The position numbers and the translations under genes were made by a program. From the NCBI GenBank assembly GCA_964016885.1, contig OZ024740.1:261392001-261456000 (forward strand): DNA of 64,000 nt. Reading direction: 5' to 3'. Of the stretch, positions 1 to 64,000 are shown piece by piece. The notes below the pieces were generated by a model. The model was not told where the DNA came from. It saw only the letters and a list, made by a program, of their open reading frames with translations, and searched no databases. Origin of the DNA: Eledone cirrhosa (lineage: Eukaryota). The first letter of the stretch is position 1, and each line of letters opens with the position of its first letter.

Positions 1-285
1 CCATCACCTAGTTTGACACCCCACTTTAGGTACCTCCACTGTGTTGTAAGTATTTAGATCAGGTATGAGCATATTTCTCTCTTCCTTTTACCAGTCACAA
101 GGGTGTAGAAATGGGTTTGGGGCACTGTCATTCTCTCTCTGAGTAGATAGTGAAAAAAAAAAGAACACATATCATTTTACATTCACTTTCGATGCTGGCA
201 GGCATGGATGGATGGTTTGTCAAGGCTCATGCATTCCTTATTTGATTTGATTTCTGTGACTGGATGTCCTTCCTAATGCCAACTA

Positions 286-730
286 ATTTCCAGAGTGTAC
301 TGGATGTGTTTTATTGTGGTACCAGCATTACCACTTCACAGAATGTACTGGGTGAATCTTATCATGGCACCAACTTTACCACTTTACAGAGTGCACTGGG
401 TGCATTTTATCGTAGCACCAGCTCTATCACTTTACAGAATGTACCTGGTGAATTTTATCATAGCACTAGCTCTACCACTTTACAAAATGTACTGGGTGAA
501 TTTTATCATGGTGCTAGCTTTATCACCTTACATAATATGCTGGGTGCATTTTATTGTGGTACCAGTTCTACCACTTTATAGAATGTACTGAGTGCATTTT
601 ATTGTGGTACTAATTCTATCACTTTACAGCATGTATTGGGGACATTTCATCATGATACTAGTTCTACCACTTTATTGAGTGTATTGGGTATATTTCATCA
701 TGACACCAGCTCTACCACTTTGAGTGTATT
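286..730. repeat. 48-bp minisatellite (~9 diverged copies) derived from an RTE-associated UTR motif
   Basis: ACCACTTTACAG-like core recurs at about 330, 378, 426, 474, 522, 570, 618, 667 and 715. It is preceded by TGGATGTCCTTCCTAATGCCAAC, a motif also seen near 10400, 30910 and 61955. Confidence 0.85.
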
Positions 731-798
731 GAACTAATTTGTTTTGTTGTTGGTTTTATTTTGTGTAATATTTATTTTTCCTTTTTTTTATGTTGTAG

Positions 799-989
799 AT
801 TTGGCCCAAGATTCCCATCTATATCAAAAGCTTATAATTTAGAATATCGTAAACTTGCTTGTCAAATTGCTGAAGAACTAGGATATTCCCAATATCTACG
901 AGAAGGTGTATATTGTTCTCTTGGTGGTCCAGCCTATGAAACTGTAACCGAATGTCGTTTCCTCAGAAGCGTTGGAGCTGATGCTGTTG
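799..989 (+). CDS. PNP: Purine nucleoside phosphorylase, penultimate coding exon
   Basis: Translates (R)FGPRFPSISKAYN...EGVYCSLGGPAYETVTECRFLRSVGADAV(G), including the GPxxET base-binding Glu motif. Acceptor ttttttatgttgtag at 797-798 and donor gtaagt at 990. The exon is 191 bp and ends in phase 1 within Gly, as I recall for human PNP exon 5. Confidence 0.95.
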
Positions 990-1054
990 GTAAGTTCATT
1001 TCATTTGAGACTTAGTTCTGGTAAATTCTGTGTTGCTTTGTCAGTGGACAATTT

Positions 1055-2220
1055 CACCATCATCATCATCATACGCCTGCTTTTCCATGCTTGCACAGGT
1101 GGGACGGGTCCTCTTCAGCACAGCATCTTTCCATTCGCTTGTCACCTCCTCTGCGAGCTTAAGCGATCTGAGGTCAGCTCTCACCACCTCCGCCCATGTT
1201 TTTTGTGGTCTTCTTCTACTGCGTCTTCCTTCCACCCGGGATTTCCTGGCACTTCTTCACCCAGAGGTCATCTTCCATGCGCATCACATGTCCATACCAT
1301 CTCAGTCTTCTCTCCCGCACACCACAACTTATCCCTCTTATACACAGTTTCTCTCTCAATTCGTCTATGCTTGATCTTTCATGCACATTGACATTGCTGC
1401 ACATGTCTCACTACTATGCAACATTGCACATCTCAGACAGGTATCATATAACTGACTTTTCGTTTGTAGGGAGAAACCCTTTGTTGTCAACAGAGGAGGC
1501 AGCTCCCTAAACTTCTTCCATCCTGTCCTTAGTCTAGATATTATGGTCTCAGAGCATCCTCCTCCCTTGCTAATCTGATTACCTAGATATCGGAAGCTTT
1601 CAACCACCTCTATAGATCCTAGCTGCATTTGAAAAAATGTGCCTATCACTGATGCTTCTACTATCAATTTTCCTTGAACATCCACTACATATGAAGTTTT
1701 CCTTTGCTGTTAGTTTGCCTGCTATCCCACTACACCTCTTGTGTACCCATTATCTGCATTGTGTACATTCTATAGAGTTTATGTCAACTCCTTTTCTGCA
1801 TATTGAACATAGCCATTTCGCTGAAGGAATAAGAGTCTTGTCCTCTTTCCTGCTTATTCTTTAGTCTTTACTAGGTTTACTCTCAGTCCATTTGATTCTA
1901 ACTCCTGTTTCCACAGCCGGAATTTATTCTCTAGCTTCTCTATTGATTCTGCTATAGGTACCAGATCGTCAGCATAGAAAAGTTCTCATGGGCAGCCAGT
2001 CTTAAAGTCCTTTGTTATGGCTTGGAGGACTATCATGAATAAGAGTGAGCTGAGGACCGAACCCTGATGAACTCCTACTTGTAGCTGGAATTCCTCATTA
2101 AACTCTATTCCTACTCTCCCTTTACTGACAGCTCCTCTGTACGTAGCTTGCACTATCCTCATAAGCCATTCCTCTACACCTAGTTTCCTTAGGGACCACC
2201 AGATGACAGATTGGGGTACT
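1055..2220 (-). mobile_element. 5'-truncated, decayed RTE-clade LINE inside the PNP intron
   Basis: Minus-strand fragments GVHQGSVLSSLLF, ESFRYLG, RLRWYGHVMRM and RRPQKTW, with a (CAT)n 3' tail at ~1057-1072. Same family as 58650-62270. Confidence 0.9.
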
Positions 2221-2289
2221 TTTTGAAAATAATGATTGCAATTCTGAATTCTGTATGAATATATTATTTGAAACATTATTTTCAATGTG

Positions 2290-2452
2290 GGTGGTGGATT
2301 GGCAGTAATTGGTAGGGTGTTGGACAATATGCTTTGTGGCATAGAGCTACGACTCTTTACGTTCTGAGTTCAAATCCTGCTGAGGTTAGCTTTGCCTTTT
2401 ATCCTTATGGGGTCAATAAAATAAAGCACCAAAATTGTTGGCCTTGTGCCAT
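2290..2452 (+). mobile_element. Diverged tRNA-derived SINE
   Basis: GGTGGATTGGCAGT...GAGTTCAAATCC...GCCTTTTATCCTTATGGGGTCAATAAAATAAAG, matching the cleaner copies. Confidence 0.75.
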
Positions 2453-3030
2453 TATATCAAATGAGATGTGTGTGTGTGTGCATATGCATTTGTTCTTACT
2501 TTTGTCCTGTTATGTATTAGTGAAGGGCAGATTGTATGATGCATATGATAAATTCTCTATGCTGAGTAATAGTGAGACATGGCCCATGCATGCAGAAAAT
2601 TTATGATAGTTAGGTATAAATGAAGCATGCATGCTCTGCTGGAGGAGTATTATTGGTGAATTTATAGTTCTAAAATATAATATTGTCAATTTAATATCCT
2701 TGTTAGTTATATATTTTTATTTCTAGAAGCTGTTTGATGCCATGATACAATACATCCAGTACACTTTGTAAAGTGGCTGGTGCTAGGAATGGCATCCAGC
2801 TGTAGAAAGGATGTCAAAATGTGGAATATATAAGCAAGGCATAGTTGGTTGACCCTCTTGTCTCACTGTGATCAGCATGGAAAATAGACATAAAATGATG
2901 AATGTTGATATGCAGACAGGGCTGGCTCTATCATTGAAGCCAACTAGGCAGCTGCCAAGAGTGCTGACCCCAGAGATGTGAATTATTGTACTATAAAGGA
3001 TTATAGTTTTATATATATATTTGTTTATCA

Positions 3031-3180
3031 AGGTGGTGAATTGGCAGAATCGTTAGAACATCAGATAGAATGCTTTGCAGTATTTGTGTCTGCTCTCTGA
3101 GTTCAAATCCTGTCAAGCTCAACTTTGCCTTTCATTCATTTGAGGTTAAAAAAAGTACCAGTTTAGTATTGGGGTCGATT
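3031..3180 (+). mobile_element. Diverged tRNA-derived SINE
   Basis: GGTGGTGAATTGGCAGAATCG...GAGTTCAAATCC...CTTTGCCTTTCATTC...AAGTACCAG. Confidence 0.7.
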
Positions 3181-3624
3181 CTTCCTCTATATCTTTTTCT
3201 CGCGTCCTTTTTCTCAGGACGAAATCTGGAAGAAATCTGCTGTATTCAGACCTGGAGAGGGATGGGCTCTGCCAGGTTTAAAAATGTCCTAGAAATGCCA
3301 TATACCAATATGGCGCCCCTATGATTCCTTCAGGAGTTGCGGTACTGTGTATGCATACATTTGTATATTAAATATATAATAATTTCCTGTGATCAATGAA
3401 TAAGTTACTAAACATCTTTGCCACATGGCAGTGATGTGGAAATATCCAAAGCAGTGGAGAGGGTCGTATGGTGTAATGACCTGTCACATGATTGTGTTTG
3501 GCTGAATGTGGACTGTGTAGTGCAATGTGCAGGCCGAGTAATATTTTTTTTAATGTGGTCAGAACAAGAAGCATCAAAAACTAGGTTTTCTGTTTATCAT
3601 ACTTTAAATGGAAATTATATTATT

Positions 3625-5668
3625 TATACATTGTATAGCTAGCCTAAGGTGTTAAATACCCAGGTACACATTGTAGAGCTAGCCTAAGGTTCTAAATACC
3701 AAAGTACACATTGTAGAGCCAGTGTAGTGTTCTAAGTACCCAAGTACACATTGTAGAGCTATTCTAGTGTTTTAGATACCCAAGTACACATTGTAGAGAT
3801 AGCTTAAGGTGTTAAATACATAGAGACACATTGTAGAGCGAGCTTAGTGTTCTAAATACCCTGGTACACATTGTAGAGCTAGCCAAAGGTTCTAAATACT
3901 CAGGTCCACATTGTAGGGCTGATCTAACGTGTTAAATACCCTGGTACACGTTGTAGAGCTAGACTAAGGTATTAAATACCCTGGTACATATTGTATGGCG
4001 AGCCTAGTGTTCTAAATACCCTGGTACACGTTGTAGAGCTAGACTAAGGTATTAAATACCCTGGTACATATTGTATGGCGAGCCTAGTGTTCTAAATACC
4101 CAGGTACACATTGTAGAACTAGACTAAGGTATTAAATACCCTGGTACATATTGTATGGCGAGCCTAGTGTTCTAAATACCCTGGTACACGTTGTAGAGCT
4201 AGACTAAGGTATTAAATACCCTGGTACATATTGTATGGCGAGCCTAGTGTTCTAAATACCCAGGTACACGTTGTAGAGCTAGACTAAGGTATTAAATACC
4301 CTGGTACATATTGTATGGCGAGCCTAGTGTTCTAAATACCCAGGTACACGTTGTAGAGCTAGACTAAGGTATTAAATACCCTGGTACATATTGTATGGCG
4401 AGCCTAGTGTTCTAAATACCCTGGTACACGTTGTAGAGCTAGACTAAGGTATTAAATACCCTGGTACATATTGTATGGCGAGCCTAGTGTTCTAAATACC
4501 CAGGTACACATTGTAGAACTAGACTAAGGTATTAAATACCCTGGTACATATTGTATGGCGAGCCTAGTGTTCTAAATACCCTGGTACACGTTGTAGAGCT
4601 AGACTAAGGTATTAAATACCCTGGTACATATTGTATGGCGAGCCTAGTGTTCTAAATACCCAGGTACACATTGTAGAACTAGACTAAGGTATTAAATACC
4701 CTGGTACATATTGTATGGCGAGCCTAGTGTTCTAAATACGCAGGTACACGTTGTAGAGCTAGACTAAGGTATTAAATACCCTGGTACATATTGTATGGCG
4801 AGCCTAGTGTTCTAAATACCCTGGTACACGTTGTAGAGCTAGACTAAGGTATTAAATACCCTGGTACATATTGTATGGCGAGCCTAGTGTTCTAAATACC
4901 CAGGTACACATTGTAGAACTAGACTAAGGTATTAAATACCCTGGTACATATTGTATGGCGAGCCTAGTGTTCTAAATACCCAGGTACACATTGTAGAACT
5001 AGACTAAGGTATTAAATACCCTGGTACATATTGTATGGCGAGCCTAGTGTTCTAAATACCCTGGTACACGTTGTAGAGCTAGACTAAGGTATTAAATACC
5101 CTGGTACATATTGTATGGCGAGCCTAGTGTTCTAAATACCCAGGTACACATTGTAGAACTAGACTAAGGTATTAAATACCCTGGTACATATTGTATGGCG
5201 AGCCTAGTGTTCTAAATACGCAGGTACACGTTGTAGAGCTAGACTAAGGTATTAAATACCCTGGTACATATTGTATGGCGAGCCTAGTGTTCTAAATACC
5301 CTGGTACACGTTGTAGAGCTAGACTAAGGTATTAAATACCCTGGTACATATTGTATGGCGAGCCTAGTGTTCTAAATACGCAGGTACACGTTGTAGAGCT
5401 AGACTAAGGTATTAAATACCCTGGTACATATTGTATGGCGAGCCTAGTGTTCTAAATACGCAGGTACACGTTGTAGAGCTAGACTAAGGTATTAAATACC
5501 CTGGTACATATTGTATGGCGAGCCTAGTGTTCTAAATACCCAGGTACACGTTGTAGAGCTAGACTAAGGTATTAAATACCCTGGTACATATTGTATGGCG
5601 AGCCTAGTGTTCTAAATACCCAGGTATACATTGTAGAACTAGCTTAGGGTACTAAATACTCAGGTACT
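3625..5668. repeat. 40-bp satellite with an 80-bp dimeric higher-order repeat (~50 monomers)
   Basis: Alternating CAGGTACACGTTGTAGAGCTAGACTAAGGTATTAAATACC and CTGGTACATATTGTATGGCGAGCCTAGTGTTCTAAATACC units from ~3941 to ~5620, with diverged monomers at both edges. Confidence 0.97.
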
Positions 5669-5746
5669 AGTTCTGTATGTAGGTGTGTGTGTGTGTGTGT
5701 GTCAGTGAATCAATCATTCAACCTATCCTCTATTGTTTAATTTCAG

Positions 5747-5949
5747 GTATGAGTACTTGTCCCGAAGTGATTGTAGCAGCACATGCCTCTATGAAAGTAT
5801 TTGGTTTATCTCTTATCACTAACAAGTGTATCATGGAATACGATAGTGATAAAGCTTCAAACCATGAGGAGGTTCTAGAAACCGGCAAGAAGCAAGCAAG
5901 CTTATTATTGAAGTTTATCTCTTCAGTTATCAGCAGAATGAATGTTTAG
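5747..5949 (+). CDS. PNP: Purine nucleoside phosphorylase, last coding exon
   Basis: Acceptor tttcag at 5741-5746. G989 plus GT5747-48 gives Gly, then MSTCPEVIVAAHASMKVFGLSLITNKC...NHEEVLETG...MNV*, containing the GMST, TN and NHEEV motifs of trimeric PNPs. Stop TAG at 5947-5949. Confidence 0.95.
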
Positions 5950-5975
5950 CAAGTCACACCAGTGGTTAGTTAAGT

Positions 5976-6022
<47 letters not shown>

Positions 6023-6138
6023 TTAACCTAGATATATATAACATAGATAACAATCAAATTTTGTTTAATGCATTCAATTGCTAACTATCTTTTTTTCCAG
6101 ACAAAGGTCTGGAATCATCGGAGCATATACAATGTTAA

Positions 6139-6148
6139 AATAAATAAA
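6139..6148 (+). promoter_or_regulatory. Candidate PNP polyadenylation signal (two overlapping AATAAA)
   Basis: AATAAATAAA ~190 nt after the stop codon. The context is AT-rich, so a chance match is possible. Confidence 0.35.
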
Positions 6149-6200
6149 TTCCTAATCCTTAGAACATTCATTAAGATACATTATATTTGAGAAAACTAAT

Positions 6201-6385
6201 GCGGTGGATTGGGAGTATCGGTAGAGGGTCGGACGCCATGCTTTCCAGCATAGTTACGTCCCTTTATGATCAGAGTTCAAATCCCGCCGAGGTTGGCTTT
6301 GCCTTTCATCCTTACGGGGTCGATAAAATAAAGTACCAGTAATGCACTGGGTGATTGCTGGCCTTGTGCCTAAAGTAGAAACAAT
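6201..6385 (+). mobile_element. tRNA-derived SINE with target-site duplication
   Basis: B-box-like GAGTTCAAATCC and 3' end GTAGAAACAATTA. TSD ATTATATTTGAGAA(A/G)ACTAAT at 6180-6200 and 6384-6404. Confidence 0.92.
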
Positions 6386-6519
6386 TATATTTGAGAAGAC
6401 TAATTATAATTGTTAGTGTCAGTTACAATATATTAAAGAGTAAAAACAAAAGACCATTATAATGTAATAATTATAATGAAAAGATAGTAATAAAGTATTG
6501 TAAAGAAAAGCTGTTTTAA

Positions 6520-6740
6520 CCTTTTAGCATTTAAACTGGTCGTATCCGGCCAGAACTCTCTCACTTCTTTCTGTTCAAGGCCGGCTGTAACTGGTCGCTT
6601 ATACTGATGTTAAGGTATTGTTCTCAAAATAAATCATATCAAAATCTCATAGATTTCATATTATGTGAGACATTATGTGAGATAAAGCCTTTACCTCAAA
6701 AATACAATAGTATATATAGAGTAATGTAAATGCTAAAGGG
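6520..6740. mobile_element. piggyBac-like MITE
   Basis: TTAA|CCTTTTAGCATTTA ... TAAATGCTAAAGGG|TTAA: terminal inverted repeats with TTAA on both sides. Confidence 0.85.
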
Positions 6741-7046
6741 TTAAAGCTATATGATATATGCAAGAAATATTACTTATAAAACATGATGTCAAGAATATAA
6801 ATAATAACAGAGAACATGCAATAAAAGTAATTGTGTAGTGATAGCGTACATATAAGTGTTATATATTATAAGCATTATAAGATATATTAGTTATAGGTAA
6901 AGATATTTAGGTGAAAAGTTTTATACTGTTAGTCAAGTTTATGTAGAAAATGGTAATATCTATAGTTGTGAAGTGTGTAAGCAATAAGTATAGAATTGTA
7001 CAGTTCAAACAGATATATACAAAAAACACATAATTCAAAGGTATGG

Positions 7047-7084
<38 letters not shown>

Positions 7085-7940
7085 AGTCATCAACCTTGTT
7101 TCAGCAGAAGCAAAGGGAAGCAACCAACAGCTGTTTCTGGCTGTTTGGTCGATGTCAAGGTAACGCACCCCTTCCCTTTCCTCCTACAGGAACTCAAATA
7201 AGCTGAAAACATATTTTATTGTTTATGTATATGGGCTGATTAGCCTCATTTGCATATAGAGCTTTAGGCTGAAACAATTCTAATCCTGTAGCAGTCATTT
7301 CTCTTTCTCTCCCTATATATATATATATACATATACATACACTGGGTGACTCAGAAACAATTGGACTCATTTTTAATTTTTGTCTGTTATTCATTTTGAC
7401 AAAAGCTGATGAAACGCTGAATATATTTAGTTCAAACCATTAAAAGCATATAAAAAATTTAATATCTTCCGTTGTTTCTGTCCACAGTTACAGCAGATGT
7501 TGTAAGTGATACCCATTTAAATCCATGCATGTTTTGAGGCACATGGTGAAGTTTAGCATATTGTCTTTACAAACAGACCTATGGATGACTCTGATCTCCT
7601 CCCCTATGCTTTCCTTTGGTTCAGTGATTGTCCTGGATTTGTTGACATATATTCTACCCTTCAGATAGCCCCAAGAAAGAATTATCTGGAGCTTAAATAA
7701 AGCTGTGTGTGTGTGTGGGAGGGGGATCACTTAAGATCAGTCTATAATTTTGATATTTCCGTTGTGCCTATATATTTAATGCTTGGCTTATACTTGTTTC
7801 GCACTCTCTTTAAATGGTTGTTTTGCATCCTATATGGATAGAGCACACTGCTGTCCTTGCTACTGGCATTTAATTCTCACAAACTAATCTCTACTCTCTC
7901 CTGGATTGGATTGTACACATACATATGATATATATATATA

Positions 7941-8327
7941 TATAAAAGAGAAAACACAGGTAAGCATTAAGAGAAGGATTTTATCCAGGTATTTACGACC
8001 GTTTCATTGGTAAGTGCAACCTTATATTGCTATACTGCAAATAGCAGCCACTCAATTATAATTGTTGTTCACAGTCCAAATTTTTCAAAATAGTAAGTTA
8101 CTCTTGAAATAATTCTTAATATATATATATATATATATTCTCTATATATTAAGAATTATTTCAAGAGTAACTTACTATTTTGAAAAATTTTGACTGTGAA
8201 CAACAATTATAATTGAGTGGCTGTTATTTGCAGTATAGCAATATAAGGTTGCACTTACCAATGAAACGGTCGTAAATACCTGGATAAAATCCTTCTCTTA
8301 ATGCTTACCTGTGTTTTCTCTTTTATA
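7941..8327. repeat. Long near-perfect inverted repeat (~185-bp arms) centred on (TA)n; probable Penelope-like terminal remnant
   Basis: 7941-8125 is the reverse complement of 8143-8327, with about two mismatches seen. The right arm contains the hammerhead-like half GAAAC-GGTC-GTA at 8263-8274. Confidence 0.9.
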
Positions 8328-8740
8328 CTTTATACTCCAAGATTGAACGGAATTCTTACAAACTTGTGGAGGTACCCCTAACCGTACGTTGAAACCATCC
8401 ATGAAACTGGCTTTCTTAACCAAAAACTGGATCACAATAAGCAATTTTTTGCTTCTCTAACTATATATATATATATATGTTGGAAGATATGTCAGGTTAA
8501 AATTTGTTTGTGAGAATCAATGTGTAAACAAAAATAAATATGGAAGATTGCTTACCAAAGTATTTTTCTCGATGTGGTCATTGCAGGAGGTAAGGTTACC
8601 GTCCAATTAGAGGGTTTAAGGTACAGTATCCAAGTGAAGATGAGAGAGAAATTATAATATTAAAGGTATATAGTACCAGGAAAAACAAATGACTAGGCAA
8701 AAAGTAAAGGTTGGAGGAGAAAGATTTATTTAGAGTTTGT

Positions 8741-8833
8741 TCTTTAACATATGTTTCAATACAATATCAGTCTACGAGTTGGCTTATGCCCAATTGCAAG
8801 CATTACGTAAAATATTGCACTTCATCATAAAGA
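8741..8833 (-). ncRNA. Degenerate minimal hammerhead-like motif
   Basis: Minus strand reads TCTTT-ATGATGA-a-GTGCAATAT...ATATTGTAT-t-GAAAC-ATAT-GTT-AAAGA. Stems I and II are present, but the first core base is A instead of C. Confidence 0.5.
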
Positions 8834-9589
8834 GTATATATATATATGGATTACTACCCCTGGAAAGATTCTAACCAAGGAACATCTGTCTACATCACTC
8901 AAGAATATTCTGGCACCGGATGGTGACTCATATCGTAAACTCTTGATTATTTTCTATGTATTCTTAATTGGTATGGTATGAACCTCATCCATTGTATAGA
9001 GTTATCTCATTTATGTAATATAGTTGACACTTCAAACAATAACTAGACTCCTGAGGATATGTAGAGCGATGAACAAATACCTTGTATGTATCGTGGTATG
9101 GCCCAACCCTCTATATTGTAACATATGTAGAATAAAGATATGTTTTGAATATAACTTGATTCTTTCTGTTAATAATTTTTGAGCTCTGCAGCCTGTATCC
9201 TGTAACAGAATCTCTAACACCTGGGAAAATCCTCAGCCGATTTCGAATTACTGCTGTATCAAAGAAACTGGATAACATCGATCTTCTCTCATCTTTACCA
9301 GGATCTATATTGGAAAACCCCAATATCAACATGCACACACATATATACACTCACACGTACACTCACATGCACATACATACACACTCTTCTGTTTCTCCAC
9401 ACAATAGTTGATGTCCAGTTCTAACATCCAGTCTAATCCTGTCCACTCCACTCCACTACAACACAACTCAACAACAGTTGATATTTACTCCACTCCACCA
9501 TCACTCAATCATAAGGACATAAGTTAAATTCCTGTCAGCACCAGGCAGCATGTTGTGTCCTTGAGTAAGATGTTTTATTTGATGTTACT

Positions 9590-9980
9590 CCAGGACGAGA
9601 CGGAGCCCCAACTCTTGTTTTCTCCACACCAGACGAGACAGTGTACTACCTTTCTTTTTCTCCCCAGCATGTTGTGTCCTTGAGATCCAAAGGTCTGAGG
9701 ACTTATCACCACATCTTGTTTTCTCTACACCAGGATGAGATGGTACACCTATCTCTCATTTTCTCTACACCAGGATGAGACGGAGCCACACCTCTCGTTA
9801 TTTTCACACTAGGATAAGATTGTGCCCCACCTGAACAAGACGGAGCCACACCTCTCGTTATTTTCACACTAGGATAAGATTGTGACCCACCTGGATGAGA
9901 CGGAGCCACAAAACGATGAGACAGAGCCCCACCTCTCATTTTCTTCACACCAGGATAAGATGGTGCCATTCCTCTCAACT
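9590..9980. repeat. Diverged ~40/60-bp minisatellite
   Basis: Recurring CAGGATGAGACGGAGCCACACCTCTC...TTTTC..CAC units; 9781-9900 is a near-exact 60-bp duplication. Confidence 0.75.
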
Positions 9981-10289
9981 AAATTGTTTCATTGTTTTTA
10001 CTGTTATATTATGTGTCTGATTATGTGGTTGTTGGTGTGTAACTGTCTGTGGGGCTGTATGTGTGTGAGAGACTTTGGTTGTTTAACTGTGTGTTTGTCT
10101 ATGCGGCAGTTAATGTGTGACTGTCTTATGTTTGTGGCTGTTTATGTGTGTGTGTGTCTGTCTATGTGGCTGTTGTATGGCTATAATAATAATAATGAAA
10201 TTATTGTGTACAGTGCTCAGGTGCACTACAATATATATATATCTCATTTTTGATGATTTAATGTCAAAAAACAAAAACTGATGATTATA

Positions 10290-10740
10290 TATCATCGTTT
10301 AACGTCCATCTTCACGCTAGCATGGGTTCCATTTAGTGCGAGATTGGTCTGGAGACCGTGTCTCGCTTGTGCGGAAGTGTCGGTGGCAGGTTTTCTATGG
10401 CTGGATGCCCTTCTAACACCAACCATTTTTACAGTGTGGACTGGGAGCCTTTTTACCGTGTCTCCTACACGACCACTTTACAGTGTAGACTGAGTGCTTT
10501 TTGTTGTGTCACCGAAACAGTGGATGGAAATGGGGGGATGGGGTAGGGTGTGTGGAGTGGGGTATATATTGGGTTAAGAGGTGCCTACTCACTGTAGGTT
10601 TGTATGCAAGGGAAGGCGGGTCTTCTGTACAACTGCATGGCGCCAAAGATCTTGATCCAGTGACATTGTCTTAGAGAGGTGTAAGTGAGCAAGGTCAGTT
10701 TTTATCACCTTGTCCCAGGTTTTTCTTGGTCTACCCACTC
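10290..10740 (-). mobile_element. RTE 3'-end fragment
   Basis: Minus strand encodes GRPRKTWDKVIKTDL. The + strand shows the tail CATCGTTTAACGTCC and the GGCTGGATGCCCTT motif. Confidence 0.7.
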
Positions 10741-10757
10741 ATATATATATATATATA

Positions 10758-10884
10758 CAGGTAAAATTCTGTTATAACCAATAAATAGCATTATAACAAA
10801 TTTTTCAGTATAATGACATTTTTTCAATCGCCGGCCACACACTCAATGTGTTTTGGTTGATCTCATTATAACGGAATTTCACTG
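10758..10884. mobile_element. Tc1/pogo(Tigger)-like MITE
   Basis: TA|CAGGTAAAATTCTGTTATAA ... TTATAACGGAATTTCACTG|TA terminal inverted repeats within a TA tract. Confidence 0.75.
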
Positions 10885-11020
10885 TATATATATATTACTA
10901 GCTGGCCCATCTGGCTGGTGCCCGGCTACCATTGGCGTGTTTCTATGGTATCCAGATATATATATATAGCTGACGTACCTAGCTTCGCTTGGATAAACAG
11001 ATGATAAGTTGTCTGTGTTG

Positions 11021-11641
11021 TACAGTATTATTGTTGAAAATATATAGTACGGTATTACTGGTGATAATATATAGTATAGTATTACTGTTGAAAATATATA
11101 GTACAGTATTACTGTTGAAAATATATAGTATAGTATTACTGTTGAAAATATATAGTATAGTATTACTGTTGAAAATATATAGTACAGTATTACTGTTGAA
11201 AATATATAGTATAGTATTACTGTTGAAAATATATAGTATAGTATTACTGTTGAAAATATATAGTATAGTATTACTGTTGAAAATATATAGTACAGTATTA
11301 CTGTTGAAAATATATAGTATAGTATTACTGTTGAAAACATGTAGTATAGTATTACTGTTGAAAATATATAGTACAGTATTACTGTTGAAAATATATAGTA
11401 TAGTATTACTGTTGAAAATATATAGTATAATATTAATTTTGAAAACTACTGTATTACTATTGAAAATATATAGTATAGTATTACTGTTGAAAATATATAG
11501 TACAGTATTACTGTTGAAAATATATAGTATAGTACAATATTACTGTTGAAAATACAGTATAATATTACTGTTGAAAACTTATAGTATTACTGTTGAAAAT
11601 ATATAGTATAATACAGTATTACTGTTGAAAATATATAGTAC
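11021..11641. repeat. 27-bp satellite array 1 (TATATAGTAYAGTATTACTGTTGAAAA)
   Basis: Tandem 27-bp units, visible as the 9-aa periodicity of the spurious ORFs. Bounded by (C)TAGCTGACGTACC / CTAGCAGAATGGTCTGGCGTTGCTCGGG, which resemble Helentron-type ends. Confidence 0.95.
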
Positions 11642-11802
11642 TAGCAGAATGGTCTGGCGTTGCTCGGGATTTGTTCTAGGGTTCTTATATATTTGATATA
11701 TATTTATCCTTATCGAGCCTCGTGAAATAAATACGTTTGTTTATATTTTGTTATTGTGTATGCAAAAATATCTGTACACGAATATATAATTATATATATA
11801 TA

Positions 11803-14090
11803 GTGAAAGGGACATGTTAAGCTGTCCACAAATGTTCATGGTTGCCTATTCAGATCACAAACTAGTGACCTGCTTAGTCAACCTTGATAGAACCCATAGA
11901 CAGGGACCCGGCTACTGGAAGCTGAACTTGTTGTTACCGACATGCAAAGCCTACAGTAGACGGATTAGCACTTTAGTTAAGCAGCACTTGACGATGGTAC
12001 TCTCTCAAGAGGGCAGTCAGATTAGACTCGATAGGTTTTAGTAAAGAATTAGTGTTAGATAAAAATAAGACCGAAAAGGAACTGGTAGATAAAGTAGAAG
12101 AGGCACTTAGGAGTGGCAACGTAGCCAGCGTGCTAGCGACGAGAACGGCCTTGGACCAGTTCTTCGACGCAAAGCACGAACGCTGCGTTGTCAGGAGCAA
12201 AATACGTGCTCTGGGAAACGAGGGAGCCAAAGCTGTTAGCTGGGCTCGGGTGACAGAGGCAAAAAGTGGCAACAAGTCCACGATTCGGTCTTTGAAGGAC
12301 CAAGACGGACGTGATACGTGAGCCGAGGCAGATGTGCGCGGCCTTTCAGCGGCACTTTGTTCAACTGCGACGGGAGGGGCTATGGATTTCGGTCCATACC
12401 TCGACGGCCTGCCGCGACTCTCGGACAGCGAGGCGAAGTTCTGCGAAAGGCGGATTTCGGCCGCTAAGATACGGGACGCGCTGAGCCAATGTGGCAAACG
12501 CAAATCTCCAGGTCTCGACGGTCTACCCTACGAATTTTACGTAGCAATGCTGGACTTATTCTCTGGTCTCCTGGAAGCGGTCTACTGCAACTGGCAGCAG
12601 AACGGAAGAATTCCCAGTTCTGTGACCAAGGGCGTAGTCACGTTAGTCAGGAAGGACGAGAACAAAGGGCATGACATAGGCAACTTCCAGCCCATAACTC
12701 TGCTAAACACAGAGTTACAGATTTTGGCCAAGGTGTTGGCAAAGAGGCTGGCGCTTGTCGTCAAAAACCTCGTGGGAGAAGCGCAGACATGCGCAATCAC
12801 GACCAGGTCTATAAACGACAACCTCCACCTCATGCGATACATCATAGAGAGGATAGGGTGTAAACCCGGCTTCGGTGAGGCCCTAATCAACTTGGATCAG
12901 TTTAAGGCTTTCGATAGGGTTGACCATCGTTACCTGGATGCGGTGCTCGAGGCGTCAGGCTTCGGACCCGTGTTCAGGGGCTGGATTGCTGCAATCCACA
13001 GCAGCAACATCTGCTCAAGGGTCAAGGTGAACGGCTACCTCTCGGAGCCGTTCCATATCACGCGATCCATCCGACAGGGATGCCCTCTCTCCCCCCTTCT
13101 GTACGTACTGACTCTCGAGCCACTACTGCGGCAGTTGGAGCTATTGCAGGGCATCCCTTTGGAACCGGAACTGCGAAAAGCGGCGTCGGCCTACGCCGAC
13201 GACGTGACAGTAATAGTATCGAGCACCTCGCAAATCAGGGAGGTCGGCACCTTACTGGAGGAATACGAAAGGTTCACAGGAGCGAAGCTGAACCGGGACA
13301 AATCCGTCGGTTTGCAACTCGGAACGTGGAGAGGCAAACCGATGGCATCGTCGGACGCTGGACGGAAGGACCGGTAAATCTGGTCTGGTTTGGTCCGGAC
13401 CTCCAGGTGGAGAAGAACTGGAACGAGGTGACCGTCGAAAAAGATTTGTCCGAGATGCGTGCGCGACGAAAAACCGTCGCGCACGCATTTGTACACTGCC
13501 CGGGCGTTACCGACCTGTGGGGCTATGTAGAACGACTATTGTCGCGGGTGGGACCAATCTAGTTGACCACCGAGTCCATTGTCATGATCAAACCGCCACC
13601 CTCCTTCAAAAACGAGGGATAGGCGGTTTTCTTATGTGTTATGGCTATGCTGAAAGAGGTTATATGGTGGACGAGGTTAAAAGGGCTGAGGTCAGACACC
13701 TTTCTCTCCGGCGAACAACTGATTCATTTTTTCAAATATCATTTTGGAAGAAGAATCAGGATGGAGAAAGGTGCTGTACCCCAGCAAATTTTATAAAAGG
13801 TGGGTGAATGTGGCAAAGATGACCCGAGTGGTTGGGCCTTCTCTCTATATAAGCCTGTAGCTTGAGGAAAAGTAGGAAGAGAGGAAGGGAGTACTCACTC
13901 TTGGTGCTCCTGGAGATGAGGGTTGTACATTTTTTCGGGGTGTGTACAACCCCTGTGTAACGCCTCCCCCTATTGGGGATTTCAATTGTTATTTGTTATT
14001 TTATTAATAGTTTTATTTTCATATACTTGTATGTAAACTCCCCATTTGTATGTATCCCTTTCTTTTGTGCCCCTGTGGCTAATAAAGAAA
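11803..14090 (+). mobile_element. Tx1/L1-clade LINE, 5'-truncated and internally deleted
   Basis: End of APE (SDHKLV, GPGYWKLN); RT motifs KSPGLDG, PITLLN, LDQFKAFDRVDH, RQGCPLSPLLY and AYADDVT; Cys/His remnant TVAHAFVHCP. Ends in AATAAAG followed by (TA)n, with TA tracts on both sides. Confidence 0.92.
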
Positions 14091-14279
14091 TTTATATATA
14101 TATAAATAACAGATTCAAGTTTAAGCAAATAATCGTTGCTTTCACCCTTAACGGGATCTTCTGAAACTAAAAAAAATCAATCTGTGAACGCAGAAGTATA
14201 TATTTCGAAAAAAGTTACACACTATATATATATACACACACTATATATACATATAAACACACACAGATAGCGTAATAAT

Positions 14280-14580
14280 GTCCTAATGCAGACAGCCAGA
14301 CATACAGAGAGATATTATAAGGGCGCGACGTTGTAGCTATGTATCTATCTAAAAAGACAGACTAAGAATTATAGAGAGATCGCTAAATCGCCTAATGCGG
14401 TCCCTTGGGCATTGAAAATTTGAAATCTTTGCTCAAAACACTCACACGACCATAAGTATTAGATGTGCAAAGTATGAAAACATTCAGTTTTAAGGAGTCA
14501 GACAGACAGACATTCTCTGTTTTAGATATATAGACTAGCAGAAAACCACCCTGTGGGCGGTTTTCTGCTAGCAAATCTAG
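14280..14580. mobile_element. Helentron/DINE-like non-autonomous fragment
   Basis: (GACA)n followed by TATATAGA and the hairpin CTAGCAGAAAACC-ACCCTGTGGGC-GGTTTTCTGCTAG. Its internal segment recurs at 19400-19480 and the hairpin recurs at 16276-16311. Confidence 0.55.
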
Positions 14581-15070
14581 TGTATATACTGATATTGTTG
14601 AGATTTGGATGAGAAATGTTTTCGGCACCACATGTTCACCGTCTCTCGGTGTGTCTTTTATGCATGTATAAATATATATGTTATCTATACGGTGAAATCT
14701 TTGAAATAAGTATATATTAAAACGAAAAAGGAGAAAATAAATAACTGGTTAGAAAAAAATATTCCTATGAAATTTTAATCATACCATTAGGTGTGAATAA
14801 TGAAATATTTTTTTATTGTCAAAACAAATGTTCAAAAGTTAAACTTCAATTTTTTGAATTATTTCCAATTTTTTCATGAAATTGAACACTGGACATTGGC
14901 TGCTGGAAATGGAAATTAAATCGTATTTAATTGTATTTAAATTTCTAACCTTATTTTATTATTTATATTTTTTCAATAAGAAATAAAAAAAAATAAAAAA
15001 TTGAAGAAAAAAATTGAACAAATCAAGCGTAGGTTATGGAACTGCGCAATCTGATTAATAAATTACCTCA

Positions 15071-15250
15071 TCAGCAGCAACCTTCAAATGGTCCTTATTA
15101 TCAGCAGCAACAACCACAAATTCAATGGCAACCTTCTTCAAACCACAAATTCAATGGCAACCTTCTTCAAATGGTCCTTATTATCAGCAGCAACAACCAC
15201 AAATTCAATGGCAACCTTCTTCAAACCACAAATTCAATGGCAACCTTCTT
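15071..15250 (+). repeat. Compound 29/54-bp tandem repeat with Gln/Pro-rich coding appearance
   Basis: AACCACAAATTCAATGGCAACCTTCTTC occurs 4 times and AATGGTCCTTATTATCAGCAGCAAC twice, giving an 83-bp super-period. Confidence 0.8.
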
Positions 15251-15624
15251 CGCATGGTGTCAATTCAGAACCGCCTCGAACTGGTTACTTCTGGCTTGTG
15301 CAAGGTGTCTCTATAGCAACCAGCGATTTCCTCGGCCTCAGTGACCAAAGTCAGTGGAGAAGGGAAGGTAATGTTTCTATAGCGACAGTGTTTCTCTTGG
15401 TAGTACCAAAGTGGAGAAAGGAAGGGGAAGGTAATATTTCTGTAGCACGTGTTTTAGCGTCTATTCACTCTCTCTCTCTCTCCCTCTCTCTCTCCCTCTC
15501 TCCCTCCAGCTATCCCCCTCTTGTAGTCTGTCTCTTTCTTTCACTCTCACTCTCTCTCTACGCATGTGTTTCCACTGTCGGACAGACAGACAGAGAAATT
15601 GCTGGTTATATATATAAGTAGATA

Positions 15625-16248
15625 GTACAGTATTACTGTTGAAAATATATAGTATAGTATAGTATTACTTTTGAAAATATGTAGTATAGTATTACTGTTG
15701 GAAATATATAATATAGTATTAATATTGAAAATATATAGTATAGTATAGTATTACTGTTGAAAATATATGGTATAATATTACTGTTGAAAATATATAGTAC
15801 AGTATTACTGTTGAAAATATATACTACAGTACAGTATTACTGTCTAAAATATATAGTGTAGTACAGTATTACTGTTGAAAATATATAGTATAGTATTACT
15901 GTTGAAAATATGTAGTACAGTATTACTGTTGAAAATATATAGTATAGTATTACTTTTGAAAATATATAGTATAGTATTACTGTTGAAAATATATAGTATA
16001 GTATCACTGCTGAAAATATATAGTATTACTGTTGAAAATATATAGTATAGTATTAATGTTGAAAATATATAGTACAGTATTACTGTTGAAAATATATACT
16101 ACAGTACAGTATTACTGTTGAAAATATATAGTGTAGTACAGTATTACCGTTGAAAATATATAGTATAGTATAGTATAGTATTACTGTTGAAAATATGTAG
16201 TATAGTATTACTGTTGAAAATATATAGTACAGTACTACTGTTGAAAAT
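15625..16248. repeat. 27-bp satellite array 2
   Basis: Same unit as 11021-11641 but more diverged. Preceded by (GACA)n...TATATATAAGTAGAT and followed by the CTAGCAGAAAAACCGCC...GGCGGTTTTCTGCTA hairpin. Confidence 0.92.
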
Positions 16249-16904
16249 AAGTACACGAATATATAATTATATATACTAGCAGAAAAACCGCCCTTCAGGC
16301 GGTTTTCTGCTATCATATATAGTGTGCATATTGGTATTATACGCAAATATATATGTATATAGATATAATATTAGGGATACTATTTATGGTTATGTATATA
16401 TTAAAACTTTTTATAGTTATGTATATTTTAAACCCTAAACAGTAAAGGTCAGTAATTTATTACTACCTTATTACCAGTAAGATAAATAGCTCAATGTAAT
16501 AACATCAGTTGTTGTACAGAGCTGTTATATAACGCATACACTAACTACTAGACCTGACTATCAAACTATCCTCTTGCATTATCTGTGTTATCTGCCGAAT
16601 GTATTTTAATTTTAATTTTTATTTTTATTTTTATTTTGATTTTGAATTTGAATTGCTGTACAAAAATAGTATAGTATAATATATGCCACTCCACTGTACA
16701 TCAATATATATATATGTATCTGTATGTCTCTTGCGTTGGAAAGGAGGTCAATTATGTGTACAAACATTGAAAAATGCTCCGAAGATTCCAAGCCTAAGTT
16801 TGGATGAAACAATTGTAAGTGAATAAATGCTTTGAACATAGCTTTGATTCTTGTGAATTCTATATGTATATAGATATATGTAAATTGAAAAGTAAATTGA
16901 CAAT

Positions 16905-17510
16905 ATCTTCTGCTTATGTCTGAGAGGGTCGTGGGGGCAGAGTCCTTCTTAAACACTCCTTCCAGCGAGTCTGTCAGTAGCAAACATCTGTAACTGATCC
17001 AGCTGGATCTTAAAGCGTGACCAGCCAAGCTCATAGATGTTATCCAACTATCTTGCTCAGGGTCTACCTCTGTGTCTCTTGTCGGTTGGTTTTGCCTGTA
17101 AAATGTGTCCAGCGATTCTTTACTGAGACATTCTAACCACATGCTCATAACATCAGAGTTGTGATCTCTCAATTCAGAGAAGTAGCGGCTCTACCAGGAG
17201 TGACTCTGAGCTATGCACTTTATCGAGTAACGTTACTCCAAAGACCCCCCGGAGGAATCCCATTTCTGCCACTTTTATTTGCAATTGTATTATTTTGGTC
17301 ATTACTCAAGATTCATGATCTTCGGTAAGAGTTGGCAGAAATACCAGGAAGACAGCGAGTTTGGCTTTTACACCTACCCCCCTCCATTTGATTGCTGAAT
17401 GCTGAGGCTGGCGCATTACTGCATCAGCTTTTGCAATTCTTGCACTTAATTCACGGCTCCAAGATACTTGAACTTCTCTAACTGCTTCAGTAGAACTCCA
17501 TTCACATGTA
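16905..17510 (-). mobile_element. Old RTE-like LINE C-terminal fragment
   Basis: Minus strand EMGFLRGVFGVTLLDK...RGRP*AR*LDNI with stops. Its 3' part is repeated on the + strand at ~20368-20475. Confidence 0.65.
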
Positions 17511-17636
17511 TATAAATTTGAGGGATTTCTCTCTACCCGTCCGTCACAAAATGTGTGTGTGTGTTTGTGTGAATGCATGTGTGTGTAAAAGGAAGGAAAG
17601 GGATACACACATATATATGTCTAACTTAAAAACAGT

Positions 17637-17670
<34 letters not shown>

Positions 17671-17729
17671 TCTCTAATTTAAGAACGCCGACAAACTTAC
17701 GCGCGCGCACATACTCACACTGTCCTATT

Positions 17730-18175
17730 ACCACTTAAGAGCTTTGGCCCGGGCAAACATCTGGGTTGTCCTGAATTGATGGGAAAGACCTGACGGTCTT
17801 ACTCTGTGCTCCTGGTTAAGAGGCAGGTGCCTTACCTGGGACGTCACAGTTAGTGACTCTTTTGCTTCTTCCCACATCCTGGATGCAGCGGTAAGGGCAA
17901 GAGCTACAACATCCGCAGCTGAACGGAACAAAATCCTAAATTACCGTGTTCTGTCAGCTAACTACATTATCCAGCCTATGGTGTTCGAGACGTTTGGGGG
18001 AAGTCGGGCTACTGACAGCGAGATTCTTATCTTCACTAGCAGCTCGCCAAACAGAGGTAACTGGTGATGCTCGTGAGGGTACTTGGTTGTTCCAACACCT
18101 CAGCGTCGCCATCACCCCAGGTAACGGTGGCGTGCTGGCCTGCCTCAAAAATTATTAGAGAAGTTCCTAGTGCTG
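17730..18175 (+). mobile_element. CRE-like (restriction-like endonuclease) LINE 3' fragment
   Basis: RPDGLTL..W..G..LTWDVT...ETFG...GDAREGTWLFQHLSVAITPGN, the C-terminus typical of CRE-clade elements. Confidence 0.7.
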
Positions 18176-18312
18176 CTCGCTACATTGCTATCTTTTTCTC
18201 TGATAGTGGCTCGTTTTTATACTCTTTCGTCTATGTTGTCTAAGATGTGTGTATTACGTGATTGTGTATTTTTCTCTTTTTTTTTTCCCTTTCCCTTTGT
18301 ATATATTATATT

Positions 18313-18495
18313 GAATTGGCAGTATCGGTAGAGGGTCGGACGCCATGCTTTCCAGCATAGTTACGTTCCTTTACGGTCTGAGTTCAAATCCCGTCTAGGT
18401 TAACTTAGCCTTTCACCCATACGGGGTCGATAAAATAAAGTACCAATAATACACTGGAATAATTGCTGGCCTTGTGCCAAAAGTAGAAACAATTA
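18313..18495 (+). mobile_element. tRNA-derived SINE
   Basis: Near-identical to 6201-6385. Confidence 0.9.
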
Positions 18496-18619
18496 TATTT
18501 GTTAGTGTTTTCGTTCTGTAACCATTATATTAAATGAGTTTAAAAAAAAAAGAGTTAATAAATAAATAAAACGTTATACTTGTTTTACCCTCCCATCTCC
18601 AATTAAACCGAACGCTATC

Positions 18620-18952
18620 ATGACTGTATGTGTGTGTTTGTGTAAATGTATGTTTGTGTGAATGTATGTATATTTGTGTGAAAGTATGTGTGAATGTATG
18701 TATGTTTGTGTGAATGTATATGTGTGAATGTATGTGTATTTGTGTGAAAGTATGTGTGAACGTATGTGTATTTGTGTGAAAGTATGTATGTTTGTGTGAA
18801 TGTATGTATATTTGTGTGGATGTATGTATATTTGTGTGAAAGTATGTATATTTGTGTGAATGTATGTATGTTTGTGTGAATGTATGTATATTTGTGTGAA
18901 AGTATGTGTAAATGTATGGATATGTGTGTGAAAGTATGTGTATTTGTGTGAA
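18620..18952. repeat. Degenerate TG-rich minisatellite (TTTGTGTGAA/TGTATGTATG)
   Basis: Visible ~20-bp periodicity. Confidence 0.75.
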
Positions 18953-20477
18953 TTATGACCCTGGGAGTGTATTTTAATAAGTTTGTGTTTGCGCGATTAT
19001 AGTATATACTTATAATAGTTATATATTTATACATATAGATGTATGTATGTGCACAATCATACGCGTCAGCGTGTTGAAAATCATAATCTCTCTATCTCTC
19101 TCCTCACACACTCCCTCTTTCTATATATATGGTTGTTGAAGTGGTGGTGGTGGCGACGATAAACCGGAAGTGCAACTTTGAAAAGAAGTCAATTTGAAAT
19201 TATTTATTTTTACAAAATTATTTTTGTTTACGAAATTGAGTAGATAAATTATGTAATATTCGTTCATTATTTATTCAAAGTAATCCAACTTATTTTACAA
19301 ACGGGATAAAATAAAAATAAACCGTACACAATCCCGCAGACCTTCCTTTATTATAGTTTAGATACAATTAATTAAAAGTTGGTTAGAAGCGAAGTCAATG
19401 CAGACAGGCAGACATACAGACAGATATTATAAGCGCGCGACGTTATAGCTATGTATCTATCTAAAAAGACAGAGTAAGAAAGAGAGAGGTGTCGTATTAT
19501 ATATATATTATATAATAAAGTACCAGTAATGTAGTCAGCTTTATTAATATAGATAGAGATTGACAATATACACAGAAATTTAATCCATGGATACATTAAA
19601 AAAAAGACGCTATTATATATAAACTGCAAAATATATGAATGTTTATTTAAGCGATCGCTAACCGGAAGTGTTGACATTTGAAAATTTTAAAGAAGTGAAT
19701 CTTTAGATAAACAAAATATCTTTAATCAATAATAACGAAATTTAGTAGACAAAAATACCCTCACTTTCTTCCTTGGAAAAAAGTTACATCTATGGTGCAA
19801 ATATGGTGCCATTTGGTCCAGCCGTTTTGCCAAACGTTTGTTTCATACATATTTATTAATATAGATTTATTCTTTATCATTAACATTAAAATAAAAAAAT
19901 TATAATTATATTCTTTTTTTTTAGAGAATGGCCTCACATTTCATATAGCTTAGGGCCTCAGCAGGTGAAAGTCAGGCCCTTTGCTAGAGACACTATAAAC
20001 ATTTGAATTAACAAAGCAGTTTTTAGATATTTTTTGCCGAATCATTACATGATTATAATAATCCAGTTAATAACAGCTTCAAAGTAAGGTATTATTTGAA
20101 GTACTGTAATGCTTATGATAATATTACAATGATAGGCTATTTGTCCTGATATCACTGAGATTAAACCTAACACTTGACATACATAGAAAGTAGTGAGTTT
20201 AAATTCTATTTACATATTTTAACACTTGCTAATCATGATACCAATTCCAACCCAGCTGCACATGTCAAACCTATTCATGAAAATAATGAACAGGAAAGAT
20301 GACAGTATGCACCCTTGGCAGAGTCAGATTCCCACATTCAATGGTTTCAGGAAAGAATTGGAGAACCAGAGATAGACCCTGAGCAAGATGGTTGAATAAC
20401 ATCCATGAGCATGGCTGATCCTGCTGGAAAGAGTGTTTGAGGACTATGCTCCCACGGCCCTCTCAAGAATAAGCAGG

Positions 20478-20522
<45 letters not shown>

Positions 20523-21971
20523 CATGTAAAGATAACTGTTTGATATCTAACAAGTCTTTTGAATTCTGCCCTACATTTATACTGTTAAAATTTTCATTAT
20601 AAACTTGTTATCATCTTTCCCATAAATGGAAATACATACATTGCTCTCTTCAGATAAACAAATTTAGAATGAGAATTTTCATTACACACACATATGTATA
20701 GGTTTGAGAGGACACTTTAATTGTGCGGGGAACATGATAACCTCCCTAGTGTTGCTGATCTACACGATAAATGGAACAAGTACACTCTGTGATAGGAAGA
20801 GCATCCAACCTTAGAAAACCTGCCAAACAAAGTGTCAGGATGATTTTTCTGTGGTGTCAAAAACATGACAATCTCCTCAGTGTTGGTGATTTACATGATA
20901 AATGCACCTAGTACAGTCTGTAAAGTGGTTAGTGTTAGGAAGGGCATCCAGCCATAAAAAGCTTTCGTGCGTATCTGTGGTTGTCTGCGAATGTGTTTGT
21001 CTTACTAAGCTTGTGTTTGTTTTTGCCCGTGTCTCTTTCTCTCTCTATAATCATATATGTGCCTATGGATGTCTGTTTGTGTATGGCTGTGGCTATGTGT
21101 GTGTGTGTGTGTGTATGTGTGTATGTGTGTGTAGTTGTGTGTATATATATATGTGACTGGTTGTGTGCGTGTGTATCTGTCGCTGTATGTGTTATCTGTG
21201 TATGTGTGTTTGTATTTGTGGCCGTTTGTGTGTCTCTCTTTGTGGTTGTTTACAGCTGTGTGTGTTTGTTTTAGTTTATGCGTCTCATTGTGAGTATATG
21301 TGTATAGATGTGTATGTGGTTGTATGTCTGTTATTGTTTACCACTGGCTATGTGTATGGTGTGTGTGCCTATGTATATGTGAGTGTGTGTGTTTATCTAT
21401 TACTGTTTGTGTGCGTATGAGAGCGTCGGTCTATGTGTGTTTCTGTGGCTACGTATATGTGTCTCTCTATTAGCATGTATGTGTATGTATGGATGTTTAC
21501 GTGGCTGGATGTCCGTTATTGTGTGTCGATGTGGCTATGTGTGAGTATCTGTTTGTAGGTGTATGTGTGCACATGTGTGTGAGTGTCTCTTTGTGGTTGT
21601 GTGTGTGAGAGAGTGTCTATCAGTGTCTCTATGTATCTATGTGTGTGTGAGCGTCTATTCGTGTATGTCTGGTTATATGTGTGTAGTCGTGTGTGTGTGT
21701 GTGATGTGTAGATGTTTGTTTGTTTGTGGCTGTCTGTTATATGTGTTTTTGATTTGTAGCTGTGTGTGTTTGTTTTGTGGCTCTGTGTATACACGCGTAC
21801 GTGTCCCTATGTATACATATGTACGTGTGCCTGTGTATACATATGTACGTGTGCCTGTGTATATGTGTCTGTCTGTTTGTGGCTGTAGGTGTGTGTGTAT
21901 GTGTCTATGAGTCTATGTGTGTGTCTGGTTTGTAGCTGAGTATGTCTGTCTTGCTGTGTGTGATTGTGTGT

Positions 21972-22507
21972 TTCTTTCATAATTTCTTTCATAATAAGGA
22001 ACATTCCATATCGTCCATTGTGCAATTATTCATCCTTTCAATCTTAAGAATGGTTTACAGATTTTGAAAGTTTCATATATCGTAGCCATTTGTAGTTTAT
22101 GAATAAAGAACTGCGTTCTTTCTCCCAGAATTCAAGTTCAGACATTCTTTGGTCTAGCTGGGCTGGTGTATAACCCGTAGCTTCAATAATAATGGATATG
22201 AAGCTGAACGTATATTTTGGGTACAGGTTCTGCAAACTCCTCATTAATGGTCCGTAGGTATCCTTCTCTCTCGTATTGTATCTTTCTGACTACATTGACA
22301 CCGAGTGGGCAGCAGCTGACTTCTACAATAGAGCATGTTTTCAATCTGTGATCCCAAACAACAATATCAGGTTGGTTGTGTTTTAATTTAGGGTCAATTT
22401 TTATATTTAAGTTCCAGCGATATTCTGATACCCACCAGTCTCAATATAACCATTACTATTTGTTCTTACTTTCGTCATTCGTAAGGCATTCCAAACAGCC
22501 CAGGATC
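21972..22507 (-). mobile_element. Old R4/Dong-like LINE 3' fragment abutting (TATG)n
   Basis: Minus strand MRSLQNLYPKYTFSFISIIIEATGY...FLRLKG* is homologous to the RLE domain at 45899-46387. Confidence 0.85.
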
Positions 22508-22562
22508 TATGTATGTATGTATGTATGTATGTATGTATGTATGTATGTATGTATGTATGTAT

Positions 22563-23170
22563 GTCAGGTCACCAGTTGGTGCTACTGGTAACATGTATTC
22601 CAGTACAACCTGTCCCATGGTCGGGTCGTTGGCGACTAAACTGGCAATCCCACCAAGGTTTCTTGCTGAGGAGGGCGACTTTGGACATCCTGCAGGACTA
22701 AAAACAAAACCTGTCAAAGGGCAAAGGAGCTCTTAAGAGTCAATGGCCATCCAAAATCACCGGGAGAGATGACCCCTTAGCCTTTGTCAAGGCAGAATTC
22801 TAGGAGAAGGAAAACTCTGATATAACACCTGCAACCCTGATGGTATCCAATGATGTTGACTTGTTCTTCTTTTTGGTAAATATCATCTTGGTTAAGAGAG
22901 TGGGACTGGCTTTGTGCAGTGCCTTTGCTCACTATAAAAGCTTCACGGCACAGGCATTGCTTTATATCTGGAGATCTCTCTGCACTTGTCGTCACATGGT
23001 ACCATGGGCCCAGCACTACGTGTCAATAATTGTCACAAGTGTAGTTTTTGTACCAGAGTTTTCAAGTCGCTGGCTGGACTAAAAAGTCACACTTGTTCAG
23101 CGCATCGGTAGGGGTTCTCCTACATGGATATAAAGTAGTGGCCGTACTCGAAAACGAATTGGCAGCCACC
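22563..23170 (+). mobile_element. 608-bp non-autonomous RTE-derived element (family A), copy 1
   Basis: Starts GTCAGGTCACCAG and ends GGCAGCCACC, with (TATG)n on both sides. Near-identical to five other full copies. Confidence 0.93.
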
Positions 23171-23263
23171 ATGTATGTATGTATGTATGTATGTATGTAT
23201 GTATGTATGTATGTATGTATGTATGTATGTATGTATGTATGTATGTATGTATGTATGTATGTA

Positions 23264-24915
23264 TTATTTTTAGCACATGGAATGTAATCGGAAGGCATGG
23301 GGTGGGAAAGTGTAACAACAATGGTATGCTCCTGCTGCAGATGTGGGAGGAGCTGTATTACCAACACCATGTTCCAACAAAAGAAAAATTTAAGACCACA
23401 TGGATGCATCCTGCATCTAAGGAATGGCATCTTTTGGACTACGTCCAAGTTAGGATGCGTGACAGACAGGATGTGCAGTGTGTTCGTGCTCTTCGTGGAG
23501 CTGAGTGCTGGACGGACCACCGCCTGGTACGCGCAAAAGTGAAACTAATTACTAAACGTAAAATCCGGGCTCCTGGGAAGAGGACATTGCAAGAAGAGAT
23601 GCAGGTTGCAAATCTTGGTGAGGATGGGCCGACCCTTAAAAAGTCGGTTTATGATGTAGGCAGGCGTGTTCTGGGATTGGTGCAGAGAAAACATCAAGAC
23701 TAGTTTAATGAGAATGATGAACATATAGAAGATTTGTTGGCTGATAAGAGGCGTGCTTTGTCACGCTACTTGACGGCAAAACCACAGGAGAAGAATATGT
23801 TGTATAAGGAACTTAAGGATGTGAAATCACGTGTTAGGCGGAGTCTTTCTCAGATGAAGGATCAGTGGTGGAGTGAGAAGGCTGATGAGATATAAACTGC
23901 GCCAGATTCCAATAACACAAAGCTGTTGTACAGTCTCTTGCGTGAAGTTTATGGACCGTCTTCTTCTCTGGTAACACCGCTTCGCAGCAAGGATGGCAAA
24001 GAACTTCTTCGTGACTCACAAGGAATTTTACGAAGGTGGCGAGAGCACTTTCATGAGCTTTTGAATCAGCCGTCTGTCGTCAGTGAAGATTTCCTCAATC
24101 TCATTCCAGAAAGTCCTGTGAAAGTAGCTCTCGCAGAACCTCTGACGCTTGTGGAGGTTGCAGTGACTATCTCGAAGCTGAACAGTGGACGGTCTCCAGG
24201 TATGGATGGCATACATGCAGAGCTCCTACAATATGGCGGTGAGAGACTCCTGCAACATCTTCACTCTTTGTTTGGCTATGGGCTAATGAATCCGTACCTG
24301 AGGACTGGAGAGATGCAGTAATGGTGGTCTTGTAATGGTGGAAAAGGTAACAGGAATGACAGAGGTATATCATTGCTTTCTGTCGTAGGGAAAGTTTTAT
24401 GTAGGGTGCTTCTGGACCGTCTGCTGACACACATTGCAGATTGTGTTCTTCCTGAAAGTCAATCTGGTTTTCGTGCTGGACGCGGCACTACTGATATGAT
24501 CTTCTCAGCTAGACATCTCCAGGAGAAGTGCATGGAACAACGTTTGGATGTGTATCAGGTTTTTGTCGATCTGACAAAAGCTTTCGATACTGTTAACAGA
24601 AATGCATTATGGAAGGTTCTCCAGAAACTTGGTTGCCCTGATAAGTTCCTTGCTTTAGTTAGGTCTTTCCATGACGACATGAAGGCTTGGGTTAATGTCG
24701 GCGCCTATCTCAGTAAAAAATGGAGTGAAACAGGGGGATATTACAGCACCGACCCTGTTTGCCATATACTTTGCAATGGTTTTCTATATTGCATTCAGGA
24801 ATTGCGAGCATCCGATATCGAACCTCAGGCAGCATATTTAACATCAGGCGCTTTTCTGCAAAAACAAAAGTATGTACATCAATCATAAGAGACCTCTTGT
24901 ATGCAGATGATTGCT
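23264..24915 (+). mobile_element. RTE (BovB/AviRTE-like) LINE fragment from late APE to RT YADD, cut by a Penelope-like element
   Basis: TTWMHPASKEWHLLDY, WTDHRLV, GRSPGMDGI, PESQSGFRAGRGTTDMIF, FVDLTKAFDTV and RDLLYADD. Starts directly after (TATG)n and is the same family as 43482-45794. Confidence 0.92.
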
Positions 24916-26447
24916 CGATAAGGTCAGTCCGTCGTCGCGGTATATTCCCGTGTGGAAGTCCGGGAATCTAACACGTAATATATCTAAAATAAATAGGCCA
25001 ACCAAATCGCATACGTCAGCTCTGTCAAACGATCCCATGGAGACATCGTTGGCCTATTTATTTTAGATATATTACGTGTTAGATTCCCGGACTTCCACAC
25101 GGGAATATACCGCGACGACGGACTGACCTTATCGTACCATAAAAGTGGTCACGACCTCGACCGGTTTAAAAAAGACTTAGCTTCTACCTTCAATGAGTTA
25201 GGACTTAGGATAACAGTAGCTACCAACCTCTCTAGCGTAGATTTCTTAGACATTAATTTAGACCTTCGCACACGCACCTACAGACCCTTCCATAAGCTAA
25301 ACGAAAAACTCAATTACATTCACAAGGACTCATGCCACCCTCCCACTGTTTTTAGAAACTTCGTAAATAATATCAGTACTAGAATCTCAAACCTCTCCTC
25401 TAATAAGGCTATCTTTGACAGGGCGGCACCCTACTATAACACGACGTTGGCTAAAAGCGGCTTCTCACAACCTATCACTTACTCTCCCACTATCAACAAC
25501 AGCAATGAGAAAAGAAAGCGTAACAATAGAAAACTATCTGGTTCTCTCCCCCTTCTCACTCAATGTAAAACCAATGTAGGCAAAACATTTCTAGCCCTCT
25601 TAGATAGACACTTCCCCATAGGTCATAAATACCGCTCCATCTTTAACCGACACAAAGTAAAACTAGGTTACTCCTGCGCTTAGAACATGAAGGCCCACAT
25701 CACCAACAGCCCTAAGAGGAACACCCCACCAGGGTGCTCTTGCCGTAATCCCGACGCTTGTCCCCTTCAACAGCAATGCAACACACCCGCTGTAATTTAT
25801 GAAGATGTGGTCACTTCCAACCGACCAAATCAACCACAAGAGGTCAAATCCTATGTGGGTATGGCGGAGGGCCGATTTAAGGAACGCCTCCTGAACAACC
25901 AGTCGACCTTTAGGTACCCGGACAGACGTTCATCCACGAAACTCGCGAGCCACGTATGGTCCCTCAAGGATTCAAGTATAGACTACTCCATTCAATGGAA
26001 AGCCATCACTAAGTCCAAGCCATACGCAAGGGGAAATCCGTCGTGTGGACTATATCATGATGAACGAATAAATATTCTAAAGAGATTATGCAATAGTGAT
26101 TGCCTAAACACGAGAAATGAATTCTTCACACGTTGTCCACACGTCTCGAAACACCTCTTACATAACTACAAAACTCCGGATTGAATCACAACATCCTAAT
26201 TTTCTTATCAACTTGAAACTTTTCGGACTTTCGCAGTTATCTCCCTTACACCTCTCGTACGCTTTTTAGTATTGCCTGTGTGAAGTGACGGTTTCTGCGC
26301 ATGCGCGTTCATACGGTTGTCCTTCCTGTTCCGTATAACCATGTCCATTAAGATCTGAGGATCCGTTAAGGTGAAACAATTGTTCTCGGTATGGTGAACT
26401 AACTGTTGTGTAACCACTTCTACCTAACTCGTCCCATGGACTGAGTG

Positions 26448-26450
<3 letters not shown>
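24916..26450 (+). mobile_element. Penelope-like element (Naiad-type), 5'-truncated with an inverted 5' segment
   Basis: RT motifs GIYRDDGL and VDFLDI; CSCRNPDAC (CxCx5C); GIY-YIG-like VIY...YVG...FKER; LNTRNE...CPH. 24916-25002 is an inverted copy of 25048-25134. Ends at (CT)n/(TA)n. Confidence 0.88.
26351..26388 (+). ncRNA. Minimal hammerhead-like motif in the Penelope-like 3' terminal region
   Basis: CTGAGGA-t-CC-gttaa-GG-t-GAAAC-AATT-GTT with a palindromic stem III; stem I is poorly paired. Confidence 0.5.
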
Positions 26451-26522
<72 letters not shown>

Positions 26523-28082
26523 GAAGTTAAGCAAATCAAGACCACAAATTCACATAGAAGACATTAGTCACAGAGTATCAACATTAAGTGCATTTAATAT
26601 AGAAAGGGGATAGTAATGTCAGTTTACAATTGTTTCACTACTCCATATAATGTTTCTGGATCAATGATGGTAAGAAAGTTATTGATTTGGTGCAGAGAAG
26701 TATAAGTAACATAGAATACTATTATGGAGCAGATCTTTGGAACCTGGGGAAAGATAATGAGATTATTACTATATATAAAGCAGAAATAAAAATAAAAATG
26801 AAATAAAAATAAAATGGGAGGGTTACGTGTCCGTAAAGAATCCTCAGATTAACAACTCCCTAGATGGGGCAGGTTGGCACTGGAGAATTTCATGTGTATG
26901 GTATAAATAAACATTAGATGTCTGTCGAGGCTGAAAGTAAACACTGCTGCCTATCACACACCAAAATGGCTTCTTGTAGGAAAACTATCTTATTGTATAG
27001 AGATGGGTTTCAAGGGAAGTAACTCCTTGGAGAGCCAAGAATCCCACTAGGAGCTATAACCAAGGTAGGGTAGGGAGGTAGCTTATAGGTATAGTTGCAG
27101 TGGGATTTGTAGCTAAGATAATGCGACGGAGGTAACTTATAGGTGCTTATGTGGTGGACAAATAATGTCATTAATTTGTTAGTTTTAGGGAGGGGCATGA
27201 CTAAAGGATAGGATAAGCTGGGTCGAATATTCTGTTGGCGAAGGAACTCGCTCTGCGGTGGTGGCAGTTGATGACCCACTCGTTCCTGTCATTGATGGGG
27301 AGTGGCCTTGACAACGTTATGTGATAGGCCTCGGTAAGACAGAGATCGCAAGAGTTTGTTCTCCCATTAAATGCAGGAGATCTAGCTAAGATATCCCAAG
27401 CTATTGAATGTTCAATGTTGGCTAGTCTAAGGTTTTTAATGAGCCTAGTTAGAGAAGTTGAGCATCTATTGCTAGGGTCGCGGAAGGAAAATGAGTGCGC
27501 ATTATAGCGAACCTTAAAGGGGTTTGATGTAGAGCCAATATAAGAGCTAGTGGATGAGGCCGTTCTAACCCTGCACCTATATACGATATTGGGCGTAAGG
27601 CACTGGCCGTTAAGCGGGCATGCAGTGGGGTTACGGCAGTTGCAATTACGGTTGCGATTAGTAGGAGTAGGGTTGTTTAAACTATGCGGCTGGTGTATAC
27701 TAGTGGGATTGGAGGGGGGGTATTCTGTTATTATGATGAGTATTGGTACGGCTACGTGGAGTACTTATGGGGGTGGGGCGCAAGGGGGGGGGTTATATTT
27801 TTTTTAGTTTATCATAGTTACTAAATGCCATGTGGCTAGCTAGGTTCTGTGTAGTGGAGAAGGAGATTTTAATATTGTTTTTATTAAAGAGCTTGTAATA
27901 TCTATGGTTGGAGGGGGGGGGGGGTAGATAAGATGGAGAAGAAGCGTTTAGGGATATTGGTAGCTACATTAGATGAGATGGGGGGGGGGGTTAAGCCAGG
28001 TGATTTTTCTAGGCTTGTTGCGTCTATGGGGTCTAGCAGAGTTGGCAGGGACATTACTAGGGTTATTATTGCCAATCTGCTT

Positions 28083-28270
28083 GGCGGTGGATTGGGAGTA
28101 TCGGTAGAGGGTCGGACGCCATGCTTTCCAGCATAGTTACGTCCCTTTATGATCTGAGTTCAAATCCCGCCGAGGTTGACTTTGCCTTTCATCCTTACGG
28201 GGTCGATAAAATAAAGTACCAGTAATGCACTGGTTGATTGCTGGCCTTGTGCCTAAAGTAGAAACAATTA
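28083..28270 (+). mobile_element. tRNA-derived SINE nested in the Penelope-like ORF
   Basis: Full SINE consensus with TSD ATTATTGCCAAT(C/G)TGCTTG. Confidence 0.92.
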
Positions 28271-30248
28271 TTGCCAATGTGCTTGCTAATGGTTGGCCTA
28301 TTATCATTTCTTAATCTAGGGTTGATTCTGAGTCTGCTCCTAGGAGTAGGGAGTAGGCCCCTGCCACTATTACGATTAGCTGTATAGGTATTGGTAGGCC
28401 TAGAATTCCGGCAAATCTGGCTAAATGCTAATGTGTTTCTAGTTCTAGTGTTACAGTTATTGAGGTTGTGGTGAAGTTCTGTATTATGGCCCTTAGGTAT
28501 GTAGTAGATAGACTGTGTATAACTAGATTCAGAAAGGGCCTTATTATAATATGCCGCATGGGCATTAAATATTTCCTCATTGGCGGATAGCAAGGAAATC
28601 CTATATGAGATAGACTTAATGACCGCTCTGGTGACTGCCGGTGGGTGGTTAGAGTGCGGGCTAATGTAAGTAAGTATTTCACCTGGTTTATGATAAGGCT
28701 AATATGGGTTGTTAGTAAGATCAAGGGGGACATCAAGGAAATTCACTACCTTATGGTTAGGTTAGATGGTAATAGATAGACCGTTATTTTAAAAGAATCT
28801 ATGTAGATGTTTTTTGAGCAATTCAATGCCACGATCCGTGCAATTGTGGACCGCAAATAGGGCGCCGTCCCTATATAATCCGCCTTGCAAAGGTGGGAGC
28901 TCAGCTCTAATGTTATGTAAGAGGTAGATTCCAACCTAGTCTATGACTTGCGCGGAATCGCTAGAGCCCATTGTGATATCAAAGTTATCCGCTCTGTCCT
29001 TTCTTGTCCAGAACGAGCCTTTGAATTGGATAATGGTCTGCCTAGCCATAAGGATGATGTCAATCTCTTTATTAGTTATGTCTGAATTAGTGCAAGCTAG
29101 GTTTAATGCTTTGTTAAGCAGTGCCGGGGATATAGAAGCGTAGTAACCGTCAATGTCGAACTGGAGAAACCTCATCGAGTCCTTGGACCCAAGATCTGAG
29201 AACCATATGATGACTTGGCCGGTGTTAGACCACAGTTTATATGTGATAGCGTCTCGCATGCCAGGGATGATCCTATCGAGAATGTTCTTGCTGATACGAC
29301 CCAAGTCAGAGGTGGTTGGGCTAATAAGCCTAATAGAAGGGTTCTCAATAAAGTTGGGTTTGTGATCCTTGAGAGAGAATCTTGGTGTTGTGGGTACATA
29401 TGGGTAGGTGAATCTGTCAAGATGTAAATCCTTAACCAAGGCCTGAGCTTTGCGGTTGAGTAAATTTACACTGGAGGGTTTATCTTTTTTACAATTCTTA
29501 TTAAGTTCCTTAAGGAGGAAAGAATTGTAAGTTTCAAGAGGCATGGTATATAGATTTTTAGTTTTATCGGACATAACGTGTATGAGGTGGCTACTTTTAA
29601 AGTTTTTGATGGTTGTTGCTAATTTAGTGAGAAAGTTATTATTATTCCGATTCAGCTTGTTGAATTTAATGCTCCTGATGATATTAAAGAGGTCCTTCTC
29701 AAATGGGTCCAGCAGGATGTTGTGTGGTGGGTTCTTGCAGATGGTAAATCCATATCTATCGGCGGTACTTCCGGCGTCGGTGGACGTTACTCTGTCGAAG
29801 TGGAAAGCCTTCCATCGTACCCTCCGGATAAATGAATTGATACTCTGTATTAGGAGTTTGAGGTAGGTCTTCTTGTCCGGGATGGGAATGGACTTTACTG
29901 AGATCCTGAGTTCCTGTTTGCTCAACATGGTGGCTTCTAATTTTTAATAGCTCAACAGCGGAAGCTCGAGTATAGGCAGTTCAAGAGTAAACCAATCTTA
30001 CATAGAGAGATAGAAGTAGGATAGGAGAGATTGGTGACGGTATTAGAAGCCAAGCTTAAAAGCGGGTGTTCGATGTGCAATATGCAGTGGAAAGCAGTTG
30101 GAAAACTGGATTCATGCTGAGGTTAGGTGTACAGAGCTGGAAATATTCAGAAGTTAAGCAAATAAAGACCACAAATTCACATAGAAGACATTAGTCACAG
30201 AGTATCAACATTAAGTGCATTTAATATAGAAAGGGGATAGTAGTGTCA

Positions 30249-30370
30249 GTTTACAATTGTTTCACTACTCCATATAATGTTTCTGGATCAATGATGGTAA
30301 GAAAGTTATTGATTTGGTGCAGAGAAGTATAAGTAACATAGAATACTATTATGGAGCAGATCTTCGGAAC
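30249..30370 (-). ncRNA. Hammerhead-like motif with a long stem II loop in the pseudo-LTR (second copy at 26622-26743)
   Basis: Minus strand GTT-CCGAAGA-t-CTGCTCCATA...TATGGAGTAG-t-GAAAC-AATT-GTA-AAC: 10-bp stem II, palindromic stem III and a variant core. Confidence 0.55.
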
Positions 30371-30381
30371 ATGGGGAAAGA

Positions 30382-30568
30382 TAATTGTTTCTACTTTTTG
30401 GCACAAGGCCAGCAATTATCCAGTGCATTACTGGTACTTTATTTTATCGACCCCGTAAGGATGAAAGGCAAAGTTAACCTCGGCGGGATTTGAACTCAGA
30501 ATGGCAAGGGCCGTAACTCTATGCATCAAAGCATGGCGTCCGACCCTCTACCGATACTGCCAATCCAC
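30382..30568 (-). mobile_element. tRNA-derived SINE inserted in the pseudo-LTR
   Basis: Reverse complement of the SINE consensus with TSD TGGGGAAAGATAAT. The other pseudo-LTR has the empty site. Confidence 0.93.
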
Positions 30569-30696
30569 TGGGGAAAGATAATGATATTATTACTATATAT
30601 AAAGCAGAAATAAAAATAAAAATGAAATAAAAATAAAATGGGAGGGTTACGTGTCCGTAAAGAATCCTCAGATTAGCAACTCGCTAGATGGGGCAG

Positions 30697-30729
<33 letters not shown>

Positions 30730-30774
30730 ACCCGTCTAACCCATGCTAGCGTGGAAAATGGGCGTTAAACGTTG

Positions 30775-30819
<45 letters not shown>

Positions 30820-31980
30820 TTAGACGGGTTGTTCCGTTTGAGGCAAGTCGGGTCAGGTGATAGTGTCTTACTAATATAGAACTGTTTCTAGCTTGGTTCT
30901 ACGGCTGATTCTAGCCTTTCTAACGCCAACCACTTTTACAGTGTGTGTTGGGTGCTTTTTATCGTGACTCTTACACGACCATTTTACAGTGTGGGCTGGG
31001 CACTTTTTGTTGTGACAACTACACGACCACTTTACAGTGTGGGCTGGGCACTTTTGTTGTGATAACTACACGACCACTTTACAGAGTGGGCTGGGCACTA
31101 TTTGTTGGGACAACTACACGACCACTTTACAGTGTGGACTGACTGCTTTTTGATACCAACAAAGCAACTTTACAGTGTAAGGGTGATGTGAACAGAGTAT
31201 GCCGGCTTTATTTCTTTCCAATCTTTGCAGATCCTCTGCACACAATGCACAGGTCTCACTACCATGTAACATTTCTGTTCATATACATGTATTGTACAAT
31301 CTGCCCTTCATTTTACGGGGAAAACCTTTTGTAGCTAGCAGCGGTAGTAGCTCCCTGAACGTTTTCCATCCCATTCTTACTCTGGCTACTGTACTTTCGG
31401 AACACCCTCCTCTACTACTAATTAGGTCACTCAGATAACGGGAAGTATCGACTATTTCTACAGAACCGTCTGGGTATTTGAAGGAGCTAGTATCCTGTAG
31501 ATACTTGCTATTACTACACCTGAGCATCGGCCACATATAGAACTTACGTTTTTTTTTATAGATTGCCTGTGATCCCACATCTTTTATGTACCCATACCTA
31601 GCATTTGGGATATAGAATGGAATTTCTACCTACTCCTTTCTTGCACATTGTGCAAGGCCATTTCCCTGATGGAATCTGGGCCATATTTACCTTTCTACAT
31701 ACTAGGGCTTTTTTCTTTGACAAGTTGACTTTAAGACCTTTTGATTCTAGGCCATGCTTCAAGGTGTGGCATTTCTTCTTTAATTCCTACCATCGTTTCA
31801 GCTATGAGGATTAGATAATCTGCATGCAGAAATTCTCATGGGCAGCCAGTCTTAAACTCCTGTTATAGCCTTTTGGGCAATAATAAACAGGAGATGGCTA
31901 AAGACCGAGCCCTGGTGAACTCATACTTGCACGCTAATTTTTTCACTATAGTCGTTGTTAATCCTAATCTTGCTTGGATG
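30820..31980 (-). mobile_element. Decayed RTE LINE with an internal 48-bp tandem repeat (30927-31180)
   Basis: Minus strand RVRMGWKTFRELLPLL, KTGCP and QGSVFS. ACCACTTTACAG units at 30978, 31026, 31073 and 31121. Confidence 0.8.
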
Positions 31981-32212
31981 TGGTCATGGCCATGAAAATT
32001 CCTCAGTAATTGTGAGTCCTAGTATTCGGAGCAATAACAAGGACTTTACTTGCATGCTGTTCCATGTTAAGGAGGGTGAGGTTTAATGATGTATTCTTGA
32101 GATAAGCAGTACTTGTTTTTTTTTGTTTTTTTTTTCTGTTGAATGAGACAAGATTGACATGCCACCATTGGAAGATGTTTTCCAGGTCTCTGATCATGGA
32201 ATCAATCCAGGT

Positions 32213-32252
32213 AGTCTCTTCGGAGGCGTGGGTTTGTAACCCACAACTGCCA
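32213..32252 (+). pseudogene. 3' half of a tRNA-Leu (variable arm, T arm, acceptor strand)
   Basis: AGTCTCTTCGGAGGCGTGGGTTTGTAACCCACAACTGCCA resembles, from memory, the metazoan tRNA-Leu(AAG/TAG) 3' half AGTCTCTTCGGAGGCGTGGGTTCGAATCCCACCGCTGCCA. The 5' half is absent and the T loop is damaged. Confidence 0.65.
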
Positions 32253-32586
32253 CTACAGCCCGTGATTTACACAAATGAAGAGCAGACAGATTTTTAGACG
32301 TGTTACTATACTTCACCATCTCAATTATCTCCTTTTTTCCTTTTAAATATTAAATCATGTGAGATTTTAATTAAAAGCGCACATTCAGAAGGAAGATAAT
32401 TTCGGAAATATTAAATCGAAACATCATCAATGCAGGTTTGATGTGTTAAAGTTACGCATGGATGACACCTGGTTCGGAGAAAGGTTATAAATTAATTAAG
32501 GGTGATATCATTTGGGTATGGGTGGATGGTGTTGGATGTGATAGCTAGTAGGTAATAGGAAGAAGAGGCAGGAAGATAAAAGATAA

Positions 32587-32775
32587 TAATTGTTTCTACT
32601 TTAGGCACAAGGCCAGCAATTATTCCAGTGCATTACTGGTACTTCATTTTATCGACCCCGTAAGGATGAAAGGCAAAGTTAACCTCGGCGGGATTTGAAC
32701 TCAGACCTTAAAGGGGCATAACTCTATACTGGAAAGCATGGCGTCCGACCCTCTACCGATACTGCCAATCCACCG
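32587..32775 (-). mobile_element. tRNA-derived SINE
   Basis: Reverse consensus with TSD AGGA(A/G)GATAAAAGATAATAAT. Confidence 0.92.
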
Positions 32776-32804
32776 TAGGAGGATAAAAGATAATAATAAA
32801 ACCT

Positions 32805-33530
32805 ACAGTCTGATAAATGTGTCCGAACACGGAAGAGCCGAACTCCCACTGTCATCGCCTTCATCTCTCTCACCCCTCCCATCTCTCTCTGTATTATGAG
32901 CAAATGGGGTTCCACGTGCTGGCCGCCCCACGGCCCCGGCGGACAGAATGGAAAAAAGGCGTTTCCCCGGAGGATGGCAAGGGAGATGCGCTGGAAGAGC
33001 CATTCCATCTCGCGAGGCTCACACCTGCGGCTAGCCAGACCAGCGCCTATGGTGGTGATTAGGAAGGTAGCCAGAAGTCTCCACTGCTAGCAGCACGACC
33101 GCAAACCTGTCGGAGAGCGACCGATACTTGGAGAGTTTGCCCTCCTCAGCCCGAAGTGCAGCAGAACCTGGGTTAGTCGCAGGCTGCACCAGGTTGCGGT
33201 TGGAGAAAGTGTCGCTGCAAGTGGCTTCCCAGACGAGGGGTTTGCCACTGCGGAACGGGAAGATGGTCATGCCGTCTAGCCTTTTGCCGTCCCTTCGGTG
33301 CAGCCCCTCCGGCTCAAGCTGGGAGGTGAAGCCTGCAGCGTCTAAGCAATGCTTTATGACCTCGTTGAGGGCGGCATGGCGTGAAAGGCGGCCGGCACTG
33401 TCGCGACAGGAAAGCGGGTGGAGGCCGAAAGAGTCCACGGTGGATCTGCAGCGGGAAGTGTGTTGGGGACAAGGAGTCGATAGAGTGTGCGACAGAGAAA
33501 GTACCGTAGCACAAGCCTCTGTAGTATGAT
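32805..33530 (-). mobile_element. CRE-like LINE 3' fragment
   Basis: HPLSC...RHAALNEVI...DGKRLDGMT...LVWEATCSDT...VETSG...WLFQRISLAILRGNA. Confidence 0.8.
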
Positions 33531-33748
33531 CTGACAGAAGACTAGACTATAAGAGATGACGGACGAAGCCCGTAAGCGAGCAATTTAAAAGATTTCGCAG
33601 ACCAGATATATATAAATTTAGAAGAAACAAGAGGCTGTGTGATTACTTGATAAAGTGTACTTAGAAATAAAAGGAAAGCACAAACAAGGGACAGTCCCCT
33701 CTTCAGTTGTCTGCTGGAGGTCACCGACATTTCAATATATTAATCTCT

Positions 33749-33834
<86 letters not shown>

Positions 33835-33841
<7 letters not shown>

Positions 33842-34074
33842 TAAACGGAATAGAAAATGCTGACAAATTGTTCACGAGCAAACAGCACGGACACTCTATC
33901 TCAAAATTATTTTTGAAAAGCATTTAGAAATGCGCAACCGGTAAAAACTTAAAAACTTAAAACCACAACTGAATACTAACCCATACAATCACTAATACTC
34001 TTTTATTCCTAATTAAACCATTTTTCAACTGTGAACAATTTGTCAGCATTTTCTATTCCGTTTACCAATATATA
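33835..34074. repeat. Inverted repeat (~42-bp arms) between two (TA)n tracts
   Basis: TATTGGTAAACGGAATAGAAAATGCTGACAAATTGTTCAC (to 33875) is the reverse complement of 34031-34070. Confidence 0.85.
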
Positions 34075-34103
34075 ATAACTTGTGTGTTACACCTCTATTC
34101 TTT

Positions 34104-34196
<93 letters not shown>

Positions 34197-34333
34197 TGAA
34201 GTAAAAGTTCAGTGGAAATATCCAAGAGTAAGAGCACTCAGTCCATAGGACGAGTTTAGTATAAATAATTACAACAGTGACATAAACAGGTACTCAAGTT
34301 TCGTTGGTCATCTTTTTTTTTCATTTTTCTCAT

Positions 34334-34385
34334 GACAGGCTGAAGAAATTGGGGCCCGGAACCCAACGAAACTTGAGTACCTGTT
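34334..34385 (+). ncRNA. Minimal type I hammerhead ribozyme-like motif
   Basis: GACAGG-CTGAAGA-aa-TTGGG-gcccggaa-CCCAA-c-GAAAC-TTGA-GTA-CCTGTT: canonical core, 6-bp stem I, 5-bp stem II and a GUA cleavage triplet. Confidence 0.7.
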
Positions 34386-34414
34386 TATATCACTGTTGTA
34401 ATTATATATATATA

Positions 34415-34828
34415 TCGCTGCCATGTCCTGCGTCTCCAACAGACCAGTGTCTGTCCTTAGGGCATCAACATACGTTAACCTAGGTTTTCCTCTTCTAGTG
34501 TGTCCATGTAGGGGCTACCACAAGAGCACTGAGTGCAATGTCAACTCTGGATGTCGGTGAGCATGTCCAGCTAACCTCAGTCTCCTCTGTGTCACTTTTG
34601 AGCTGACTTTTGGGATGCTCCCATACAGCTCTGAGTTTTTCATCCTCAGTGTATACTGATTAATGTTCAGAGCCATCCTCAGCATTCTCGTGTAGCACCC
34701 ATCCACCATCTGAGTGAGTTTCTTGGTTAGTGTCCAAGTCTCAGACGCAGGACATGGCAGCGATAATGAGGGACAGAGACCGCTGGAGAGAACTCGTCCA
34801 TGGATCTCGGGAATTTTACCCGCCTTAG
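34415..34828. mobile_element. RTE-like LINE 3' end with a 5' inversion
   Basis: 34415-34742 on the minus strand encodes ETWTLTKK...RRLRLAGH...ETQDMAA. 34743-34828 on the plus strand continues TQDMAAIMRDRDRWRELV*. About 20 bp is duplicated at the junction. Confidence 0.75.
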
Positions 34829-35173
34829 ATATATATATATATATATATACACATAAAAATAAAGGAAACAAAAAACGAACAAACCAGAAGATGCAAACAC
34901 ATGAAGTGTATTAGTTTCACGCTTTGAGGAAGAAGAGTTATATATATAAAGAGAGATAGCAGTTGTCAGTACATGCTACCATAGTGCGATCTGATAGGAA
35001 GTTACCTATACAAGAGATGACAGACAGGAGACAGGTGAAGGCCATAGGCTGAAATAGGTTTACATGCATGACACGGCCGAAAGTTCTGATGATATTGTTT
35101 TTATCAAATTTAGAGAGGGTGTATGTGGGAAAGAGATGGATAGAGCGAGTGATAGAAAGTGTGTTTGTGCGTC

Positions 35174-35246
<73 letters not shown>

Positions 35247-35389
35247 TAGATAGAACAGTTGCCAGTGTAGTTAGCTACCTGTTAATTAATCATTTGTTGT
35301 CACCTGTCACTGTAATCCAGCATCACATATTGAGTGATTATCAGGGTTAAAACTGGAAAGATTAGAAGAAAATGGTACCGTCCATATCT

Positions 35390-35715
35390 CACCACCACCA
35401 CCACCACCATTACCTCACCACCCCAGCTACCACAACCAGCACCAGCACCGGCACCAGCACCACCACCATCACTTCCACTACCACACCATCACAGCTACCA
35501 CAACCAGCACCACCAGCACCAACACCAGCAGCACCAACACCACCACCGCAGCCACCACCACCACCACCACCACAAAACGCACAACCATCATCATAATCAT
35601 CACCACCACCAACACCACAACCATTACCACCAACATCACCCCCCCCCACACCTCCGCCATCACAACCCTACCACCATCATAGCCAGCACCACCATCACAA
35701 CTTCCACTACAACCA
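35390..35715. repeat. (CAC/CAG/CAT)n low-complexity tract
   Basis: Degenerate trinucleotide repeats. Confidence 0.9.
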
Positions 35716-36330
35716 GCCGATTCGTCAAGTCTGAAATTAGCTGTCGAAACAGCATGAACTAAGCCGTATGTGGTTGACGACCGAGAGAAGAGAACTCAAT
35801 ACCGAAATAGAGTTTAAATATTCATTGTATTAAGGCTAAATAGTGTCTTGTTACACTTGAGTTTCGCCTGTTTATCACATAGTCACTAGTCACACACACG
35901 CGCGCGTGTGTGTGTGCAACTACAACGGTCATTATCACCTTCATCCCTCACATCTAAACTCCATGTTTGTTTTGATATGATCTCACATTTGTTTTTGATG
36001 TCAGTGCAAAGCTGTAAATCCTAGCAACCCGAATTCAGCCAGTGTTTCTGGTAGACTTTAAACAACACGTTACAGCAAAGTCAGCTTTGGTAACTTAACT
36101 GTGGATGTTTTGACAGGCATAGCAGAGAGCTGATGAGCAGTCTCTGAAGCCCCCCCCCCCCTACATACACACGATAAATCATAACAAAAGCTAACGAAAA
36201 CAAACAAAACAAAAGAGATGTTTAGTGAAATGAAATGACGGCGGTGGTAATGGTGAAGGAGATGATGGTGTAACATTTTTATGCATGTGTGTGCGTGTGT
36301 GTTCACCTGTGTGCGCGCGCCAGTGTATGG

Positions 36331-36396
<66 letters not shown>

Positions 36397-36744
36397 ATAT
36401 GTATTAATTGAAATGAAGAGGCTTTAGAAATAATTCAGTTTCACAGTTGAAGGTGGCTGTGTAACGAAAGTAAAATTATATTTGACAGCAACCAGCGTTG
36501 CCAAAACTATATCATAAAGGGAATTAGTCGATCGTCAGATGTTAGATCAGATCAGACCAGAGAAAAATAGTTTCCATTGTTTTTTTTTTACATTACTTAG
36601 TCTCGGATGAGCCTGAGTCTCAATATGTAAACTAAAATGCTAATTCTGGTTTTTAAAAAATCAAGGAAGACAACCTAGAAAAATCTCCGATTCCCCCTCC
36701 ATTATTTGGGACCGGATAGTATGCGATCTGCCGGTCGAAACTAT

Positions 36745-36877
36745 TGATAGAAGGAGCAACATCAAATAAAAGTGTCTTGCTCAATAACACAACACATCGT
36801 CCTGAGCCCAGGTATTGAACCCACAACCTATAATCCCGAGTCCAACACTCCTAACCACTGGATCACGCACCTTCACA
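36745..36877 (-). mobile_element. Second tRNA-derived SINE family fragment
   Basis: Minus strand has A-box-like TGATCCAGTGG, B-box-like GGTTCAATACC, then GTGTTGTGTTATTGAGCAAGACAC. A related fragment lies at ~9520-9590. Confidence 0.6.
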
Positions 36878-37059
36878 TTTCGTAAAAAGTAATATCATAA
36901 AACTTTTCAAAACGTAGTCGATGGTGTTTTGAAAGTTGCCTAAAATGAACATTTTGTGAACAAACTAAAAATAAAATAACTCCCCGTCTAAAAAAAACCA
37001 ATAAACAAAAACAAAATCAACATATATAAGAATTGCTTGTAAGTCAATTTATTTACTTT

Positions 37060-37690
37060 TTTTTAATTCTAAAAACGGATAAGGAAGGGAAAGGCAAGGG
37101 CTCTAGGGTCACAGGAGAATGGGAGGAGGAGGAGCTTAGGGCGCAGTGGTGTTGGGGCTGCACCCTGGGACAAGACCGCAAAAGAATTCCTGCAGACAAT
37201 GGCCAGTGACACCCGCTGCAACAGCCACCCCACATCACGGGGTTCCTTCGTCAGACGGGTTGCCGACGTTCCAATCTTGCGGAGGAGCTCAGCAGTACGG
37301 GGTCCGAGTACACCTGAGGTCTCGATGGTGATCGGTGCGAAGAAGCTGCCGGACAATGACCAGTATTTGTTTGTCTTCCTTTCCTCTGCATTGCAGGTCA
37401 CAGTACCGGGGTTTGTGGCCGAAGCGTCTAAATTGGAGGCGGAGAACGTGTTACATGTGGGGTCCCTGATAAGGGATCTACCTCCTTCGAATGGGAAGAG
37501 GGTAATTCCGTCAGGGCGATTGCCGTCTCCACGGTCTAGGCATGCTGGCTGCAGTTGTGGTGGGAAGTCAGCGGAGTCTAGGCTCCTCAATATGTCGTTG
37601 AGAGCGGTATGTCGAGGGAGCCGGCCAGCACTCTGCCAGCAAGACAGAGGGTGCAGGCAGAACTATGCAACGACTGCCCCGCAACGGCAT
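37060..37690 (-). mobile_element. CRE-like LINE 3' fragment
   Basis: DGNRPDGITLFPF...EERKTNKY...IETSGVLG...WLLQRVSLAIVCRN. Confidence 0.8.
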
Positions 37691-38127
37691 TTATTTAGTC
37701 AATAATTTAATATGAGTGGTGGTAAGAAACTCTCATGAGAGATGGACAGCAGACAGTCTTCACAGAATAAACTCCCTTAAGCCAGTGTTTCGGCCCTTAA
37801 CTTCAATAAGGATATTTTTAAGGATAAAAATAAGGATATTTTTGAAAATTAATATCTTAATGTGGCATAAATCTTACTTTCCTTTTCAAATCTAAGATGC
37901 TTCAGTCGTATTCTAACATGGCTTCGCTAAGAATAAAATCATAGCAGCAAATGTTTTGTTTTTCAAGTTTCATTTTAACTCATAAAATTAATGAAAGTAA
38001 ATCAAACCCCACCCCGAGCTGTATAATTCATGGTATGTATGTATGTATGTATGATGTATGTATGTATGTATGTATGTATGTATGTATGTATGTATGTATG
38101 TATGTATGTATGTATGTATGTATGTAT

Positions 38128-38735
38128 GTCAGGTCACCAGTTGGTGCTACTGGGAACATGTATCCCAGTACAACCTGTCTCATGGTCGGGTCGTTGGCGA
38201 CTAAACTGGCAACCCCACCAAGGTTTCTTGGCGAGGAGGGTGACTTTGGACATCCTGCAGGACTAAAAACAAAACCTGTCAAAGGGCAAAGGAGCTCTTA
38301 ACAGTCAATGGTCATCCAAAATCACCGGGAGAGATGACCCCTTAGCCTTTGTCAAGGCAGAATTCTAGGAGAAGGAAAACTCTGATATAACACCTGCAGC
38401 CCTGATGGTATCCAATGATATTGACTTGTTCTTCTTTTTGGTAAATATCATCTTGGTTAAGAGAGTGGGACTGGCTTTGTGCAATGCCTTTGCTCACTAT
38501 AAAAGCTTCACGGCACAGGCATTGCTTTATATCTGGAGATCTCTCTGCACTTGTCGTCACATGGTACCATGGGCCCAGCACTATGTGTCAATAATTGTCA
38601 CAGCTGTAGTGTTTGTACCAGAGTTTTCAAGTCGCTGGCTGGACTAAAAAGTCACACTTGTTCAGCGCATCGGTAGGGGTTCTCCTACATGGATATAAAG
38701 TAGTGGCCGTACTCGAAAACGAGTTGGCAGCCACC
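38128..38735 (+). mobile_element. Family A 608-bp element, copy 2
   Basis: Same termini as copy 1 and flanked by (TATG)n. Confidence 0.93.
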
Positions 38736-38833
38736 ATGTATGTATGTATGTATGTATGTATGTATGTATGTATGTATGTATGTATGTATGTATGTATGTA
38801 TGCATGTATGTATGTATGTATGCATGTATGTAT

Positions 38834-40912
38834 GGAATGATTGTGGGAATTACAGAGGTATATCATTGCTTTCTGTCGTAGGGAAAGTTTTATGTAGGGT
38901 GCTACTGGACCGTCTGCTGACACACATTGCAGATTGTGTTCTTCCTGAAAGTCAATCTGGTTTTCGTGCTGGACGCGGCACTACTGATATGATCTTCTCA
39001 GATAGACAGCTCCAGGAGAAGTGCATGGAACAAGGTTTGGATCTGTATCAGGTTTTTGTCGATCTGTCGAAAGCTTTCGATACTGTTATCAGATATGCAT
39101 TATGGAAGGTTCTCCAGAAACTTGGTTGCCCTGATAAGTTCCTTGCTTTAGTTAGGTCTTTTCTTTCCATGACGACATGCAGGCTTGGGTTAATGTCGGA
39201 GGTAACATGTCGGAGCCTCTTATCTCAGTAAAAAATGGAGTGAAACAGGGGGATATTCCAGCACCGACCCTGTTTGCCATATACTTTGCAATGGTTTTCT
39301 GTATTGCATTCAGGAATTGCGAGCATGGTGTTTACATCCGATATCGAACCTCAGGCAGCATATTTAACATCAGGCGCTTTGCTGCAAAGACAAAAGTATG
39401 TACATCAATCATAAGAGACCTCTTGTATGCAGATGATTGCGATCTTGTAGCGCACACAGAGAGTGATATGCAGCACAGTTTGAATGCATTTTCTGACGCT
39501 TGCACTGCCCTAGGATTGACTGTCAGTCTCAAGAAAACCGTCATGTACCAACCTGCCCCCGGTAAGCAGTACACTGAAGCAAATATCTATGTATATGGTA
39601 AACGTCTTGGAGTGGTTGATCAGTTTGTCTACCTGGGAAGCACTGTCAATCGATACAGCAACCTTGACAGTGAAATCTCACTTAGGATTAGGAAAGCAAG
39701 TGATGCTATCGGAAAGCTAGAAAGGCGACTCTGGGGTCGGCGAGACATATGCAGGAGGACAAAGGTAAAGGTGTACAAGACATGTGTGCTCTCTTGTCTT
39801 CTTTATGCCTGCGAGACCTGGGTCACATATCGACGCCACCTTAAGCAATTGGAGCGTTTCCATCAGATGTGTCTCAGACGGATCCATGGCGTTCACTGAA
39901 GGGACCACATCAGTGATGTCGAGATTTTGGAAAGCTCTATGTGTGACAGTATAGAAGCTCTTGTGCTTAAGCAACGACTCCGTTGGAGTGGTCACCTTGC
40001 CAGGATGAAGGATTCTAGAATACCAAAACAACTCTTTTATGGAGAGTTGGTTAAAGGAAAACGACCGCCACATAAACCAAAAAAGAGGTATAAGGATTCC
40101 TTGAAAGCCTCTCTGCTGTTACATGGGAAAATATTGCTGCTGATCGTAATAAATGGAGAAAACTGTATATGAGGGAAAAGTTGCCTTTGAGGCATCTCGA
40201 ATCGCATACGAGAAAGTAAAGCGGGATGTGAGGAAGGGCATTGCTGTTGCACTTCCAGACGGCGAGGGTCCTCCTATGGTGCTGACATGCAGCGTCTGTG
40301 CGAGACTCTGCCTAAGCAAAGCTGGACTCGAAAGTCATCTTCGCAGTCATAAAGTAAGACCAGTGGTTGACTACTAGGCTGCTGTTGGAGATGCTACTCA
40401 TCATGCTTGCCAAACAGGTGGTAGAGAATGTAAATCAGCAGGAGGGCTCAAGCGACATGCAAAAGTACATGAACTCCAACCACAGCCGGCTATTCCCAGT
40501 GAATGTTTTGGTTGCCGACCCTGTGCAAGACATTTTAGATCATGGGCTGGGCTAAAAAGCCACATTCCATCGCAGCGCTGTTAGTTGCTATCGTGTGTGT
40601 GTATAGATATGTTTATGTGTGTGCGTGTGTGTGTATATATATATGTATATGTATATTATTATTGTTGTTGTTGTCGTTGTTATTGTTGTTGTTATTGTTA
40701 TTGTTATTATTGTTATTAATGTATATGTGTGTATGTATATGTATATGTGTGTATGTATATATATATGTGTGTATATATGTATATGTATGTGTGTATATAT
40801 ATATTTCTTTATTTTTCTTTTTCTTTTCTTTTTTATTTATTTATTAATATATATATATATATATTTTACTCCTCGTGCAATGGCCATACTCGATAACGAG
40901 GGGGCAGCCATC
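38834..40912 (+). mobile_element. 5'-truncated zinc-finger RTE LINE, frameshifted copy
   Basis: Colinear with 43678-45794 but with frameshifts and stops. Ends GGCAGCCATC(ATGT)n. Confidence 0.93.
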
Positions 40913-40975
40913 ATGTATGTATGTATGTATGTATGTATGTATGTATGTATGTATGTATGTATGTATGTATGTATG

Positions 40976-41177
40976 ATCTAGAGATCTCTCTGCACTTGTC
41001 ACATGGTACCATGGGCCCAGCACTATGTGTCAATAATTGTCACAAGTGTAGTGTTTGTACCAGAGTTTTCAAGTCGCTGGCTGGACTAAAAACTCACACT
41101 CGTTTAGCGCATCGGTAGAGGTTATCCTACATGGATATAAAGTATTGCCCGTACTCTAAAACGAGTTGGCAGCCACC
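40976..41177 (+). mobile_element. Family A element, 5'-truncated
   Basis: Last ~200 bp only, including [19 protein letters not shown] and the terminal hairpin. Confidence 0.9.
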
Positions 41178-41563
41178 ATATATATATATATATATATATG
41201 TATGTATATATATATGTATATATATATGTATATATATATATATATATATATTATGTATATATATATATTATGTATATATATATGTATGTATATATATATA
41301 TATATATTATGTATATATATGTATGTATATATATATGTATGTATATATATATATATATATATTATGTATATATATGTGTGTATGTATATATATATATATG
41401 TATGTATATATATATATATGTATGTATATATATATATGTATGTATATATATGTACGTATATGTATGTATGTATGTATGTATATATATGTATGTATGTATA
41501 TATATATATGTATGTATGTATATGTATGTATGTGTGTATATATATATGTATGTATGTATATAT

Positions 41564-42170
41564 GTCAGGTCACCAGCTTGTGCTACTGGTAACATGTATC
41601 CCAGTACAACCTGTCTCATGGTCGGGTCGTTGGCGACTAAACTGGCAACCCCCCAAGGTTTCTTGGTGAGGAGGGTGACTTTGGACATCCTGCAGGACTA
41701 AAAACAAAACCTGTCAAAGGGCAAAGGAGCTCTTAAGAGTCAATGGTCATCCAAAATCACCGGGAGAGATGACCCCTTAGCCTTTGTCAAGGCAGAATTC
41801 TAGGAGAAGGAAAACTCTGATATAATACCTGCAACTCTGATGGTATCCAATGATGTTGACTTGTTCTTCTTTTTGGTAAATATCATCTTGGTTAAGAGAG
41901 TGGGACTGGCTTTGTGCAGTGCCTTTGCTCACTATAAAAGCTTCACGGCACAGACATTGCTTTATATCTGGAGATCTCTCTGCCCTTGTCGTCACATGGT
42001 ACCATGGGCCCAGCACTATGTGTCAGTAATTGTCACAAGTGTAGTGTTTGTACCAGAGTTTTCAAGTCGCTGGCTGGACTAAAAAGTCACACTCGTTCAG
42101 CGCATCAGTAGGGGTACTCCTACATGGATATAAAGTAGTGGCTGTACTCGAAAACGAGTTGGCAGCCACC
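41564..42170 (+). mobile_element. Family A element, copy 3
   Basis: Full length with an (ATGT)n tail. Confidence 0.93.
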
Positions 42171-42240
42171 ATGTATGTATGTATGTATGTATGTATGTAT
42201 GTATGTATGTATGTATGTATGTATGTATGTATGTATGTAT

Positions 42241-42848
42241 GTCAGGTCACCACTTGGTGCTACTGGTAACATGTATCCCAGTACAACCTGTCTCATGGTC
42301 GGGTCGTTGGCGACTAAACTGGCAACCCCACTAAGGTTTCTTGGTGAGGAGGGTGACTTTGGACATCCTGCAGGACTAAAAACAAAACCTGTCAAAGGGC
42401 AAAGGAGCTCTTAAGAGTCAATGGCCATCCAAAATCACCGGGAGAGATGACCCCTTAGCCTTTGTCAAGGCAGAATTCTAGGAGAAGGAAAACTCTGATA
42501 TAACACCTGCAACCCTGATGGTATCCAATGATGTTGACTTGTTCTTCTTTTTGGTAAATATCATCTTGGTTAAGAGAGTGGGACTGGCTTTGTGCAGTGC
42601 CTTTGCTCACTATAAAAGCTTCACGGCACAGGCATTGCTTTGTATCTGGAGATCTCTCTGCACTTGTCATTACATGGTACCATGGGCGCAGCACTATGTG
42701 TCAATAATTGTCACAAGTGTAGTGTTTGTACCAGAGTTTTCAAGTTGCTGGCTGGACTAAAAAGTCACACTCGTTCAGCGTATCGGTAGGGGTTCTCCTA
42801 CATGGTTATAAAGTAGTGGCCGTACTCGAAAACGAGTTGGCAGCCACC
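42241..42848 (+). mobile_element. Family A element, copy 4
   Basis: Full length with (TATG)n on both sides. Confidence 0.93.
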
Positions 42849-42862
42849 ATGTATGTATGTAT

Positions 42863-43375
42863 GTTTCTTGGTGAGGGGGGAGACTTTGGACATCCTTCAG
42901 AACTAAAAACAAAACCTGTCAAAGGGCAAAGGAGCCCTTAACAGTCAATGGCCATCCCAAATCACCGGGAGAGATGACCCCTTAGCCTTTGTCAAGGCAG
43001 AATTCTAGGAGAAGGAAAACTCTGATATAACACCTGCAACCCTGATGGTAACCAATGATGTTGACTTGTTCTTCTTTTTGGTACATATCATCTTGGTTAA
43101 GAGAGTGGGACTGGCTTTGTGTAGTGCCTTTGCTCTCTATAAAAGCTTCACGGCACAGGCATTGCTTTATATCTGGAGATCTCTCTGCACTTGTCATCAC
43201 ATGGTACCATGGGCCCAGCACTATGTGTCAATAATTGTCACAAGTGTAGTTTTTGTACCAGAGTTTTCAAGTCGCTGGCTGGACTAAAAAGTCACACTCG
43301 TTCAGCGCATCGGTAGTGGTTCTCCTACATGGATATAAAGTAGTGGCCGTACTCGAAAACGAGTTGGCAGTCACC
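42863..43375 (+). mobile_element. Family A element, 5'-truncated by ~95 bp
   Basis: Starts at GTTTCTTGGTGAGG and has the normal 3' end. Confidence 0.92.
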
Positions 43376-43481
43376 ATGTATGTATGTATGCATGTATGCT
43401 TGTTTGTATGTATGTATGTATGTATGTATGTATGTATGTATGTATGTATGTATGTATGTATGTATGTATGTATGTATGTAT

Positions 43482-45449
43482 GCAGTGGCTATTTCGAAGC
43501 TGAACAGTGGAAGATCTCCAGGTATGGATGGCATACATGCTGAGCTCCTACAATATGGTGGTGAGAGACTCCTGCAACATCTTCACTCTCTGTTTGGAGG
43601 GATATGGGCTAATGAATCCGTGCCTGAGGACTGGAGAGATGCAGTAATGGTGGTCTTGTACAAGGGAAAGGGTAACAGGAATGATTGTGGGAACTACAGA
43701 GGTATATCATTGCTTTCTGTCGTAGGGAAAGTTTTATGTAGGGTGCTTCTGGACCGTCTGCTGACACACATTGCAGATTGTGTTCTTCCTGAAAGTCAAT
43801 CTGGTTTTCGTGCTGGACGCGGCACTACTGATATGATCTTCTCAGCTAGACAGCTCCAGGAGAAGTGCATTGAACAGGGCTTGGATCTGTATCAGGTTTT
43901 TGTCGATCTGACAAAGGCTTTTGATACTGTCAACAGAGATGCATTATGGAAGGTTCTCCAGAAACTTGGTTGCCCTGATAAGTTCCTTGCTTTAGTTAGG
44001 TCTTTCCATGACGACATGAAGGCTTGGGTTAATGTCGGAGGTAACATGTCGGAGCCTATCTCAGTAAAAAATGGAGTGAAACAGGGGGATATTCCCGCAC
44101 CGACCCTGTTTGCCATATACTTTGCAATGGTTTTCTGTATTGCATTCAGGAATTGCGAGCATGGTGTTTACATCCGATATCGAACCTCAGGCAGCATATT
44201 TAACATCAGGCGCTTTGCTGCGAAGACAAAAGTATTTACATCAGTCATAAGAGACCTCTTGTATGCAGATGATTGCGATCTTGTAGCGCACACAGAGAGT
44301 GATATGCAGCACATTTTGAATGTATTTTCTGACGCTTGCACTGCCCTGGGTTTGACTGTCAGTCTCAAGAAAACCGTCGTCATGTACCAACCTGCCCCTA
44401 GTAAGCAGTACACTGAACCAAACATCTATGTGTATGGCAAACGACTCGGAGTGGTTGATCAGTTTGTCTACCTGGGAAGCACTGTCAATCGATACGGCAA
44501 CCTTGACGGTGAAATCTCACTTAGGATTAGGAAAGCAAGTGATGCTTTCGGAAAGCTAGAAAGGCGACTCTGGGGTCGGCGAGACATATGCAGGAGGACA
44601 AAGGTAAAGGTGTACAGGGCATGTGTACTCTCTTGTCTTCTTTATGCCTGCGAGACCTGGGTCACATATCGACGCCACCTTAAGCAATTGGAGCGTTTCC
44701 ATCAGATGTGTCTCAGACGGATCCATGGCGTTCACTGGAGGGACCACATCAGTGATGTCGAGATTTTGGAAAGCTCTATGTGTGACAGTATAGAAGCTCT
44801 TGTGCTTAAGCAACGACTCCGTTGGAGTGGTCACCTTGCCAGGATGAAGGATTCTAGAATACCAAAACAACTCTTCTATGGAGAGTTGGTTAAAGGAAAA
44901 CGATCGCCACATAAACCAAAAAAGAGGTATAAGGATTCCTTGAAAGCCTCTCTGAAAGACGCTAACATCTCTGCTGATACATGGGAAAATATTGCTGCTG
45001 ATCGTAATAAGTGGAGAAGGACTGTATATGAGGGAAAAGTTGCCTTTGAGGCATCTCGAATCGCACACGAGAAAGTAAAGCGGGACGTGAGGAAGGGCAT
45101 TGCTGCTGCACTTCCAGACGGCGAGGGTCCTCCTATGGTTCTGACATGCAGCGTCTGTGCGAGACTCTGCCTAAGCAAAGCTGGACTCGAAAGTCATCTT
45201 CGCAGTCATAAAGTAAGACCAGTGGTTGACTACCAGGCTGCTGTTGGAGATGTTACTCATCATGCTTGCCAAACATGTGGTAGAGAATGTAAATCAGCAG
45301 GAGGGCTCAAGCGACATGCAAAAGTACACGAACTCCAACCACAGCCGACTATTCCCAGTGAATGTTTTGGTTGCCGACTCTGTGCAAGACATTTTAGATC
45401 ATTGGCTGGGCTAAAAAGCCACATTCCATCGCAGCACTGTTAGTTGCTA

Positions 45450-45499
<50 letters not shown>

Positions 45500-45562
45500 G
45501 CTTATGTGCGTGCGTGTGTGTGTATATATATATGAATATGTATATTATTATTGTTGTTGTCG

Positions 45563-45607
<45 letters not shown>

Positions 45608-45794
45608 GTTATTAATGTATGTGTGTATATATGTGTGAGTGTATGTGTATGTATGTGTGTATGTATATATGTATGTATATATATATATATTTTTTTTATT
45701 TTAAATTTATTTATTATTATTATTATTATTATTTTTTTTATTTATTTTTTTTTTTTGTGCAATGGCCATACTCGATAACGAGGGGGCAGCCATC
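43482..45794 (+). mobile_element. Young 5'-truncated RTE (BovB/AviRTE-like) LINE with an uninterrupted RT and three C-terminal C2H2 zinc fingers
   Basis: Open frame of ~650 codons to the stop at 45443: NYRGISLL, FVDLTKAFDTV, GVKQG, LYADD, FVYLGS, RLRWSGH, then CSVC..HLRSH, CQTC..HAKVH and CRLC..HIPSQH. The 3' UTR ends GGCAGCCATC(ATGT)n. Confidence 0.95.
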
Positions 45795-45817
45795 ATGTAT
45801 GTATGTATGTATGTATG

Positions 45818-48800
45818 TTTTCTCTTTCTCTTAATTTCGAGTATATTTTTTTGACCGGCCACCTTCCTGGTGGCAAGGTTGTAAAAGAAAAGAAATTGTC
45901 ATCCCTTGAATCGCAAGAATATTTTGCAAATTTTGAAGGTGCCAGCTATCGCAGCCATTTGCAGACTATGAATTAGGGAGCTGCGCTTTTTGTCCGCAAA
46001 TCCAAGTTCAGTCATACTTTGGTCCAAGCGGGTCGGTATATAACCCGTAGCACCAATAATGATGGGTATGAAGCTAAAGGTGTATCTTGGATACTGGGTT
46101 TGTAAACTCCTCATCAATGGTCCGTAGATGTCCTCCTTCTCCTGTATTTTTCTGACAACGTTTACATCAAGTGGGCAGCTGATCTCCACAACAGAACACG
46201 TTTTCAATGTGTGGTCCCAAACTACAATATCAGGCCGGTTGTGCTTTAATTTGGTGGCAGTTTTTATTTTCAGGTTCCACCAGTATTCCTTAGTGCCATC
46301 TGTCTCAATATATTCTTCCTCGTTTGTTGTTAATTTTGTTTTCCGAAGTGCGTTCCAGATGGTTCTAGCTATCTCATCGTGTCTCATGGGAGGTAGTAGC
46401 GAGATGACATTCTTTCGCAGCTGGCAACAATGTGGTTTACATCCTCGATCTTTGTTTTACATAGCCTACATTTATTGTCAGCTGCTGGCCCTCCTCTTTT
46501 GTGCAGCAGATATTTGGTAGGGAGTTCTTGTTCCTGTATTGCATAGAGATATCCCTCAAGGTGTGATGTCATAAACTTGTCGGAACCCCATGCCAGGCTT
46601 TTTGAGTGGTTTATCCCCTCTATGGTCTGTGTTTTACGCCTCAAGTATCCATGCACAACTTTTTCTGTAAATTGGTCAATTTTCTTATCATGTTTGAACA
46701 TTGAATAGGATCTTCCGATTTCTCTGGGTGAGAGATTTATATCAGGCTTTATTCCATATCACTCCTCCAGATCAGTCGCTATTCTAATGATATTTCTTTT
46801 TTCATGCTCATGAACCTGGGCAAGATGGTTGCCAACCTTTTTCCTCTGTTGAAGGTGTTGCTTCAGTGTTACTATCCGGGTCTCATATGTTGTTAATATT
46901 GATTTTAGACCCCGGCCACCTTCCTTGCGTGAGAAGTATAGCCTATCCACATCACCATTGATGTTAAAGTTGCCAGTAACACTGAGAAGTTTTCGAGTTC
47001 TAACATCCATCTCACTTAGTTCTTGCAATGACCAGTTCAGTAGGCCAAATGTTGGCGTTAGAATTGGCACAGCATAAGTATTGTGGGCAATGTATTTGTT
47101 GTATGCTGACAGTTCTGATGACCATATATTCTTTACTCTTCTGAGGTATTCAGTTCTGGTTCTCTCCTTATTTATGGGTCCATCATATCTGACATTCTCA
47201 TCCTGTCCAAGATATCTGTAGTTGTCACCTGACTGCAGAGGTTGTATTGTCAGGCCGTTCATCTCTAGATTTCTAGAGGAGGGCACAGCTCTTCCACGTT
47301 TTACTGCCAAATATGCACACTTGGACTCACCAAATTTCATTTTGATGTCGGTTGAAAATTGTGTAATGAGGTCCAATTGTTTCTTGATGTCATTGATATT
47401 TGGCCCATACAACTTCAGGTCATCAACAAAGAAAAGATGGGAGATACTTCTGGGCCCACTTCTTTGTCCACCTTGTTTCCTGAGTAGGTAAGATAGTGGA
47501 TTCAGTGAGAGAACGAAGAGTAGCACTGACAAGCTATCACCCTGAAAGATGCCCTTCTGGTAATGTATCTTATCAGTCTTAACCTGCTCCTTCTCACCTC
47601 TAAGGATCAAAATGGTGTACCAGTTCTTGGTCAGGCGTTCAACAGCAGCTACCAGTGATTGTGGGACTTTAGCTAACTGTAAAGCCTTAATAATCCACCC
47701 ATGAGGTACACTATCAAATGCTTTTTGATAGTCCAGCCACACGACAGTCATGTTTCTACGATTCTTTGTTGTTTTTTCCTGAATCATTTTGTTAGTTAGT
47801 AGGTGATCTATGCAACCCCACACCTCCCTCTTTCCACCAGCTTGCTCAGGTGTTATGATGTTGTTGGTAGCACAGTGATCCTGTAAGAACAGGTTAAGGC
47901 ACCCAGTATATAATTTATACATGATGTTTTGGCAGGCAATTGGACGGTAATTTTTAGCAAGGGTGGTTTGGCTATTTTTGGGAATGAGGAGAGTAGTGGC
48001 AGTTGATAACCATCTGGGCAGTTCTTGTGTGCCCTTAATGGTTTCTGTAAACAGCCGTATGAGATCTTGCCGATAGAAAGTGAAATTCTTCAACCAGTAT
48101 CCTGTAATGAGGTCTGGGCCTGGTGATTTCCTATTCGACATTTTCTGTAGAGCTGTTTCCAGTATTGACCCATCTATGTCATATTGTTTTGTCTGGACAT
48201 GTTGGCAGTAGTCCTGTTCCAGTTCTTTTAGCCAATTAGCTTGTCTGTTGAATCCGTCATCCGTTTCCCATACAGATCTCCAGTAGCTCTCAACCTGTTC
48301 TTTTGAAGGGGTGTCGTTTACAGGGATTGAGCTTTTGCCACCGAAGCTGCGATAAACTGATTTAGGATCTCTGGCAAACAATCTATTTAGCACTTGTCGT
48401 TTATGTGCTGTTGACTTATATTTTAGTCTTTCTGTTGCAGCTGTGAGTTGTTGTTTCAACTGGTGTAATTTGGAGTTCAAAGTTTTAAATTTTGTATCTC
48501 CAAATCGTCTCTAACTTTTTCTTTAGGTCTTCCTGGTGTCGTGTGAAGTTGCTCTCTATGTTGCATTTCATAACGACTGCGATGTGTGAGATACTTCGTC
48601 TCAGGGACAAAATTTTGGTTTTTAAATTTCGCATCCACGCTGGTTCAGGCTTTCTGTTTGTATCTTGATTGCGTGGTTTTAGATGTGTGTTACATGATAG
48701 CAATGTGACAGCTGAAACATATAACAAAACATTAAGCGTTTCAAATGTCGTTTCTACACCTTTAGATCGTATAGCCTTCAGATAATTGCCAGCTATTTCG

Positions 48801-48999
48801 TTCACCGCTTCCAATTCCAATTTAGTGGGTTCTTTACTGACTCTAGTGTTGTATGGTCTGTCACTCACATTAAGGCTGTGTATCTCTTGAAACATATCGT
48901 TCCATATCACTTGTAGGGTGCCCACAAGTTTTTGGTGCTCTGTTTGTTCAGTAGAGTCATGAATTTCAGCCTCGTTGTTGATGTGGTGACAATTACTAC
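45818..48999 (-). mobile_element. R4/Dong-clade LINE (RT + CCHC + restriction-like endonuclease), 5'-truncated, within (TATG)n
   Basis: KSPGPD, NYRPIAC, WLDYQKAFDSVPH, GIFQGDSLS and HLFFVDDLKLY; CRLC..E..NHIVASC; RHD; RPDIVVWD..VEISCP..EK..Y. A few frameshifts. Confidence 0.93.
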
Positions 49000-49086
49000 T
49001 ATGTATGTATGTATGTATGTATGTATGTATGTATGTATGTATGTATGTATGTATGTATGTATGTATGTATGTATGTATGTATGTAT

Positions 49087-49695
49087 GTCAGGTCACCAGT
49101 TGGTGCTACTGGTAACATGTATCCCAGTACAACCTGTCTCATGGTCGGGTCGTTGGCGACTAAACTGGCAACCCCACCAAGTTTTCTTGGTGAGGAGGGT
49201 GACTTTGGACATCCTGCAGGACTAAAAACAAAACCTGTCAAAGGGCAAAGGAGCTCTTAACAGTCAATGGCCATCCAAAATCACCGGGAGAGATGACCCC
49301 TTAGCCTTTGTCAAGGCAGAATTCTAGGAGAAGGAAAACTCTGATATAACACCTGCAACCCTGATGGTATCCAATGATGTTGACTTGTTCTTCTTTTTTG
49401 TAAATATCATCTTGGTTAAGAGAGTGGGACTGGCTTTGTGCAGTGCCTTTGCTCACTATAAAAGCTTCACGGCACAGGCATTGCTTTATATCTGGAGATC
49501 TCTCTGCACTTGTCGTCACATGGTACCATGGGCCCAGCACTATGTGTCAATAATTGTCACAAGTGTAGTGTTTGTACCAGAGTTTTCAAGTCACTGGCTG
49601 GACTAAAAAGTCACACTCGTTCAGCGCATCGGTAGTGGTTCTCCTACATGGATATAAAGTAGTGGCCGTACTCGAAAAACGAGTTGGCAGCCACC
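49087..49695 (+). mobile_element. Family A element, copy 5
   Basis: Full length with (TATG)n on both sides. Confidence 0.93.
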
Positions 49696-49795
49696 ATGTA
49701 TGTATGTATGTATGTATGTATGTATGTATGTATGTATGTATGTATGTATGTATGTATGTATGTATGTATGTATGTATGTATGTGTGTATGTTTGT

Positions 49796-50403
49796 GTCAG
49801 GTCACCAGTTGGTGCTACTGGTAACATGTATCCCAGTACAACCTGTCTCATGGTCGGGTCGTTGGCGACTAAACTGGCAACCCCACCAAAGTTTCTTGGT
49901 GAGGAGGGTGACTTTGGACATCCTGCAGGACTAAAAACAAAACCTGTCAAAAGGCAAAGGGGCTCTTAAGAGTCAATAGCCATCCAAAATCACCGGGAGA
50001 GATGACCCCTTAGCCTTTGTCAAGGCAGAATTCTAGGAGAAGGAAAACTCTGATATAACACCTGCAACCCTGATGGTATCCAATGATGTTGAATTGTTCT
50101 TCTTTTTGGTAAATATCATCTTGGTTAAGAGAGTGGGACTGGCTTTGTGCAGTGCCTTTGCTCACTATAAAAGCTTCACAGCACAGGCATTGCTTTATAT
50201 CTGGAGATCTCTCTGCACTTGTCGTCACATGTTACCATGGGCCCAGCACTATGTGTCAATGATTGTCACAAGTGTTGTGTTTGTACCAGAGTTTTCAAGT
50301 CGCTGGCTGGACTAAAAAGTCACATTCGTTCAGCGCATTGGTAGGGGTTCTCCTACATGGATATAAAGTAGTGGCCGTACTCGAAAACGAGTTGGCAGCC
50401 ACC
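49796..50403 (+). mobile_element. Family A element, copy 6
   Basis: Full length with (TATG)n-like tracts on both sides. Confidence 0.93.
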
Positions 50404-50420
50404 ATGTATGTATGTATGTA

Positions 50421-51013
50421 TACTACTGGTAACATGTAACCCAGTACAACCTGTTGCATGGTCGGGTCGTAGGCGACTAAACCGGCAACCCCACCAAGTT
50501 TACTGGGTGAGGAGGGTGATTTTGGACACCCTGCAGGACAAAAAGCAAAACCTGACAAAAGGGCGGAAGAACTCATAAGAGTCAACGGCCATCCTACCAA
50601 AATGTGTAAATATGTATATATATGTATGCATGTGTATATATGTATATAATGTATGCATGTGAATGTATATGTGTGGGGACATAGAAATAATCGGGCTGGA
50701 TACCCGATCACGTGGTTAAACCACTGGGATTGAAGGACCCCTAGCCCTTGTCAGAGCATTCTTCTTGGAGAAGACAAGCCAGGAAACTGGGCTAACTCCG
50801 ACATAAAACCTGCGGCTCAGAAGTTACCGATGATGTTGATCTTTTCCTCTTTTCGGGTTATAGCTACTGTCACTCAGAGAATGGGATTGGCTCAGTGCAC
50901 AGGCTTTCTTCACTTTAAAAATATTCTTCACGCACAGGCATTGCACGATAGTATTATTAATAATGTTATATCATGCAATGGCCATACTCGATTACGAGGG
51001 GGCAGTCAGCATC
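50421..51013 (+). mobile_element. Related short element (family B): homologous RTE-type 5' region joined to the LINE's own 3' terminus
   Basis: The 5' part aligns by eye to family A up to GCACAGGCATTGC. The 3' end TGCAATGGCCATACTCGATTACGAGGGGGCAG matches the LINE end, followed by a short (ATGT)n tail. Confidence 0.8.
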
Positions 51014-51239
51014 ATGTATGTATGTGTGGACCAGTAACTCGCGCGGGAGTAGTAGGGGCGCCATACGGAATTTCTTAAAGCATTTTTTTTTTCATCTGGC
51101 GTATCCCATCATTTTTCATCTGGCGTATCCATCTCATCTCCGCACCTGGGTTGCAACAGGTTTCTTCCAGAGAAGGATTGAGAGAGTGAGAGAAAAGAAG
51201 TGAGAAAGAGATATAGAGCAAGCATCTACCCCAGTTCTT

Positions 51240-51376
51240 TTTTGTCGTCCTCGAAAGGATGAAAGGCAAAGTTGACCTTGGCGGCATTTGAACTCAGATC
51301 ATAAAGGGCCGTAACTCTTTGCTGCAAAGCATGGCGTCCGACTCTCTACTGCCAATCCACCGCCAATCCACCGCCC
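51240..51376 (-). mobile_element. Partial tRNA-derived SINE
   Basis: AAGGATGAAAGGCAAAG...TTTGAACTC...GCCAATCCACCGCC. Confidence 0.8.
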
Positions 51377-51590
51377 TGTTAAATGTTAAATAATTGTTTC
51401 TACTTAATTCTTTCTAATCATCTTGTTGCTGAAAAGGGAATCATTTTCAAAGGTTCCATCACGCCATTGTTGATTAGCTTATATATTTTCATGTAAGATT
51501 TTCTTTATAACATATGTTGGAACCAGCTGTATGTTTCTCTCTTAACAGATAGTCAATGTTAGAAAGTACTTCTTTAGCAGCATGGAAACA

Positions 51591-51683
<93 letters not shown>

Positions 51684-52019
51684 TAAATGTATTTTATGAG
51701 AATCAAATTTAGATTAAATAATTTCATTAAAATGTAGAGAGAATTATTGACACCACAAAGGTTTTAATGCCCCGTCAGTTGCAATAGCAAACCATTAAAA
51801 AATATATATTAATTCCCACATAAAGGTTGGGGGGTAGGTAGAGTGGTTATTTAGTTTTGAATTCAAATCCTGCCAAGGACACTTCACCTTCAATACTTCC
51901 GGTGTCGATAAAGTAAAGCCTATGTCAAGTGCTGGGGTCGATTTAATCGGTCTTGCAACTTCTCCTAAATTGCTGGCCTTGTGCCACAATTTGTAACTAA
52001 TATTAATTCCCCCATAAGG

Positions 52020-52330
52020 ATGGTGGATTAGCAGTAGAGACAGAAAAAAAAAGAAAAAAAAAAGAAAAAAAAGAGAAAAAAAGAAAAAAAGAAAAAAAAA
52101 GAAAAAAAGAAAAAAAAGAAGAAAAAAGAAAAAAAAGAAAAAAAAGAAAAAAAAGAAAAAAAAGAAAAAAAAGAAAAAAAAGAAAAAAAAGAAAAAAAAG
52201 AAAAAAAAGAAACAAAAAAAAGAAAAGGTCTTAAAACATTTGTTCCGTCTTTTTTACGTGCTGAGTTGAAATCCCACAGGTTAACTTTCATTTCCATCCT
52301 TCTGGGATTGATAAAATAAAGTACCATTCA
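52020..52330 (+). mobile_element. Diverged SINE interrupted by a ~185-bp (GA8)n expansion
   Basis: TGGTGGATTAGCAG, then the A-rich array at 52043-52227, then CTGAGTTGAAATCCC...GATAAAATAAAGTACC. Confidence 0.65.
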
Positions 52331-52908
52331 AATTCTGAGGTCAATTTAACTGACTTTCCCTTCCCCACAAAGCTGGTATTTTCCTAAACGAGAAACAATG
52401 TTAAATCCCGCGCCACCCAAGAACTTTTTCATGACTTGATGCAACACTTCAGAAGTGGTTTTCCTATTAGCAATTAACACTGTCGTTTATTGCAACATCT
52501 AATACACATATTCTCAGACCTCCAATAACCACCCGTCTCCCTCATATCTCCACCAACCTCCGCTTATTCAATTTTGCTAATTTGTCCCCAGCATTCCTTG
52601 ACAATTTTCCTTAAACATTAAAAAAACATTATACATGCCAAAAAAAAAGTACATAACTAGAAATCCCATCGTTATAAAATAAATAGGATAGGTTGGGATG
52701 TCGATATGTAAACTAAACGAGTAATTTTGGTTTTTAAGAAAATCAAGGAAGACAACCTAGAAAAATTACCGATTCTCCCACTTATCCCACCACCTATTAT
52801 CTGGGACGCGAGATAACGTGAGATACATTTCACGTGCAACACCAGTTGACTCGTTAAAAACCAAACTGAGCAGACCATCTTTTAGTAAGGATAGAACAAT
52901 GATGTTAT

Positions 52909-53083
52909 GGTGGATTGGCAGTATCGGTAGAGGGTCAGACACCATGCTTTCCAGCATAGTTACGTCCCTTTACGATCTGAGTTCAAATCCCGCCGAGGTT
53001 GACTTTGCCTTTCATCCTTACGGGGTCGATAAAATAAAGTACCAGTAATGCACTGGGTAATTGCTGGCCTTGTAGAAACAGTT
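52909..53083 (+). mobile_element. tRNA-derived SINE
   Basis: Matches the consensus. Confidence 0.9.
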
Positions 53084-53214
53084 ATTTTTAGAAGTGCCAT
53101 CTTTATTGTTCTATACAATTTCAAAAGAGTCGCAAGTGACGAAGAGTGAATTAATTTCATCATAAGTCCTCAATGATCAATGTGATGAAAGCTTGAGTAT
53201 GTTAGATCGAGATT

Positions 53215-53265
<51 letters not shown>

Positions 53266-53279
53266 TAGGTATTAAATTA

Positions 53280-53465
53280 ACTGTTTCTACTTTTGGCACA
53301 AGGCCATCAATTACCCAGTACATTACTGGTACTTTATTTTATCGACCCCGTAAGGATGAAAGGCAAAGTTAACCCCGGCGGGATTTGAACTCAGACCGCA
53401 AAGGGACGTAACTATGCTGGAAAGCATGGCATCCGACTCTCTACCGATACTGCCAATCCACCGCC
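53280..53465 (-). mobile_element. tRNA-derived SINE
   Basis: Reverse consensus with TSD CATTAGGTATTAAATTAAC. Confidence 0.92.
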
Positions 53466-54203
53466 ATTAGGTATTAAATTAACAATGAAAATAATAACAA
53501 CGAAGTCAAGTTATTTTACCTATTCATATCATTGTTTTACGATCGCTTCGGAGGGTTGATCATATTGATATATTGTCTGATCTATAGCAGTTATATAACT
53601 GTAATCTATCAGACTCAGCGGAACACGGAACCTTTCTATGGATTTCACTGTATTACTCGCCATCAGATTGCATTGAGTTCTATCTACGGTACGGACTCTA
53701 CCACCAAGGGTAGACCACACTAGAAAAAAAACAAATTATATATATACATATATACATACATACACATATATATATATAGAGAGAGAGATCCCCTTTGATC
53801 ACTCTTCCATCTCCACTCTTTTAGCTAAACAATTTCTGGTTTAATTACAACGGCACAGGTTGAATAAGTTGGCCTTCCAAGTCAACGAAACGTACGTTCT
53901 TGTCATGGTGTCGTTGTAGAAACTGGCCTTAATAATTATATCTATATATATAGTGTGAGTGTGTGTGAGAGAGAAAGAGAGACAGTGAGAGAGAACGAGA
54001 GAGAGAAAACGAGACAGTGAGAGAAAACGAGAGAGAGAGAGAAAGAGGAAGAGAAAGATTATAAGTCGTTTCTTATATCCTTGTACTGGTTCCAGCCTGT
54101 TGATCGGAGCTAAGTTCTGACTACAATGACGATTACAGCCAAGACGTATTGACAACACCATGACAATCTCAATACAACTCCCTCCTCCACCTCCTGCTCC
54201 TCC

Positions 54204-54234
54204 TACTACCACCACCACTACCACCACTACCACC

Positions 54235-54296
<62 letters not shown>

Positions 54297-54387
54297 CACC
54301 ACCACCACCACCACCACCACCACCACCACCACCACCACCACCACCACCACCACCACCACCACCACTACTACTACTACTACCACCACC

Positions 54388-54456
<69 letters not shown>
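54204..54456. repeat. Compound (ACC)n/(ACT)n microsatellite
   Basis: Direct inspection. Confidence 0.95.
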
Positions 54457-54457
<1 letters not shown>

Positions 54458-54683
54458 TTCCTTTGTAATCTCCTAGTTGATAGACGAGAAACGTTGGAGT
54501 TGTAGTTTCATCGTTTCCTTTTATTTTATTTTTATTTTTATTTTTATTTTTATTTTTATTTTTATTTATATTTTTATTTGTGAACGGAGAGAGATTATGA
54601 TATGGTGTGTATGTGCTCCCCCCCCTCTCTCTATATATATACTTATGTATGTATACATAAATATGTATATATATATATATAGG

Positions 54684-54723
<40 letters not shown>

Positions 54724-54763
54724 TATATGTATATAAATATGTATATATATATATATATATAGG

Positions 54764-54801
<38 letters not shown>

Positions 54802-54905
54802 TATATGTATATATATATATATATGTATATAGATATATGTATATATATTTGTGTGTGTGTGCATATATATCATCTTCATCATCATTTTACGTCCACTTTT
54901 CCCTG

Positions 54906-54968
<63 letters not shown>

Positions 54969-56141
54969 CTATATGTTTATACATATATATGTTTGTGTGT
55001 CTGTATGTATACATGTATATGTATATGTATATGTGTGTGTGTGCATACATATGTATGTATGTATGTATGTGTATAGTAACTAACAGTAACAACATGAATC
55101 AACCAATGAAATGAAAGGTATCACGTTCATCCGTTCGTCCACCTCAGATGGATGTTGGTTACCTGAAGGTCCTAGTCGGCAGGATTATAAAAGTGTTAAC
55201 TCTGAGTACAATGAAGGAGATGCACTGAAAAAGCAAGTCCAACTCATGCAGGAGGCATTCTTGCGGATGGCTGTCTCCGTCCCGATCACATAACACGCTT
55301 CGTATTTTTGTTCTGCGTTTTCTTAGTAAAGCTGCTATTTGCTAGATGAGAAAGTTTGTAGCTGAGGTTTGAGATATTATTATCAGTTCCTCTTTGGTAT
55401 ACACCGATATTTGTGTGTGTGTGTGTACGTCTTGGAAATACGAATTTCTACACCGTGGAGATCTGAAATATCTTTTGAAGGAAAAGAAGAAGGCCATTGT
55501 AAATAATCAAATTTGTATTTGGTTTTAAATATATTTTTGTATATATTTTCTATCTCGCCAACATGAAATTTCATTTCTTTACTTTTGAAAAAGAGGGCCC
55601 TAACCTCGAAATAACATGAAATATAAGGTAAAAGTGTAAACTGTTGTTTTTCTTACTTTACTCTACTCTTCACTCTTGCATTTCTATCTTACATTGTACC
55701 AGATTTTCTATAACAATCATAACCACATATCTTACAATGTTTCATTTAAACTTTATAAGTTTTCTTACAAATGTCAATTATATATAAAAAAAACAAAAAA
55801 CATAACAACCCCACCATCAACAGCAACAAAAACATAAGTACTCACCAAAATGTTGAGTATTTCTTCTCTTTATGTCACACCATCATTTTTCAACTTTATA
55901 CAGCTAAATCTCGAATCAACGAGAGAACCTTTAGCAGTTGTTAAATCAGCTAGAAATAGTAGTCAATTTCACTCAAAGTTCGCTTTATGGCTATAAATAA
56001 AGAAGGATACATTGGACAACGTGTAAACCTTAAATATAGAAAAAGACGAGATGATCACATATGGAAAGGCCAGTCATCATAGGTTTGTTTGATCAACATT
56101 GAAGTGAGACAGAATAAGAACTGAATAAAACACCAATAATA

Positions 56142-56303
56142 ATAATTGTTTCTACTTTTGGCACAAGGCCAGCAAATACCCCGTGCATTACTGGTACTTT
56201 ATTTTATCGACCCCGTAAGGATGAAAGGCAAAGTTAACCTCGGCGGGATTTGAAATCAGAACATAAAGGGCCATAACTCTATGCTGTAAAGCATGGTGTC
56301 TGA
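56142..56303 (-). mobile_element. tRNA-derived SINE, 5'-truncated
   Basis: Reverse consensus. Confidence 0.88.
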
Positions 56304-56859
56304 CAAGAAACCAACAATAAGATTAACAAAGACAACACCGACAAGAATGATAACAACACCAACAAAAATAACAACATGATGAAGCAGCAACAACAATATT
56401 AACAAAATCAACAATAACAACAACAACAAGAAAGCAACATGAGCAACAACAATAACAAGAGCAACAACAACAACAACATGAAGGATAACAACAACAGTTT
56501 GCAGTAAAACATTGATTGAATTATTGGAAACTAACGACGCTATTGTTCCTTATGAGAAACTGAGAACGAAACTATCACCACCACTGCCACCGTCGCCACA
56601 GCTAATACCACCACCACCATCATCACCACCACCGCCACCACCACCACCACCAGTCTATTGATTGATTTAGGCTACTGTTTGGTTAAATTATCGATTGGTT
56701 TAGATTATTGATTGGTTTAGGTTATTGGTTGATTGATTTAGATCGGGGTCGCAAAAGTCATTGATATCGACTCGCAGTGATCGATTGAAATTTTGGGCGA
56801 AAACCTGACATTTATGTAACAAATGAAAATACATAAAATACTTCAATAAAATACAAATT

Positions 56860-57150
56860 GATTTTTATAGAATTAATTAGTTTGAAAAGAATTAATTGAT
56901 TTTTATAGAATTAATTACTTTGCAAAGAATTAATTGATTTTTATAGAATTAATTGGTCTATATAGAATTAATTAGTTTACAAAGAATTAATTGATTTTTA
57001 TAGAATTAATTGGTCTATATAGAATTAATTAGTTTACAAAGAATTAATTAATTTTATAGAATTAATTGGTCTATATAGAATTAATGGGGTTATATAGAAT
57101 TAATTGATTTATATAGAATTAATGGGTTTATATAGAATTAATTGATCTTT
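56860..57150. repeat. AT-rich minisatellite built on AGAATTAATT
   Basis: About 15 subunits of 18-20 bp. Confidence 0.85.
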
Positions 57151-57577
57151 ATTGTCTATTTTATATTCTGTTTACTGATTTATTTATTTACTCATTTATT
57201 TTTGTACATGTCTGCGATAGATGAGAGCGTCAAGTATTCCACGAAAAGTTCAAAGAACTCCATGAAGAGGGTCAAGGATTTCATGAAAGGGTTGATGGGC
57301 TAAAACAGTGTTTCTCAGCCTTTTTTTGTTCCATGTCCCACTTCGAATTTTCACAATATATATGTATATATATATATATATATAAAAATACGTATGGTCT
57401 AGCACGATCGGACAAAGTTTATAGCATAGTATATATCATAGAATATCTTCTTTTCTTTTGGACACGTAACTCCTGGTGGAGTCATAAGGGTGCCATATTA
57501 ACATATGGCGTTTCTTGGACAATTTGTTTAAATTTGGCGGAGCTCATCTCCTTTACAGGTCTGAATACACCAGATTT

Positions 57578-57651
<74 letters not shown>

Positions 57652-58649
57652 TAAAGGAAGAATCGACACCAGTACTTGACTGGTATGGTTGTAAGGCAAA
57701 GCTGACCTCGGCGAGATTTGAACTTAGAAAACAAAGAGATTACTGGAAAGCATTTTATCCGACATTCTATCGAGTCTGCCAATTTGTTACTTATCATATT
57801 ATATAGATCCCATCAAAATATTGATGGGACCTACCACAAGAAACACAGGTCTAAAATAGTTGGGGATCGTTGGTTTAGCCAACCCATGCTCAGAATTGCT
57901 AAGAATAGTTTAAAGATAAAGTATATTAATTTAGACATCATAAGTTGATTTCGATTATTGATTGATTTCGGTAATCTATTGGGATGAATTTAACATTCGG
58001 ACAGATATTTTCTATTTCTATATAAACAAGAACAAAATAAAATTTCTGTCTATTGATTTTTTCGTTCTTGTGTTTTGTTGTCTTGTTTTCTAATAGTACA
58101 TTTATAATATTTGGAAAATACTTTATTCTTATTACTAGTTATTGGTTAGTTCGTCAAAGTTCTTTCGTCACACATTCTGTGATCTCCGCAATGACTATCT
58201 GTTCTCCCCCCCCTTCCTTCTGGTCTTAATCTGTTGGGAAACAATTTTTTTAATGTCACCTGTTTCGTTTGTAAGATTAAAAATGTAAAAGATAAATAGT
58301 CCTCTGTCGTTTCAATTCTGAGCATCCTAATTGTTCGATCAATGGAAAGACATACACGTTAAATTACCGTAATAGATACGTATACTCTTAAAGAAAGATT
58401 GAAGGAGATTAAGTGGGACACAATAATGTGACAAAACTGGCCCTTTGAATTACAGTTAATCAAACGGTCTCTAAAGAGTTTCTGTCTACCAATTTCACTG
58501 ACAAGACTTACATTGACCCGAGGCTATGGTAAAAGACACTTTACCAAGATATCACACAGGGGGACAGAACCCGGAACATGATTATGACACAACATTTTCA
58601 ACCATTTAGAAGGAGATTGTAAATTTATATATATATTATAATTGAATAT

Positions 58650-61600
58650 ATCATCATCATCATCATCATTTTACGTCCGCTTTTCCCTGCTTGCAAGGGT
58701 TGGACGGGTGCTATTCAGCACAGCATCTCTCCACTTGTCACGGTCCTTTGTCATCTCCTCGGTGAGTTTCAGCGATGAGGTCTGCTCTCACCACCTCCGT
58801 CCATGTTTTTCGTGGTCAACCTCTACTGTGTCTTCCTTCTACTGGGATTTCTTAGCACTTCTTTACCCAGCAGTCATCCTCCATGCGCATCACATGTCCA
58901 TACCATCTCAGCATTCTCTCTTGCACACCACAACTTATCCCTCTTATACCCAGTTTCTTTCTCAACTCGTCTATGCTTGGTCGTTCACGCACATTGACAT
59001 TACACATCCAACGGAGCATATTTGCTTCATTTCTCTCCAGCCGTCGCATATCCTCTGCAGTTGCCGCCCATGTCTCACTACCATGCAGCATCGCGCATCT
59101 CACACAGGCATCATATAACCGTCCTTTCGTACGCAGGGAGAAACCCTTCTTTGTCAACAAAGGAAGCAGCTCCCTAAACTTCTTCCAACCCGTCCTTATT
59201 CTAGATACTATGGCCTCGGAACCCCCCTTCCCATGCTAATCTGATCACCTAGGTACCGGAAGCTATGAACCACTTCTATAGAACCCACCTGCATTGGAAA
59301 AATGTGTCTATCACTGCGATTACTATTGTCACCTTTCCATATACATCTACTGCATCCGTAGTTTTCCCTACCTGTTAGTTTGCCTGCTATCCCACTACAC
59401 CTCTTGTGTACCCAATATCTGCATTGCGTACATTATTTATGCCAGTTCCTTTCCTACATATCGAACATGGCTATTTCCCTGGTGGAATCGGAGTATTGTC
59501 TTCTCTTCTACTTATCAACACTTTTGTCCTAGCTATGTTCACTCTCAGTCCTCTTGATTCCAACTGCTGTTTCCATAGCCAGAATTTATTCTCCAGCTCC
59601 TCTACTGATTCTGCTATAAGAACCAGATCATCAGCATAGAGAAGTTCCCATGGGCATCCAGTCTTAAACTCCTCTGTTATGGCTTGGAGGACTATAATGA
59701 ACAAGGGCGGGCTGAGGACCGAACCCTGATGTACACCTACTTGTATCTGGAATTCCTCACAAGCCATTCCTCTACCCCTAGTTTCCTTAGGCACCACCAG
59801 ATGACAGATCAGGGTACCCTATCAAAGGCCTTCTCTAGGTCAACAAAATCTAAGTATAGTGGCTTATTCTTCTCTAAGAACTTCTCTAGTAGTTGCTTCA
59901 CTAAGAAGAGGGCATCTGTTGTACTTTTCCGAGGCACAAAACCAAACTACATCTCATCTAATTTGACTCTTTCTCTAATCAGTTGCGCTAATATTATCTC
60001 TGCCACTTTCATAACCTGATCCATCAGCTTTATGCCCCTGTAATTGCTCCTCTCTAGAGCATCCCCTTTACCTTTGTAGCAATTTATGAGAGTACTGCTG
60101 CACCAGTCTTTGGGTATGACACCACCATATATAACTTGATTGATGATGCGTGCAACCAGTTTAATACCTACTTCACCTGATGCCCTCAGCATCTCAGCAA
60201 CTATCCCCGGCGGTCCAGCAGCCTTACCATTCTTCATTTCTCTAATTACCTCTTGTACCCTATATTCATCAATCTCAATAGCTGCTCCCTCTGTCGGATC
60301 TACTGAGGGTAATTTCTCTCTGTCCCATTCGTTCTCCACATTCATCAGTCTCTCATAGTGACATTTCCAAGCCTCCTTTTTTTGATCATTCGTGACACTA
60401 AGTACACCGGCATCATTCCAGACACACTTATCTCCAACAACATCCTGATTTGCACTGACACACTGCCTTGCAATGCGGAACACCTCACGTCTCTGATCTT
60501 CCCGTCGCAGAACATTGGCAAACCTCCTACTCTCAGCCTCCCTGCGTGCTAAGTACACATGACGTCTAGCTTCTCTCTTAGCGGCTGTATATTCTTCCCT
60601 ACTCCTACCCTTTTTCCAAGCCTTCCATGCCAGTCTTTTGTCTCTAATCGCCCTATCTATCATGCTGTTCCACCACCAGGTCACTCTCTGTCTGGTTGAA
60701 GCTCTGCCCAACACAAGTTTCTTCAGTAGCCTGCAGTAAGTTGTCACGTAAGAAATTCCAGTTATCATCTATGTCATACAACTCTAAATCGTCTTCTTTT
60801 TTGTCATACACGTCTTGAAGGGCTTTGCTAAATTTATATTTTAATGAAAGGTATTTTAGCTTCCAGACCTTTCTTTTCCACACCTTCCTGTATGTCTCAT
60901 TCTTTCTCATGCTTACTGAGATGTCATTAACGATTAACCTATGCTGTGTGGGGTACATTCTTCCCCAGGGTATGCCTTAGTATTTGACACCATCTGTCTG
61001 TCTCACTGTCTAACTAGCAGGAAGTCAATCTGGCTTATGTGCTCGCCTGATTTGTAGGTTATTAGGTGGTTGGTAGGCTTCTGGAAGTTAGTGTTGCAAA
61101 TGGTTAGTGCATTTGCATCACAAAATTCAAGAAGCCTCACTCCTTCTTTATTTCTTGAGCCGTAACCGTGCCCACCATGTACCCAAGTGTATCAATCCTG
61201 GAGCTGTCCAACATGTCCATTGAAGTCCCCTGCTAGCATAACGATGTCTCTGCCCTCTGTCATTGAGGCTGTTTGTAAAAGTTGCTCGTGGAAGCAGTCT
61301 TTCTCTTCTTTACCTAGGCCTGCCTGGGGAGCATAGGCAGAGATGATTGTCAGTAGTCTCTTGCCTACAACTAATCTAAACTTAACTATTCTATCACAAA
61401 CTCTAACTAGCTCTATTGTCTTATTGATCCATCTCTCAGTCTGTAATATGCCCACCCCACCTAACCCATCATCATTACCCACCCAGAAAAGCTTATAACT
61501 ACGATGTTTGCCTGTGATTAGTCTTGCAGAGGCACCTCTCCATCTCACCTCTTGCATACAGCACACATCCACATGCCTTCTCTCCAGCATCTCCGCTATC

Positions 61601-62270
61601 TCACCAGATCTACCTGTTAGAGTGCCAACATTAAGTGTGGCAACTCTGAGATGCGACGTCTCGTTCTTTTTCCTGTTGTGCGATTGCTTGATGACGGTCG
61701 TGAGGTTCTCATACATGGCTTCACTAGCCACCCCACTACTGTGCGCAGCCCTAACATGGTTAGTGTTATTGCTGTTTACGTATTTGTTTTTGTGCGATTG
61801 CTTGATGATGATCGGGGGGTTCTCGCGCATGGCCGCACCAGCCACCCCACTACCGTGCGCAGCCCTAACATGGTTAGTGTTATTGCTGTTTACGCAGTTG
61901 TTGCAAATTTCATTCGTTGTGTTCATAGTGTTTGGCAGTAGTATATATACTGGTTGGATGCCCTTCCTAACACCAGCACCACTTTACAGCATGGACTGGG
62001 TGCTTTTATTCGTGCCACCAGCACTAGCGAGATCGTCTTACTGGACTCAGGGGCCCTATCCACCCCTCCATTTTACAGCATGGGCTGGGTGCTTGTATTC
62101 GTGCCACCAGCACTAGAGAGGTTGTCTTACTGGACTTAGGGGACTTCTCTACCTCACACCAATTTATTCGGAGCGGTAGCTCTCCTAGACGGGTTGCCTA
62201 CACTACTGCTTACGTAGCCTCCATCCACTCCTTGTCTGTTCGATAATATATTCACAAGGGAGCGGTTATC
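58650..62270 (-). mobile_element. Near full-length, inactivated RTE-clade LINE (APE + RT) with a (CAT)n tail on the + strand
   Basis: LRVATLNVGTL, QEVRW, SAYAPQ, GDFNGHVG, NYRGIKLM, GVHQGSVLSP, LLYADDL and RWYGHVMRM. Has stops, frameshifts and a 117-bp tandem duplication near the ORF start. The 5' boundary is approximate. Confidence 0.93.
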
Positions 62271-62376
62271 GTACAGCGTCGGGCATGTATACCAAACATG
62301 GTGGCGGTGGGGCAGGTGGGTCGGAAATGAGAAGGAAATATGGGTATACGCACAAATTTAAATATTAACATTCACA

Positions 62377-62431
<55 letters not shown>

Positions 62432-62524
62432 CATTCATCTATATATGTCACATACATACATATATATATATATAAATATGTACAAATCTCATGCGAACCG
62501 AAAAATTTGGAGATACGAATAATA

Positions 62525-62700
62525 ATAATTGTTTCTACTTTTGGCACAATTATCTCAGTGTATTACTGGTACTTTATTTTATCGACTCCGTAAGGATGAA
62601 AGGCAAAGTTAACCTCGGCGGGATTTGAACTCAGTCCGTAAAGAGACGTAACTGTGCTGCAAAACATGGCGTCCGACCCTCTACCGATACTGCCAATCCA
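62525..62700 (-). mobile_element. tRNA-derived SINE
   Basis: Reverse consensus. Confidence 0.88.
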
Positions 62701-62880
62701 AACTTAAACTTATCTCAACGGATTCTCCAAATTATGTATCATATAGAACCAAACATGTCCTCCTGCGTTTTAAGACGTGAGCGGATACACTTCTGGACAA
62801 TCAAAACAAACTTAAACCTATCTAAACAGATTTTCCAAATCATGAAATATGGCTGCTATACGCACAAATATAAATATTAA

Positions 62881-62984
<104 letters not shown>

Positions 62985-63055
62985 ATATAAAAAAAACGAA
63001 AAATCAGTAATGCATCTAGACTCAGTGTATGTGTGTATATATGTGTGAATATATA

Positions 63056-63282
63056 CACGGCACAGGCATTGCTTTATATCTGGAGATCTCTCTGCACTTG
63101 TCGTCACATGGTACCATGGGCCCAGCACTATGTGTCAATAATTGTCTCAAGTGTAGTGTTTGTACCAGAGTTTTCAAGTCGCTGGCTGGACTAAAAAGTC
63201 ACACTCGTTCAGCGCATCGGTAGGGGTTCTCCTACATGGATATAAAGTAGCGGCCATACTCGAAAACGAGTTTACAGCCACC
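63056..63282 (+). mobile_element. Family A element, 5'-truncated, in a degenerate TATG/TG tract
   Basis: CACGGCACAGGCATTGC...CAGCCACC; encodes [23 protein letters not shown]. Confidence 0.9.
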
Positions 63283-63584
63283 ATATATACACATATATAT
63301 ACATGGTACGTGAATGTGTATGGATGCATGTATATGATTATAATGTTTATATCCGTGCATGTGTAATACAAGTTACGTCTTTTAAGGGATGACGTTAAAT
63401 GCATATTTAGTATATTGTAGGTTTTTTATAGATGTGTATGTATGTGTGTATGTACGTTTATATGTGGGTGTGTATGTGTGCGCGTGTATAGATGTGTATG
63501 TATGTGCGTATATATATCTTCTTTGTGGATGTACGTGGACACGGAGGTAATTGGGCGCGTATTTGTTGGAATGTATATGAGCCA

Positions 63585-63649
<65 letters not shown>

Positions 63650-64000
63650 TGTGTCTCTCTGTGTGTGTGTGTGTGTATGTGCACCTACATAGGGCAGGGT
63701 TTGTTTGTATGTGCGTGTACATATACATATGTGTAGATATATATACATGTCTGTATGAATGTGTGTATGTGTGTTTGTATCTTTGGAAGTGTGTCTGTCT
63801 TTGTGTCTATCAATAAGGACAGGCGTGTATGTATCTATGTATATGTATGTGCGTGTTTGTGTATATGTGCAGATGTACGCGAACGCTGATATGTGTCCTG
63901 TATGCGTGTACGTGTGCGCGCGTGTGCGTGCGTGTGAGACCGGATGTATGGGGGTATATAGGCAGGCGCCAGTGGACGTGTGTTGGTGTGTATATGGGTG

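Follow-up and report, generated by a model that had tools for sequence, protein, structure and literature searches.

Results

The window, by which we mean the whole 64,000-nucleotide stretch of Eledone cirrhosa DNA that was analysed, carries eleven retroelement pieces between positions 38033 and 51025: seven units of family A, two RTE-type LINEs, one unit of family B and one R4/Dong-like LINE (Table 1). Their number and order are those given by the first-pass annotation, and all of them were located in this interval. Only microsatellite was found between them, in agreement with the earlier description of pieces set apart by (TATG)n or a decayed form of it. Of the RTE-related pieces, all of which were said to end in (ATGT)n, the A unit at 40976 is an exception, with (AT)n at its end. 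From exact-match counts of four families, 0.17 element ends are expected in 13 kb and the probability of finding eleven or more is about 6e-17, a rarity that is somewhat overstated because the counts are lower bounds.

Table 1. Retroelements and microsatellite tracts of the array and of the smaller cluster.
Feature	Position	Strand	Remarks
Smaller cluster	22508..24914	+	(TATG)14, A 22560-23173, (TATG)22, LINE piece 23268-24914
(TATG)n tract	38033..38124	+	left edge of array
Family A, full-length	38125..38738	+	begins TATGT-CAGG, finishes GCCACC-AT
(ATGT)n tract	38739..38833	+	
RTE-type LINE	38834..40915	+	5'-truncated within RT, frame broken
(ATGT)15 tract	40916..40975	+	
Family A, 5'-truncated	40976..41179	+	truncated at A position 407; then (AT)n
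Mixed (AT)n/(ATGT)n tract	41180..41560	+	
Family A, full-length	41561..42173	+	top genomic matches 98%
(ATGT)n tract	42174..42237	+	
Family A, full-length, young subfamily	42238..42851	+	near-identical copies on other chromosomes
Family A, 5'-truncated	42863..43378	+	truncated at A position 99; 11 bp past preceding A unit
(ATGT)n tract	43379..43482	+	
RTE-type LINE, 5'-truncated	43483..45797	+	open 652-aa frame: RT and C-terminal C2H2 zinc fingers
(ATGT)5 tract	45798..45819	+	common to LINE and R4-like element, tail-to-tail
R4/Dong-like LINE, 5'-truncated	45820..48999	-	broken frames; RT, putative CCHC knuckle and restriction-like endonuclease motif
(ATGT)n tract	49000..49083	+	
Family A, full-length	49084..49698	+	
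(ATGT)n tract	49699..49794	+	
Family A, full-length	49795..50406	+	
Family B	50421..51015	+	A-like 5' head, part of LINE 5' UTR, LINE 3' end
Short (TATG)n tail	51016..51025	+	right edge of array

Compound microsatellites and a terminal stem-loop make up the 3' UTR of the LINE at 38834, and about 17 nt are gone from the start of the family B head. The same arrangement was said to recur at 22508-24915; the order (TATG)14-A-(TATG)22-LINE is indeed repeated there, but the LINE piece has no 3' end, because a perfect inverted repeat of 87 nt breaks it off at 24914. Comparable mixed arrays of differing contents are present at three other loci (L194, L196 and L200). Most A copies are singletons: for 85 of 100, no A copy lies within 1.5 kb upstream among those listed. 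We counted 141 close A junctions that are head-to-tail and 0 of the tail-to-tail pattern, a count from which inverted pairs may also have been lost, or in which they may be badly assembled. The array is an extreme instance of a genome-wide pattern.

The RTE-type LINE encodes a single ORF of 1,181 aa, intact in two of the nine LINE loci examined, in which Exo_endo_phos (55-276) is followed by RVT_1 (595-862). A single ORF with an AP endonuclease and then RT is the RTE architecture, from which the label is taken, the homologues being marine proteins without clade names at 48-62% identity. Short repeats lie at the RTE-type 3' ends, with AT/ATGT after the LINE and duplications of about 12 bp measured for A. 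Non-specific insertion, a usual RTE trait according to the available part of PMC2887409 and no criterion of the clade, is not seen here. Family B consists of LINE 5'-UTR sequence (about 90%) joined to the LINE 3' end and has no ORF, the form of a bipartite non-autonomous RTE; it is an internally deleted derivative. The heads of A and B are about 87% alike, and A and the LINE end share one 3' stem-loop shape. Over its 5' 400 bp A has 68-73% similarity to B and the LINE UTR, and its last 35 nt or so alone resemble the LINE end. Since the 3' third of A finds no match in the LINE, the LINE is a putative partner of A; the sampled LINE subfamily has a different 5' end, without the A/B head. At that 110-nt head no Rfam ribozyme family was found at E<=1, the only matches being of microsatellite to miRNA models, and a relaxed nested double-pseudoknot descriptor for HDV-like ribozymes gave no match. 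Single-sequence folding of the head was no better than that of shuffles (z 0.38 and -0.86).

RVT_1 and zf-RVT domains were detected in the R4-like LINE. The patterns CxxC..H..C and RPD..VVE, read by eye, are what we take to be a CCHC knuckle and a restriction-like endonuclease; following RT, they would give this element the R4/Dong architecture. The name rests on that architecture, as the top named match (Argonauta hians, 62%) bears no clade label. On its own strand the element has (ACAT)n on each side, which rules out Dong proper with its (TAA)n target. Among the family members scored, ACAT adjoins 16 of 18 5' ends and 24 of 30 3' ends, and ATGT adjoins none. The R4-like LINE is no bystander: its family is the most strictly targeted one here, on the other strand. 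A second R4-like family is represented by its 3' flanks only, its script-placed 5' junctions being unreliable.

Family A is present in at least 24,549 copies in the genome. On C1 we took the first 30 exact matches to A as an unselected sample and classed their 30-bp 5' flanks, with 599,800 evenly spaced bases as background. The flank was an AT/ATGT-type microsatellite in 24 of the 30 copies against 9.6% of the background, the copies being from one chromosome arm, five of them within two arrays, and so not all independent. The ATGT class accounted for 11 of 30 flanks (background 0.24%) and the ACAT class for none (background 0.25%), so that the tabulation of flank and strand upheld an oriented preference. 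Among truncated A copies 15 of 18 had a microsatellite 5' flank, ATGT in seven; a control SINE had such flanks in 1 of 63 cases. For the LINE, 14 5' junctions scored by script gave eight ATGT, one AT and five others, one of the five reflecting an internal interruption and another a 5' inversion, and one further full-length copy has ATGT at its 5' junction. Family A and the LINE have an oriented preference for AT/ATGT-type microsatellite in which the ATGT strand is the sense strand. The specificity is not strict, because 6 of the 30 A copies and 5 of the 14 LINE junctions lack a microsatellite.

A ends precede (ATGT)4 in 6,516 cases and (AT)8 in 4,665, with 22 and 1,410 such tracts, respectively, in the background. 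(ATGT)4 is therefore used about 90-fold more than (AT)8 per tract (59-143) and 124-fold more per site, ratios that may be inflated if tracts lengthened after insertion. The sequence following 95 A ends was ATGT in 47 and ATAT in 42. The proposal that (TATG)n is the target thus survives as a strong, oriented preference for (ATGT)n, but the target is broader than proposed, about half of the A copies ending in (AT).

Informative target-site duplications were found in 19 of 59 full A copies, compared with 3.7 in shuffled pairs (maximum 9 in 200 shuffles); the other 40 have none, many of them through perfect-repeat flanks. The duplication has a mode of 12 bp and starts with AT directly after the last bases of the element, which it abuts without an extra base in 16 of the 19 cases and with one A in three. 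Where the 5' flank is ATGT (n=32), 25 A copies have ATGT tails and none has an AT tail; where it is G-free (n=15), 12 have AT tails and none has a ATGTATGT (ATGT) tail. In family A, which the tail-versus-flank test covers, the 3' tail is a copy of the target and is non-templated. Because this tail mirrors the 5' flank, the target is renewed through target-site duplication. A spacer of 16 nt is the most frequent between A units (23 of 100, with just two shorter), which equals the duplication of about 12 bp plus the 5-nt A head (TATGT). Each insertion had been thought to use and regenerate (ATGT)n: renewal does occur, by duplication, but for A the repeat does not come from the element's own tail. 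Close neighbours were found for 14 of 99 A copies at (ATGT)n and for 0 of 99 at (AT)n, which supports the formation of arrays at (ATGT)n and not at (AT)n. The suggested positive feedback is upheld as far as the doubling of targets.

Divergence is 3.35% for A pairs in the array and 3.77% for dispersed A pairs. The closest two A units of the array are at least 2.1% apart, the most diverged is that at 40976 (4.4%), and the two LINE pieces differ by 3.1%. Unit 42238 has copies on other chromosomes at 0-0.16%, while for unit 41561 no match exceeded 98% when 40 of 3,485 candidates were scored. The view of the first-pass annotation that independent retrotransposition fits better than duplication is supported by truncation points that all differ and by array neighbours of differing ages that are no closer to one another than dispersed copies are. 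A satellite formed by tandem duplication is rejected: the neighbours are not closest relatives and have no common boundaries. Adjacent A units were probably inserted sequentially, since their divergence matches that of dispersed copies and their ages are unequal.

Discussion

Our findings indicate that the block is probably a nest of eleven retrotransposon copies, likely inserted in succession into (ATGT)n, a repeat that RTE-type and R4-like families occupy far above chance and on opposite strands. The AP-type endonuclease of the LINE would nick one strand, ACAT (or ATAT), at a T/A step, and the end of the RNA (...CACC-AU) may then pair with the freed primer. Primer pairing alone would set the orientation, as the other strand gives one pairing base and not two. 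Duplication would place the repeat on both sides and slippage would extend it, so that one target becomes two with each insertion, and A and B would borrow the LINE protein via the common 3' stem-loop. That ATGT outdoes AT about a hundredfold calls for a cause beyond primer pairing. The candidate that we favour, at about an even chance, is a read-through (AUGU)n RNA tail that pairs with the primer; recognition of the repeat by the endonuclease or by the three zinc fingers at the C terminus is less likely, and poor access to (AT)n combined with later repeat expansion is less likely again.

The prospect that the long (ATGT)n flanks are a product of post-insertion slippage of short duplications, at sites chosen through a weak enzyme taste for TA steps, or that copies simply survive better in microsatellites, has some appeal: (AT) follows half of the A ends, array flanks far exceed the 12-bp duplication in length, and elements and tracts are entangled, 4 of 17 background (ATGT)4 fields touching an A copy. 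We nevertheless think it unlikely, since no copy of A, B, the LINE or the window-type R4 lies within 250 bp of the other 13 fields (the second R4-like family adjoins two of these), the duplications show that the repeat was already there at insertion, the control SINE is without such flanks, and expansion leaves the fixed, opposite orientations of the two LINE types unexplained. It is less probable still that the RNA tail of the element itself serves as the source of (ATGT)n and so creates new targets anywhere, in true positive feedback. Nearly all array members do end in (ATGT)n, ATGT-tailed copies cluster, ATGT-class sequence comes next after 15 of 30 LINE/B ends, and the TATGT head contributes one 5' unit; but this idea failed for A in the G-free test, and the absence of any added base before most of the duplications also speaks against it.

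Template jumping between RNAs, or the copying of read-through multimer transcripts, could in principle build an array in a single event, and would suit both the head-to-tail junctions on one strand and the mixture of A, B and LINE in one run. The unequal ages of adjacent units 42238 and 41561, a spacer minimum that equals duplication plus head, the LINE of another type lying on the opposite strand within the array and the occurrence of the same flanks at singletons make this highly improbable. That the array is an assembly artefact, or arose by tandem or segmental duplication, is the least credible reading of all: none of the short-read contigs listed spans the array, but its A units and LINE pieces are too far apart in sequence, its truncation points are all distinct and similar arrays with other contents exist at other loci. 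We therefore retain successive insertion into (ATGT)n. A wider and more tentative reading, which we think rather doubtful as a whole, is that RNA-DNA pairing guides the zinc-finger RTE to its site through a tail acquired at the landing site, its target choice thus being inherited from the last target, and that two restriction-like LINE families converged on (ACAT/ATGT)n from the other strand. At least five families, with some 38,000 or more recent insertions, would then have one microsatellite as a common safe harbour that renews itself, and A and B may be excised from read-through transcripts by a new structured 5' RNA.

Unlike telomeric arrays, the system here is interstitial; it occupies dispersed tracts in their tens of thousands and shows nothing that points to a host function. 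The telomeric elements HeT-A/TART and SART/TRAS form oriented runs with 5'-truncated copies, and SART and TRAS occupy opposite strands of one repeat. The target of TRAS is also given in the available part of PMC2887409. Microsatellite-targeted LINEs are already known: Waldo (ACAY), Mino (AC), Kibi (TC), Koshi (TTC) and Dong (TAA) are described in the accessible text of PMC3812793, and Togen (TG) and some HERO families in that of PMC4640811. Like the elements described here they use a pre-existing microsatellite, and the ACAY of Waldo covers ACAT; no RTE is among those listed in these portions. In E. cirrhosa the RTE-type elements take the ATGT strand and tolerate (AT)n, the Dong-like element takes ACAT and not TAA, and both enter the same tracts in mixed nests.

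RTE LINEs and SINEs are characterised by a single ORF with AP endonuclease and RT, short duplications and 3' microhomology (Tay 2010, PMC2887409; PMC6007223; PMC13295347; available sections), features that recur here. As far as its available sections go, Tay 2010 holds that RTE sites are apparently not sequence-specific and that RTE tails generate microsatellites (PMC2887409), whereas here A takes its tail from the target and shows a bias of about a hundredfold. RTE-2_OV of Octopus vulgaris likewise encodes endonuclease, RT and a C2H2 zinc finger in one ORF, and its 3' UTR is mainly microsatellite (Petrosino 2022, PMC9115989); its ORF is of 1,109 aa as against 1,181 aa, and the accessible sections of that report describe no target preference. 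A comparison of its five published primers, and of these only, rejects membership of the RTE-2_OV family at the DNA level, the best having 5-7 mismatches in L184 or L181. Family B resembles the bipartite non-autonomous RTEs of Kojima 2018 (PMC5786205, available part) in joining LINE 5' UTR to 3' end; in contrast to these, the partner of A is putative and the sampled LINE subfamily is without the A/B head. No report of (TATG)n targeting by RTE or Dong-like elements, or of such arrays in cephalopods, was found in the literature searched, a scope outside which Repbase/Dfam entries and subscription journals fall. Nor did that literature yield an account of an RTE with so strong a bias, or of one repeat used on opposite strands by two unrelated LINE types.

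If these conclusions are correct, the RTE clade, usually called non-specific, joins the LINEs that favour microsatellites, and unrelated LINE types use one repeat on opposite strands outside telomeres and rDNA. Thousands of natural insertions become available for testing the proposal of Nishiyama and Ohshima 2018, in the sections available, that the 3' repeat of the RNA steers site choice (PMC6007223). Short-read callers would be expected to filter out insertions that lie between microsatellites or beside older copies, which may bear on the counts of somatic RTE insertions in the octopus brain (PMC9115989, available sections), and a (TATG)n marker in these animals would in many cases adjoin a repeat.

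Organization of the array

Self-alignment of the window, together with a library of its pieces, bore out the eleven-element array described in the first-pass annotation, and the spacers between its elements are solely (ATGT)n or mixed AT/ATGT tracts. The array is real, and it is one instance of a genome-wide system in the 3.0-Gb assembly that contains the window (G000:C1:261392001-261456000). Its plus-strand LINE, a zinc-finger RTE-type element, has a reverse transcriptase (RT) and C2H2 fingers; its minus-strand, R4/Dong-like LINE has an RT and a zf-RVT match, and a restriction-like endonuclease motif was read by eye. Contrary to the original claim, not all RTE-related pieces end in (ATGT)n, for the unit of the short family A at 40976 has (AT)n at its 3' end. 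The arrangement was also said to recur in a smaller cluster; the cluster is real, except that its LINE piece is cut off at 24914 by an 87-nt perfect inverted repeat. The broken frames that come after this repeat are putatively Penelope-like; a Pfam search gave no match.

Features of the window and of sampled genomic loci (L-numbers)
Location	Feature	Details
Window 287-721	48-bp array	related to that at 30929-31141
Window 3631-5667	Minisatellite	80-bp unit, 25.5 copies, 93% matches
Window 11020-11640	27-bp array	
Window 15622-16253	27-bp array	
Window 22030-22493	R4-related piece	76%; adjoins smaller cluster
Window 22508-24914	Smaller cluster	
Window 24916-26184	Presumed Penelope-like element	87-nt perfect inverted repeat; the broken frames after it contain YRDDG and GIY-YIG-like words
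Window 30929-31141	48-bp array	related to that at 287-721
Window 38125-51015	Eleven-element array	5 full A, 2 truncated A, 2 5'-truncated LINE pieces, 1 B, 1 minus-strand LINE
Window 42238-42345	110-nt head common to A and B	also at L097, L102, L114, L120, L162
Window 63056-63284	Lone truncated A copy	inside mixed GT/AT tract; ends in (AT)
L096:1818-3014	Tandem ~45-bp units	match first 40 bases of 190-bp SINE
L099:1938-3013	Tandem ~45-bp units	match first 40 bases of 190-bp SINE
L181:180-1750; L186; L190	5' UTR of sampled LINE subfamily	~1.5 kb, without A/B head

The element families

Exact matches to element 3' ends across the genome numbered 24,549 for A, 4,599 for the LINE and B together, 3,568 for the R4-like LINE and 5,570 for a second R4-like family spotted in flanks. 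When the longest ORF was read at each of nine LINE loci, the frame was intact at two (L184, L188), where it spans 1,181 aa and encodes an endonuclease, an RT and three C2H2 motifs. B consists of LINE 5'-UTR sequence fused to the LINE 3' end, while A has a head in common with B and 68-73% similarity to the LINE 5' UTR; bipartite RTE derivatives are already described in passages of PMC5786205. The 3' termini of A and the LINE have, judging from sequence, the same stem-loop shape with the closing pair swapped (GUGGC/GCCAC versus AUGGC/GCCAU), and we infer that A uses the protein of this LINE. The best named relative of the R4-like protein comes from Argonauta hians (62%), which makes an octopod host likely. 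The R4-like 3' region is partly present in sequencing runs of many different organisms (X4-X17), four of which were aligned with it.

The conserved A/B head can adopt a five-helix fold in which two base pairs differ between A and B through changes in both partners; 97.6% of cells are paired in this fold, which was drawn from the same nine sequences, effectively two lineages. The head matched no Rfam family and no HDV-like descriptor. As 5' ribozymes of RTEs are described in passages of PMC5786205 and PMC8501958, self-cleavage by the head may be regarded as a lead only.

The long 5' UTR of the sampled LINE subfamily contains a piece of the 190-bp SINE and looks like a 5' end replacement. Other elements often lie inside or just before the (ATT)n tract of the LINE 5' UTR (L032, L035, L037, L046, L183), so this tract may be a target of other families. 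The ~45-bp arrays at L096 and L099 are a SINE-derived minisatellite.

Target preference

Flanks were scored for the first 30 exact matches to A on the contig carrying the window, a set unselected for flanks (five fall in two arrays). The 30-bp 5' flank was an AT/GT-type microsatellite in 24, ATGT class in 11 and ACAT class in none; the background in sixty evenly spaced 10-kb stretches was 9.6%, 0.24% and 0.25%, respectively. A microsatellite preceded 15 of the 18 truncated copies among these 30 (ATGT class in seven). Of 63 copies of a control SINE, one was preceded by a flank of this type, under a scoring that left out the ATT-rich context of the SINE. G outnumbered C in the upstream 40 bp of 52 of 59 full A copies, and C outnumbered G in 3. 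The LINE gave 8 ATGT, 1 AT and 5 other 5' junctions (n=14), the last including one internal interruption and one 5' inversion, and the start of a fifteenth, full-length copy is preceded by ATGT repeats. Across the genome, the repeat after A is (ATGT)4 in 6,516 cases and (AT)8 in 4,665, against 22 and 1,410 such tracts in the sixty stretches, an ATGT-over-AT use of 90-fold per tract (59-143, Poisson error on 22) or 124-fold per site. Set against the background and the control SINE, these flank counts uphold the original targeting claim: the target is an alternating AT-rich repeat, among which ATGT is strongly favoured in one orientation, and specificity is not strict.

Junctions and renewal of the target

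Full A copies start with their own TATGT; ATGT precedes CAGG in 48 of 57, with out-of-register TTATGT in 17 of these. The 3' end, GCCACC, is followed by ATGT in 47 and ATAT in 42 of 95 copies. Target duplications were informative in 19 of 59 A copies versus 3.7 in shuffled pairs, with a mode of 12 bp; all 19 begin at AT and 16 directly follow the element with no added base. Copies with an ATGT 5' flank (n=32) had tails of ATGTATGT in 25 cases and ATATATAT in none, those with a G-free flank (n=15) had ATGTATGT in none and ATATATAT in 12, and those with mixed flanks (n=23) divided into 3, 5 and 15, the last with other tails. The tail copies the flank and therefore A does not write (ATGT)n, but duplicates the sequence that it cuts; the earlier idea that the element is the source of the repeat is wrong. 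Among 100 listed of 141 close junctions, the A-to-A spacer peaks at 16 nt and is shorter in just 2, as expected of a duplication of ~11 bp plus the 5-nt head.

Formation of the array

Gaps below 1.5 kb separate listed A copies in 15 of 99 cases versus 0.7 expected, 14 of the 15 on one strand; they number 14/99 for (ATGT)4-tailed and 0/99 for (AT)8-tailed A (Fisher p 7e-5). Of loci chosen for visible clusters, L194, L196 and L200 hold mixed runs of A, LINE and B with opposite-strand R4-like pieces, and the window array is longer than any cluster locus examined.

Such an array might have arisen by duplication, but its six longer A units differ by 3.35% on average and by at least 2.1%, a poor fit, and dispersed A copies differ by 3.77%. 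Their ages are also mixed: unit 42238 has copies 0-0.16% distant on other chromosomes, while its neighbour 41561, for which 40 of 3,485 candidates were scored, has no match above 98% in that set. These mixed ages sit poorly with duplication and with a single multimer event alike. The dispersed-like divergence and the unlike closest matches of the two neighbours fit sequential insertion, the growth that the first-pass annotation had envisaged.

R4-like LINEs on the opposite strand

In the first 30 R4-like matches the ACAT class, read on the element's own strand, accounts for 16 of the 18 5' flanks that could be seen and for 24 of the 30 3' flanks, and no flank scored was of ATGT class. The second R4-like family, mostly 35-53% identical in protein to the first, has ACAT repeats directly 3' at 20 of 25 loci (L241-L265, contig C1); pieces of it also lie at L193, L195, L199 and L200. 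Two kinds of LINE with different endonucleases thus share these tracts, each entering on its own strand, and this accounts for the array's minus-strand piece. A sequencing run from a different organism and study has loose ends at the R4-like 3' end whose plus-strand sequence is likewise ATGTATGT (agreement 0.71 over 37 contigs), a weak hint that the ACAT/ATGT association is not confined to one species.

A possible mechanism and its significance

In target-primed reverse transcription, a nick at a T/A step of the ACAT strand would release a primer for pairing with the end of the RNA. A nick in the other strand would offer just one pairing base, and this difference would fix the orientation of insertion. 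The duplication would leave repeat on either side, which slippage could extend. The nick and pairing rule is equal for ATGT and ATAT, so the hundredfold bias needs a further cause. One candidate is an (AUGU)n tail gained by read-through: its pairing with (ACAT)n would be complete, whereas (AT)n would allow it wobble pairs only, which agrees with the model of PMC6007223; alternatively, the zinc fingers or the endonuclease may be the source of the bias.

Known microsatellite-targeted LINEs include Waldo (ACAY) and Dong (TAA), according to passages of PMC3812793, and RTE insertion sites are called not sequence-specific in a passage of PMC2887409. PMC9115989 and PMC13282606 describe active Dong-R4 families and an octopus RTE built along the same lines as the present LINE, with no target preference given in the passages concerned; the RTE primers published in PMC9115989 do not match the LINE described here. 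The open literature, with Repbase, Dfam and subscription journals outside our scope, yielded no account of a (TATG)n target or of such arrays. This case of microsatellite-targeted retrotransposition stands out for its RTE-type actor and for a single repeat common to unrelated LINEs.
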